The notes beneath the pieces are model-generated. The model worked only from the letters and a program-made list of their open reading frames with translations. It did not search any database and was not told the DNA's origin. Of a stretch of 32,000 bases of DNA, positions 1 to 32,000 are shown piece by piece. The position numbers were made by a program, and so were the translations under genes. The DNA lies in the NCBI GenBank assembly GCA_965219535.1, contig CBDCNV010000002.1, positions 1,230,001 through 1,262,000 on the forward strand. The letters are read 5' to 3'. Positions within the stretch are counted from its first letter, which is position 1. Every line of letters starts with the position of its first letter. The DNA comes from Opitutales bacterium. Lineage in GTDB: Bacteria; Verrucomicrobiota; Verrucomicrobiia; Opitutales; PNEW01.

Positions 1-1
1 T

Positions 2-2929
2 AATTACGGTGGCACCTGGTTAGGTGTTTTAAACAGTCCACATTATCTTAAAGATTTGATTGGAAACCGGTATGGGGGGTCGCCCCTGGTTCGATGGTCT
101 CCTCTCGGTTATCCGATTGTGCCCCACATCGCTAAGGGTTGGAATGTATCACCTGACCGCAAAGAGTGGACTGTTTACCTTCGCAAGGGGATGAAATGGT
201 CTGATGGCCACCCTTTTACCGCGGATGACATTCTCTACCAATGGAAATTTGAATCGAAAATGTCGCTAAAGGCAATAAGCGCAGCGATGAAGATTGCCGG
301 TCACACGGGTGAAATCATAAAAATAGACAGCCATACGGTTAAATTTGTCTTCCCCGTTCCACACGTGTTGTTTCTGGAGCGATTGACGGGTGATTACGGG
401 TTCTGTGTCCCCCGCCATTACCTGGAAAAATATCACCCAGAATTCGGCGATGATGAACTGATTGAAGCCGAGATGAAGGCGAGAGACATTTCCACGCGAC
501 GTGGGCTCTATGCGGAGCTTCAGCTCTTTGACAACGTTCAACATCCCCGACTATGGCCCTGGCTTTATCGCACAAATAAAGCTAATCCTCCAAAATCATA
601 CTTACGCAATCCCTACTACTGGGCGGTCGATACCGAGGGTAATCAACTTCCCTATGTCGACCGTATTTTACTCGATGTTAAAAACGCGGCACTGGTTCCT
701 ATCACCGCCGCAGAAGGAGGTATAACGATGCAGGCGATGAATATTTACCAAAGATATTACACCCTCCTCATGTCACAGCGTGAAGAAAATGATTATGAAG
801 TCTACCACTGGTACGGTAATGAGGTATCCAGTTATGCGCTTTATCCCAATCTGAATCGTTACATCGATCCCGAGGATCCAAGAACAAAAAATAAATGGGA
901 ATTGCTTAATGACAAGCGGTTCCGTAAAGCGCTTTCGCTGGCGATAAACAGGTGGGACATCATTGATGCGATCTATGATGGATGGGGAGAACCGGCGCAA
1001 GACGCGCCCGTTAGAAAATCTTATTTTTATCACGAAGAATTGCAAAAAGGTTATACCAAGTACGATCCCGAACGAGCCAACCGGATATTGGATGAGATAG
1101 GATTAACGGGGCGTGATGCTGAAGGGTATCGTACTTTTGCTGATGGTAGGCGGATGATTTGGAATCTCGAAATTATCCCTAACTTTGCTGAAGGCACGCT
1201 CTCCTTTATCGTCGAGGATTGGAAAAAAGTTGGCATCCATGCCATCGAGCGTCAAATGTCGGTCAATCTCAGAACGGTAATTCACCTTGCGCGAAAATCT
1301 GATTTTCTTATCTGGGGTGGGACGGGATCTAACAATCCACTGCTTAAAGGTGATGGTTTCCTCGGCAGTTCAGCCCAAGCGCTTGGCTATTACGCATGGT
1401 ATAATGATGGTGGACTTTACGGTAACCCCGAGGCGAAAAAAGTAGGCAGGATCGAGCCGCCTCCGGGCCACCCGGTGCGGCGAACGATGGAATTGTTTGA
1501 TGCTTCGCACCAGGCCCTCACCCTTCAAGAGCAGAGGAAGATTATTCGGGAAATCCAGGATATCATGGCTGATGAACGCTGGGTAATTGGCATCTCTACA
1601 GCGTTTCCCAAGCTTGCTATTGTGAAGAATGATTTCAAAAACGTGCCACGTAAACTTTTATATGGTGGTTGGTGGGCACCCTCTCATGGCGGCCCGGAAA
1701 CTTTCTATTTCGAAAACCCGAAAGATTCACTCGGAACAATTGCACAAATAAAAAAAGAAATAATTAAAATCACACCGCGAGGTAATGTCCCGATCAGGGA
1801 TTCACTTGAACGCCGTAATGGAGTTCCGTTTAGCAGGTTTGTTCGCCATCTGATCCTGGGTATATTTACATTGGGACTTATCCTTGCCGGTCTGAGACAT
1901 CCTTATATTGGACGACGCTTATTAATTATGCTGCCCACCCTCCTTTTCATGTCTATTGTTACCTTTACGATCATTCAACTTCCCCCAAGCAATTATATTG
2001 ATATTAAAATTTTAGAGGCGGAAATTTCGGGTGAACAACAACACATTATTGAGGCCGAGCAGCTGCGTGAGTTATTTCCTCTCGATGAACCCATTTTAAA
2101 CCAGTACATGGATTGGTTAGGTCTGCCCTGGTTTTTATCCTATAAATCTGAGGATCGCGGCCTACTTCAAGGGCACCTGGGTTATTCCATGGAGAGCCGG
2201 AGACCGGTCAACGATGTGATTGGTGATCGTATACTGCTAACGGTCCTTATCGCGTTGGGATCTGTCCTGTTTACCTGGGCAGTTGCTCTGCCTATAGGTA
2301 TTTATTCTGCCATACGCCAATATTCAATTGCCGATTACTTTTTCACTTTCCTCGGCTTCATTGGTATGTGCGTACCCAGCTTTCTCCTCGCGCTGTTAAT
2401 CATGTACTGGAGCAAAGTCTATTTCGGTATCAGTATGACCGGGCTCTTTTCACCTGAACACGCCGGTCAGCCGGAATGGACTGCGGGAAAAATAATCGAT
2501 CTATTACAACATATCTGGGTGCCGATTGTGGTATTGGGCGTTGCCGGTACTGCAGGTATGATCCGTGTGATGCGCGGCAATCTACTCGACGAGCTGCGAA
2601 AGCCCTATGTCACGACCGCGATGGCCAAGGGCGTACGTCCATTCAAATTGCTGATTAAATATCCTGTCCGAATCGCGATTAATCCATTTATCTCGGGTAT
2701 AGGTGCGCTTTTCCCGCATCTCGTTTCCGGCGGGGCGATTGTCGCGATGGTGCTCAGCTTACCCACCGTGGGACCGTTGATGTTGGAAGCGCTAATGATG
2801 GAAGATACTTATCTCGCCGGGTCCATGCTTATGATTTTGAGTCTGTTGGGCGTTATGGGTACCCTCGTCAGTGATCTCCTGCTAATGTGGCTGGACCCCC
2901 GGATACGCTTGGAAGGGAGATCGCGGTAA
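2..2929 (+). CDS. ABC importer fusion protein: family-5 (Opp/Dpp/Nik-type) solute-binding domain + one linker TM helix + DppB/OppB-type permease domain; 5' end runs off the window
   Basis: The frame is open from nt 2 (NYGGTWLGVLNSPHYLKDL precedes the tracked Met at 56). The first ~590 aa look like a family-5 SBP (WSDGHPFTADDILYQW and a long alpha/beta body). The last ~350 aa have DppB-like features: TM1 (RRLLIMLPTLLFMSIVTFTII), a long periplasmic loop (GHLGYSMESRRPVNDVIGDR) and the EAA-loop region (TAMAKGVRPFKLLIKYPVRIAINP). No in-frame stop separates the two parts. Confidence 0.8.
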   Translation, partial: NYGGTWLGVLNSPHYLKDLIGNRYGGSPLVRWSPLGYPIVPHIAKGWNVSPDRKEWTVYLRKGMKWSDGHPFTADDILYQWKFESKMSLKAISAAMKIAGHTGEIIKIDSHTVKFVFPVPHVLFLERLTGDYGFCVPRHYLEKYHPEFGDDELIEAEMKARDISTRRGLYAELQLFDNVQHPRLWPWLYRTNKANPPKSYLRNPYYWAVDTEGNQLPYVDRILLDVKNAALVPITAAEGGITMQAMNIYQRYYTLLMSQREENDYEVYHWYGNEVSSYALYPNLNRYIDPEDPRTKNKWELLNDKRFRKALSLAINRWDIIDAIYDGWGEPAQDAPVRKSYFYHEELQKGYTKYDPERANRILDEIGLTGRDAEGYRTFADGRRMIWNLEIIPNFAEGTLSFIVEDWKKVGIHAIERQMSVNLRTVIHLARKSDFLIWGGTGSNNPLLKGDGFLGSSAQALGYYAWYNDGGLYGNPEAKKVGRIEPPPGHPVRRTMELFDASHQALTLQEQRKIIREIQDIMADERWVIGISTAFPKLAIVKNDFKNVPRKLLYGGWWAPSHGGPETFYFENPKDSLGTIAQIKKEIIKITPRGNVPIRDSLERRNGVPFSRFVRHLILGIFTLGLILAGLRHPYIGRRLLIMLPTLLFMSIVTFTIIQLPPSNYIDIKILEAEISGEQQHIIEAEQLRELFPLDEPILNQYMDWLGLPWFLSYKSEDRGLLQGHLGYSMESRRPVNDVIGDRILLTVLIALGSVLFTWAVALPIGIYSAIRQYSIADYFFTFLGFIGMCVPSFLLALLIMYWSKVYFGISMTGLFSPEHAGQPEWTAGKIIDLLQHIWVPIVVLGVAGTAGMIRVMRGNLLDELRKPYVTTAMAKGVRPFKLLIKYPVRIAINPFISGIGALFPHLVSGGAIVAMVLSLPTVGPLMLEALMMEDTYLAGSMLMILSLLGVMGTLVSDLLLMWLDPRIRLEGRSR

Positions 2930-3032
2930 TGCCATGGGTCAAAACGTCAAAAGGTATTACTGCTCTGATGCGTCATTTAAAGAAAGATTAATCCCATTCT
3001 AAGATCGCATTTATATTCTAATCGTCTTCAAC

Positions 3033-3056
3033 TTTTTGACATTTTGACATTTTGAC
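3033..3056. repeat. Octamer short tandem repeat (NTTTTGAC)x3
   Basis: tttttgac attttgac attttgac, read directly. It lies between the convergent ends of the transporter gene and the FAH gene. Confidence 0.9.
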
Positions 3057-3063
3057 TAATCTC

Positions 3064-4815
3064 CTATCTCCTTACTTCCAAAAATCGTGAATCTCTCTGA
3101 TCGTCAAATGTCAAACGCATCGCTGCGCCCCAGGAGGCGTTGACTGATAAAATCTCATTTTTGATTTTAAAGTCTGTGGGAATTTCGAGTTCACGACCCG
3201 CCGCTCCGAGGGAGATGAGGTCACCGGGAAATAGGGTGATCGTCCGGCTGATCATTTCAGTCATCTCTGAAAAACCGAAACGGTAATCAGCTATGCTGTA
3301 ATTGTGTTCCCCAATTCCAGGGAGTGACATCTTTATAGTCTGTGCTGAAAGGTCCTCAATATTTTTATAGGGGAGGGGATCGCCGAGCCTGAAAAATCCG
3401 TCAGCACAAGAACTGAAAAAATATGCTGCACGCATTTCATAGGGGAACGGATCTTTTATCGCGTCTATGAGTGAGGTATCTCTTACCGACACGAGAAGAC
3501 AGATCCTTTCAATACATTCCTCTTCATTAATTTTCCGCCCGTCACTGCCGAGCCCATAGATAAACCCGGGACCGATGATTCCGGCAACCTGGACGGACAA
3601 ACGGATGCTTGTGGAATGAGGGGGAAGGATAATTGGACTGGCATCTTCTTTCAGCGCTGTCGTTGGAAAAAGAATAGGATTTAAACCGGTCACGGGAAGA
3701 CCCGGATCCGATTCGGGATTGTTTCCGCGTTGAACCCAGAGTGAACGGCCCGGTCGTTTCTGCACAGCTTTTGTAGGATCGAGACCGGCAGCGGTAATGT
3801 TTTTAATATAGGGACTCTCATTTACTTCATCCACAGCTTGTCTTCTGACCGTCGTGCGGGATGCACCTACACCCTGTAACTCGACCGCCACCTCGACTGC
3901 TGTTCCCGGTTCATCCATGCTGGGTAAATGCACGCCATCCCAACCCGCTGCTCCCAGACCGACAATCGATCCTGTCGGCAAGGTCATAAATCGAGAGAGG
4001 TAGGTAATCATCCACTCCGCACCGAAGAGATAGGTACCGGTATAAGCCTCATCACAGATTTCTCCGTTTATTTTAGTCCACATCAATTTATCATATACCC
4101 AGGATGCGGCATGAACTTGACGGTAACGATCCGACGCTTGATGTTGTAAACGATTTTCAATTACCTTTTCAAATTCTTCAGCAGTTGTTATCCAGGGACC
4201 CATTCCACCGTTACCATCACCGGTCTTAAAAAGAACGTGCAGACCCTGGTGTTGGTGCATCTCCGACTCAGGTGATGAGTTGTCGATGAATGCTTCATGA
4301 TCACCATTGATAAAGTTGTCATTCAGACAGACTAAACCGGCGATATGCTCCACCGCTTTTTCGGGTGGAACCCGGTAGGCTTCACGGCCGATCACGACAC
4401 CCAGCTCGGCCCCACATGTCAGCGTTGTCCCTGGGTGTATCGGAATTTCCCAACCATCACCGCTGAAGCAACTGTAGGATCTGATCCGCATATAAGGCAA
4501 TCGCGTTACTTCCCACTCTCTGTTCATCTGCCGCTTCCATACAGTTGGATTATTCGCATGATTATAAATATAAAGCGGACAGTGAGGAATGGCGGGAAGC
4601 AGTTTGATTTCACTGCTAGATATCAGCGGAGCACCCTTCATTTCCTCATTGACTCGATCTCTCTCTTCAGGCGACAGACCTAGCAGGTGGAAGATTCTGC
4701 TTTCGGAGTTTAAGCTGCCGATTACCGGGTGATTGTCAAAAACCCGGTAACCCTGATCACCGTCGACCAGCCCACAATCAATTTCTCCATTCCGTACAAA
4801 ACTAGAAATTTTCAA
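3064..4815 (-). CDS. Tandem fumarylacetoacetate-hydrolase (FAH) fold protein (two FAH-like halves)
   Basis: 583 aa with a TTG start at 4815, preceded by AGGAG 7 nt upstream. The N-terminus MKISSFVRNGEIDCGLVDG resembles the usual FAH N-terminal beta domain. Half 1 carries GAELGVVIGREAYRVPPEKAVEHIAGLVCLNDNF and TGSIVGLGAAG. Half 2 carries PILFPTTALK, IRLSVQVAGIIG and PGDLISLGAAG. Confidence 0.65.
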   Translation of the reverse strand: MKISSFVRNGEIDCGLVDGDQGYRVFDNHPVIGSLNSESRIFHLLGLSPEERDRVNEEMKGAPLISSSEIKLLPAIPHCPLYIYNHANNPTVWKRQMNREWEVTRLPYMRIRSYSCFSGDGWEIPIHPGTTLTCGAELGVVIGREAYRVPPEKAVEHIAGLVCLNDNFINGDHEAFIDNSSPESEMHQHQGLHVLFKTGDGNGGMGPWITTAEEFEKVIENRLQHQASDRYRQVHAASWVYDKLMWTKINGEICDEAYTGTYLFGAEWMITYLSRFMTLPTGSIVGLGAAGWDGVHLPSMDEPGTAVEVAVELQGVGASRTTVRRQAVDEVNESPYIKNITAAGLDPTKAVQKRPGRSLWVQRGNNPESDPGLPVTGLNPILFPTTALKEDASPIILPPHSTSIRLSVQVAGIIGPGFIYGLGSDGRKINEEECIERICLLVSVRDTSLIDAIKDPFPYEMRAAYFFSSCADGFFRLGDPLPYKNIEDLSAQTIKMSLPGIGEHNYSIADYRFGFSEMTEMISRTITLFPGDLISLGAAGRELEIPTDFKIKNEILSVNASWGAAMRLTFDDQRDSRFLEVRR

Positions 4816-4880
4816 AATTAATCTCCTATCGAATACCTTAATGATTACTGTATAGCTATTCTTTATTATTCATTCAATCT

Positions 4881-5010
4881 TGTCATTGCGAAGGAGGCGT
4901 AGCCGACTGCGGCTACCGAGCGCAGCGACATCTTCCATTCCAGGGGGCTTACAATATGCGTCCGATATTCCCCTGGATCGCCACGGCTGACATTCAGCCT
5001 CGCGATGACA
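4881..5010. repeat. MITE-like element, D family (TGTCATTGCGAAGG ... CCTCGCGATGACA termini)
   Basis: Terminal inverted repeats tgtcattgcgaagg / cctcgcgatgaca. The interior shares gcggctaccgagcgcagcgacatcttccattccaggg with the reverse complement of 26947-26990. The tracked ORF 4866..5084 is just a translation of this repeat. Confidence 0.8.
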
Positions 5011-5115
5011 AAGAGAATCAATTCGAAACTATAAGGGTTGATTTCATAAACATGTCGTATTTTACTTGGATGGTAATCTGTCACTGATGCAATTTAATTC
5101 ACACGATAATATACG

Positions 5116-6027
5116 ATGACGAGCAAAAAAGATATTCATTTAAAGGGTGGAGTATACACGCTGCTGCTTACACCCTTTAATAAAGATGGGAGTAAATTTG
5201 ATCCTCTTAGCATGAATCGCCAGATTGATTACGTTCTCGATGCGGGAGTAAATGGACTTGTCGCTTGTGGTAAAGCGGGTGAGTTTGAGGGCTTGGACCT
5301 CAATGAAATCGAGCAGGTGATAAGCCACGTAGTTGAACATGTAAATGGTCGGGTTCCTGTAGGCCTGGGAGCGATTTCGGTCGATCTGGATGAAGGGATG
5401 CAAGTGGCGAAGATCGCATCAAGGCAGGGTGCCAGCTTTGCGATGGTTAAAAAGAAGTCCTACCAGGACCTGCAATCCTTCTTTTTAAAAATGGCCGATG
5501 AAATTCCCATTATGCTTTATGACATGACCGACAATGGCAGTCTCGACATACAGAAAGATGTTCTGCCTATCGTTCATTCCTGTGATCGTATCGTGGCGAT
5601 GAAAGTAAGCGGTGATGTCGGTTCATTCGATGCGCTGAAAACGGAGGCATTAACAATTCCCTGTTTGTGCGGGTCTGATATGTACACCTTGATTACTTAT
5701 GGAGCGGGGAGTGACGGGGTCGTCGCGGGGTCTGCCGCGGTTATGCCCGAACGCGAGGTCGCGTTGCACAAATTGGTAAAAGAAGAAAAATGGGAAGATG
5801 CAAGAAACTATTTCGTGGAAAAAATGTTACCGATGATCGCTTATGGGGGACAACTCTTGCCCTATAATTATTCCACGATGAAACATATCCTTAAATGGAA
5901 AGGAATCATTGACCATGTAATCGTCAGGCCCCCGTACCGCGCCGCCTACGATTGGCATTTAAGAGAAGTGGAGGTGCTAGCGCAGAAAATGGAGATTATC
6001 GGTTCCGTTGAGAATGCTTTGGTTTAG
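5116..6027 (+). CDS. DapA/DHDPS-NAL family class I aldolase/lyase (substrate unknown)
   Basis: 303 aa. It has LLTPFNKDG, GVNGLVACGKAGEFEGL at the position of the GxTGE motif, IMLYD at the Tyr motif position, and VAMKVSGD at the Schiff-base Lys position. Confidence 0.8.
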   Translation: MTSKKDIHLKGGVYTLLLTPFNKDGSKFDPLSMNRQIDYVLDAGVNGLVACGKAGEFEGLDLNEIEQVISHVVEHVNGRVPVGLGAISVDLDEGMQVAKIASRQGASFAMVKKKSYQDLQSFFLKMADEIPIMLYDMTDNGSLDIQKDVLPIVHSCDRIVAMKVSGDVGSFDALKTEALTIPCLCGSDMYTLITYGAGSDGVVAGSAAVMPEREVALHKLVKEEKWEDARNYFVEKMLPMIAYGGQLLPYNYSTMKHILKWKGIIDHVIVRPPYRAAYDWHLREVEVLAQKMEIIGSVENALV

Positions 6028-6041
6028 GGATTTGTAACTAT

Positions 6042-6229
6042 CTTCGTCTTCGTCTGTCTCTTCGTCTTCGTCCAGCAAATAAATAGACATTTTTGATTAA
6101 TAATTATTATACCTAAGGTGGAGCGGGCTGTCCCTAGCACGCTTCTTCAATTACAACTGAATCAAACGCGCTGGGACAGCGCGTTCCAACATGATACTGT
6201 AGTAAATAACTGCGGGACAAAGACGAAGC
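6042..6229. repeat. Composite hairpin module M1: (CTTCGT)n array - A element - inverted (ACGAAG) remnant
   Basis: cttcgt cttcgt ctgtct cttcgt cttcgt at 6042-6071, the A element at 6117-6190, and agacgaag at 6221-6228. It lies between convergent gene ends. Confidence 0.7.
6117..6190 (+). repeat. A-family palindromic element (copy A1, slightly degenerate right arm)
   Basis: ggtggagcgggctgtccctagcacgc - loop - aacgcgctgggacagcgcgttccaac. It starts 90 nt downstream of the stop at 6027. Confidence 0.85.
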
Positions 6230-6254
6230 TTTGATCCAAAATCATACCGCCCTC

Positions 6255-7427
6255 TCACGCCCGGTTTCCATCTCCCCATGCTGAGCTGAGGGGTTCACCC
6301 TCGAGAAAGCGATTCGGCCGGAGAGCACGGATATCTATTTGCGGTGTGTCGCCGGCAATAATGTCGGCAAGACATTCACCGATAGGAGGTGAAAGTTTGA
6401 AGCAATGACCGCAGCCGCCAAAAAAAGCATAATACCCTTCGAGACCGGGTTCCGCCCCGACCAGGGGATGCCAGTCGTCGGTGATAGTGTAGATTGATGC
6501 CCATCCGCGTACATAGCTTGCCTTGCGAAGGGCGGGTATCCGCTTAAATAACACAGCTTCAATTCGAGCGCGTGAATCTTCGTCAAGGTTTGGGTCGTAC
6601 TCGTCGATATTGAGGGGTTCGATCTCTTTGGGCCAACCGAGACCGGCTAAAATCTCATCTCTGCCGTTCGGGCGAAGATACATTCTTAGTTCGGAGTCTG
6701 AAAGGACCGGAATAAGACCGAAGTCAGCAGGTGTTTTCAGGATCATGTCTGTTTCCCTGCTCCAGCGTATGGAGTTGTTTATGCCTGCCATAAATCCAAC
6801 TTGTCGACCCCAGGGTCCGGCTGCGTTCACGATAACTTTTGCCTCGATCGTTTCACCAGTCTCGAGAACGACTCCGCTTACGCGATCACCTTGAAGTCGA
6901 ATCTCGCTGACGCCAACTCCTTCGTAAGCTTTCAGTCTCCACTCCGCTGCCCGTTCGACGAGCGAGCGGGTCGTTTTCACCGGATTGGCATACCCTGATC
7001 GACGCTCGTATAATCCTCCGACGACACCGTCGAGATCAATTTGTGGTGCGAGTTCACTAATCACTCCCGTCGAAATATTTTCGATTTCGACACCGTATTT
7101 CTTCTGCATCTCAAGGACGTGTTTCCCGGGTGCAGCATTTTTTTCACCAAAAACCGTGAGAAATCCCACCTGTTGAAACCCGCAATCCCCTCCGAGTTCT
7201 TCACGGTCATTTTCAAACATCTGTACCGCGCGCCAGGCAAGTTGGACTGTTACCGGGTTGGAGTAGTAAGTCCGGACATGTGCTGCCGAGTGACCGGTGC
7301 TGACAGCAGCCAGGTTCCGCTTTTCAAATAACAGTATTTTACCAAAACCTTTTTTCGCGAGGAAATGTCCGATACTGGCTCCCATAATGCCACCGCCAAT
7401 CACTACTGCATCGGCTGTATTCTCCAT
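6255..7427 (-). CDS. FAD-dependent oxidoreductase, DAO / sarcosine-oxidase-beta-like family
   Basis: 390 aa. The N-terminal dinucleotide-binding motif is VVIGGGIMGASIGHFLAKKG...LFEK. Its ATG lies 1 nt after the stop of the upstream hydantoinase A gene, so it is the third gene of the operon. Confidence 0.85.
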   Translation of the reverse strand: MENTADAVVIGGGIMGASIGHFLAKKGFGKILLFEKRNLAAVSTGHSAAHVRTYYSNPVTVQLAWRAVQMFENDREELGGDCGFQQVGFLTVFGEKNAAPGKHVLEMQKKYGVEIENISTGVISELAPQIDLDGVVGGLYERRSGYANPVKTTRSLVERAAEWRLKAYEGVGVSEIRLQGDRVSGVVLETGETIEAKVIVNAAGPWGRQVGFMAGINNSIRWSRETDMILKTPADFGLIPVLSDSELRMYLRPNGRDEILAGLGWPKEIEPLNIDEYDPNLDEDSRARIEAVLFKRIPALRKASYVRGWASIYTITDDWHPLVGAEPGLEGYYAFFGGCGHCFKLSPPIGECLADIIAGDTPQIDIRALRPNRFLEGEPLSSAWGDGNRA

Positions 7428-7428
7428 T

Positions 7429-9513
7429 CTATTTTTCCTCTATGAATAAATTACCAAAACGATCCACCTTTGCTACGTAGTCGGGTAGGATGACGACCGT
7501 GGAATCGATTTCTTCGACAATAGCCGGCCCGTCGATACAATCGTCAGCTTTTAATTTATAGCGATCGTATATCTTGCAGGTGACACTTTTCCCCAGCTTT
7601 GAAAAGTAGACCGGACGTTTGGATTTAACCGCACCCGAGCTGTCACCGTCACCTGCTTCCAGTTCTCGCAATGTCGGTTTGCTGATTGAGCCGATCGCCG
7701 TCAATCTCAAGTTGACGACTTCCGTGGGTTCACTTGCGGTGGCGTAGCCGTAAGCCCGTTCATGCTCCTTAAAAAAAGCGGCATTGATTGATTCTTTGTC
7801 ATCCGCTTCAAGCAGTCGATTCTCAACGGGAATTTTTAATTCGTAGGATTGACCGATGTAACGGATGTCGAGATAGCGAAGAAAAGATATATCAGATGCT
7901 GGGATACCCTCCGAAGTGAGCACCTGTCGAGCCCGGGTTTCAAGGTCTTCGAAAATACGACTGTTAGCCTGCAGGTCTACGGTCTCCATCGGTGCAATGT
8001 TAGCTTGTACGTAGTCATGTTTAACATCGCTCACGAGTAGTCCCAAAGCCGAGGTAACACCGGGGCTCATCGGGATAAGAATTTTTGGAATTTCCAATTC
8101 TTGTGCTAGGTCATTGGCGTGCAGAGGACCAGCGCCGCCAAAAGCGACAAGGACGAATTCACGGGGATCAAAACCGCGTTGAACCGAGATCAAGCGAATC
8201 GCTCCCACCATGCTCGCGTTGGCTATCTGAATGATTCCGTCGGCCGCTTCGATGACATTCATTCCCAGTTGATCAGACAGTTTTTTAACTGCAGTTTCGG
8301 CAAGCTCGGGAAACAGTTTCTGCTCCCCCCCGATAAAGTAATCCGGGTTAAGGCGTCCGAGCAAAAGATTGGCATCGGTAATACAGGGATTTTCCTGGCC
8401 TTTGCCATAGCATGCTGGACCGGGATCGGCACCGCCGCTTCGAGGACCGACCCGCAACGCACCTCCCGGATCGACCCACGCGATGCTGCCCCCTCCCGCG
8501 CCAATTTCAACGAGGTCGATGACGGGGGTCCTGACAGGATAACCGGCAGCCCGGTTGTCAGCCACGGCTGCGCTTCCGACTTCGAAGTGGGGTGCGACCT
8601 TGGGCATACCGTCTTCAACCAACCCCACTTTTGCTGTCGTCCCGCCCATATCAAAGCTGATAAGGTTATCAACGCCCGCCATCTTACCGATGTAGGTCGA
8701 CGCGATAACTCCCGCTGCCGGTCCCGACTCGATCAGGTGAACGGGTTCTTTGCGGGCTACGTCCGAGGATGACATGCCGCCGGCGGAAGTCATTAAATGC
8801 AGTCCGGCTTTAACCCCCAGGGACTCAAGTCGGTTTTCCAGTTGGCCGAGATAACGGGTTACGATTGGCATCAGGAGTGAGTTGATCGCCGTCGTGCTGG
8901 CGCGAAAATACTCACGCATTTCAGGGCATAGATCTGAAGAGATCGACACGAATACATCTGGCATCTCTACGTCGATGATTTCCTTCACCTGTCTTTCATG
9001 CTCGGCATTGACGTAAGCATGAAGCAGGCAAACAGCGATAGACTCCACGCCTTCAACCTTTAACTGGCGAATCACTTCGCGGACACGCTCTGTTTCCAGA
9101 GGCTTCAAAACATCCCCGGCATAATCTAACCTCTCGGGTGCTTCACGACAAAGGTAACGCGGTATTAATGGCTTTGGTTTATCACAGAAAATGTCGTAAA
9201 GCGTGGGTCGGATCTGCCGGCCAATCTCAAAGACGTCACGAAATCCCTCGGTTGCAATAAAGGCTGTTTTGGCTCCTTTTCCTTCGATGATCGTATTTGT
9301 CGCCACCGTGGTTCCGTGGACCAGGTAGGAGACACGCGCCGGATCTATAGCGGATTCCTTGAGAACCCGTTCAGTCACATTCATAAAACCTATCGATGGA
9401 TCGTGAGGCGTACTCGACATTTTGATCAGGCGTAAATTTCCCGTCGCTTCATCCATCATCACGAGATCGGTGAAAGTACCGCCTATATCGACACCGAGTC
9501 GGTAGTCACTCAT
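7429..9513 (-). CDS. Hydantoinase/oxoprolinase family, A-type subunit (ATP-dependent lactam/hydantoin hydrolase or carboxylase family)
   Basis: 694 aa. It has the ASKHA-type motifs LGVDIGGTFTDLV and SFDMGGTTAKV. Its ATG overlaps the stop of the upstream gene as ATGA (9510-9513). Confidence 0.9.
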   Translation of the reverse strand: MSDYRLGVDIGGTFTDLVMMDEATGNLRLIKMSSTPHDPSIGFMNVTERVLKESAIDPARVSYLVHGTTVATNTIIEGKGAKTAFIATEGFRDVFEIGRQIRPTLYDIFCDKPKPLIPRYLCREAPERLDYAGDVLKPLETERVREVIRQLKVEGVESIAVCLLHAYVNAEHERQVKEIIDVEMPDVFVSISSDLCPEMREYFRASTTAINSLLMPIVTRYLGQLENRLESLGVKAGLHLMTSAGGMSSSDVARKEPVHLIESGPAAGVIASTYIGKMAGVDNLISFDMGGTTAKVGLVEDGMPKVAPHFEVGSAAVADNRAAGYPVRTPVIDLVEIGAGGGSIAWVDPGGALRVGPRSGGADPGPACYGKGQENPCITDANLLLGRLNPDYFIGGEQKLFPELAETAVKKLSDQLGMNVIEAADGIIQIANASMVGAIRLISVQRGFDPREFVLVAFGGAGPLHANDLAQELEIPKILIPMSPGVTSALGLLVSDVKHDYVQANIAPMETVDLQANSRIFEDLETRARQVLTSEGIPASDISFLRYLDIRYIGQSYELKIPVENRLLEADDKESINAAFFKEHERAYGYATASEPTEVVNLRLTAIGSISKPTLRELEAGDGDSSGAVKSKRPVYFSKLGKSVTCKIYDRYKLKADDCIDGPAIVEEIDSTVVILPDYVAKVDRFGNLFIEEK

Positions 9514-11285
9514 CGTGCTTCTTGCGATTTTTGAATTTCTTCGCGCAACTTCCTAGTTCCACTTTCATCGACTTCTCGTCGGTCGATAGCGATGACCACA
9601 CCGTATACTTCGCGGGCGCGCTGCGCGCTGACTTTACCATCGATAACATCCTCGAGCACCGCGAGGGGGTTGCGTTCGAGTGGATTGCCATACCCGCCAC
9701 CGCCGGGTGTCTTATAACTGATCGTGTCGTTGGCATTGAGGTTAAGAGTAATTTTGGACGGTAGTTCTTTTTGATCTCCCTCTGGATTTTGCGTGTAAGT
9801 GGAGGGTTGTCCACTCTGACCTCCGAACAAGCCCCAGGGTCCTTTCTTACGGTGGTCCGCGATGATTGTAAATGTCGCTTCGTGATTGGGGAACTGCCAA
9901 TCGCGTCGGAGGCCCAGCCCGCCGCGAAATTTACCTGCGCCTTCCGAGTCGGGAACCAACTCGTAGCGTGTGATGCGCATAGGGTAGTTGTTTTCCGTTT
10001 CCTCAATCGCCGAGTTCTCCGTGTTCTGGATATGAGGTTGTATGGCGTCGAGGCCGTCTTTGGTCGGTCGTCCACCGTAACCGCCCGCAAGGGTTTCCAT
10101 GAAAGTATAGTAATCACCTGAGCGCGGATCAACTCCACCGCACCCCATGTTACAAACCATACTTTTGCTGCAGGCGACGACCTTCTCCGGGATTGCAGCC
10201 GAAAATGCCTTGAAGCCGAGATCGACAAGGCGCAGGCATATATCGTTTCCGCCGACAACACCCGCGGGATGCAGCGCGTTTACAACTGTTCCTTCGGGGG
10301 CGTGGACATCTATTTGTGAATAAAACCCCGCGTTTACCGGAACATCAGAATCAATCAAACACTTCACTACATAGGATACGCCGGAATAGGAATAAGTTAA
10401 ATTAGCATTCATCGGTGAGGGGCGCTGCTTATCGGATCCGGTCAGGTCAAAGCTCACCCTTCCATCTTTAACCTCTGCTTGCATGACGAGTTTGACTGGT
10501 TGATCGGTAATGCCGTCATCGTCCATTTCACCTTCAGCGCAATATTTTCCCTCCGGTAGTTTTAAAATCTCACTCTTTGTCCACCGTTGGGTATAGCCTA
10601 TCAGTTCATCGGTAAAACTGAAAATCGCTTTTTCACCAAATCGTTCGAGGATCTCAAAGACACGCTTTTGACCCAGCATAGTCGAGGCGACTTGAGCGCG
10701 CAGGTCACCAGCCATTTGCTTGGGAGACCGGATGTTGGCGACGATCAAGTTAAAGACGTTATCAATAATTTTTCCTTCGCGAAGAATCTGTGTTGAGGGA
10801 ATGATGATACCCTCTTGATATATATCGGTTGAAAGGCACAATCCGCCCGGAGCCATGCCGCCTATATCAACATGGTGAGCTACCGCCGCCGTGTACCCCG
10901 TCAGTCTGTTCTTATAGAACAAGGGCACAATGATCGCGATGTCGTTCAGATGCATGGCGCCGTTGTGGGAATCATTCATCGCGATTCCATCACCAGGTGA
11001 CAACTTCTCTGCACCGTATTGACTTACCGCTGCCGGTATCATGCGTGTCATCGATGCTAAATGAATAGGTTGCGTAAAAGCCTGGGCAACGACGCGTAAC
11101 TTATCATCGTAGATCGCACAGGAATAATCTGCTCTCGTCTTGATGTTTGTTGAGTAAGCAGTTTTGCGTAATGCCGCGCTCATTTCTTCCGCCGCCGCGT
11201 TAAACGCGCTCCGCATGACTTCAAACTCGATCGGATCCATGCGCAGTCCTCTCGTCGTATTCATTGAGTCTGATTTTTTCGGCAT
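9510..11285 (-). CDS. Hydantoinase B/oxoprolinase family, B-type subunit
   Basis: 591 aa. DPIEFEVMRSAFNAAAEEMSAALRKTAYSTNIKTRADYSCAIYD is the typical N-terminal signature of this family. It is the first gene of the minus-strand operon. Confidence 0.9.
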   Translation of the reverse strand: MPKKSDSMNTTRGLRMDPIEFEVMRSAFNAAAEEMSAALRKTAYSTNIKTRADYSCAIYDDKLRVVAQAFTQPIHLASMTRMIPAAVSQYGAEKLSPGDGIAMNDSHNGAMHLNDIAIIVPLFYKNRLTGYTAAVAHHVDIGGMAPGGLCLSTDIYQEGIIIPSTQILREGKIIDNVFNLIVANIRSPKQMAGDLRAQVASTMLGQKRVFEILERFGEKAIFSFTDELIGYTQRWTKSEILKLPEGKYCAEGEMDDDGITDQPVKLVMQAEVKDGRVSFDLTGSDKQRPSPMNANLTYSYSGVSYVVKCLIDSDVPVNAGFYSQIDVHAPEGTVVNALHPAGVVGGNDICLRLVDLGFKAFSAAIPEKVVACSKSMVCNMGCGGVDPRSGDYYTFMETLAGGYGGRPTKDGLDAIQPHIQNTENSAIEETENNYPMRITRYELVPDSEGAGKFRGGLGLRRDWQFPNHEATFTIIADHRKKGPWGLFGGQSGQPSTYTQNPEGDQKELPSKITLNLNANDTISYKTPGGGGYGNPLERNPLAVLEDVIDGKVSAQRAREVYGVVIAIDRREVDESGTRKLREEIQKSQEAR

Positions 11286-11293
11286 AAGAATAT

Positions 11294-11310
11294 TATCGAG
11301 GACCTCGATA
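11294..11310. promoter_or_regulatory. Perfect 17-bp palindrome TATCGAGG-A-CCTCGATA, 8 nt upstream of the hydantoinase B start codon
   Basis: Read directly: 8+1+8 with perfect dyad symmetry. Its position fits an operator, or a small hairpin next to the translation start. Confidence 0.35.
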
Positions 11311-11469
11311 TGTTTTAAGTGTCAGGTGTTAAGTCAAAGTGCTGTAGATTAATACTTCAGTATTCGACTTATGATCATCAATAATCTCAATTCCCTTTAC
11401 GACAAAAAATAAATCAATTGAGACTTTTCTACTATGCTAACCTAAATTTCCGCTATGTAGAGACAAAGG

Positions 11470-11583
11470 GGTGGAGCGGGCTGCCTGACGGCCATTGCCT
11501 AACACTGCACAGCGACGGCTGTTCCCTAGCACGCTTCTTCAATTACATCATTCTTAAACGCGCTGGGGACAGCCCGTTCCACC
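11470..11583 (+). repeat. A-family palindromic element carrying a B-element insertion in its left arm (copy A2)
   Basis: ggtggagcgggctg[cctgacggccattgcctaacactgcacagcgacggctgt]tccctagcacgc - loop - aaacgcgctggggacagcccgttccacc. A degenerate fragment follows at about 11611-11643. Confidence 0.85.
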
Positions 11584-11643
11584 TTATTGCTTAACACATA
11601 AAACCTAAAACCCCTAGCACGCCATTACGGAGTGACGGCGGCT

Positions 11644-11670
11644 AATACCTAAAACTTAAAACCTAACACT
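11644..11670. repeat. Heptamer array (AAYACCT/AAAACTT type) x4
   Basis: aatacct aaaactt aaaacct aacactt, immediately 3' of the P1 stop hairpin. It is paralogous to 15554-15580 and appears inverted at 31111-31138. Confidence 0.8.
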
Positions 11671-11706
11671 TCTCGAAGAGATCACTCGATAGTGATCTCT
11701 TCGAGA
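11671..11706 (-). terminator. Perfect 16-bp-stem hairpin spanning the stop codon of the Ig-like protein gene (candidate terminator or mRNA 3' stabiliser)
   Basis: tctcgaagagatcact-cgat-agtgatctcttcgaga. The right arm on the + strand encodes the last codons (LEEIT) and the stop lies inside the structure. The downstream mRNA is only moderately U-rich (agtgttaggttttaagtttt). Confidence 0.45.
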
Positions 11707-13907
11707 ACAACCTCGATCGCATCGCCATCTTCATTGGCGAAGGTGGCATCGATACTCAGTGTCGGCTGAGGAGTCTCATCAGACTTGAAATTGTTCTGCG
11801 AGATCAGGGTCTCAAACCCGGTCGTCGTCGAACCACTTTCAGCGACGACGACTGCAGCACCGTTCGTCTGCAAGAGGTCACCACCGGTGATCCGCAAGCC
11901 GGGGTTGCCTGCTGCTACGGTAAAGGAGCCTTCACCGAAGAGAATGTGAGGTACTGCATCGCCATCAGCATCGATATCACCGATCGTTAAGCGTACCGCG
12001 ATCGGCACGCCGCGCGCATCAAAGCCGACATTGCCCGTGCTTCCACTGAACACAGCATTCGATAACTGCACCCCTCCCAGTCCCGTGGAGTTGACTACTT
12101 CCACGAGGGCCACATCGGCCTGGGCGTCATAGACCTGTCCTTCGGGGAACAGTGCCTGGTTAAAGGCGTTGATCCTGCCCACCGTGAAAATGCTGAAGAA
12201 GGTATTGGCGTCCGCTCCATCGATGACCACGCTCGGTTTTCCCGTTACATATTCGACGGCCTGGTTGTAGCGTGGGGGGACAGCTGGCGGCAGGAAGGTG
12301 GCTGGATCGAGGGTTACGGTAAAGGTACCGTTACCAGAAAATTCTACCTGCACAATGTCCTCGTTTTCGTCCATGAAGGAAACGCGGGTGATCTGTCCCG
12401 GTTTGGCTTGGAGTTGGACGGACTCTCCGGTGAGTAATATCTGGTCGAAGACGTTGCCGTTGGCATGCTGAATGTCTTCACCGGCGATATCTCCTGAGCC
12501 GTCAAGCACGAGGGGAATGGAAGGCGCTGATACGGTAACGACCGCGGTATCGCTGTCCGCTGTCCCACCGGTATTGGTAATCTGTACCCAGAAACTTGTG
12601 CTCGCGGTGAGCGCGCCCGTGTCTAAAGTTCCGGTCGTCGCGCCAGCGACGGGAGCAGCGATGTCACCGCTGTTACCGGTATACCACTGGTAAGTGAGAT
12701 CGTCGCCGCTGGCTGTGACGGACAAGCTAGCCGATGCTCCGGATGCGACTTCCTGGCTTGCCGGCTGCGTCGTGATAGAAGGAGCATCAGCGGGTGGGGG
12801 ACCTTCGGTTCCCGTGCCCGGGGCACCGATCGGGGTAAACCCAAAGTCGTCGAATGAAGTACGACTGAAATTAGGATTGATATCGGGGTTATCCTTCAAG
12901 ACCAACCTGCTAATGCCACCCGGGGCACCTAATTCATCTGCATTAATCGTTATAAAAGTGGGTTTGAACTCAGGGACAAGACTCCCTTCTAGATTCGTAA
13001 AAGTAGCGAGTAAATTATCGTTCGTATCGTAGACTTCGATTGAGCCATCGGGATCGTTCTGGCCTGATGAAACTGTGTGAGCTGCGAACGTATCTATTTC
13101 ATAAGCCGGGGTTTCAAAGGTTATGGTTGCTTCCTCGCCATTAAATATTCCATAAGAAGTAGACTGCGAGCGCACATAACTGCTACCATCTGAAAATGAA
13201 ACTATTATAGATCCTCCTTCAAAAGTAGCAGTATTTGGTGAAGTCCCAATGACCAAAGTTCCTCCCAATCCTTCACCCGCGCCAAATTCAGTAAAAGTCT
13301 CGTAAACCGTGTTGTTTGAGGGGAAGTCGGTCAGGGTGAATCCGAGGTCGTCGATCACGAGTTTTCCCGTAACATTTAGAAACTTCACTTCCCTTATCCC
13401 GTTAAGGAAATTAAAATCATCTTCATCCTGAAAAAAGCCACTGTCTGCGACAAAGCTGTATAAGGGGGGATTAGCGCCAGGGCTGATATTTGTTGGCAGT
13501 CCTTCGATAATACCTTCGTCGCCAATGACTGTATTAATTCTAGCGTCTGAGGAGAGTTGCTCACCGGTATTGATTTCTCCTCTTATCTCAAATTTGCCAG
13601 CGCCCGTGTTCTCGCCCGCATAAAATTCGAGAAATTGAATCCCCCTGTTGGAGACAATCCTTCCCTCCTGGCCTGGCCCCAGGGTTAAAGCCTTCGTTCC
13701 CGAATGTAACTGCGCTGGATCCTCTAAAGTTTCCACCGTGAAACCGACGAGCGTAACCACGTTTGGCTCCACACCGATGAAGATCGTCCCTTCACCGCTT
13801 ACGTTTTCGAAATCAGTGAAAATCTCGAGGTCTTGAGGCAGGGCGATGAGAAGAACGGGGGATATGACTGAAACAATGAAGAAGACGAGCGATTTTTTTA
13901 GTATCAT
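11682..13907 (-). CDS. Secreted protein with bacterial Ig-like domain (paralogue P1)
   Basis: I place the start at ATG 13907 (MILKKSLVFFIVSVISPVLLIALPQ, a signal-peptide-like start). This matches the start of the paralogue at 17827 rather than the tracked 13976. It has an Ig-like module, ITTQPASQEVASGASASLSVTASGDDLTYQWYTGNSGD...SFWVQITNTGGTADSDTAVVTV, and a C-terminal region with IGDIDADGD (Ca-binding-like). Confidence 0.8.
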   Translation of the reverse strand: MILKKSLVFFIVSVISPVLLIALPQDLEIFTDFENVSGEGTIFIGVEPNVVTLVGFTVETLEDPAQLHSGTKALTLGPGQEGRIVSNRGIQFLEFYAGENTGAGKFEIRGEINTGEQLSSDARINTVIGDEGIIEGLPTNISPGANPPLYSFVADSGFFQDEDDFNFLNGIREVKFLNVTGKLVIDDLGFTLTDFPSNNTVYETFTEFGAGEGLGGTLVIGTSPNTATFEGGSIIVSFSDGSSYVRSQSTSYGIFNGEEATITFETPAYEIDTFAAHTVSSGQNDPDGSIEVYDTNDNLLATFTNLEGSLVPEFKPTFITINADELGAPGGISRLVLKDNPDINPNFSRTSFDDFGFTPIGAPGTGTEGPPPADAPSITTQPASQEVASGASASLSVTASGDDLTYQWYTGNSGDIAAPVAGATTGTLDTGALTASTSFWVQITNTGGTADSDTAVVTVSAPSIPLVLDGSGDIAGEDIQHANGNVFDQILLTGESVQLQAKPGQITRVSFMDENEDIVQVEFSGNGTFTVTLDPATFLPPAVPPRYNQAVEYVTGKPSVVIDGADANTFFSIFTVGRINAFNQALFPEGQVYDAQADVALVEVVNSTGLGGVQLSNAVFSGSTGNVGFDARGVPIAVRLTIGDIDADGDAVPHILFGEGSFTVAAGNPGLRITGGDLLQTNGAAVVVAESGSTTTGFETLISQNNFKSDETPQPTLSIDATFANEDGDAIEVVLEEITIE

Positions 13908-14136
13908 GGTGATCTTTTTAATAGGTTGAATCTCAAAAGGGATGAAATTTCTAAAAAGAGATATATAGGGCGTCAAATGTTATTCTTCTTTTAATGAAAT
14001 CTTGATGGATAGGTTAAGAATACGACGCTATCAAAAATATTTAAGTATATCATAAGCAGTTACTTAATCATAGTGAACAGCATTCAGTGATCTTTATTCA
14101 GTTGAAAGGAACGATAATCAGCAAACGGGTGTAATT

Positions 14137-14167
14137 AAAAAAGAGGTGGGACTTGTGGTCCCACCTC
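14137..14167 (-). terminator. Rho-independent terminator (minus strand)
   Basis: The + strand reads aaaaaa-gaggtgggac-ttgtg-gtcccacctc. On the minus strand this is a 10-bp GC-rich stem with a 5-nt loop, followed by TTTTTT. It directly abuts the left end of the IS. Confidence 0.7.
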
Positions 14168-15542
14168 GGTATAGGTTCAAGACATTCTTTACACAAAAGG
14201 TTCAGGACATCCTTTACAGATTGCCAAAGAAAGAAGGATGCTAAGTAAGGGGTATGATGTCATGGAAGGAAACAAATAAAATGGACCAAAGATACCAATT
14301 CGCCCTGGAATCGATGCAACCGGGAGTAAAGATGAACGAGCTGTGTGAAGACTACGGGATCAGCCGACCGACAGGGTATAAATGGAAGAAGCGCTTCCTG
14401 AGCGAAGGGATGGAGGGGTTGCACGAGCGCTCACGCCGACCGCATGGAAGTGTTCAGGAACTATCCGAATCAGTAGTATGTACGCTGATCAAACTCAAGC
14501 ATCATCACCCGACGTGGGGCCCCTACAAGATCCGCGAGCTTTACCAGAGGCGTTACGGGAAGGCCCCCTCAGACTCGAGCGTGAAACGGGTCTTGGAACG
14601 TGCGGGACTGGTGCAAAAGCGTCGGCGCAGAAGCGCTCAAAAAAGCGGACGCCTTTACCGCAGCGTCAAGGCCAGTGGCTGTAACGAAGTGTGGAGCGTA
14701 GACTTCAAAGGGTGGTGGCACACCGTTGATGGCAACCGTTGTGAACCTTTGACGGTACGGGATGAATGGAGCCGCTATGTATTAGAGGTGCGGGTGCTCA
14801 GTTCAGCCCGTAGCGAAGCGGTGCGTGAATGCTTCACAAAACTCTTTGAACGCTATGGACTTCCCGCTTGCATCCGCAGCGACAACGGCAGTCCCTTTGC
14901 CAGTGCCAATGCGGTCCTGGGCCTGAGCAAACTGGCGGCCTGGTGGCTGGCCTTAGGGATCAATCTCGAGCGTGGACGTCCGGGTAAACCCCAGGATAAC
15001 GGTGCCCATGAGCGTCTCCATCGCGATATCAAAGAGGAGTTGCAAAAACATGCCCAGGACGATCTTCGCACCCAACAGGTGGCCTTCGATCTGTGGCGCA
15101 AGACCTTCAATGAAGAACGCCCCCATGCGGCTCTTGCCATGAGCACGCCCTCTGAAATCTATCAGCACAGCTCTCATCCTTACGGTGGCACTCCTGCCGA
15201 TATCAGCTATGATTTGATGACTCGCCGGGTCTCAAAAAGCGGGTCTATCAAACTCGATGGCTTCCAGATTCCTATCTCCACCGCCCTCGCCGGTTGGAGC
15301 GTTGGACTAAAACCACTAGACACGGTACACTTCGATGTTTACTTTGCCACTCTCAGAATCGGTCAGATTGACCTTTCAACGGCTGCTTTCATTGGGGCCG
15401 CTTGCGGCCCCAACAATGCCAGCCAAACCTCTAAAACCGCATAACATTAACTTAACTATATAACCCGATTACCGTTCAGCATCCCTCACAAAGTGTAAAC
15501 CATGTCTTGATCTAAATCTGTAAACCATGTCCTGGTTGTACC
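14168..15542 (+). mobile_element. IS481-family insertion sequence (boundaries approximate, +/- ~10 bp)
   Basis: It has a single DDE transposase ORF. The imperfect terminal inverted repeats each contain two 17-18-nt sub-repeats. Left: caagacattctttacac and caggacatcctttacag. Right: gtgtaaaccatgtcttg and ctgtaaaccatgtcctg. Homology between the flanks of P1 and P2 resumes at about 15553. A possible CCTC direct repeat sits at both junctions. Confidence 0.75.
14254..15444 (+). CDS. IS481-family DDE transposase (integrase core domain)
   Basis: 396 aa. The N-terminal HTH is NELCEDYGISRPTGYKWKKRF. DDE candidates are WSVDFKG, IRSDNGSPF and DNGAHERLH. Confidence 0.9.
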   Translation: MMSWKETNKMDQRYQFALESMQPGVKMNELCEDYGISRPTGYKWKKRFLSEGMEGLHERSRRPHGSVQELSESVVCTLIKLKHHHPTWGPYKIRELYQRRYGKAPSDSSVKRVLERAGLVQKRRRRSAQKSGRLYRSVKASGCNEVWSVDFKGWWHTVDGNRCEPLTVRDEWSRYVLEVRVLSSARSEAVRECFTKLFERYGLPACIRSDNGSPFASANAVLGLSKLAAWWLALGINLERGRPGKPQDNGAHERLHRDIKEELQKHAQDDLRTQQVAFDLWRKTFNEERPHAALAMSTPSEIYQHSSHPYGGTPADISYDLMTRRVSKSGSIKLDGFQIPISTALAGWSVGLKPLDTVHFDVYFATLRIGQIDLSTAAFIGAACGPNNASQTSKTA

Positions 15543-15553
15543 CCTCTATGTAT

Positions 15554-15580
15554 AACACCTAAAACTTAACACCTAACACT
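15554..15580. repeat. Heptamer array (AACACCT/AAAACTT) x4
   Basis: aacacct aaaactt aacacct aacactt. It is paralogous to 11644-11670. Confidence 0.8.
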
Positions 15581-15581
15581 T

Positions 15582-15615
15582 ATCGAAGAGATCACTCAAT
15601 AGTGATCTCCTCGGT
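15582..15615 (-). terminator. Stop-codon-spanning hairpin of paralogue P2 (15-bp stem, one mismatch and one G:U)
   Basis: atcgaagagatcact-caat-agtgatctcctcggt. It is the counterpart of 11671-11706. Confidence 0.4.
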
Positions 15616-17827
15616 AACAACCTCGATCGCATCCCCGTCTTCATTGGCAAAGGTGGCATCGATACTCAGTGTCGGCTGAGGCGTTTCGTCAGACTTGAAG
15701 TTGTTCTGGGTGATCAGGGTTTCAAACCCGGTCGTTGTCGATCCACTCTCCGCAACGACGACTGCGGCACCGTTCGTCTGCAAGAGGTCACCACCGGTGA
15801 TCCTTAACCCGGGGTTACCGGCGGCTACGGTAAAGGAGCCTTCACCGAAGAGAATGTGAGGTACTGCATCGCCATCAGCATCGATATCACCGATCGTTAA
15901 GCGTACTGCGATCGGTACTCCGCGCGCGTCGACACCAACCTTGCCCGTGCTTCCACTGAACACAGCATTCGATAACTGTACCCCTCCCAGTCCCGTGGAG
16001 TTGACTACTTCCACGAGGGCCACATCGGCCTGGGCGTCATAGACCTGTCCTTCGGGGAACAGCGCCTGGTTAAAGGCGTTGATCCTGCCCACCGTGAAGA
16101 TGCTGAAGAAGGTATTAGCGTCCGCTCCATCGATGACCACGCTCGGCTTGCCCGTCACATACTCGACGGCCTGATTGTAGCGTGGTGGGGTATGGCCGGT
16201 GGTAGGAAGGTGGCCGGATCGAGGGTTACAGTAAAGGTCCCGTTGCCTGAGAACTCTACCTGCACAATGTCCTCGTTTTCGTCCATGAAGGATACGCGGG
16301 TGATCTGTCCCGGTTTGGCCTGGAGTTGGACGGACTCTCCGGTGAGTAATATCTGGTCGAAGACGTTGCCGTTGGCATGTTGAATGTCTTCACCGGCGAT
16401 ATCTCCTGAGCCGTCGAGAACGAGGGGAATGGAAGGCGCTGATACGGTAACGACCGCGGTATCGCTGTCCGCTGTCCCACCGGCATTGGTAATCTGTACC
16501 CAGAAACTTGTGCTCGCGGTGAGCGCGCCCGTGTCTAAAGTTCCAGCCGTCGCGCCGGCGACAGGAGCAGCGGTGTCACCGCTGTTGCCGGTGTACCACT
16601 GGTAGGTAAGATCGTCGCCGGTTGCCGCAACGGACAAGCTAGCCGATGCTCCGGATGCGACCTCCTGGCTTGCTGGCTGCGTGGTGATAGAAGGAGCAGT
16701 GGCGGGTGGGGGACCTTCGGAACCGGTGCCCGGGGCGCCGATCGGTGTAAAACCAAAATCGTCAATCGAAGTACGGCCGGACGGATTTACATCACCATCT
16801 ATCAGGACTATCCTGCCAATGCCGCCTGGAGCTCCTAATTCAGCCGCATTAATCCTTGTAAAACCGGGTTTGAAATCAGAGTTAATATTGCTCTCTAAAT
16901 TATCAACCGTAAAGATTAAGTTGTCGTTTGTATCATAGACTTCGATAAAGCCATCAGGATTGATGCCTTCTTTAGGTGCAGTACTCTGAGAGGCGAATGT
17001 ATCAATTTCATAAGCCGGAGTTTCAAAAGTGATGGTTGCCTGCTCACCATCAAATATACCAAACGCAGTGGATGACGAGCGCACATAATCGGTACCATCA
17101 GAAAACTCGACAATAATTGATCCCCCTTCAAACGTAGCAGTATTCGGCGAAGTCCCAATGACCAGCGGTTCGTCCTGACCTGCACCAGGACTGAATTCAT
17201 CAAAATTGCTGTAAACCGTGTTATTCGAGGGATAGTCGGTCAGGGTGAATCCCAGGTCGTCGATCACGAGTTTTCCCGTAACATTAAAAAACTTCACTTC
17301 TCTTATCCCACTGAGGAAATCAAAATCGGTTGTATCAAAAAAACTACCGCTGTCGGCGACAAAGCTGTATAAAGTGGGGTTAGCACCAGGGCTGATATTT
17401 GCCGGCAGTCCTTCGATAATACCGCAATCTCCACAGGTACCTCCGAGTACGATGTTAACTCTTCTGTCGGAAGCCAGAGATGTACCCGTATTAATTTCTC
17501 CTCTTAGCTCAAATTTGCCCCCGCCTGTCGTTTCACCCGCATAAAATTCAAGAAATTGAATCCCCCTGTTGGAGACAATCCTTCCCTCCTGTCCCGGCCC
17601 CAGGTTAAAGCCTTCGTTCCCGAATGTAACTGCGCTGGATCCTCTAAAGTTTCCACCGTGAAACCGACGAGCGTAACCACGTTTGGCTCCACACCGATGA
17701 AGATCGTCCCTTCACCGCTTACGTTTTCGAAATCAGTGAAAATCTCGAGGTCTTGAGGCAGGGCGATGAGAAGAACGGGCGATAAGACTGAGGCAATGAT
17801 GAATGCGAGCGATTTTTTTAATAACAT
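15592..17827 (-). pseudogene. Secreted Ig-like-domain protein, paralogue P2, interrupted by two frameshifts (or two sequencing errors)
   Basis: Three tracked ORFs (17827-17504, 17297-16155, 16158-15592) align colinearly with P1. Break 1 is at 17603-17604, where P1 has GGG (13682-13684) and P2 has GG. Break 2 is a net +2 nt patch at about 16181-16213. The frame between 17600 and 17297 stays open after correcting break 1, as checked by hand near 17297-17340. Confidence 0.75.
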
Positions 17828-18034
17828 ACTGAGCTTTTAATAGATTGAATTTCAAAAGGGATGCAATTTGTAAAAATAGATAGATAAAGCGTCAATTATT
17901 AAACTGATTTTAATGAAATGTTTATGGATTAATAAAAGATACGATGCCATCATATAGTCGTAAGTATATCATGAGTAGTGACTTGAATTATTATGGTTAG
18001 TGTTACTCGTCAGGTGTTAAGTTTTAAGCCGACA

Positions 18035-18138
18035 GGTGGAACGCGGTGCCTGACCGCCATAGCCTTGGCGACGGTTGTTCCCTACCGCGTTTAGAATGTA
18101 GTAATTGAAGAAGCGTGCTAGGGACAGCCCGCTCCACC
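18035..18138 (-). repeat. A-family palindromic element with B insertion (copy A3, inverted orientation)
   Basis: ggtggaacgcggtg[cctgaccgccatagccttggcgacggttg]ttccctaccgcg - loop - gaagcgtgctagggacagcccgctccacc. It ends 68 nt downstream of the stop of the 18206-18436 gene. Confidence 0.85.
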
Positions 18139-18205
18139 TTATCTTAATGTAAGCGGCCTATTACTTTTGAGCTTCGATCTTTGACTATTTTCATCGCTAT
18201 CACCC

Positions 18206-18436
18206 TTAACCTTCCTGACTCTTTTGCCATTTAAGTAATCCGCGCAGATACATAATAATAAAAACAACATTAGCGACGATCATAGCCATGCTGGAGGCTA
18301 AAATGCCAATTAGAATCCATGATGCGTTTCCCAGCATCATGGCGATAAAACCTTTTCGCTCTTTATTACCGAGAAAATAAATTCCCGAAAAAGTTAGAAT
18401 CATAGCCAACCAATCAATCCCATAATATTCGTACAT
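18206..18436 (-). CDS. Small 3-TM membrane protein resembling a single repeat (half) of PnuC-type transporters
   Basis: 76 aa with three hydrophobic segments. The pattern DW-x12-G-x3-L-x-NKERKGF ... NxxW ... Y-x-RG-x3-W resembles the PnuC repeat (W..G..L..K.n.W...N......Y...G...W). This is recognised by eye only. Confidence 0.55.
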   Translation of the reverse strand: MYEYYGIDWLAMILTFSGIYFLGNKERKGFIAMMLGNASWILIGILASSMAMIVANVVFIIMYLRGLLKWQKSQEG

Positions 18437-18551
18437 AGTTTATAATGTTTGATGTTTAAAAGAGTCGAAACGACCAAAAAATTATATTCTTCTTTACCAC
18501 ATACTCACGTATCCCTTTTGACTTTCGAATCCATTGGATCAACTATTGCTT

Positions 18552-18600
18552 CACTGTTCACTGTTCACTGTTCACTGTTTACTGTTCACTTCTCACTTCC
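18552..18600. repeat. Heptamer array (CACTGTT)x7, last units degenerate
   Basis: cactgtt x4, tactgtt, cacttct, cacttcc. It ends 1 nt from the stop codon of the CocE-like gene. The tracked ORF 18449..18637 is a translation of it. Confidence 0.9.
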
Positions 18601-18601
18601 C

Positions 18602-20518
18602 CTATCGCCTCGGTATAACGGGCAGCACAATATGTGAGGGATGCGTACTATCCAGGTGAACAGTATTTTGCGCTATCACTTTATGCGTATGTCGTCCCAT
18701 GGGTTCACCTGTATTCGGATTTATGTCTAAGCGAGGAAAATTACTGCTCGATATATCGAACCTGATTCGATGACCGGTCTTGAACAGGTTGCTCGTCGCG
18801 TGAAGCGTAATCATAATAGGATAAATTTGTCCCGGCACCATCATCTCCGGTTCGGTCCAAGAATTGCGGTACCGACACCTCAGTATTGTGTCGCTTAGGT
18901 TCATTCGGTACCCATCGGGATAGTCTTCATTCGGAGGATAAACATCGATGAGTTTTGCCGTAAAGTCGGTGTCAATCGCAGTCGACGAAATCCAAAGTTT
19001 GACCGTTGCTTGTCCGGTAACCTCGGTGTCCTCTTCCAGTATTTCAGTTTGAAATGCCAGCACGTCGGAGCGTTTGTCGAGAGGAAGGTACGGGGGATTG
19101 ACCCCAAGCATCCATTCGGCTTCAACCTGATCGACAGGGCCCCATGTGACAATATGTCGTCCATGCCTGGCGTAAAAGGCGGACCGCTTGCCGAAAGATG
19201 GTACTTCCTTAAAGCCACCCGGTGGAGGAACAACCTCGGTGAGATGCGCGAGACCGCCACCCGCTGACGGAACCGGGTTATCCGGGTCGTATTCGAAGGT
19301 GATCGATTCTTTTTCTGATTGCGGCTTTTTTTCGGTCAAACCGAATTCAGATGTCAAAAAAAGATTTCGCTCTTCAGTCCGTGCAATCGGCCACTCCGCT
19401 TCATTGCGCCATTGTCCCCCGTGATCGATAAGCCCATCTGACGTTTTACGACCTGAACCACCGCCCATAACGAAAATCTCAACTGGCGAATCGTTTTCGA
19501 TCCCGTTGTTTTCATCCCTTAACCAATGATCAAACCATCGCAATCTTATCTCGCTGTGTTTCGGGTACCCAACCATCGCGTCTGTTCCAAACTCGACATC
19601 ACCCAGTGACGAGGTTTTGACCCGCATCGTTCCGTGTCCCCAGGGACCGATCAGCAGGCGGGATGGATTTTTGTTACGCGCTATCATCGCCTCAAAGTAT
19701 CCTGTAGAGCCGTCGATGAACGGGTCAAACCAACCTGCGGTGATCAAACAGGGAATATCCGAATGGCGATCCCAGTATGGAGTCTGGTCGTTGCATTCCT
19801 GCGCCCACCATTCATCGTACTCACCTCGGTAATAATAATTAAACAAGGTTTCTTCAAGGTGCGGTGCTACTGAAAGCGGAATCTCCCCTTTTTTGAATGG
19901 CATATTATTGATTACAGACCGTGCATTAATCAAACCGTCAGCCAGGGTCCGAATCGTTCCCTCATCAGCGGGAACTTCATGGGCATCAAACGCGTGGTTG
20001 TAAATCGCGGTGTACATGTCCAGGGCCATGGCGCCGCCCTCGCGGGCTTCGTGTAAGTATATATTTGTCGGCCCCTGTTCGGGGCAGATCGTTACCAGGT
20101 GTGGGGGGCGATGCAACGCCGCCTGGGTTTGAACAATTGACCGGTGTGAGCTGCCCATCATCCCCACGCGTTCATCCGACCAGGATTGAGCTGCGATCCA
20201 TTCGACAGCATCATACCCGTCATCACCGTCCCAGGGATTGCAGGTATGGTAGTAACGGCCGTCACCCTCAGACTTATACCTGGAGCGTAGGTCCTGGAGA
20301 ATGAATACGTAGCCTTGTTCGACGTATTGTACTGGCACGCCATCCCATTCAATCGCCGACTTATCATAGGAAGTTCGCACCAATATTGTCGGCCACTTAC
20401 CGTCTAATCTCAATCCATCCGTTCCGGCGGGAAAGTAGATATCCGTCGCCAAGCGGACCCCATCCCGCATCGGGACCATCACGTCTGATTTTAAAAAAAC
20501 TTTGTAAGGAACAGCCAT
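18602..20518 (-). CDS. CocE/NonD family hydrolase (X-Pro dipeptidyl-peptidase S15-like alpha/beta hydrolase with C-terminal jelly-roll domain)
   Basis: 638 aa. VMVPMRDGVRLATDIYFPAG...WPTILVRTSYDK is the typical family N-terminus. The nucleophile-elbow region is VGMMGSSHRS. Confidence 0.85.
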   Translation of the reverse strand: MAVPYKVFLKSDVMVPMRDGVRLATDIYFPAGTDGLRLDGKWPTILVRTSYDKSAIEWDGVPVQYVEQGYVFILQDLRSRYKSEGDGRYYHTCNPWDGDDGYDAVEWIAAQSWSDERVGMMGSSHRSIVQTQAALHRPPHLVTICPEQGPTNIYLHEAREGGAMALDMYTAIYNHAFDAHEVPADEGTIRTLADGLINARSVINNMPFKKGEIPLSVAPHLEETLFNYYYRGEYDEWWAQECNDQTPYWDRHSDIPCLITAGWFDPFIDGSTGYFEAMIARNKNPSRLLIGPWGHGTMRVKTSSLGDVEFGTDAMVGYPKHSEIRLRWFDHWLRDENNGIENDSPVEIFVMGGGSGRKTSDGLIDHGGQWRNEAEWPIARTEERNLFLTSEFGLTEKKPQSEKESITFEYDPDNPVPSAGGGLAHLTEVVPPPGGFKEVPSFGKRSAFYARHGRHIVTWGPVDQVEAEWMLGVNPPYLPLDKRSDVLAFQTEILEEDTEVTGQATVKLWISSTAIDTDFTAKLIDVYPPNEDYPDGYRMNLSDTILRCRYRNSWTEPEMMVPGQIYPIMITLHATSNLFKTGHRIRFDISSSNFPRLDINPNTGEPMGRHTHKVIAQNTVHLDSTHPSHIVLPVIPRR

Positions 20519-20605
20519 GAATTTTTATTAAGATAAGTTGGTTCCCTTCGACTACGCTCAGGGCAAGCAGGGTTCAGGAAGAAAGATATACTAATGACAG
20601 ATACC

Positions 20606-20652
20606 AGGGTTCAGGGTTCAGGGTTCAGGGTTCAGGGTTCAGGGTTCAGGGT
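20606..20652. repeat. Heptamer array (AGGGTTC)x6.7
   Basis: Read directly. The same unit recurs at 22069-22103 and 24265-24283. Confidence 0.95.
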
Positions 20653-20853
20653 GGAAGATGTCGGGCTACGCCCTCGGTACAGGGTTCAACAACCTTTGCT
20701 ATACTAGCATTAACAAAAAATGGATGAACGGTGAAATACTTTTTAAACGTATATGCTGAAAATAGGCTAGTTTTTATTCGTTCAAATTAAATTCTCTAAA
20801 ACTATTCTTGTGTTTCTTGTGCCTTATGTGGCTATCTCTTAATTCCGCAATCG
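20634..20853. repeat. Repeated divergent-promoter block R1 (paralogous to 24265-24503)
   Basis: Three colinear shared blocks with 24265-24503. Block 1 is 20634-20693 vs 24265-24324 (agggttcagggtggaagatgtcgggctacgccctcggtacagggttca.caac, one difference). Block 2 is 20725-20752 vs 24356-24383 (tgaac.gtgaaatactttttaa.cgtat). Block 3 is 20805-20840 vs 24439-24473 (cttgtgt.tcttgtgcctt.tgtggctatctc). Confidence 0.8.
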
Positions 20854-20938
20854 TACCGAAGGCAGAGCCTGAAATCCACCAAATTGATAATCGAAAATTG
20901 AAATGACCTTTTAACTAATCTCATTCTTAGATTAAACG

Positions 20939-22060
20939 ATGAAAATAACTGAAGTCATATGCCAGGTGCTGCGCATTAAAAATGTCGAATCAAAATCCTC
21001 TGGCGCACAGGACACCTTGCTCGTGCGCATTCAAACTGACGAGGGAATTGAAGGGATCGGTGAATGCGACGCTCAACCGGAAGTTTGCAAGGCAGTCATC
21101 GATGCTCCCTTCAGTCACAATATTGCCTGTGGCTTGCGATTACTTATCCTCGGAGAGGACCCTCTCGATGCTGAGGGCGTATGGAAAAAGATGTACCGGG
21201 GCAGCGTGTTCTTCGGGCGACGGGGAGTGACGATTGCAGCGATGGCCGCGGTTGACATGGCGCTCTGGGATATTAAAGGGAAAAAAACTGAACTACCAAT
21301 TCATCAACTCCTGGGTGGGAAAAAACATGATGAGATCAAGGCTTATGCCTCCATCCTCTTTGGCCGAGACGGCGCGGAGACGAAAGAAATTGGACAGCGA
21401 TGGATTGAAGCGGGATACAAAGCGGTTAAGTTTGGCTGGGAGCCGATGGGTGAAAGTGAAGCTGTAGATTTGGACCTGGTGTCCGGAGCACGGGAAGGTC
21501 TGGGGGAGAGTGCGGATCTGTTAGTGGATGCCGGTTGTGTGTGGGATGCCAAGACAGCTCTGAATCGGGCGGAAAAATTCTCCGAATATAATATAAGCTG
21601 GTTAGAGGAACCGCTGAGCCAGGACGATATGGAGGGATATCAATGGCTGAGAGAGCGATCACCGGTACCGATTGCCGCGGGTGAAGGTGAATGTGGATGG
21701 TTCGCCTTTAAACCGTGGATCGAGAATCAACTTCTGGATATCTATCAAGTGGATCTAGCGAGAAACGGGTTCACGGAAGCAAAAATTATCGGGGAGAAAG
21801 TAGAGGAAAAGGGAGCTAAGCTGTGTAATCATTGTTATAAGACACCGATTAGTGTAGCCGCCTGTTTGCATTGGCTGAGCACAACAAACACCGCTTTTTT
21901 GTTTGAGGACTGCGTTGAAGATTCACCCTTGAGACATGAACTCACACATGAAAAGATGCATGCCATAGACGGCATGATTCATGTCCCCGATGCCTCCGGT
22001 CTCGGTGTTACCCTCAATGAGGAATTAATCCAGGAACTACTCGTCGCCGAATCGAGGTAG
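20939..22060 (+). CDS. Enolase-superfamily enzyme, mandelate racemase/muconate-lactonizing subgroup (probable acid-sugar dehydratase)
   Basis: 373 aa. The start MKITEV...IQTDEGIEGIGE has the capping-domain pattern, followed by ALWDIKGK. Metal-ligand positions are LLVDAG, WLEEP and IAAGEGE. It also has DLARNG and a late His (NHCY). Confidence 0.85.
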   Translation: MKITEVICQVLRIKNVESKSSGAQDTLLVRIQTDEGIEGIGECDAQPEVCKAVIDAPFSHNIACGLRLLILGEDPLDAEGVWKKMYRGSVFFGRRGVTIAAMAAVDMALWDIKGKKTELPIHQLLGGKKHDEIKAYASILFGRDGAETKEIGQRWIEAGYKAVKFGWEPMGESEAVDLDLVSGAREGLGESADLLVDAGCVWDAKTALNRAEKFSEYNISWLEEPLSQDDMEGYQWLRERSPVPIAAGEGECGWFAFKPWIENQLLDIYQVDLARNGFTEAKIIGEKVEEKGAKLCNHCYKTPISVAACLHWLSTTNTAFLFEDCVEDSPLRHELTHEKMHAIDGMIHVPDASGLGVTLNEELIQELLVAESR

Positions 22061-22068
22061 AAGATTCG

Positions 22069-22103
22069 GGGGTTCAGGGTTCAGGGTTCGGGGTTCAGAG
22101 GTT
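22069..22103. repeat. Heptamer array (RGGGTTC)x5, degenerate
   Basis: ggggttc agggttc agggttc ggggttc agaggtt, starting 9 nt after the stop at 22060. Confidence 0.85.
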
Positions 22104-22142
22104 GAAAGAAAGATAATTAGCTGTAGTAGTATTAATAACTAA

Positions 22143-22171
22143 GGTGGAGCGGGCTGTCCCTAGCACGCTTC
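22143..22171 (+). repeat. A-family element, left arm only (copy A4)
   Basis: ggtggagcgggctgtccctagcacgcttc, then unrelated sequence. Confidence 0.8.
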
Positions 22172-22258
22172 TGATCTCTACCGAATGACAATATGAGATT
22201 GCCCTACTTTATTATTTATCTCTTGAGGAAGCCGACGGATAAAGGTTAGATTTAACCA

Positions 22259-22774
22259 ATGGGAAGAGTAACCGTAATCGGTAATGCGGGTGGAGGAAAG
22301 TCTACGCTTTGTAGGGCATTGAGTAAATCCAAAGGATTGCCGGTTCACGCAGTGGATAAAATACAATGGAAGCCGGGTTGGACTCCCGCTCCTGAAAGGG
22401 AAGTTGAAGAAAAATTAAATGAAATTATTGGTGAAGATTTTTGGATCATTGACAGTTGGGGTTCATGGGCCACGATTGAAAAACGATTTAACGAGTCCGA
22501 TACTATTATATTTGTCGATCACGCACTGGTAATCCATTTCTGGTGGGCATTAAAAAGACAAATTGCAGCCTTGTTCTTCCCCGTAAACCTTGATAAACCC
22601 GAGGGGTGCAACCTGCTGGATATTAACTGTAGAATGTTTAAAATGATCTGGACGATCCACCGGAACATGAGACCAAGACTCCTCGACCTGGTGAACGCCT
22701 ATAAAGGAAGTAAAAGCGTGTATCATATACAATCACCCACCGAATTAAGACGCTTTATGTTGCAGCACTGTTAG
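22259..22774 (+). CDS. Small P-loop NTPase/kinase (adenylate-kinase-like, topology-modulation-protein-like family)
   Basis: 171 aa with Walker A at the N-terminus (VIGNAGGGKSTL). Its size and layout match AAA/adenylate-kinase-like small kinases. Confidence 0.7.
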   Translation: MGRVTVIGNAGGGKSTLCRALSKSKGLPVHAVDKIQWKPGWTPAPEREVEEKLNEIIGEDFWIIDSWGSWATIEKRFNESDTIIFVDHALVIHFWWALKRQIAALFFPVNLDKPEGCNLLDINCRMFKMIWTIHRNMRPRLLDLVNAYKGSKSVYHIQSPTELRRFMLQHC

Positions 22775-22880
22775 AGAAAAAACATCCACCTGTTTACTGA
22801 TGTCTAATTACTGTTCACATCTTCACTCAGCGGCCAGGTTGTGAATTGCAGATTGAAAGTTAGTACCGATTTATTCCCTT

Positions 22881-22983
22881 TGTCATCGCGAGGTTGCTTG
22901 TCAACCGTGGCGATCCAGGGGAATATCGGTTGCGTCTGGTAATCCGCCTGGATTGCTTCGTCGCGTTGCTTCTCGCAATGACA
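22881..22983. repeat. MITE-like element, D family
   Basis: tgtcatcgcgagg ... tctcgcaatgaca, with internal paired segments (cgtggcgatccaggggaatatcgg / ccgcctggattgcttcgtcgcg). The tracked ORFs 22804..23145, 22860..23114 and 22894..23142 are translations of it. Confidence 0.8.
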
Positions 22984-23047
22984 AATAAAATATTCCGCAA
23001 TTTGCAATCGACGATCAGAAATCGGAAATCGGCAATTGCCACACTGT

Positions 23048-24247
23048 TCACTTCTTGGTTGGTGGCCAGGGATCGAGACAGGCCCCGGACGGGCGTGTTC
23101 CTGTCGGGCGCCACGGCACGCTGTCATAAGACTGGTATTTAACATCGAGCCACGGTGTCTCTAAACGCGTATGGCCATTATAACGTGATGTCAGTGCAGC
23201 TTCTAAAATGCCACTCGTAAGAACCGTCCGTTCAACGGCGTAGGAGGGCACACCTGTAAGAAACATTTCTTCTACATTTAAAGATAAATAACTGAAATGT
23301 GAATAAGCGCCGTCACCGCCACCATGATACTGGAGATAGAATTCAGTGGCCTGGATCTTGTTATCAATTCTTGCAGCGTAGGCCCAGTCCGCAACATAGC
23401 CGTCTAACATCAGTATTACGCCTTTAAAACCGTCACGATATTCGATGAGAAATAAGGCCGGGTTTTCACATTGGTCTTCCATTCGCCCTTCAGGTTTTTT
23501 TTCAATGCACTCACAAGCAGCCTCAGCTAAATCGTAGGACCATCGCCCCTCTTTGGCGGCTTTCCACACGGCATCGCCCTCTAAACAGGTCACGGCGGCG
23601 ACCCCTGTCTCTCCGCCGGTCCGTCTTTCGGCCATACACTGTAAAACTTCAACCGTATGAAATCCGTAGACATCCAACCCATGATAGCCGATAGCGACAG
23701 CTTCTGTTATAGGTGTATCAAGCTCATGTTCCAACCAGGGCTTGCGCCAGCAGAGGGGAACGGATGAACCCGCCATGAAGGGGGCGTTAAGCTCATTCGC
23801 TCGATCATACATCCATTTTATATCCTGCCAGTTATAGGAGAGGTGCTTGTCGTTAAAGATTGGTACGGATTTTTTACTCGTAGCTAACACCCCGCAAATT
23901 TGTTCCATGAAATACTTTCGTGGGAAAAGTTGTTGTTCTTTTTCATTATAGGCATAATCGCCGTGCTCCGCGACCAGGAGCACCCCGTCGACCGCGAGCT
24001 CATCCCCGCCAAGGGTCAAGGCTTTTACAATCGTCGGATAGATCGGTACATTATGCTCTGCAGCTAACTTGCGGCCCATGTCATTTTCGGGGAAATGATC
24101 GATATACATCGAGGCTATCTCCACGCGCGGTTCAAACAATCCATCATCGGTGGGAAATCCCTTCAGGAATTTCGTCACCATTACATCGGCATGGGAGCGA
24201 GGCCAGTACTCAGTTATTATCGCGGCTATCTTTTTTTTCTTTGGCAT
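23048..24247 (-). CDS. Conserved hypothetical protein, paralogue 1 of 2 (layout reminiscent of Gfo/Idh/MocA oxidoreductases but without a GxGxxG loop)
   Basis: 399 aa, colinear with 29899..31092 and highly similar by eye over the whole length. KIAAIITEYWPRSHADV occupies the position of the Rossmann glycine loop. VDGVLLVAEHGDY and IFNDKHLSYNWQDIKWMYDRANELNAPFMAGSS parallel the iDaV.I.tP..H and EKP motifs of that family. Confidence 0.6.
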   Translation of the reverse strand: MPKKKKIAAIITEYWPRSHADVMVTKFLKGFPTDDGLFEPRVEIASMYIDHFPENDMGRKLAAEHNVPIYPTIVKALTLGGDELAVDGVLLVAEHGDYAYNEKEQQLFPRKYFMEQICGVLATSKKSVPIFNDKHLSYNWQDIKWMYDRANELNAPFMAGSSVPLCWRKPWLEHELDTPITEAVAIGYHGLDVYGFHTVEVLQCMAERRTGGETGVAAVTCLEGDAVWKAAKEGRWSYDLAEAACECIEKKPEGRMEDQCENPALFLIEYRDGFKGVILMLDGYVADWAYAARIDNKIQATEFYLQYHGGGDGAYSHFSYLSLNVEEMFLTGVPSYAVERTVLTSGILEAALTSRYNGHTRLETPWLDVKYQSYDSVPWRPTGTRPSGACLDPWPPTKK

Positions 24248-24264
24248 CTGTCAACCTGCGGTTG

Positions 24265-24283
24265 AGGGTTCAGGGTTCAGGGT
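24265..24283. repeat. Heptamer array (AGGGTTC)x2.7, start of repeated block R2 (24265-24503)
   Basis: agggttc agggttc agggt, followed by the same ggaagatgtcgggctacgccctcggtacagggttca seen at 20650-20688. Confidence 0.9.
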
Positions 24284-24475
24284 GGAAGATGTCGGGCTAC
24301 GCCCTCGGTACAGGGTTCAGCAACTGCTGCTATTCGAGCTATAGCATTTAAAGTGTGAACAGTGAAATACTTTTTAATCGTATTGATCTTAAAATATTCT
24401 GGGTTGTATTTTATCAATATAAATTTCTTTAATTCTTATCTTGTGTATCTTGTGCCTTTTGTGGCTATCTCTCTA

Positions 24476-24503
24476 ATCCGAAATCCAAAATCCGCAATCC
24501 GAA
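24476..24503. repeat. Heptamer array (ATCCRMA)x4
   Basis: atccgaa atccaaa atccgca atccgaa, ending 7 nt before ATG 24511. Confidence 0.9.
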
Positions 24504-24510
24504 ATTGAAT

Positions 24511-25563
24511 ATGTCTGACCTTGAAACGTGGCTTAATTTAACTGTCGAGGATCCTATCGATCCCGATCTTCCTATTTGTGATCCCCACCATCATCTGTGG
24601 GACCGTCCCAATAACCGCTACTTGCTTGATGATGTATTGCAGGACACTGGCAGCGGTCATAACATTGTTAATACCGTTTTTGTCGAATGCAAAGCAGAGT
24701 ATCGGAACGATGGGTCTGAGGCATTTAAGCCGGTAGGGGAGACCGAGTTTGTGCAGAGCCTCGCCGATCAATGCGCAAGTGGGCAGCAGGGCTCGAGCTC
24801 TATCGCCGCGGGGATCGTGAGTCACGCCGATCTCACCCTGGGGGACGCCGTGGCTCCGGTGCTCGAGGCCCATTTGGCAGCGAGTGGCAACCGCTTTCGT
24901 GGGATCAGGCACATTGCTGCTTGGGATGCGAGTGATAGTATACAAAACATTTCTAAATCTCAGAAAAAAAAGGTCCAGGAAAAGAGTCGCATTCCCCTTT
25001 ATAAACCGCCACCGGGTCTGCTCATGGAATCGAAATTTAGAGAGGGTTTTACCTGTTTACAGCAACATGGTTTGAGTTTTGATTCCTGGCTTTTCTATCA
25101 TCAGTTAGGAGAACTCACTGACCTCGCACGTGCCTTTCCGGAAACATCAATAATCTTGGACCATATTGGGGGCCTTCTCGGGATCGGTCCCTATACCGGG
25201 AAGCGCAATGAAGTAATCAAGGCATGGCAAAATAGCATCCAGGAGCTTGCGACTTGTCCGAATGTCACCGTGAAGCTGGGAGGGATGGGAATGCCGATCT
25301 TTGGTTTTGGCTGGCACGAGCAGGACATTCCACCATCCTCAACAGAGCTAGCTGAGGGCATGGCTCCATATTTTAATTTTTGCATCGATAAGTTTGGTGT
25401 CGATCGTTGTATGTTCGAGAGCAATTTTCCCGTCGACAAAGTTTCATTTTCTTACTCCGTGATGTGGAACGCGTTCAAGCGCATCACGAAAGACTTCACC
25501 CCGGAAGAGCGAGCGGCCCTCTTCTACAATACCGCCGTAAATGTCTACCGTTTAAATTCGTAG
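24511..25563 (+). CDS. Amidohydrolase-2 family metal-dependent TIM-barrel hydrolase (COG3618 lactonase-like subgroup)
   Basis: 350 aa from ATG 24511 (the tracked start at 24505 is TTG). The N-terminal metal motif ICDPHHHLWD matches the iD.H.H.W signature of the fuconolactonase-like subgroup. It also has ILDHIGG and FESNFPVD near the C-terminus. Confidence 0.8.
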   Translation: MSDLETWLNLTVEDPIDPDLPICDPHHHLWDRPNNRYLLDDVLQDTGSGHNIVNTVFVECKAEYRNDGSEAFKPVGETEFVQSLADQCASGQQGSSSIAAGIVSHADLTLGDAVAPVLEAHLAASGNRFRGIRHIAAWDASDSIQNISKSQKKKVQEKSRIPLYKPPPGLLMESKFREGFTCLQQHGLSFDSWLFYHQLGELTDLARAFPETSIILDHIGGLLGIGPYTGKRNEVIKAWQNSIQELATCPNVTVKLGGMGMPIFGFGWHEQDIPPSSTELAEGMAPYFNFCIDKFGVDRCMFESNFPVDKVSFSYSVMWNAFKRITKDFTPEERAALFYNTAVNVYRLNS

Positions 25564-25596
25564 AGGCATTACAAAAAATATTCAATCATTCTAATA

Positions 25597-25653
25597 AACG
25601 CGCTAGGGACCAACCGTCGCCAAGGCTATGGCGGGCAGGCAGCGCGTTCCACC
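25597..25653 (+). repeat. A-family element, right arm with B insertion (copy A5; left arm missing)
   Basis: aacgcgctaggga[ccaaccgtcgccaaggctatggcgggcagg]cagcgcgttccacc, starting 34 nt after the stop at 25563. Confidence 0.8.
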
Positions 25654-25731
25654 AATCTCACTTACTAATTATTGGATAAATCCGCATTTCCGCTTCATCG
25701 CATACCCACATTCTCACATCAACGCATTTCC

Positions 25732-25763
25732 CTTTTGACCTTTTGACTTTTTGACCTTTTGAC
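25732..25763. repeat. Octamer array (YTTTTGAC)x4
   Basis: cttttgac cttttgac tttttgac cttttgac, ending 15 nt before ATG 25779. Confidence 0.95.
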
Positions 25764-25778
25764 TCTATTCCATCGAAA

Positions 25779-26570
25779 ATGTCTTTAACTAAAAATCAAA
25801 TATCAGAACTATCCCAGGCCTTAATCCATGCACAAGAGACGGTAACCCCGATAACCAACCCGATCGATCAATACCCGGATATGACGGTTGCTGAAGCTTA
25901 TGCCGTTCAGCGAGCGACATACGAGACGAGAATAAAAAACGGCGATACGGTGGTGGGAGGAAAGGTAGGACTGTCTGCTAAAATTATGCAGGAGGTATTC
26001 AATGCCGATGCGCCGATTTATGGGCGTTTATTTGCTTCGATGGTGGCACTGGAAGGTGAACCCATTTCAATCGGCAGCATGAGCCGTCCGATGATTGAAG
26101 GTGAGACAGCTTTTGTTTTAGATGCTGACCTGAAGGGTCCCGGTGTGACGGTTGGAAAAGCGATGGCGTCGGTTGCCGGAATTATTCCCGCTTTTGAAAT
26201 CGCTGATAGCCGATCAAAAGAAAAACCAAAAGTGGCACAGGATCTTATCGCCGATAGTAGCCTTGCATCCAAGGTGATACTCGGCGGTCAGATCACCCCC
26301 ATTGATGAAATCGACCTGCGTCACATCGGTGTGGTCCTGGAGCAGGATGGCGAGGTCATTGCCACGGGGGCAACCGCGGCGGTTCTCGGTAATCCCATCC
26401 ATTCGCTCGTTAACCTTGTCAATAAACTTGCCGAGTACGACGTCGGCTTATCCGCCGGAGATTTCGTTATTCCCGGCACGCCTCACCCCGCCGTGCCGCC
26501 CGTAGCAGGTTCCTGCTACCGTGCGACCTTTGATCGCTTCGGTTATGTTAAGGTCCACTTTACTGATTGA
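25779..26570 (+). CDS. 2-keto-4-pentenoate hydratase / 2-oxohepta-3-ene-1,7-dioate hydratase family (MhpD/HpcG-like, FAH fold)
   Basis: 263 aa. It has MTVAEAYAVQRA...GGKVGLS at the N-terminus, the metal-binding IEGETAF (E-x-E) motif, and an overall length typical of the family. Confidence 0.8.
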   Translation: MSLTKNQISELSQALIHAQETVTPITNPIDQYPDMTVAEAYAVQRATYETRIKNGDTVVGGKVGLSAKIMQEVFNADAPIYGRLFASMVALEGEPISIGSMSRPMIEGETAFVLDADLKGPGVTVGKAMASVAGIIPAFEIADSRSKEKPKVAQDLIADSSLASKVILGGQITPIDEIDLRHIGVVLEQDGEVIATGATAAVLGNPIHSLVNLVNKLAEYDVGLSAGDFVIPGTPHPAVPPVAGSCYRATFDRFGYVKVHFTD

Positions 26571-26651
26571 AGCGCGGTATTATTACGTAGGATTTTATGA
26601 ATTAAAATCTTCGTCTTCGACCCCGTTTACTTCATAAATATTGCAACCCAG

Positions 26652-26726
26652 GGTGGAGCGGGCTGTCCCTAGCACGCTTCTTGTATTACGACTCGCTCTA
26701 ACGCGCTGGGGACAACGCGTTCCACC
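26652..26726 (+). repeat. A-family palindromic element, no B insertion (copy A6, the empty site)
   Basis: ggtggagcgggctgtccctagcacgc - ttcttgtattacgactcgctct - aacgcgctggggacaacgcgttccacc. Confidence 0.9.
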
Positions 26727-26776
26727 ATAATATTATAGTTAATAATTGAATAGACGAAGACGGGTCTGCGTCCCTT

Positions 26777-27012
26777 TGTCATTGCGAGGAGCGAAGCGAC
26801 GAAGCAATCCAGGGGAATGTATGTTGCAAAATTATTGTCCCAGGATGCTAGGCTTCGCTCAGTTGACAATTGCCGTTCTACAATATTCATTGAGCAACTC
26901 ATGTTTTTTAACGGAGACGGGTATGTGTACCCACAATGACTATTTCCCTGGAATGGAAGATGTCGCTGCGCTCGGTAGCCGCGGTCGGCTTTTAACCTCC
27001 CTCGCAATGACA
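26777..27012. repeat. MITE-like element, D family, longest copy (236 bp)
   Basis: tgtcattgcgaggagcgaagcgacgaagcaatccagg ... cctccctcgcaatgaca. Together with 14 upstream nt it is flanked by a 12-bp direct repeat AATAGACGAAGA (26749-26760 and 27013-27024). Confidence 0.8.
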
Positions 27013-27123
27013 AATAGACGAAGAGGCAGACGTAATCGCAGACGAAGATTTAAATTTCACTACTAACTTGAAAACGATCATTATTCACTATTTACTGATC
27101 TCTAATCACTGATTTTCAAAATC

Positions 27124-28215
27124 ATGGCAACGGATACCATAGCTGCATCTGATTTCGCTGACACGAAAAAGGGTTTGGAAAAAGGATTAGATTGGTACCA
27201 GTGTCCGATCGACAGGAAGGTGCTCAATAAATTGTCGGAGAAAAACGACTGGCAACCCTTTCTTCATATTGTCGCTCAGCTTAGTTTCTCGACCGCTACC
27301 GGCGCATTTGCATTCTGGGCATTCCACCACCTGTCATGGCCCTGGATAGTTCTAGCGGTTTATTTTCACTGCTCTTTTTATAAATTTTTTGGTCACGGCA
27401 CGGGAGGCCATGAGTTATCGCACAAGACGGTATTCAAAACTCAAGCCTTGAACGAGTTTTTCATTCGCATCGTTGGTTTTCTGACCTATTTCAACTATAT
27501 CTGGTTTCGGCACAGTCACGTTAAGCACCATCAATTTACTGTTCACCATGAGCTCGACATGGAAGTCGAGCTTCCACAACAATATCCATGGTACCAAGTT
27601 ATCGGGGCATTTACCTTCAGCATTCGTGACTTCAATCGAATCTTACCCAGGCTTTTTCGAAACGCGTTCGGTCGCCGCCGCGAGGTTATTCTCAAATCAG
27701 TTTGGGAACAGAGAATTACCCCGGAGACAAAGCCGGAAGCTTTGAAAAGAATGGTAAACTTTTCGAGAATCATCCTCGGTGGTCATTTAGCGCTCGCTAT
27801 TGTCTTTATTGCTACGGGAAATTGGATTCTCTTGTTCCTTGTTACCTTTGCGCCATTCATCGCGATGTGGTTTGTTGTTCTTACGCATTTGCCTCAGCAT
27901 AAAGGGATGAAGCCGGATGTCGCGGATTGGAGGCAAAGTACCAGGACCTATCTCGCAGGGCCCATTGTGCGGTTTTTTTACTGGAATATGAATTATCATG
28001 TGGAACATCACATGTATCCGGCTGTCCCGTTTTACCATCTACCTAAGTTGCGCAAGGCGATCGAAGATGACCTCCCCATCGCAACAAAAGGTCTCGTTGC
28101 CACGTGGGTAGATATATTCAAAACGCTCAGGCGTCAGAATAAGGATTCGGACTATTATGCCGAGCTAGTTTATCCAGAGAAAACAGGGTCCGGTGAGCTG
28201 CCAATTGCGGTTTGA
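27124..28215 (+). CDS. Membrane fatty-acid-desaturase-like di-iron oxygenase (paralogue 1)
   Basis: 363 aa. Three His boxes are present: HELSH, HSHVKHH and HVEHHMYP. There are hydrophobic segments before box 1 and between boxes 2 and 3. Confidence 0.8.
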   Translation: MATDTIAASDFADTKKGLEKGLDWYQCPIDRKVLNKLSEKNDWQPFLHIVAQLSFSTATGAFAFWAFHHLSWPWIVLAVYFHCSFYKFFGHGTGGHELSHKTVFKTQALNEFFIRIVGFLTYFNYIWFRHSHVKHHQFTVHHELDMEVELPQQYPWYQVIGAFTFSIRDFNRILPRLFRNAFGRRREVILKSVWEQRITPETKPEALKRMVNFSRIILGGHLALAIVFIATGNWILLFLVTFAPFIAMWFVVLTHLPQHKGMKPDVADWRQSTRTYLAGPIVRFFYWNMNYHVEHHMYPAVPFYHLPKLRKAIEDDLPIATKGLVATWVDIFKTLRRQNKDSDYYAELVYPEKTGSGELPIAV

Positions 28216-28226
28216 TTTTTAGAATT

Positions 28227-28423
28227 AAAATCTTTGTCTGCGTTTACTTCATAAATATTGCAACCCAGGGTGGAGCGGGCTGTCCCTAGCACGCTTCTTG
28301 TATTACGACTCGCTCTAACGCGCTAGGGATCAGCCGTCGCCAAGGCTATGTCGGACAGGCAGCGCGTTCCACCATAATATTATAGTTAATAATTGAATAG
28401 ACGAAGACGAGGACGAAGATTTA
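28227..28423. repeat. Composite hairpin module M3: inverted hexamer termini enclosing A element with B insertion
   Basis: The left terminus is aaaatctttgtctgcg and the right terminus is agacgaagacgaggacgaagattt. The core is A7. Confidence 0.8.
28269..28373 (+). repeat. A-family palindromic element with B insertion in right arm (copy A7, the filled site)
   Basis: It is identical to A6 through ...ctctaacgcgct. It then reads aggga[tcagccgtcgccaaggctatgtcggacagg]cagcgcgttccacc. Confidence 0.9.
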
Positions 28424-28492
28424 ACACTGATTTCTAATTATATTTCTCAATAAAATCTTTACTCAAAACCGCCCGCACTTATTTTCAAAAAT

Positions 28493-29575
28493 ATGACATC
28501 TGCAACGGATACCATCCTTGAAGCTGATTACTCCGATACGAGTAAAGGTAGGGAAAAAGGCCTGGACTGGTACCAGTGTCCAATCGACAGGAAGGTGTTT
28601 TCTGCATTAATGAAAAAAAATGACTTGAGGCCTCTTCTCGATAATGTAGGACAACTCGGTTTTTCTTTCGTTACGGGAGCTATTGCCCTCTGGGCATTTC
28701 ACAACTTGTCATGGCTCTGGGTTGCTGGTGCAGTCTATTTTCATTGTTCCTTTTACGGCTTTTTTGGTAGTGGAACGGGAGGACACGAGTTATCGCACAG
28801 GACGATGTTCAAAACGCCGGCATTGAATGAATTCTTTATTCGCATCAATGGATTTTTGACCTGGTTTAACTTTATTTATTTTCGGCACAGTCACGTAAAG
28901 CACCATCAGTTTACCGTTCATGATGACCTCGACATGGAAGTCATGTTACCGCAAAAGCTGCGATGGTACCATTGGATATTTGCATTTACGTTCCACCCTC
29001 AAAACATTTATATAAATTTTTCGAATAAATTCAGGCGTGCCTTCGGTCGACGCCGCGAATTTATGCTTAAATCCGTCTGGGACCAGCGCATTTTTCCGGA
29101 GTCAAAACCAGAGGCATTAAAAAGGTTGGTGAATTGGGAGAGATTCTTAATCATAGGTCATACTGCCCTTGCAGTTGTTTTTATCGCCTCCGGTAATTGG
29201 ATACTTGTGCTCCTGGTTACCTTTGCCCCTTTCCTCGTTGGCTGGTTTGGGCTCATCACACATATGCCCCAACATGTCGGGATGAAACCGGACATTGCGG
29301 ATTGGCGGCAGAGTACAAGAACTTATCTCGCCAGCCCCTTTGTTTCTTTTTTCTACTGGAACATGAATTACCACGTGGAGCATCACATGTATCCAGCTAT
29401 ACCCTATTACAATTTACCTAAGCTGCGAAAAGCGATTGAAAGTGACATGCCCATCGCACCGAAAGGCCTATTCGCAACCTGGAGGGCAATACTCAAAACA
29501 CTCAGGCAGCAGAAAGAAGATCCGAACTATTATGCTGAACTGGTCTATCCGGTGAAGACGGTGACTAATAATTAG
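28493..29575 (+). CDS. Membrane fatty-acid-desaturase-like di-iron oxygenase (paralogue 2)
   Basis: 360 aa, colinear with 27124..28215. The His boxes are the same: HELSH, HSHVKHH and HVEHHMYP. Confidence 0.8.
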   Translation: MTSATDTILEADYSDTSKGREKGLDWYQCPIDRKVFSALMKKNDLRPLLDNVGQLGFSFVTGAIALWAFHNLSWLWVAGAVYFHCSFYGFFGSGTGGHELSHRTMFKTPALNEFFIRINGFLTWFNFIYFRHSHVKHHQFTVHDDLDMEVMLPQKLRWYHWIFAFTFHPQNIYINFSNKFRRAFGRRREFMLKSVWDQRIFPESKPEALKRLVNWERFLIIGHTALAVVFIASGNWILVLLVTFAPFLVGWFGLITHMPQHVGMKPDIADWRQSTRTYLASPFVSFFYWNMNYHVEHHMYPAIPYYNLPKLRKAIESDMPIAPKGLFATWRAILKTLRQQKEDPNYYAELVYPVKTVTNN

Positions 29576-29623
29576 TGATCGAAGAATAATCTTCGTCCCT
29601 TAAATTAATTACTATTTTATCAT

Positions 29624-29696
29624 GGTGGAACGGGCTGTCCCTAGCGCGTTGAAGGATTGTAATTAAAGAAGCGTGCTAGGGACAGCCCGCTCCACC
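29624..29696 (-). repeat. A-family palindromic element (copy A8, inverted orientation)
   Basis: ggtggaacgggctgtccctagcgcgtt - loop - gaagcgtgctagggacagcccgctccacc. Confidence 0.9.
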
Positions 29697-29712
29697 CGGT
29701 TTATCAATCTCT

Positions 29713-29770
29713 GGAGGTCCACGCGGTGCCTGTCGGCCATAGCCCATAGGGCGACGGCTGATCGTGGCCG
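29713..29770 (-). repeat. Single degenerate A arm carrying a B element (copy A9)
   Basis: ggaggtccacgcggtg[cctgtcggccatagcccatagggcgacggctg]atcgtggcc. Confidence 0.7.
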
Positions 29771-29898
29771 CTGAGAAGCTTGAATATATAATTTTATTTA
29801 ATCAATTGACGAAGAGGCAGACGCAGACGAAGACGAAGATGATGAATTAACGCCAAAGTTTTATCTGAATTGTGAATAATCTTTATTCAAATACCTCT

Positions 29899-31092
29899 TC
29901 AAGAAACCACACACGCGCCCGTCGGACGGGGTCCGGTAGGTCGCCATCGAAGCTCAGAGTATGACTTATATTTTACGTCGAGCCAGGGTGTCTCAATGCG
30001 TCGATGTCCTTCGTATCGGGATGTCAGCGCGGCTTCTAAAACGCCGCTTGTCAGTAAGGTTCGTTCAGCGGGGTAGGTCGGTGATCCACTGATAAACATT
30101 TCTTCAATATTGAGCGACAAATAGGTGAAGTGATTGTGCGCTCCTTCAGCGCTGCCTTCAGCGCTGCCATGACCCTGACAATAAAATTCTGTCGCCTTGA
30201 CCTGATTGTCGACCCTGGCTGCATAAGCTAAATCTGTAACATACCCGTTTAACATTAAAACCGCGCCCTTCAAACCATCTCGGTATTCGATCAGAAATAG
30301 GGTGGGATTTTTACAGTGGTCCTCCATCTGTCCATCAGGTTTATTTACTATGCAAGCACAGGCTGCCTCGGCCAGTGTTCTCGACCATTGCCCCTCATTG
30401 GCCGCTTCCCACACCACCTCACCCTCTAAGCAGGTTACTGCTTTGACACCGGTCTCACCGCCAATGCGTCTTTCAACCATGCATTGCAGGACCTCAAGGG
30501 CGTGAAATCCATAGATATCCAGCCCGGAAAAACCGATGGCGACGGCCTCTTCAATCGGACTTTCCATATCATGCTCAAGCCAGGGGTTGCGCCAGCACAG
30601 AGGAAGTGATGAACCGGCCATGAAGGGAGCTCCGAGTTGCTTTACTCGATCATACATCCATTTAATATCATGCCAGTTATAGGAGAGGTGCTTGTCGTTA
30701 AAAATCGGTACCGCTTTCTCACTCGTCGCCATGACCCCACAGATTTGCTCCATGAAGTATTTCCTCGGATAAAGATGCTGTTCCTTCTCGTTCCATGCGT
30801 AATCTCCATGTTCTCCGATTAAGAGCACACCATCAACAGCGAGTACATCCCCACCCAGCGTTAATGCTTTTACAATACTGGGAAAGATCGGAATGTTAAA
30901 TTCGGCACTGAGTTTTCGGCTCAAATCCCCTTCGGGAAACTGATCGACATAAAGTGAAACAATATCAACACGCGGTGTAATCATGCCCTCATCGGTAGGA
31001 AAACCCTTGAGGAATTTCGTCATCATGACGTTGGCATGGGAGAAGGGCACGTACTCCGTAATGATTGCCGCAATCTTTTTTCTTTCAGCCAT
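29899..31092 (-). CDS. Conserved hypothetical protein, paralogue 2 of 2 (same family as 23048..24247)
   Basis: 397 aa, beginning MAERKKIAAIITEYVPFSHANVMMTKFLKGFPTDEG. It is colinear with its paralogue apart from a short insertion (GSAEGSAEGAH vs GGGDGAY). Confidence 0.6.
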   Translation of the reverse strand: MAERKKIAAIITEYVPFSHANVMMTKFLKGFPTDEGMITPRVDIVSLYVDQFPEGDLSRKLSAEFNIPIFPSIVKALTLGGDVLAVDGVLLIGEHGDYAWNEKEQHLYPRKYFMEQICGVMATSEKAVPIFNDKHLSYNWHDIKWMYDRVKQLGAPFMAGSSLPLCWRNPWLEHDMESPIEEAVAIGFSGLDIYGFHALEVLQCMVERRIGGETGVKAVTCLEGEVVWEAANEGQWSRTLAEAACACIVNKPDGQMEDHCKNPTLFLIEYRDGLKGAVLMLNGYVTDLAYAARVDNQVKATEFYCQGHGSAEGSAEGAHNHFTYLSLNIEEMFISGSPTYPAERTLLTSGVLEAALTSRYEGHRRIETPWLDVKYKSYSELRWRPTGPRPTGACVVS

Positions 31093-31110
31093 TGTATCAA
31101 ACGATGTTTG

Positions 31111-31138
31111 AGTGTTAGGTGTTAAGTTTTAGGTTTTA
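31111..31138. repeat. Heptamer array (RGTKTTA)x4, inverted relative to 11644-11670 and 15554-15580
   Basis: agtgtta ggtgtta agtttta ggtttta. Confidence 0.8.
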
Positions 31139-31186
31139 ATTAGATTCTAAATAAAATGGCTATTGTCATTAATAGATTTTATTAAT

Positions 31187-31261
31187 TGTCATTGCGCCTG
31201 CCGGCCATAGCCTTGACGACGGATGAAGAATCATGCAATTGCGGGAGCCGCGGCAATCCAG
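31187..31261. repeat. Partial D-family element interrupted by a B element (second copy at 31510-31584)
   Basis: tgtcattgcg[cctgccggccatagccttgacgacggatg]aagaatcatgcaattgcgggagccgcggcaatccag. Confidence 0.7.
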
Positions 31262-31349
31262 AAAGTTATAATACCCTTACTCAGAACGATTAACCCTAAG
31301 ATGTAAACCTAACACGGTCTTGTGCGCCTTAGCGTGTCAGTACTCTTCC

Positions 31350-31381
31350 CTTTTGACATTTTGACGTTTTGACCTTTTGAC
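31350..31381. repeat. Octamer array (NTTTTGAC)x4 (copy 1 of the duplication)
   Basis: cttttgac attttgac gttttgac cttttgac. Confidence 0.95.
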
Positions 31382-31672
31382 TAAAGTTAATCGAAAATGA
31401 GCTCTGACGATCAAACCACCTACCCCGATGAAGAGGCGCGCTGCCGATTCTGGACGGAGCATATGGATCGCGGCTACGATGGCTATTGTCATTAATAGAT
31501 TTTATTAATTGTCATTGCGCCTGCCGGCCATAGCCTTGACGACGGATGAAGAATCATGCAATTGCGGGAGCCGCGGCAATCCAGAAAGTTATAATACCCT
31601 TACTCAGAACGATTAACCCTAAGATGTAAACCTAACACGGTCTTGTGCGCCTTAGCGTGTCAGTACTCTTCC

Positions 31673-31704
31673 CTTTTGACATTTTGACGTTTTGACCTTT
31701 TGAC
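31673..31704. repeat. Octamer array (NTTTTGAC)x4 (copy 2), ending 15 nt before ATG 31720
   Basis: Identical to 31350-31381. Confidence 0.95.
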
Positions 31705-31719
31705 TAAAGTTAATCGAAA

Positions 31720-32000
31720 ATGAGCTCTGACGATCAAACCACCTACCCCGATGAAGAGGCGCGCTGCCGATTCTGGACGGAGCATATGGATCGCGGCTAC
31801 GAGCTGGTTCAGTCTATGGCAAAGTACGAGGTCAATGAGTGTGGCGAGGGCGTGGTTTCAATTCCGGAAGCAGCTGAGAAAGCAGGGGTAAAAATGCTTT
31901 TTTCTGAAACTAAAATTGCCGGTAACCTGGATCGGATATATGTTATCCGTGAGAGTATCATGCCGGACCTCCTGGCGATCGCGCTTGATATGAAAGAGCG
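31720..32000 (+). CDS. Hypothetical protein, 5' fragment (runs off the window)
   Basis: It is not in the ORF track because no stop is reached. ATG 31720 opens a frame that stays open to nt 32000: MSSDDQTTYPDEEARCRFWTEHMDRGYELVQSMAKYEVNECGEGVVSIPEAAEKAGVKMLFSETKIAGNLDRIYVIRESIMPDLLAIALDMKE. It shares its leader (ATCGAAAATG) and octamer array with the gene at 25779. I cannot assign a family. Confidence 0.6.
   Translation, partial: MSSDDQTTYPDEEARCRFWTEHMDRGYELVQSMAKYEVNECGEGVVSIPEAAEKAGVKMLFSETKIAGNLDRIYVIRESIMPDLLAIALDMKE

Follow-up and report, generated by a model that had tools for sequence, protein, structure and literature searches.

Hairpin-within-hairpin repeat modules at gene ends in an uncultured marine Opitutales lineage

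Introduction

What kind of DNA lies just behind the stop codons at four places in a 32,000-nucleotide stretch of an Opitutales genome (here called the window), and how might it have come to be there? All four loci belong to a single family of non-coding repeats, a hairpin within a hairpin of about 190 nt in its clean form, and the home of the family is gene ends in an uncultured marine Opitutales (Verrucomicrobiota) lineage and its relatives. The explanation that we favour, with a probability of roughly 0.55, is that the modules are nested, non-autonomous MITE/REPIN-like DNA that was copied as a unit and later became a substrate for recombination. Below, we describe the architecture and conservation of the modules, weigh the competing explanations against the loci that bear on them, and relate the family to repeats known from other bacteria.

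Architecture of the modules

The four modules, M1 to M4, are built in the same order: a TTCGTC-type terminus, an AT-rich arm, a 75-nt palindrome called A, a second AT-rich arm, and a GACGAA-type terminus (Table 1). The original prediction described this arrangement at 6042-6229, 26604-27051, 28227-28423 and 29588-29843, and the sequence matches that description at all four. Clean copies of the module measure 186-237 nt. A is an imperfect palindrome of 73-75 nt in M1, M2 and M4, reversed in the last of these; in M3 it is 105 nt long because a 30-nt B element is inserted in its right arm. The inner part of the module is one asymmetric unit, in that the left AT-rich arm (spL) always lies beside the left arm of A and the right one (spR) beside the right arm.

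The modules do lie immediately 3' of genes, as had been claimed: all four begin 12-34 nt past a stop codon, and modules of the outer, H type adjoin gene 3' ends 21 times as against 8 times for 5' ends (p = 0.024). The modules also create spurious ORFs (26669-27013 and 26746-27066), and a Pfam search of the ORFs overlapping M2 gave zero matches.

Several smaller elements, B, C, D, E and F, are nested within the modules. Nesting at multiple levels, proposed as unusual for this locus, is thus confirmed, but nested small palindromes are already documented in other bacteria, and the claim of rarity cannot be kept in full. The outer and inner elements are separable, since two H modules have no A and many A copies have no H, and many half or truncated copies exist. 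At L025 3741-3794, spL runs directly into spR.

Table 1. Positions of the modules, their parts and related repeat copies in the window
Feature	Position	Strand	Remarks
M1, whole module	6040-6229	+	between convergent genes
M1 left terminus	6040-6072		
M1 spL	6073-6116		
M1 A	6117-6190		
M1 spR	6191-6213		
M1 right terminus	6214-6229		
M2 left terminus	26604-26621	+	H-type terminal inverted repeat, AAAATC TTCGTC TTCGAC
M2 spL	26622-26651	+	...CATAAATATTGCAACCCAG; semi-conserved in composites
M2 A	26652-26726	+	75 nt; left arm 26 nt, loop 25 nt, right arm 24 nt
M2 spR	26727-26752	+	ATAATATTATAGTTAATAATTGAATA
M2 right terminus, proximal part	26753-26774	+	GACGAAGACGGGTCTGCGTCCC; contains E-like fragment
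D element inside M2 right terminus	26775-27015	+	241-nt MITE; TIRs TTTGTCATTGCGAGG / CCTCGCAATGACAAA
M2 right terminus, distal part	27016-27051	+	TAGACGAAGAGGCAGACGTAATCGCAGACGAAGATTTA
M3, whole module	28227-28423	+	
M3 left terminus	28227-28241		degenerate, TCTTTGTCTGCG
M3 spL	28242-28268		
M3 A	28269-28373		
B insert in M3 A	28330-28359		
M3 spR	28374-28399		
M3 right terminus	28400-28423		
M4, whole module	29588-29843	+	
M4 left terminus	29588-29599		
M4 arm	29600-29623		
M4 A	29624-29696		reverse-oriented
M4 arm	29697-29712		
M4 C element	29713-29779		with B-like insert
M4 AT-rich segment	29780-29807		
M4 right terminus	29808-29843		
A copy, B-type insert in left arm	11470-11583	+	flanked by TAACAC/TAAAAC-type (K) arrays; no hexamer termini
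A copy with B insert	18035-18138	-	K array adjoins (18014-18028); no hexamer termini; conserved in L021
Half A, left arm only	22143-22172	+	
Half A, right arm with B insert	25595-25653	+	conserved in L049, there with added F insert
Further D copy	~4880-5013		
Further D copy	22869-22985		

The hexamer-periodic termini

Short tandem arrays of 6-8 nt lie in almost every intergenic region of this genome, so that arrays as such are common. The arrays of the modules are tied to A in both position and orientation. The string TTCGTCTTCGTC, allowing at most one mismatch, has eight matches in the window, and all eight fall inside the four modules, on the plus strand at left ends and on the minus strand at right ends; the shuffle expectation is 0.26, and none of 100 shuffles reached eight. 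Among 44 non-redundant intergenic hexamer arrays, 33 are followed by A on the inward side, and most of the remainder are truncated modules. Arrays more than 1 kb from any match to the search seed are mostly modules or half modules as well. The orientation bias is strong, with 49 TTCGTC against 4 GACGAA 5' of A (binomial p = 7e-11) and 38 GACGAA against 3 TTCGTC 3' of it (binomial p = 1e-8).

The termini form a degenerate inverted repeat of about 30 nt, made of position-specific units in a common order. The left-end consensus is ATC TTCGTC TTCGTC TRCCTC TTCGTC and the right-end consensus is GACGAA GACGAA GAGGYA GACGNA GACGAA GAT; unit -2 is GAGGCA or GAGGTA in 12 of 23 termini, with GACGAA units on its flanks. 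Judged by their sequences, the termini appear to derive from one ancestral TIR. The formula (TTCGTC)n / (GACGAA)n that was first put forward is right about the inverted hexamer ends, but array length varies more than such a formula implies: M1 has about five units on the left and about two on the right, the left terminus of M3 is degenerate, and that of M4 is down to one unit. Slippage is seen directly, in that two assemblies of the source organism differ by one AGGGTTC unit.

Recurrence and conservation

If the modules belong to a family, the ordered architecture should be found again at other sites. It does so in three Opitutales MAGs from related organisms and in marine metagenome contigs from JGI, with copies at many unrelated loci in at least four genomes, and a terminus is present on each side in 19 of the 64 complete A copies. 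The A arm is absent from viral contigs, and carriage by phage is ruled out on that ground.

Conservation is unevenly distributed along the element. Column conservation of A is 99.6% in the left arm (a figure that must be read with the fact that this arm was the search seed for copies), 93.7% in the right arm, 78.5% in the loop and about 45% in the flanks, while between non-orthologous copies the spacers share only 65-80% identity. The A consensus is identical in three species-level lineages, none of which has a version of its own. With its arms conserved, the centre of its loop variable and its flanks drifting, A behaves like a REPIN, and it has the conserved inverted arms and variable spacer by which REPIN hairpins are recognized. 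The A arm, GGTGGAGCGGGCTGTCCCTAGCACGC, carries no GTAG or CGTC end tag and has an internal stem of only 3 bp, when judged as in PMC3733652.

Folding and possible host functions

Perhaps the modules are structures that serve the host in the manner of REP or BIME sequences, by acting in termination or pausing, by protecting mRNA 3' ends from exonucleases, or by binding nucleoid or topology proteins, with the A arms as the site of a protein or RNase. The preference for gene 3' ends at a short distance past the stop codon speaks for such a role, and REPs too are mostly found downstream of coding regions, where they are plausibly transcribed (PMC3733652). Between copies, and between species with 80-90% identity in coding DNA, conservation of the A arms stands at 94-99%.

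Stable folding is predicted as well. Whole units fold as interrupted hairpins more stable than shuffled sequences, with z-scores of -5.2 for M1, -7.6 for M2, -7.0 for M4, and -2.9 (DNA) or -3.7 (RNA) for M3. The stability arises from A, a hairpin with a stem of about 25 bp and a loop of 25 nt, together with the termini; between the two AT-rich arms there is no complementarity. The proposal that the whole unit folds as one long interrupted hairpin is thus upheld as regards stability, but not as regards the spacers, which do not pair specifically. Moreover, pairing between left and right flanks is no better within a copy than between copies, and on this evidence two origins for the outer structure, insertion of A into copy-specific palindromes and outward growth of the palindrome by template copying, were rejected for the 12-40 nt beside A.

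Several further observations make a host function unlikely. A scan for intrinsic (Rho-independent) terminators turned up no short GC-rich stem leading into a U tract; it gave only partial matches of 7 bp in the left arm of A, on the minus strand, and the terminator reading was rejected because these defining features are missing. Rfam 15 gave zero matches in the window at gathering thresholds and only sub-threshold chance matches in 25500-30000, so a known RNA family was likewise discarded. The two termini of one module are often very unequal in length, and the spacers lack the co-variation expected of pairing. In addition, modules do not keep one orientation with respect to the gene upstream (M4 and the modules at loci L049 and L079 are reversed), half and truncated copies are numerous, modules harbour other insertions of up to 241 nt, and M4 is missing at the orthologous site in two relatives.

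Orthologous loci and gene content

The inner units of M2 and M3 are nearly identical, whereas the two desaturases that M3 separates share 71% protein identity; as had been proposed, the common ancestor of the two modules is more recent than that of the two genes. The window has the order M2, desaturase-1, M3. In a relative, locus L049, the FAA-hydrolase gene is followed by a single module and then by desaturase-2. The collinearity of the M2 left flank with the orthologous L049 flank runs to 26616, and the M2 inner unit aligns with the reverse complement of the L049 module at 121 of 131 positions (about 92%), next to flanking coding sequence that is 86-90% identical. A module conserved as well as its flanking genes is a further point for a host function. 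It also means that the module at the M2 site is no recent arrival, and the likeness of M2 and M3 needs some other cause. The idea that the modules were homogenized or inserted after the gene duplication therefore survives in the relative ages of the two splits but not in the age of the module at this site. From the alignments, the likeness is probably better explained by duplication of the module, or by recombination between modules, in the event that added or removed desaturase-1.

Could gain and loss of this kind be what the modules are for? One can picture them as portable crossover sites, at which a circle consisting of a gene plus a module integrates into a resident module (Campbell type) or from which it is lost, a homology-based analogue of integron attC sites. 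Desaturase-1 lies between two directly repeated, near-identical full modules in the window, L049 has one module and no desaturase-1, and desaturases only 71% identical are not the product of a recent tandem gene duplication. Gene content beside modules also varies among relatives (L079 lacks DHDPS, and L049 has one gene more), and half modules abut genes at several loci. We consider the idea decidedly doubtful all the same. There is one informative case, for which a simple deletion, through homologous recombination of two repeats, is an equally good reading; modules do not lie on both sides of the DHDPS difference; and the genes are ordinary metabolic ones on both strands, with no integrase or recombinase nearby. 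A true integron attC site or gene cassette was rejected outright, as the modules lack R''/L''-L'/R' core sites (GTTRRRY), the genes are not co-oriented and no integrase was found.

A wider version of the same idea holds that circles of one bracketed gene plus a module are excised and re-integrate at any module, and that the inverted termini also let the core flip; this, too, is quite improbable. Equally speculative is its corollary that gene gain, loss and rearrangement in the Opitutales are channelled through the modules, perhaps by a divergent hairpin-recognizing HUH enzyme or recombinase.

Orientation differences raise the further question of whether the modules are invertible switches, in which the inner unit flips at the inverted termini and so alters an outward-facing promoter or terminator that serves the adjacent gene. 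The orientation is flipped in 2 of about 9 single-copy orthologous comparisons. Besides the case of M2 and L049, M1 aligns with the reverse complement of the L079 module (108 of 139 positions), which is therefore reversed, while the left termini of the two match at 31 of 34 positions with unchanged orientation. A occurs in both orientations beside paralogous Ig-like genes, and in M2 an outward-facing, weak sigma-70-like match (GGGACA, 16 nt, TATTAT) extends over the right arm of A and spR. That match, however, agrees at 9 of 12 positions, and sites resembling promoters are no more frequent than in shuffles. The flips separate species-level lineages: two assemblies of the source organism are collinear through the modules, with no module polymorphism seen between them, as are metagenome contigs 99.9% identical from different samples, which show no structural polymorphism. 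The window contains no invertase or recombinase gene. Since the termini are inverted repeats, a flip is in any case indistinguishable from re-insertion. With orientation changes seen only between lineages, in assembly-level data, and no recombinase in the window, we set the switch aside as very improbable.

Finally, the notion that ordinary microsatellites happen to lie near A has negligible probability, common as arrays are, because the arrays are strictly inverted about A, 75% of the intergenic ones have A on the inward side, matches far exceed expectation and all fall within modules (see above), unit order in the termini is position-specific and the spacers are conserved; the linkage foreseen in the original prediction is real.

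M4 is absent from the orthologous sites L039 and L049. The intergenic DNA there is replaced rather than cleanly empty: the entire intergenic region differs at both sites, and no clean empty site was found.

Possible mobility of the modules

How, then, would the modules have spread? Several of the usual features of a MITE are present, namely small size, lack of coding capacity, dispersed copies and inverted termini of about 30 nt. No target-site duplication was found at the outer ends (the paired ends at L040, L043 and L079 and those of M1-M4), which argues against ordinary DDE cut-and-paste and suggests either a single-strand, hairpin-recognizing enzyme (HUH/Y1, RAYT-like) or spread through recombination. 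At A itself, the flanks typically read TAA before and TTA after the element, a pattern indistinguishable from an extension of the palindrome.

A search of the window and of the ~0.75 Mb of loci around A copies turned up no autonomous element whose ends match those of the modules. The sole IS in the window, an IS481-like element, has inverted repeats unrelated to the module termini and is therefore not the parent. A RAYT or Y1 transposase was also sought in the ~0.75 Mb around A copies, and none was found. Searches by tblastn with approximate YafM, IS200 and IS608 TnpA queries gave chance-level matches only (E of at least 0.18), and the best of these, the one weak match, is spurious because it lies inside a D element; a RAYT or Y1 transposase beside A was provisionally dropped on this result. 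Pfam, applied to the first 150 of 194 short ORFs (450 aa at most) from loci L001-L043, gave no Y1_Tnp among the top multi-member families listed, and the transposases among those listed were of the rve type only. With approximate queries and 150 of 194 ORFs covered, the negative is a weak one. No near-identical copy pairs were seen at unlinked sites, and hence there is no evidence of recent transposition.

The following series of events would account for a nested, non-autonomous MITE/REPIN-like module. H would be the older element, with A nested inside it; the very small inserts B and F would have entered at one fixed point in the A arms, and C, D and E would have been inserted in the termini. 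The H::A composite would then have been copied as a unit, presumably by transposition, with copies surviving just 3' of stop codons, where insertion would be tolerated. Once resident, arrays may change length through slippage, and orientation may change either by recombination or template switching between the module's own inverted termini or by excision and re-insertion. Finally, the modules would act as portable homology, so that recombination between two of them could add or remove an intervening gene such as desaturase-1.

Relation to known repeat systems

The BIMEs of E. coli are mosaic intergenic modules in which palindromic units and short motifs follow a fixed order, mostly at gene 3' ends, and they bind IHF, gyrase and Pol I. 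The modules described here resemble them as ordered mosaics at gene 3' ends, but the sequences and the organism are unrelated and BIMEs have no hexamer-array ends. In heterocystous cyanobacteria, SDR elements of 21-30 nt reportedly sit at fixed points inside other small repeats, and the genomes are said to be full of short tandem intergenic arrays, including the STRR heptamer arrays. These may offer a parallel to B and F inside A and to the 6-8-nt arrays seen here, although phylum and sequences differ. A cyanobacterial origin of the window, which its heptamer arrays might suggest, was rejected, the nearest genomes being Opitutales MAGs.

There is a likeness, too, to REP dimers, which are regularly embedded in longer palindromes, such as GTAG-15 in Anabaena variabilis and CGTC-1 in Halothiobacillus neapolitanus (Di Nocera et al. 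2013, PMC3733652). In both cases a conserved inverted repeat pair is central in a longer, family-specific palindromic wrapper that seldom or never occurs without its core and lies mostly downstream of genes, and for CGTC-type dimers, too, no dedicated transposase is known. The differences are that the A arms are 25 nt long, lack a GTAG or CGTC tag and are not themselves 8-9-bp stem-loops, that the wrapper ends in ~30 nt of hexamer-periodic repeats and includes two non-complementary AT-rich arms, and that the host phylum is another.

REPINs combine invariant arms with a variable spacer (Bertels & Rainey 2011, PMC3116915). A shares with them its near-invariant inverted arms and less conserved spacer, tens of extragenic copies per genome, half copies (singlets), the lack of a target-site duplication and a consensus that persists across related species. 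Unlike in REPIN-RAYT systems, no RAYT was found near the sampled copies, the GTAG tag is missing, and a second element regularly encloses the hairpin. The bacterial MITEs Correia/CREE, Nezha and Chunjie (Delihas 2011, PMC3184786) are likewise non-coding elements of 100-250 nt with terminal inverted repeats, a stable predicted hairpin, dispersed intergenic copies and a presence that varies among relatives; the modules differ from them in having no flanking direct repeats, no parent IS sharing their ends, and ends that are internally periodic.

Significance

We found no description of these nested repeats in uncultured marine Opitutales in the literature searched, and this is apparently the first record of rich nested miniature palindromic repeats in that group. 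The modules are best read as a new example of selfish miniature mobile DNA rather than a new kind of system, and the current understanding of bacterial repeat elements is not overturned. They do provide a concrete case of a REPIN-like hairpin regularly wrapped by a second element with internally periodic ends. In practical terms, the module repeats can break short-read assemblies. Because close relatives differ in gene content where modules lie, the modules are also of use as markers of genome plasticity. If a mobilizing enzyme is found, the near-invariant 25-nt arms of A would define its recognition site.

Architecture and nesting of the modules

The order proposed in the original prediction is shared by all four loci: a TTCGTC-type hexamer run with (A)ATC in front, an AT-rich arm, the palindrome A, a second AT-rich arm, and a GACGAA-type hexamer run closing with GAT(TT). 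The feature is real and was correctly described. The 12-mer TTCGTCTTCGTC, allowing at most one mismatch, has 8 matches in the window (0.26 expected), all of them inside the modules M1 to M4, on the + strand at left ends and on the - strand at right ends. Each module begins 12-34 nt past a stop codon, in agreement with the claim that the modules lie immediately 3' of genes. Moreover, the predicted folds of whole units are interrupted hairpins more stable than shuffled sequences (z -2.9 to -7.6).

The idea of one long hairpin needs amendment, in that A and the termini pair but the AT-rich arms do not. The two AT-rich arms are unlike in sequence: spL (consensus ..ATAAATCTTGCAACCCAG) stands on the left-arm side of A and spR (nTGATATTGTAGTAAATAACTG) on the right-arm side, a relation constant in every case. 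No complementarity between them was found, left and right flanks of one copy pairing no more stably, by duplex energy, than flanks combined across copies (12, 25 and 40 nt). A and the termini thus make up the hairpin, in which the arms are large internal loops.

The likeness to a Russian doll was accurate: A lies within the outer element H, which carries the hexamer termini, and the smaller elements B to F are nested as well, more deeply in some relatives' copies (L013 4560-4990) than in the window. In the right arm of A, B follows GGGA; in the left arm it follows GGGCTG, the mirror point. B and F are unrelated in sequence, occur in tandem in L049, and resemble miniature insertion elements that are specific for one site.

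Coordinates of modules, nested elements and neighbouring features (window positions unless a locus is named; L001-L043 are loci from Opitutales MAGs, later numbers mostly JGI marine metagenome contigs)
Feature	Position	Description
M1	6040-6229	~5 array units left, ~2 right
M2	26604-27051	D within right terminus
M3	28227-28423	left terminus degenerate; B in right arm of A
M4	29588-29843	left terminus one unit only; A reversed, with a C element holding a B-like insert
Same ordered architecture	L002, L008, L011, L013, L027, L031, L040, L043, L044, L048, L049, L059, L079, L080	
H without A	L025 3741-3794; L077 2411-2450	
A		75 nt: arm GGTGGAGCGGGCTGTCCCTAGCACGC, 25-nt loop, arm GCGCTRGGGACAGCGCGTTCCACC
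B (in A arms)	28330-28359 (M3, 30 nt), 25605-25634, 18046-18075	~30 nt, core CCGTCGCCAAGGCTATGGCGG; one fixed point in A arm, also loop of C elements
C		GGAGGGCCACGC..GTGGCC; within hexamer termini
D	26775-27015 (M2, 241 nt), 4880-5013, 22869-22985; L019 4419-4550; L014 6745-6860	TIRs TTGTCATTGCGAGG / CCTCGCAATGACAA; within hexamer termini; a MITE family of its own
Spurious ORFs from D	26669-27013 (-), 26746-27066 (+), others around 22804-23145	
E		GACCCGTCTTCGCAG..; within hexamer termini
F	L079 2633-2656; L041, within A at 6878-6976; L049 940-962	~24 nt, GATTCGACTNAGCTCGTCGCAGG; same A-arm point as B
Arrays of 6-8-nt units (among others)	3034-3056, 18550-18597, 20605-20652, 22070-22103, 23014-23036, 24260-24283, 24475-24505, 25731-25763, 31351-31381, 31674-31704	
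TTTTGAC arrays	25725-25771 (ATG 25779), 31343-31381 (ATG 31397); L049 3500-3528 (ATG 3542); L079 2485-2513	
Inverted TTTTGAC octamer pair	2938-2957, 3034-3056	encloses ~75 nt between two convergent genes; no A within
Tandem duplication	31156-31802	perfect, 323 nt
IS481-family IS	14168-15580	transposase 14254-15444; between two Ig-like genes
Ig_7 family genes	11682-13976, 15592-17297; L007, L010, L016, L018, L021, L033, L036, L037, L040, L068-L070	second window copy apparently split (ORFs 15592-16158 and 16155-17297)
Paralogous ~398-aa genes	23048-24247, 29899-31092	~75% DNA identity, no Pfam match; both beside repeat-rich intergenic regions
Variable gene content near modules	4815-6040 vs L079 2438-2565; 29576-31400 vs L049 3394-4560	between close relatives

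Linkage, recurrence and conservation

Are the hexamer arrays ordinary microsatellites unlinked to A? Around 83 non-redundant A left arms, TTCGTC outnumbers GACGAA upstream by 49 to 4 (p = 7e-11), and GACGAA outnumbers TTCGTC downstream by 38 to 3 (p = 1e-8). Hexamers are found at both flanks of A in 19 of the 64 complete copies and at a single flank in 11, and 33 of 44 non-redundant intergenic hexamer arrays have an A core at most 330 nt away on the inner side. The less biased subset, arrays more than 1 kb from a seed match, comprises modules, half modules abutting a gene, and rare H-only units.

The window itself carries ordinary metabolic genes. Exact A-arm matches in a collection of species-representative genomes gave 43 loci, from only three Opitutales MAGs (OY829953.1, CBDANS01 and JAJFLV01) whose coding DNA is 80-94% identical to that of the window. 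JGI marine metagenome contigs supplied 38 further loci with an A arm, some of them orthologous to parts of the window at ~85-90% identity; a search of viral contigs found none. With copies oriented on the left arm of A before comparison, many loci of related genomes keep the same order. Recurrence in relatives and linkage of the arrays to A thus dispose of both objections that the original prediction had raised against itself, an architecture found nowhere else and unlinked microsatellites.

Alignment of 23 termini from the outer end gave GACGAA as the outermost unit in all 23, a unit imposed by the collecting pattern, followed by GACGNA; in 12 of them GAGGCA or GAGGTA comes third, and more GACGAA units follow. 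Left termini mirror the right ones (..TTCGTC TGCCTC TTCGTC..). By their sequence, the termini are a degenerate inverted repeat rather than a free microsatellite. The position-specific unit order implies one ancestral end of ~30 nt, and this common end implies that the module was copied as a unit.

Conservation of A was assessed column by column in 27 non-redundant 75-nt copies, drawn from metagenomes and from three lineages at species level. It reaches 93.7% in the right arm (unused in finding the copies) and falls to 78.5% in the loop, whose centre varies most, and to ~45% in the 40-nt flanks; the consensus is identical in every lineage. Departures of the arms from complementarity (a G-T pair, a G/G mismatch and an A/C mismatch) occur at the same positions in most copies, a pattern more readily explained if one master sequence was copied than if each copy was selected on its own for pairing. 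The spacers of non-orthologous composites are merely 65-80% identical, and no near-identical copies at unlinked sites were found among those compared; the family is therefore old, with no sign of recent bursts. The pattern of A is that of REPINs, described with invariant arms, a variable spacer, half copies and persistence across species (PMC3116915).

Two modules have H without A, and many copies of A lack H, their neighbours being GTGTTAA/GTTTTAA-type arrays, GTCAAAA octamers, GTGAACA heptamers or no array. H and A are thus separable elements. The simplest history is a single entry of A into an H element, followed by spread of the H::A composite.

Orthologous loci

Orientation is kept in seven single-copy orthologous comparisons and reversed in two others; beside the multi-copy Ig-like gene family, A is found in both orientations. 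L079 aligns with the window to the left and right of M1 and is missing the DHDPS gene (5116-6027). Its inner unit matches that of M1 better as the reverse complement (108/139) than forward (80/117), while the left termini agree in the same orientation (31/34), odd CTGTCTC unit included. In L049 a single module lies between a FAA-hydrolase gene and desaturase-2, and desaturase-1 is missing; this module is also reversed (121/131 for M2 against the L049 reverse complement). Since the termini are inverted repeats, terminus recombination or template switching, whole-element flip and re-insertion all fit these reversals equally well.

The inner units of M2 and M3 are, as originally noted, nearly identical; the desaturases are 71% identical. 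Both modules are complete and point the same way, and the layout M2-desaturase-1-M3 is one that recombination between modules would generate or use up. Either the L049 lineage lost desaturase-1 by deletion, or the window lineage gained a circle of desaturase-1 plus module through Campbell-type integration. The L049 module is conserved as well as its flanking genes, so the module at the M2 site is older than the split of the two genomes. Local rearrangement is also indicated in L049 by a homologue of the 31397 gene lying between desaturase-2 and a 397-aa gene.

Other repeats and genes

Short tandem arrays with units of 6-8 nt (TTTTGAC, AGGGTTC, CTGTTCA, AATCCGA, TAACACC/TAAAACT) occur in most larger intergenic regions of the window and resemble cyanobacterial STRR arrays. 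TTTTGAC octamer arrays stand 8-25 nt before start codons, in gene direction, followed by conserved TCGA(A)AATG. ERZ25067264 contig ctg829431, an ENA metagenome assembly of the same organism, equals the window except for one AGGGTTC unit, a 1-nt indel and one copy fewer of the 323-nt duplication. The AGGGTTC difference (24265) indicates that the arrays slip; no structural polymorphism of modules was seen between assemblies of one population. The duplication, single in L082 (the other assembly of the organism), covers the opening codons of the 31397 gene together with a K array (TAACAC/TAAAAC type), a TTTTGAC array and a fragment resembling B. The G-run indel (window 25282, L082 2158), which leaves L082 with two ORFs in place of the amidohydrolase gene (24505-25563), is either a sequencing error or a genuine frameshift variant.

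Ig_7 (CHU_C-associated) domain genes are multi-copy and often tandem, with 73-88% DNA identity between copies; at their 3' ends stand a hairpin (GAGATCACT..AGTGATCTC) and a TAACAC/TAAAAC array, in most cases with A, in either orientation, as well. The IS481-family element has 94% identical copies in L039 and L032 (another species-level genome). In the L001-L043 survey of ORFs near A copies, PhyH (phytanoyl-CoA dioxygenase) was the family that came up most often (12 of 150).

Origin and spread

How, then, did the modules spread? We found no target-site duplication or canonical terminator at the modules, no transposase with ends matching them in the window or in ~0.75 Mb of loci with A, no recombinase gene in the window and no Rfam match over it. 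The inverted repeats of the IS481-like element are unrelated to the modules, which rejects it as parent. A search of ~0.75 Mb around A copies for a RAYT/Y1 transposase was a weak negative, with YafM, IS200 and IS608 TnpA sequences as queries and Pfam run on the first 150 of 194 short ORFs (L001-L043). The absence of duplications argues against DDE cut-and-paste, and leaves spread by a hairpin-recognising single-strand enzyme or by recombination, either of which may have operated.

The best-supported reading, to which we give a probability of about 0.55, takes the modules for nested selfish DNA, non-autonomous and of the MITE/REPIN kind. The H::A module would be copied as one unit and tolerated at gene 3' ends (neighbours are 21 3' ends and 8 5' ends); slippage, inversion and homologous recombination would have come to act on it secondarily. 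A REP/BIME-type host role is unlikely, and is compatible with selfish DNA; its best support is how strongly the A arms are conserved across species. It is quite improbable that the modules are crossover points for exchange of single-gene cassettes, the M2-desaturase-1-M3 layout notwithstanding.

The closest published parallel to H::A, here taken as nested selfish DNA, comes from Anabaena variabilis and Halothiobacillus neapolitanus, where longer palindromes, particular to each family, regularly enclose the REP dimers; GTAG REPs are abundant in Opitutus terrae, according to the same study (PMC3733652). IS elements are known to insert into REPs (PMC1525189). Because A lacks the end tag of REPs and the module lacks the target-site duplication of MITEs, the family is classed as working like both and as a proven member of neither. 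It is a repeat family of a known kind, itself apparently new and undescribed.

Follow-up and report, generated by a model that had tools for sequence, protein, structure and literature searches.

Inverted REP doublets in an Opitutales genome, most likely members of a REP/REPIN-RAYT family

The window, by which we mean the whole 32-kb stretch of Opitutales DNA analysed here, carries 14 REP units at 8 sites, all of which are intergenic, as the original prediction had proposed (Table 1). An unfiltered search of the whole window with a covariance model built on the 26-nt arm recovered 10 intact units (E <= 1.5e-5) and 4 units split by inserts, with none beyond these. The original prediction had described nine full or partial copies of one imperfect palindrome. 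Their positions and consensus are correct and eight of the sites belong together, but the ninth, 29713-29770, is a different hairpin that shares only a nested insert of about 30 nt with the others; this hairpin type, together with the insert, is also found in L015 and in the metagenome contigs L082 and L106. Seven of the eight sites begin 33-98 nt past a Pfam-supported stop codon, in agreement with the spacing first proposed, whereas the doublet at 18035-18138 lies 463 nt from the nearest stop of a Pfam-supported gene. The doublet at 26652-26726 is embedded in a wider module, which also surrounds 28269-28373 and is carried by about one quarter of the doublets elsewhere. Comparison of the two regions revealed that 28269-28373 is a near-identical paralogue of 26614-26760, with the exception of the insert termed B, and some copies (the two flanking the desaturase genes, and those beside multicopy Ig_7 genes) may have spread by segmental duplication. 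The open reading frame at 26669-27013(-), which overlaps one REP copy, looks spurious, and a scan of the window for tRNAs returned none. The genome is also rich in tandem repeats of heptamers and octamers.

Table 1. REP units, doublets and associated features of the window
Feature	Position	Strand	Composition	Gene context
Y unit (left)			GGTGGA GCGGGCT GTCCCT AGCACGC; mismatch at stem centre; TTCTT always next	
Z unit (right)			GGTGGA ACGCGCT GTCCCT AGCGCGT; stem fully paired	
Doublet	6117..6190	+	Y 6117-6142 (45.1 bits), spacer TTCTTCAATTAC..., degraded Z 6166-6190 (29.6 bits against about 45 usually; 1-nt loop deletion, tag TTCCAAC)	89 nt past stop of DHDPS-family gene; genes convergent
Doublet	11470..11583	+	Y 11470-11534, split by 39-nt insert 11483-11521 (B variant); Z 11558-11583	98 nt past stop of minus-strand Ig_7 gene
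Doublet	18035..18138	-	Z 18035-18090 with 30-nt insert B 18048-18077; Y 18113-18138	
Single Y + TTCT	22143..22172	+		82 nt past stop of MR_MLE gene
Single Z	25598..25653	-	insert B 25611-25640	33 nt past stop of amidohydrolase gene
Wider module	26608..26764	+	TCTTCGTCTTCG, AT-rich flank ending ATATTGCAACCCAG, doublet, ATAATATTATAGTTAATAATTGAATA, then GACGAAGACGGG; outer hexamer runs are mutual reverse complements	
Doublet	26652..26726	+	Y 26652-26677, spacer 26678-26700, Z 26701-26726	81 nt past stop of FAA-hydrolase-family gene
Doublet	28269..28373	+	Y 28269-28294; Z 28318-28373 with insert B 28331-28360	53 nt past stop of first desaturase gene
Doublet	29624..29696	-	Z 29624-29649, Y 29671-29696	48 nt past stop of second desaturase gene; genes convergent
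Other tagged hairpin, neither Y nor Z	29713..29770	+	GGAGG-tCCACGcggt ... ATCGTGGCC; GGAGG tCCACG ... CGTGGCC; B-like insert 29728-29760	

The long palindromes are inverted pairs of 26-nt REP units, forming doublets similar to REPINs and BIMEs. Each unit reads, from 5' to 3', as the tag GGTGGA, a 7-nt stem half, the loop GTCCCY and the 7-nt stem complement, and its 7-bp stem and 6-nt loop place it among the imperfect palindromes of 20-40 nt that characterize REP hairpins. The units fall into two types, Y and Z, with fixed sequence differences. In a doublet, Y and Z are arranged tail to tail with about 23 nt between them, the spacer start TTCTT invariably adjoins the Y unit, and all 40 of 40 doublets consist of one Y and one Z with the tags facing out. 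Among 140 units in 490 kb of fetched sequence, 78 sit in doublets, singletons being present as well, and the Y arm occurs as 42 identical copies in three genomes. The pattern GGTGGA-N7-GTCCCY-N7, which leaves the stem halves unconstrained, gave 116 matches, all with at least 5 of 7 stem pairs. Since the tag was built into the pattern that collected the 26 distinct units, its constancy among them is uninformative alone; independent support for the tag, which contains GTGG, comes from its occurrence beside the REP-associated tyrosine transposase (RAYT) gene of Pelagicoccus. The recognized REP super-families are tagged with GTAG or CGTC, GTGG being a variant reported for O. terrae.

Analysis of covariation located the conserved structure within the single unit. 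Across the 26 distinct units, 87% of the stem cells are paired and both sides have changed at 5 of the 7 pairs, with a covariation score of 0.32 compared with 0.13 after shuffling (none of 500 shuffles reached 0.32) and at most 0.17 when the partners were slid. For the doublet, two local hairpins score 0.159 and the long hairpin 0.055; 85.6% of the 26 inter-arm pairs form, and pairs 10-47, 23-34 and 26-31 of the long stem are mostly broken. The conserved structure is two short hairpins, one per arm, in which variation is compensated within the arm and breaks the pairing between arms; the single long stem with a loop of 22-25 nt that had been proposed is not what the covariation supports. The constrained structure thus appears to be the hairpin of the single unit, not that of the doublet, which bears on how RAYTs recognize their substrates. 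Folded as single-stranded DNA, the copy at 26652-26726 has an energy of -17 kcal/mol (z -3.3), and the Z unit one of -8.4 kcal/mol (z -3.5). Hairpin covariation and a stable fold could also point to a structured non-coding RNA gene or a cis-regulatory RNA that is repeated 3' of genes. We regard this as hardly credible, given that a unit measures merely 26 nt with a 7-bp stem, that both orientations relative to the neighbouring genes are equally frequent, and that the copies are near-identical within genomes and their sites turn over among relatives; the comparison with Rfam that had been suggested for the window likewise gave no family at the gathering score.

The repeat is dispersed well beyond the window. 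The window contains 8 occurrences of the exact arm 22-mer GGTGGARCGGGCTGTCCCYAGC; six Opitutales/Opitutae MAGs contain 66, and no other genome of a 596-Gb collection has any; by our own estimate about 0.3 occurrences would be expected in that collection by chance, so the matches are not fortuitous. In the complete relative OY829953.1 (4.49-Mb chromosome), 38 exact 22-mers are distributed all round the chromosome, and at least 79 units were found in the 8-kb blocks fetched around pattern matches, which make up about 6% of it. These counts do not bear out the hundreds of copies per genome that had been extrapolated from the window, where the unit density is far above the OY829953.1 average.

A candidate mobilizing gene was identified outside the window. 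As the original prediction had noted, the window itself contains no RAYT, a profile search over all its open reading frames being empty. It had recommended looking for such a gene elsewhere in the genome, and a RAYT gene lies exactly between Y (with TTCTT) and Z on another contig of the ENA assembly that contains the window, ERZ25067264. The gene thus occupies the position in which the doublet spacer would be (Y-TTCTT-RAYT-Z). The contig of the RAYT gene and that of the window have similar coverage tags (3x and 5x), and their common assembly is no proof of one genome. The same arrangement is found in OY829953.1 and in JGI metagenome contigs. The loci with Y-TTCTT-RAYT-Z are L018, L059 (RAYT gene at 3179-3616) and L060-L063, and L018 and L059 are syntenic; the RAYT of the JGI contigs is 72% identical and lies in a different gene neighbourhood. 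The protein encoded at L018:7114-7557 matches the Pfam profile Y1_Tnp with 25 bits (cut-off 23) and the NCBIfam profile 'REP-associated tyrosine transposase' with 74.8 bits, which is 5 bits below the curated cut-off of 80, against 17.1 bits for IS200. Among solved structures its best match is E. coli TnpA-REP (4ER8), with which the H-L-H and Y-I-x-x-N-P-V motifs align, the catalytic-tyrosine motif reading Y-I-R-H-N-P-V, and homologues carry the JGI name 'REP element-mobilizing transposase RayT'. The hairpins flanking a distant RAYT (L127) have the same AGGGAC loop as the present family, and in Pelagicoccus enzymogenes REP pairs bearing the same GGTGG(G)A tag stand on either side of the RAYT gene. 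RAYTs are characteristically inherited vertically, in one or very few copies per genome; over 1.27 Mb of fetched loci, the RAYT profile detected one RAYT per lineage. Two unannotated paralogues of 397-399 aa in the window (23048-24247 and 29899-31092) were considered as mobilizing genes and rejected, having no transposase signal in Pfam or NCBIfam and being syntenic in relatives.

The original prediction had left a choice between REP/BIME elements and MITEs. The tagged units, the Y-Z pairs and the RAYT gene between Y and Z argue for the former. A classical MITE would be a deletion derivative of an insertion sequence with a DDE transposase, moved via its terminal inverted repeats and expected to have DDE element ends of the type GGTGGAGCGGGCTG... 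The arms do resemble long terminal inverted repeats, and the window includes a transposase gene of the IS481 family (14254-15444). However, a target-site duplication is missing at 37 of 40 doublets, the same as for shuffled flank pairs, and the sequence shared between the Y arm and the IS481 element ends does not exceed 5 nt; because of these two results a DDE-type MITE is unsupported. In addition, lone arms exist as complete units (22143 and 25598), the compensation of variation lies inside each arm, and the gene between Y and Z encodes a Y1 transposase and not a DDE enzyme, which together make this origin very improbable.

Comparison of orthologous spacers revealed both retention and turnover. 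The Y unit at 22143 is found at the same position in three relatives (L065-L067), next to a protein that is 97% identical, and the doublet at 18035-18138 has an orthologue in OY829953.1 that is identical save for a 10-nt duplication of the tag end. At the 25598 site, the unit of L065 is Z-like but degenerate and contains a different 38-nt insert, and L070 has only a 31-nt spacer. At 29.6 kb no alignment between the window and OY829953.1 is possible, the spacer orthologous to that of 29624-29696 holding a different repeat there, and L050 differs from L064 by an extra 253-nt segment with a 38-nt gene-end duplication, which is no simple insertion. None of the orthologous spacers compared offered a clean pair of filled and empty sites for a whole doublet: they could not be aligned, contained another repeat or were set apart by rearrangement of a larger segment. 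An automated search of the flanks for empty sites returned solely the shared copy at 18035, and L065 and L070 presented turnover or short spacers in which exact junctions are absent.

Placement relative to genes was evaluated over 94 sites, 88 of which lie outside open reading frames of at least 120 aa. Sites lie at a median of 83 nt from the nearest stop codon, 31 of the 45 sites in co-directional spacers are nearer the stop (p = 0.008), and divergent spacers are under-used (chi-square p = 0.034). The non-random placement at gene ends that had been claimed is therefore borne out as a tendency and not as a rule, the bias being modest and based on crude ORF calls. Orientation shows no preference relative to the upstream gene (13 same, 16 opposite), and a replichore test along the OY829953.1 chromosome gave no bias. 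The units are not intrinsic terminators, since no T run follows them (ATAATA, TTATTG, ATGATA and similar sequences stand there instead). A terminator scan of the window gave 17 matches compared with 14.7 in shuffles, which is no excess; the only matches overlapping units, 26665-26644 and 28282-28261 on the minus strand, are formed by the tag and its flank.

The proximity to stop codons, the avoidance of divergent, promoter-bearing spacers, the units kept in place at 22143 and 18035, and the location of some copies within duplicated segments would all suit hairpins selected by the host as 3'-end stabilizers, attenuators or protein-binding sites and spread chiefly through recombination or duplication, the link to RAYT being incidental. 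We consider this unlikely as the main explanation, in view of the indifferent orientation, the absent T-tail, the close relatives whose orthologous spacers have other repeats or none, and the framing of RAYT by Y and Z in three lineages and two neighbourhoods. As a secondary effect, such a role is consistent with the REP/RAYT explanation, and one is known for the REPs of E. coli: judging from their position, mostly immediately beyond gene ends and in both orientations, the hairpins may additionally stabilize or end transcripts.

Taken together, we assign the element to the REP/REPIN-RAYT family, as inverted doublets most likely spread by RAYT, an HUH/Y1 enzyme, with a probability of roughly 85%. 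By analogy with E. coli TnpA-REP and IS608, whose behaviour is the basis for the proposed steps, the enzyme would bind the folded hairpin and its 5' tag on single-stranded DNA and would then cut and rejoin it without target duplications, and the doublets would be copied as non-autonomous units. To our knowledge, REP/RAYT systems have been studied almost solely in Proteobacteria. The element belongs to a common type of bacterial repeat, here from a group that has received little study; the original prediction could not assign it to a described family, and although it proves to be of a usual REP type with an identifiable enzyme, its sequence family itself was not found described. The main value of the finding lies in correct annotation, as these repeats are not genes, RNAs or terminators, and the doublets account for much of the intergenic repeat mosaic in the present Opitutales lineage. 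Verrucomicrobiota thereby gain a clean REP/RAYT case with a conserved GGTGGA tag, and the analogous system of a cultured relative, Pelagicoccus enzymogenes (NFK12, GCA_014803405.1), would allow recognition of tag and hairpin by the enzyme to be tested.

REPINs and RAYTs are known from Pseudomonas fluorescens and E. coli (Bertels and Rainey 2011, PMC3116915; Bertels et al. 2017, PMC5581495). The present doublets are similar to REPINs in that an inverted pair of REP hairpins with a short spacer could form one long hairpin (PMC3116915, PMC5581495), in that they are extragenic and strongly over-represented, in having a Y1 (HUH) transposase gene bordered by the same repeats, and in the lack of target duplications. 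They differ in their host, which belongs to the Verrucomicrobiota (Opitutales) and not to the Gammaproteobacteria, in the composition of the pair, which is always of two unlike types, and in the compensatory changes, which back the hairpin within the unit and not the long hairpin of the doublet. With the BIMEs of E. coli they share two REP variants (here Y and Z) alternating in inverted orientation, a partly conserved linker and a 5' tag adjoining the base of the hairpin (GTAG in E. coli, GTGG here), and the structure most closely related to the enzyme is that of TnpA-REP (PDB 4ER8; Ton-Hoang et al. 2012; Messing et al. 2012, PMC3479197). In contrast to the BIMEs, the sequence is unrelated, the stem is shorter (7 bp), and some units are split by inserts of 24-40 nt at one fixed position.

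Opitutus terrae, a member of the same order, has a high-GC genome. In Di Nocera et al. 2013 (PMC3733652), its GTAG REPs are described as very abundant, with the tag 'mutated to GTGG' in most of one family, a variant shared with the units studied here, and REP dimers are given spacers of 20-100 bp. According to the same paper, intragenic copies of GTAG-18 and GTAG-19 encode the peptides VGPALAAG, GTGVPPV and HGRHARAT (PMC3733652). These peptides fit none of the six frames of Y or Z, so that GTAG-18 and GTAG-19 are probably other sequence families; from this comparison, which covers the encoded peptides of two of the four families GTAG-17 to GTAG-20, the element is probably not one of the O. terrae GTAG REPs. 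Many copies are reported there as intragenic, whereas 88 of 94 sites here are extragenic.

The inserts in the "long" copies represent a further feature. B is a discrete 30-nt insert with the consensus (G)CYTGYCN-GCCATAGCCTTGGCGAMGGCTG-R, which splits three REP units of the window and, as a variant, a fourth. Its entry point in the REP hairpins is fixed directly after the 5' stem half (...CT^G), and its orientation relative to the tag is the same in 20 of 20 intact tagged units listed. Metagenome contig L125 has a tandem of a 24-nt module and B at this entry point, and a REP beside the distant RAYT has B at the identical position. At orthologous REPs flanking RAYT, B shows clean presence and absence. 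More than 120 diverse metagenome contigs, with GC contents of 31-69%, carry its 22-nt core in identical form, and in them B has sharp 30-nt boundaries and unrelated flanks. B was absent from PLSDB plasmids, eight B-bearing contigs gave no match to it in Rfam at E <= 1, and its sequence string was not found in the searched literature. The notion that B always sits at a hairpin tip was dropped, as the complementarity of the flanks in 117 metagenome contexts is 2.36, equal to that of shuffled flanks (2.36).

From these sequence features, B may tentatively be regarded as an independently mobile, ultra-small DNA element, a possibility to which we give less than even odds; the differences between genomes could instead be deletions, and the alternative is a widely conserved functional hairpin. 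The SDRs of Nostoc punctiforme, reportedly described by Elhai et al. in 2008, are said to be very small units (20-30 nt) located inside other repeats. B, and only B, resembles them in size, in its nesting within repeats and in its presence or absence at homologous sites, and differs in phylum, in sequence and in a core that is identical across very diverse metagenome contigs. If a RAYT-type enzyme inserts B, REP hairpins would serve not only as substrates but also as insertion targets, giving rise to nested palindromes. With its sharp edges and an invariant core in very different metagenomes, B is a more interesting lead than the REP doublet. In three metagenome contigs, B starts 2 nt after a tRNA gene.

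When the copies were compared across genomes, each arm of the element proved to be a separate small hairpin repeat, in which the tag GGTGGA precedes a 7-nt stem strand, the loop GTCCCY, and the complementary 7 nt of the stem. The left arm (Y unit) has the stem GCGGGCT/AGCACGC with a central mismatch, and the right arm (Z unit) has the perfectly paired stem ACGCGCT/AGCGCGT. The variant stems ACGCGGT/ACCGCGT, GCGGCCT/AGGCCGC, and GCCGCCT/AGGCGGC all keep self-complementarity within the unit. As a guard against circularity, units were collected with a pattern that fixed only the tag and loop and left the stems free, which gave 116 matches with 26 distinct sequences, each with at least five of seven stem pairs. 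Across these 26 distinct units, 87% of the stem cells pair, changes on both sides occur in five of the seven pairs, and the covariation score is 0.32, compared with 0.13 after shuffling (0 of 500 shuffles as high) and at most 0.17 with slid partners. In the doublets, the covariation score is 0.159 for the two local hairpins versus 0.055 for the 26-bp inter-arm hairpin, and the inter-arm pairs 10-47, 23-34, and 26-31 are among those broken in most doublet sequences. The original prediction of one long imperfect palindrome holds insofar as formation of the long hairpin remains possible (pairing at 85.6% of its positions; fold of -17 kcal/mol, z of -3.3), but the sequence variation follows the single-unit fold, with covariation tracking the hairpin in each arm. 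Every doublet pairs a Y with a Z, the tails facing each other and the tags pointing outward; 78 of the 140 units are found in 40 doublets. TTCTT invariably follows Y, and the two bases preceding the tag are mostly A.

In the window, six copies share an identical left arm, GGTGGAGCGGGCTGTCCCTAGCACGC, from which the reverse-complemented right arm differs in a fixed way at position 7 (G/A), position 23 (A/G), and position 26 (C/T). A covariance model built from the 26-nt arm and run unfiltered across the whole window detected 10 intact and 4 insert-interrupted units at eight sites, and no others. This density (14 units in 32 kb) is far above that of OY829953.1 overall (at least 79 units in the fetched blocks), and there are no units in the 9 kb beyond the right end of the window. 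The positions of the nine stretches first reported and their consensus were both confirmed. The copy at 6117–6190 is real with a degraded right arm, while 29713–29770, previously taken as an arm of the family, is a different hairpin that has only the nested insert in common. The earlier count of eight of nine copies just past a stop codon is corrected to seven of eight sites, located 33–98 nt beyond the stop of a Pfam-supported gene; for the doublet 18035–18138 the nearest such stop is 463 nt away.

The earlier REP/BIME reading proved right: under the published definitions of REPINs and RAYTs (REP-associated tyrosine transposases; PMC3116915, PMC5581495), the element qualifies as a REP and as a REPIN/BIME-type doublet, and the gene that goes with it qualifies as a RAYT by its motifs, profile match, and flanking REPs. 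As first noted, the window itself carries no mobilizing gene. A motif search of all ORFs of the fetched loci identified a single HUH/Y protein, encoded at L018:7114–7557 in OY829953.1. It scores 25 bits against Pfam Y1_Tnp (cut-off 23), 74.8 bits against the NCBIfam model "REP-associated tyrosine transposase" (under the cut-off of 80), and only 17 bits against IS200. Among solved structures, its closest relative is E. coli TnpA-REP (4ER8), whose catalytic motifs align with those of the protein, and homologues at 50–60% identity are common in Verrucomicrobiota, often under the JGI name "REP element-mobilizing transposase RayT". The gene is flanked by Y plus TTCTT on one side and Z on the other, so that it occupies exactly the position of the doublet spacer. 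The same Y/Z framing recurs within the assembly that contains the window, ERZ25067264, where a different contig carries a gene 94% identical to this one, and around 72% identical genes in another gene neighborhood on JGI metagenome contigs. A far more distant RAYT at the metagenome locus L127 (62% GC) lies between hairpins that share the AGGGAC loop, and that of the cultured Pelagicoccus enzymogenes has REP pairs on both sides with the same GGTGG(G)A tag and different stems. E. coli TnpA-REP and the IS608 enzyme recognize a hairpin and its tag on single-stranded DNA and cut and join without duplications. By analogy, the Opitutales doublets may be moved in the same way, by hairpin and tag recognition followed by cutting and joining that would leave no duplications. 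GTAG-type REPs have already been reported at very high abundance in Opitutus terrae, a member of the same order, and in one of their families GTGG has replaced the usual tag (PMC3733652); among the O. terrae families with listed peptides, none matches the present unit. The finding is real. Elements of this kind are well known; the sequence family is new, and its phylum has received little study. Two closely related genomes differ by a rearrangement of the RAYT locus (L018:6950–7700 versus L059:3000–3840): Z with a 24-nt module and the following spacer lies downstream of the gene in OY829953.1 and upstream of Y in ERZ25067264, which also has an additional doublet after the gene.

The element is not confined to the window. 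The 22-mer GGTGGARCGGGCTGTCCCYAGC has 66 exact matches in 58 blocks of the genome collection, every one in Opitutales/Opitutae MAGs, compared with about 0.3 expected by chance by our own estimate. They comprise 38 all round the chromosome of OY829953.1 (complete, 4.49 Mb), 19 in CBDANS01, 5 in JAJFLV01, 2 in CBDDCJ01, and 1 each in CALFZM01 and JBEIHL01. A cyanobacterial source, at first suspected from the wealth of repeats in the spacers, was rejected on this distribution. The window aligns with OY829953.1 at 4.40–4.42 Mb with 85–94% identity and is part of the 116-kb contig ctg829431 of ENA assembly ERZ25067264.

Analysis of placement indicated that 88 of 94 sites lie outside ORFs of at least 120 aa. 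Of the 79 sites between two called ORFs, 45 are in co-directional spacers (57% of spacer bases), 24 in convergent (21%), and 10 in divergent ones (22%; chi-square p = 0.034). Sites lie a median of 83 nt from the nearest stop codon, and in co-directional spacers the stop is closer than the next start at 31 of 45 sites (p = 0.008). Given these three results, the bias to gene ends that was described as parking downstream of stop codons is real but moderate, on crude ORF calls. Orientation preference was absent, Y-to-Z running with the upstream gene in 13 cases and against it in 16. A role as terminator was rejected, as the hairpins lack a following T-tail and terminator-like matches are no more numerous than in shuffled sequence, and the window has no Rfam match to a known RNA family. 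A MITE with target duplications was likewise rejected (37 of 40 doublets lack a duplication, equal to the shuffled control), as was an origin from the IS481-family element, whose ends are unrelated to the Y arm.

Comparison with relatives revealed differences between sites. OY829953.1 has an identical copy of the doublet at 18035, and three relatives, in which the neighboring protein is 97% identical, retain the Y singleton at 22143. At 26652, these relatives carry another, GTAG-tagged hairpin within the same outer TCTTCGTCTTCG...GAAGACGGG palindrome, and a more distant (89%) relative has a mere 96-nt spacer. At 25598, they have a Z-like unit that is degenerate and contains another insert, and the 89% relative has a 31-nt spacer. 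Turnover of sites is therefore shown. No relative compared offered an exact empty counterpart to a site occupied by an entire doublet, and transposition of the doublet is inferred. Separately, comparison of L050:2965–3302 with L064:8727–8841 revealed that OY829953.1 carries an extra 253-nt segment (doublet plus (CTGTTCA)n) beside the 3' end of an M15 peptidase gene; the terminal 38 nt of this gene are present in duplicate, one copy on either side of the segment.

In 25 of the 140 units the sequence is interrupted immediately past the 5' half of the stem, in 13 cases by a 30-nt insert (B: GCCTGCCCGCCATAGCCTTGGCGACGGTTG) and in the rest by 24, 38–40, 51, or 54 nt. B has the consensus (G)CYTGYCN-GCCATAGCCTTGGCGAMGGCTG-R, and its orientation relative to the tag is constant in all 20 intact tagged units listed. 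Between the RAYT-flanking REPs of OY829953.1 and ERZ25067264, B in Y is cleanly present or absent, as is the 24-nt module in Z. B is likewise found within other families of hairpins and in further contexts. Its 22-nt core has at least 128 matches in at least 120 metagenome stretches (L073–L192), on contigs of 31–69% GC. Among the metagenome matches listed, the core is identical with unrelated flanks, base composition is random beyond the 30-nt span, so that the edges are sharp, the adjoining flanks are no more self-complementary than by chance, and B starts 2 nt past a tRNA gene in three contigs. B has no Rfam family in the window and B-bearing metagenome contigs, is absent from PLSDB plasmids, and appears in no paper of the literature searchable by sequence string. 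Both B and the layered palindromes round the doublets merit separate study, B being the most novel lead.

Coordinates of inserts, modules, and other repeats
Feature	Window positions	Loci from other genomes or metagenomes
Insert B	18048-18077; 25611-25640; 28331-28360	
B-like, outside the Y/Z family	29728-29760; 31196-31225; 31519-31548	
Wider module	26608-26764; 28231-28407	L009, L015, L016, L029, L031, L042, L058
(GGGTTCA)n heptamers	20599-20663; 22048-22098; 24251-24301	
(CTGTTCA)n heptamers	18547-18607	
(TTAACAC/CTAAAAC)n heptamers	15553-15580; 31111-31138	
(TTTTGACN)n octamers	3023-3067; 25722-25774; 31348-31384; 31671-31707	
Dispersed repeat family 1, GTCATTGCGAGGAGCGAAGCGACGAAGCAATCC	22942-22985; 26775-26818	
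Dispersed repeat family 2, GTAG-tagged hairpin GGAAGATGTCGCTGCGCTCGGTAGCCGCGGTCGGCT	4901-4945; 26946-26990	
Perfect 323-nt tandem duplication	31156-31455; 31479-31778	
Ig_7-domain gene (764 aa), two tandem copies	11682-13976; 15592-17984	
IS481-family element	14254-15444	
Fatty-acid desaturase tandem paralogues	27124-28215; 28493-29575	

About one quarter of the doublets lie within a wider conserved module, the outer inverted repeat of which is formed by (TCTTCG)n and (CGAAGA)n runs; between these runs and the doublet are AT-rich inner flanks, ..ATCTTGCAAyCCA before it and yTGATATT..AATAACTGG after it. The heptamer tandem repeats in many spacers are reminiscent of the short tandem repeats seen in heterocystous cyanobacteria and are unexpected in Verrucomicrobiota. 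The last three octamer arrays overlap sigma-70-like hexamer matches (TTGACC, 18 nt, GAAAAT), and the first of these three ends 5 nt ahead of the start codon at 25779; octamer arrays may be promoter or regulator sites. Either copy of the 323-nt duplication, upstream of a 397-aa gene (29899–31092, minus strand), holds a B-like sequence and an octamer array. The GTAG-tagged dispersed hairpin may be a second REP family. The repeat blocks of the Ig_7 gene copies are 75–94% identical; the second copy is split into three ORFs, and the IS481-family element lies between both. Of the 58 REP-bearing blocks, at least 12 contain homologues (about 80% nucleotide identity), which makes the Ig_7 genes a large paralogous family often beside doublets. 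The desaturase genes are about 72% identical and their 3' flanks, including the doublet module, 95%, a pattern suggestive of gene conversion or of more than one arrival of this module. In three relatives (L065–L067, about 6950–12000) with a 97% identical FAA-hydrolase-family protein, other, mostly unannotated genes take the place of both desaturase genes; as the replacing segment in L066 contains a phage-type integrase gene, it probably represents an island that entered at this spacer.

Follow-up and report, generated by a model that had tools for sequence, protein, structure and literature searches.

B, a short hairpin found in seven copies in the window, is probably a discrete, non-autonomous and ultra-small mobile element, which would be moved in trans via a single-stranded intermediate. 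The window is the whole stretch of 32,000 nucleotides that was analysed. The fixed insertion site of B, its presence or absence in relatives and its recurrence in at least 12 phyla indicated that it was probably a very small and widespread mobile element. B was gained or lost as an exact unit, and this occurred without target duplication.

The copies of B in the window were located by a descriptor scan and by a covariance model run with its filters off, and both gave exactly seven copies.

11484-11522, forward strand: B2, 39 nt, TAACACTGCACA, in the left arm of A 11470-11583; 26.2 bits
18049-18078, forward strand: B in the left arm of A 18035-18138, the right arm being empty
25610-25639, reverse strand: B in the solitary A arm 25597-25653; 52.1 bits; arm and B folded
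28330-28359, reverse strand: B of 30 nt, CCTGTCCGACATAGCCTTGGCGACGGCTGA, in the right arm of A 28269-28373; exact match, 50.2 bits with the covariance model
29729-29761, forward strand: B of 33 nt with the loop CATAG, in a host hairpin other than A at about 29713-29775
31197-31226, forward strand: B after GTCATTGCG of a D-like element
31520-31549, forward strand: B in the second D+B copy, from a 323-bp tandem duplication

The chance expectation in the window was 0 for the B motif, and it was 0.65 per shuffled window at the loosest descriptor setting. The copies at 31197-31226 and 31520-31549 lay in the two halves of one 323-bp tandem duplication, and the copy at 29729-29761 was common to the window and the related locus L119 (12832-12864). 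The four informative copies in the window were all antisense to the flanking genes. The sequence-only reading of this DNA had quoted B sequences that were indeed present, with coordinates that were off by 1-3 nt. Its insertion in the D family at 31197 held, as B followed the D-like sequence there. However, the copy at 29729 had been assigned to an A arm, and it was found in a different small hairpin repeat. A nested insert inside the copy at 11484 was also considered and ruled out. B2 was a subfamily of B with a long apical loop, and it was also present in A arms of two other loci (L131 and L148).

B had a length of 30-33 nt, apart from the one subfamily of 39 nt. Its consensus was CCTG-N6-ATA-GCC-loop-GGC-GAC-N6', and the most explicit form was CCTG-TCCGCC-ATA-GCC-(TT, CGAAG, ...)-GGC-GAC-GGCGGA. 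The hairpin began with a 5'-CCTG, which was followed by an outer stem of 6 bp, a conserved 3x3 internal loop with ATA opposite GAC, an inner stem of 3-4 bp (GCC/GGC) and an apical loop that varied between copies. Almost no variation was seen in the 5' CCTG or in the internal loop (ATA/GAC). T at position 28 was common to every copy of the window lineage. In the commonest variant of this lineage, the outer stem was weakened to 4 of its 6 pairs, which would be unexpected for a stem required for movement. Rfam gave no meaningful match for the window or for a consensus copy of B, using both gathering and E-value thresholds. A resemblance of the 5' half of B to the 5' end of bacterial 5S rRNA was considered, but no 5S rRNA match was obtained at B in Rfam with E-values up to 10.

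Covariation was counted on B copies of equal length and on a model-fitted alignment to evaluate the hairpin. In the 30 distinct copies of 30 nt, 92.6% of the cells paired, and this value was reached by 0 of 500 shuffles and compared with 15-61% in slid controls. The results of the model-fitted alignment were similar. Its 104 hits, which comprised 72 distinct B, had 94.6% of the cells paired, 0 of 500 shuffles were as high, and the slid controls gave 34-54%. Compensatory changes were observed at three pairs, and both stems covaried. The first pair was UA in 30, CG in 21, UG in 7, AU in 2 and GC in 2 cases. The third pair was CG in 47, GU in 7, AU in 4 and GC in 1, and one inner pair was CG in 66 and UA in 5. 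In addition, the CCTG strand showed 29 G·T wobbles compared with 6 A·C. This asymmetry argued that the CCTG strand is the strand that folds, either as single-stranded DNA or as RNA. In the copy at 29729-29761 shared with L119, one change swapped a G·T pair for A-T. It had been proposed that a short direct repeat, GCTG/CAGC, brackets the insert. However, the 3' GCTG belonged to B's own covarying stem and was not a target duplication.

The main host of B in the window was A, a repeat of about 75 nt with the arms GGTGGAGCGGGCTGTCCCTAGCACGC and, on the opposite strand, GGTGGAACGCGCTGTCCCTAGCGCG. A was a REPIN-like doublet of two inverted hairpin arms of about 22 nt. Each arm folded alone as AACGCGCT-GTCCCT-AGCGCGTT, and B sat in the loop of the arm. 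The following elements and solitary arms were present in the window.

6117-6190, unstranded: A, both arms empty
11470-11583: A, left arm holding B2 11484-11522
18035-18138: A, left arm filled with B and right arm empty in the window
22143-22172, forward strand: solitary A arm, empty
25597-25653: solitary A arm, filled with B
26652-26726: A of module 1, both arms empty
28269-28373, unstranded: A, left arm empty and right arm filled with B
29624-29696, unstranded: A, both arms empty in the window

In four A arms of the window, B stood after GGTGGANCGNG(C/G)TG and before TCCC in one orientation, and its CCTG end always pointed toward the outer end of the arm. The insertion was always at one phosphodiester bond, namely G^T of GCTG^TCCC. 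We counted 25 arms of the window lineage, taken from the window and the related loci L119, L014, L033 and L038. Fifteen were empty, seven held B, and three held B directly preceded by C, a 24-nt element. Site and orientation were invariant in all ten filled arms. A JGI metagenome scan for A arms extended this result to 78 contigs with 135 empty and about 10-15 filled arms, and all filled arms shared the bond and the orientation. No insertion elsewhere in the arm was found among these approximately 150 arms. The filled and empty sites differed by exactly the B unit, and their comparison revealed no target-site duplication. Thus, the claims of the sequence-only reading that B enters A arms with site and orientation specificity, and that filled and empty sites coexist, were borne out, the insertion position varying neither in the window lineage nor in the metagenome arms. 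One B variant (CCTGTCCGACATAGCCTTGGCGACGGCTGA) was present in at least five arm variants, and the same arm variant held different B variants. This reassortment meant that filled and empty A were not two old lineages. A-type elements with B at the equivalent site were also present in the closed Opitutales chromosome OY829953.1. A gene of the window was 82% identical to a gene of another Opitutales MAG. On these two grounds, the host is probably a verrucomicrobium similar to Opitutales and not a cyanobacterium.

The difference between filled and empty sites was most direct in two modules of the window.

26624-26762, forward strand: module 1, a 139-nt unit with A arms at 26652-26726 both empty; the empty-site comparator
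28241-28409, forward strand: module 2, the 139-nt unit with A, plus B

After B 28330-28359 was removed, the modules were identical at 137 of 139 positions, and B was the sole length difference between the two 139-nt units. Their near-identity had been recognised earlier with identical runs of 85 and 34 nt; the left run was found to have 84 nt and the right run 47 nt. The only two substitutions were located at -3 and +5 relative to the B junction.

Orthologous loci were compared to determine whether occupancy differed between relatives, a check that had been set beforehand. The syntenic loci L119 and L120 were found via homologues of the desaturase encoded at 27124-28215. The desaturase protein identity was 97% for L119, which came from another sample, and 90% for L120. 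L119 differed from the window at two A elements. The orthologue of A 29624-29696, which was empty in the window, held C+B (54 nt) in its left arm at GCTG^TCCC and kept the same flanks. In A 18035-18138, B was in the left arm in the window, whereas in L119 the left arm was empty and the right arm was filled. Module 2 was wholly absent from the orthologous site in both L119 and L120, and neither A nor B was found in L120 across 15 kb of synteny. These orthologous differences indicated that occupancy changed within the divergence of strains that were 90-97% identical in desaturase protein. A presence/absence polymorphism alone looks the same for gain and for precise loss.

The bases next to the junction were also compared. 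The filled arm of A 18035-18138 in the window and the empty arm in L119 differed at -5, -3 and +7, and the filled arm was equal to an arm variant that was filled elsewhere. Substitutions clustered near the junction at polymorphic orthologous arms, as they did between the two modules. This clustering suggested that some transfers of B between A arms carried a few flanking bases along, as in conversion or template switching, and it resembled co-conversion from a filled donor arm more than a clean insertion.

B was then sought outside A by scanning one genome per species with CCTGNCNGNCATWGCC-N2-6-GRCGACGG. At least 117 loci were obtained, compared with about 5 estimated by chance for this 20-base pattern with five gap lengths. 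Among the matches listed, about 86 were B-type hairpins. About 20 of the matches listed corresponded to ilvC codons (VAVIGYGSQG) and were excluded as false positives. By record title, the carriers among the matches listed belonged to at least 12 phyla. They included Verrucomicrobiota, Planctomycetota, Kiritimatiellota, Acidobacteriota, Pseudomonadota and Desulfobacterota, and also Patescibacteria, Dependentiae, Bacteroidota, Armatimonadota, Sumerlaeota and Rifleibacteriota. The Verrucomicrobiota included the closed Opitutales chromosome OY829953.1. Most carriers among the matches listed were metagenome-assembled genomes (MAGs). B was also carried by Bradyrhizobium sp. STM 3809 and Verrucomicrobiaceae bacterium E54, whose records were not labelled as MAGs and which may be cultured isolates. 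An identical B of 33 nt was found in Bradyrhizobium (L029) and in a Vicinamibacterales MAG (L021). B occurred in genomes without A, and A occurred without B, so that the search for B beyond its first host gave a positive answer.

The hosts of B were diverse. In most carrier genomes, B was located within a larger repeat specific to that genome, similar to A in the window. In the window lineage, B outside A was found in other hairpins, at TTCTTG^TGACC and in D. The small hairpin repeat that hosted the copy at 29729 had the form GGAGGNCCACGCGGTG^TCGTGGCC, and it recurred with B in other contigs. Precise junctions were observed in heptamer arrays, which read GCCCCA[B]TGCCCCAT in L007 and TCACCAG[B]TCGCCAG in L078, and B was also inside a heptamer array in L021. 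D was a repeat found across phyla, and a copy free of B was present in the window.

26778-26813, forward strand: D without B, GTCATTGCGAGGAGCGAAGCGACGAAGCAATCCAGG

B was inserted in the D hairpin at two positions, one in L029 and the other in L047, L088, L034 and the window. Doublets of D free of B were found on alphaproteobacterial plasmids, and one of them aligned straight across the L029 junction. In addition, B was found inside B at CCAT^AGCC in two loci (L110 and L004), and it occupied the loop of a terminator-like hairpin in L032. Flanks able to pair with each other along 6 or more contiguous bp were found in 20% of the copies, compared with 4.9% of the controls. Across phyla, the base before B was G in 56% of the copies, and the bases after it were A or T (90%), followed by G and then C. 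The target was weak, with G^(A/T)GC across phyla and (Y/G)TG^T in the window lineage, where several targets other than A read CTTG^.

The replicons and genes around B were surveyed. No copy of B was found in 72,556 plasmid records or in 50,697 phage records, where only chance partial matches were obtained, and the module of A with B likewise gave only chance partial matches in the plasmid and phage records. A search of 200 kb of plasmid pNPUN01 from Nostoc punctiforme also gave no B. Four true copies were present among 2.9 million viral contigs, one of them beside an inverted partial B. An all-against-all comparison of open reading frames revealed no recurrent protein family within 2.5 kb of 91 B copies. 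Relative to the flanking genes, 14 copies were on the same strand and 13 on the opposite strand, and this lack of orientation bias argued against a cis-regulatory RNA.

A mechanism can be outlined by analogy, since the mobilising enzyme was not found. The CCTG strand of B would form a single-stranded intermediate. A trans-acting enzyme would recognise B via the CCTG tetranucleotide and the internal loop, and B would enter the exposed loops of other hairpins, heptamer arrays and other copies of B. The enzyme would show a weak target preference for G^(A/T)GC across phyla and for (Y/G)TG^T in the window lineage. The leading candidate for the mover is an HUH-type single-strand DNA transposase, as suggested by REP/RAYT, IS200/IS605 and IS91. 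The alternative is a route via RNA and reverse transcription. Inside A, some copies probably also spread by transposition of A or by short-tract conversion between arms.

The bases around the junctions could also be explained if B had entered A once or a few times and had then spread passively by A transposition, gene conversion or template switching, in which case the site would be inherited and not targeted. The module substitutions at -3 and +5 flank the junction as such a history would have it. The arm of A 18035, with its differences at -5, -3 and +7 and its identity to an arm variant filled elsewhere, the B2 subfamily in A arms, always with the same stem, and the T at position 28 shared by all B copies of the lineage point in the same direction. 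We regard passive spread as unlikely, however, because one B variant was found in at least five arm variants that differed within 3-7 nt of the junction on both sides, and different B variants were found in one arm variant. In addition, B of the lineage was present in unrelated contexts (other hairpins, TTCTTG^TGACC and D), and its hosts in other phyla had no similarity to A. B could instead be an ancestral segment of A that was deleted from the empty copies, so that filled and empty A would be old and separate lineages. This is very improbable. The short CTG/TTG repeats at the borders of B could in principle promote slippage, and a presence/absence difference alone gives no direction of change. 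However, CTG slippage would leave one extra base, which was not seen. Empty arms exceeded filled arms by about 10 to 1 in the metagenome contigs, and either arm of the orthologous A 18035 could be filled. B without A was found in at least 12 phyla and A was found without B. The reassortment of B variants with arm variants was also contrary to the two old lineages that the sequence-only reading had named as its refutation.

The conservation of B raised the question of whether it is a selected structured motif, for instance an extension of a terminator or a hairpin in RNA or DNA to which a protein binds, and not a selfish mobile element. Its unpaired nucleotides were nearly invariant across phyla while its stems covaried, and some copies were located on terminator-like hairpins, e.g. 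in L032. However, the strand counts (14 same and 13 opposite) showed no bias, and neither a gene association within 2.5 kb nor an Rfam family was found. Copies were present or absent between near-identical strains, copies decayed, and B was nested inside other repeats and inside itself. A selected motif is thus quite improbable. An artefact of assembly or sequencing, or a motif arising by chance, is hardly credible as the source of the pattern. The source contigs of the window were low-coverage long-read assemblies (with names ending in 5x and 2x), and heptamer copy numbers varied between assemblies. However, B was found with covariation in independent ENA, NCBI and JGI assemblies and in the records not labelled as MAGs (Bradyrhizobium sp. 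STM 3809 and Verrucomicrobiaceae E54), and no chance match was expected in the window.

These results favoured the reading of B as a mobile element. We further propose, tentatively and at somewhat less than even chances, that B represents an undescribed pan-bacterial class of mobile DNA. This class would consist of a single non-coding hairpin of 30 nt, which invades hairpin loops, heptamer arrays and itself and is moved by a conserved trans-acting activity. If this is true, no known mobile element of bacteria would be smaller or more widely distributed than B, and the phenomenon of the small dispersed repeats (SDRs) of cyanobacteria would be general. As far as we found, Nostocaceae are the only group for which mobile repeats of such small size have been described, and how these repeats move has been an open question since 2008. 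One hairpin with a fixed signature (CCTG and ATA/GAC) in many phyla makes the question of mechanism more testable. The carriers not labelled as MAGs (STM 3809 and E54) offer possible cultured material for this question, and with the conserved signature, whole genomes can be profiled phylogenetically for the mover enzyme. The nested hairpins are also relevant for annotation. Intergenic regions, terminators and other repeats are remodelled by them, and false open reading frames arise. The indels that they cause between strains can serve as markers.

B was compared with known classes of elements. A classical MITE, with terminal inverted repeats and a duplication, did not fit, as filled and empty sites differed by exactly B. 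An intrinsic terminator or a cis-regulatory RNA did not fit the strand counts of 14 and 13 or the lack of an Rfam match. IS200/IS605 and IS91 insert their ends beside a tetranucleotide without any duplication, and CTTG is the tetranucleotide that IS91 targets. Similarly, B was inserted without target duplication and in a fixed orientation at a short target, and it would likewise depend on a hairpin of one strand. Several of its targets other than A in the window lineage were CTTG^, as in IS91. However, IS200/IS605 and IS91 have two different ends, and their derivatives are still at least about 100 nt long, whereas B was a single hairpin of 30 nt with no transposase nearby (within 2.5 kb). The upstream target of B was also weakly conserved across phyla, which differed from these elements.

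Full-length insertion sequences, including IS1397, ISKpn1 and ISPpu9/10, are reported to target REP hairpins. They have their own transposase, and their insertion is mostly accompanied by target duplications. They enter the loop or stem of a palindromic repeat with constant position and orientation, and B resembled them in this respect. However, it had neither its own transposase nor a target duplication. REPs and REPINs themselves are said to be mobilised by RAYT (TnpA-REP), which are tyrosine HUH transposases. A REP consists of GTAG and an imperfect hairpin, on which RAYT acts. REPs are lineage-specific and are vertically inherited with the one RAYT gene that they flank, and the doublet has been proposed as the mobile unit. 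B showed the same arrangement of a tetranucleotide at the 5' foot of an imperfect hairpin, with CCTG in place of the GTAG of REP, and both were non-coding, present in multiple copies and specific to a single strand. The host A was also REPIN-like in having two inverted hairpins. In contrast, B was conserved across phyla, had no flanking gene family within 2.5 kb of 91 copies and was inserted as a single hairpin and not as the doublet proposed for REP.

The closest comparison was with the SDRs. SDR1-8 of Nostocaceae are reportedly short dispersed repeats of 21-27 nt. They are said to behave as insertions inside tandem heptamers, minitransposons and their own copies, and they reportedly share a hairpin that is supported by compensatory changes. 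An RNA route has been proposed for the cyanobacterial SDRs. The comparison with B covered behaviour, size and distribution. A literature search by sequence string and by concept gave no description of B. SDR5 sits between nucleotides 3 and 4 of HIP1 (PMC4390886), and SDRs were reported to be confined to Nostocaceae (PMC5861425). B differed in its length of 30-33 nt, with one subfamily of 39 nt, compared with 21-27 nt for SDRs, and in its distribution, as its sequence was almost unchanged across at least 12 phyla. However, the likeness to nested cyanobacterial repeats that had been noted from the sequence was supported by precise insertion, nesting and a covarying hairpin. B was inserted precisely into A arms, D, heptamer arrays (L007, L078 and L021) and itself (L110 and L004), and its hairpin was likewise supported by compensatory changes. 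Thus, the behaviour of B matches that of the SDRs of Nostocaceae, and its size and distribution differ.

B, the 30-39 nt hairpin element, lay within nested host elements. A palindromic element E, TTAAAATCTTCGTCTGCGTCTGCCTC ... GAGGCAGACGCAGACGAAGACGAAGA, older than the modules that bear A, the REPIN-like host repeat, holds the insertion site of those modules. The nesting was thereby four levels deep (E > module > A > B). E was located at the following positions, where L119 and L120 are loci syntenic with the window:

window 26598-26623 with 26750-26770, E
window 28222-28240 with 28400-28425, E
L119 11100-11270, E
L120 6560-6740, E

The two 139-nt modules, one B-empty and the other B-filled, differed by only two substitutions, at -3 nt and +5 nt from the B junction (window positions 26708 and 26715 in the empty module, 28325 and 28362 in the filled one). 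In the polymorphic arms of L119, substitutions likewise clustered near the junction. These junction-flanking changes may reflect co-conversion, a requirement on the target sequence, or the footprint of an excision.

Another very small element, C (24 nt, CGATTCGGCTGAGCTCATCGAAGT), lay within the A arms of L119 and of L014, a locus from a related genome. C was invariably located directly on the 5' side of B, so C+B behaved as a 54-nt unit. No C was found in the window or in 78 metagenome contigs. The C copies were as follows:

L119 1335-1358, minus strand
L119 12686-12709, plus strand
L014 249-272, minus strand
L014 2677-2700, minus strand

B was also found inserted into itself, at the bond CCAT^AGCC (L110 4190-4270; L004 3800-3860). 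On a viral contig (L206, about 4290-4360), a full B lay head-to-head with an inverted partial B, with 5 nt between them. On the minus strand of L155 (6418-6496), two B copies in direct orientation were separated by 18 nt, and CTTG preceded each. The target tetranucleotide of IS91-family elements is CTTG.

The sequence CCTGGCTGCCATAGCCGATGACGGCGACGG, common to about 20 genome-scan matches among the matches listed (L006, L013, L016, L020, L031, L049, L050 and others), was rejected as B. It was a coding look-alike: the stretch of ilvC that encodes VAVIGYGSQG, read on the opposite strand.

D (GTCATTGCGAGGAGCGAAGCGACGAAGCAATCC), another small repeat that hosts B, was a hairpin doublet and was itself cross-phylum. 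Plasmids of Methylosinus, Methylocystis and Novosphingobium carried D without B, at 37 places in one record. D was found at:

window 26778-26813
L029 5455-5570
L047 and L088
plasmid matches H71-H79

A perfect 323-bp tandem duplication (window 31156-31478 and 31479-31801) took in D+B together with the beginning of the Peptidase_M15 gene region. Since the unit was present once in L001, a contig otherwise identical to the window, the duplication either arose very recently or reflects a difference between the assemblies. The amidohydrolase gene was unsplit in the window (352 aa) and split in L001 (281 + 50 aa), where a G run differs in length by a single base (window 25282 versus L001 8158); the probable cause is a homopolymer error of long-read sequencing in one of the two assemblies. 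A diverged tandem duplication of about 3.9 kb (window 11643-14065 versus 15553-17984, 75-94% identical) contained a 764-aa ORF, which was fragmented into shorter ORFs in the second copy.

Tandem heptamer arrays were located at:

window 20599-20663, 22062-22098 and 24251-24287, GGGTTCA
window 3023-3067, 25722-25774 and 31348-31384, TTTTGAC
window 18547-18607, CTGTTCA

Heptamer copy number was unequal between the window and L001. At the place of D+B in the window, L119 and L120 had more than 20 GGGTTCA units instead. These arrays, here in Opitutales (Verrucomicrobiota) DNA, are akin to the cyanobacterial STRR.
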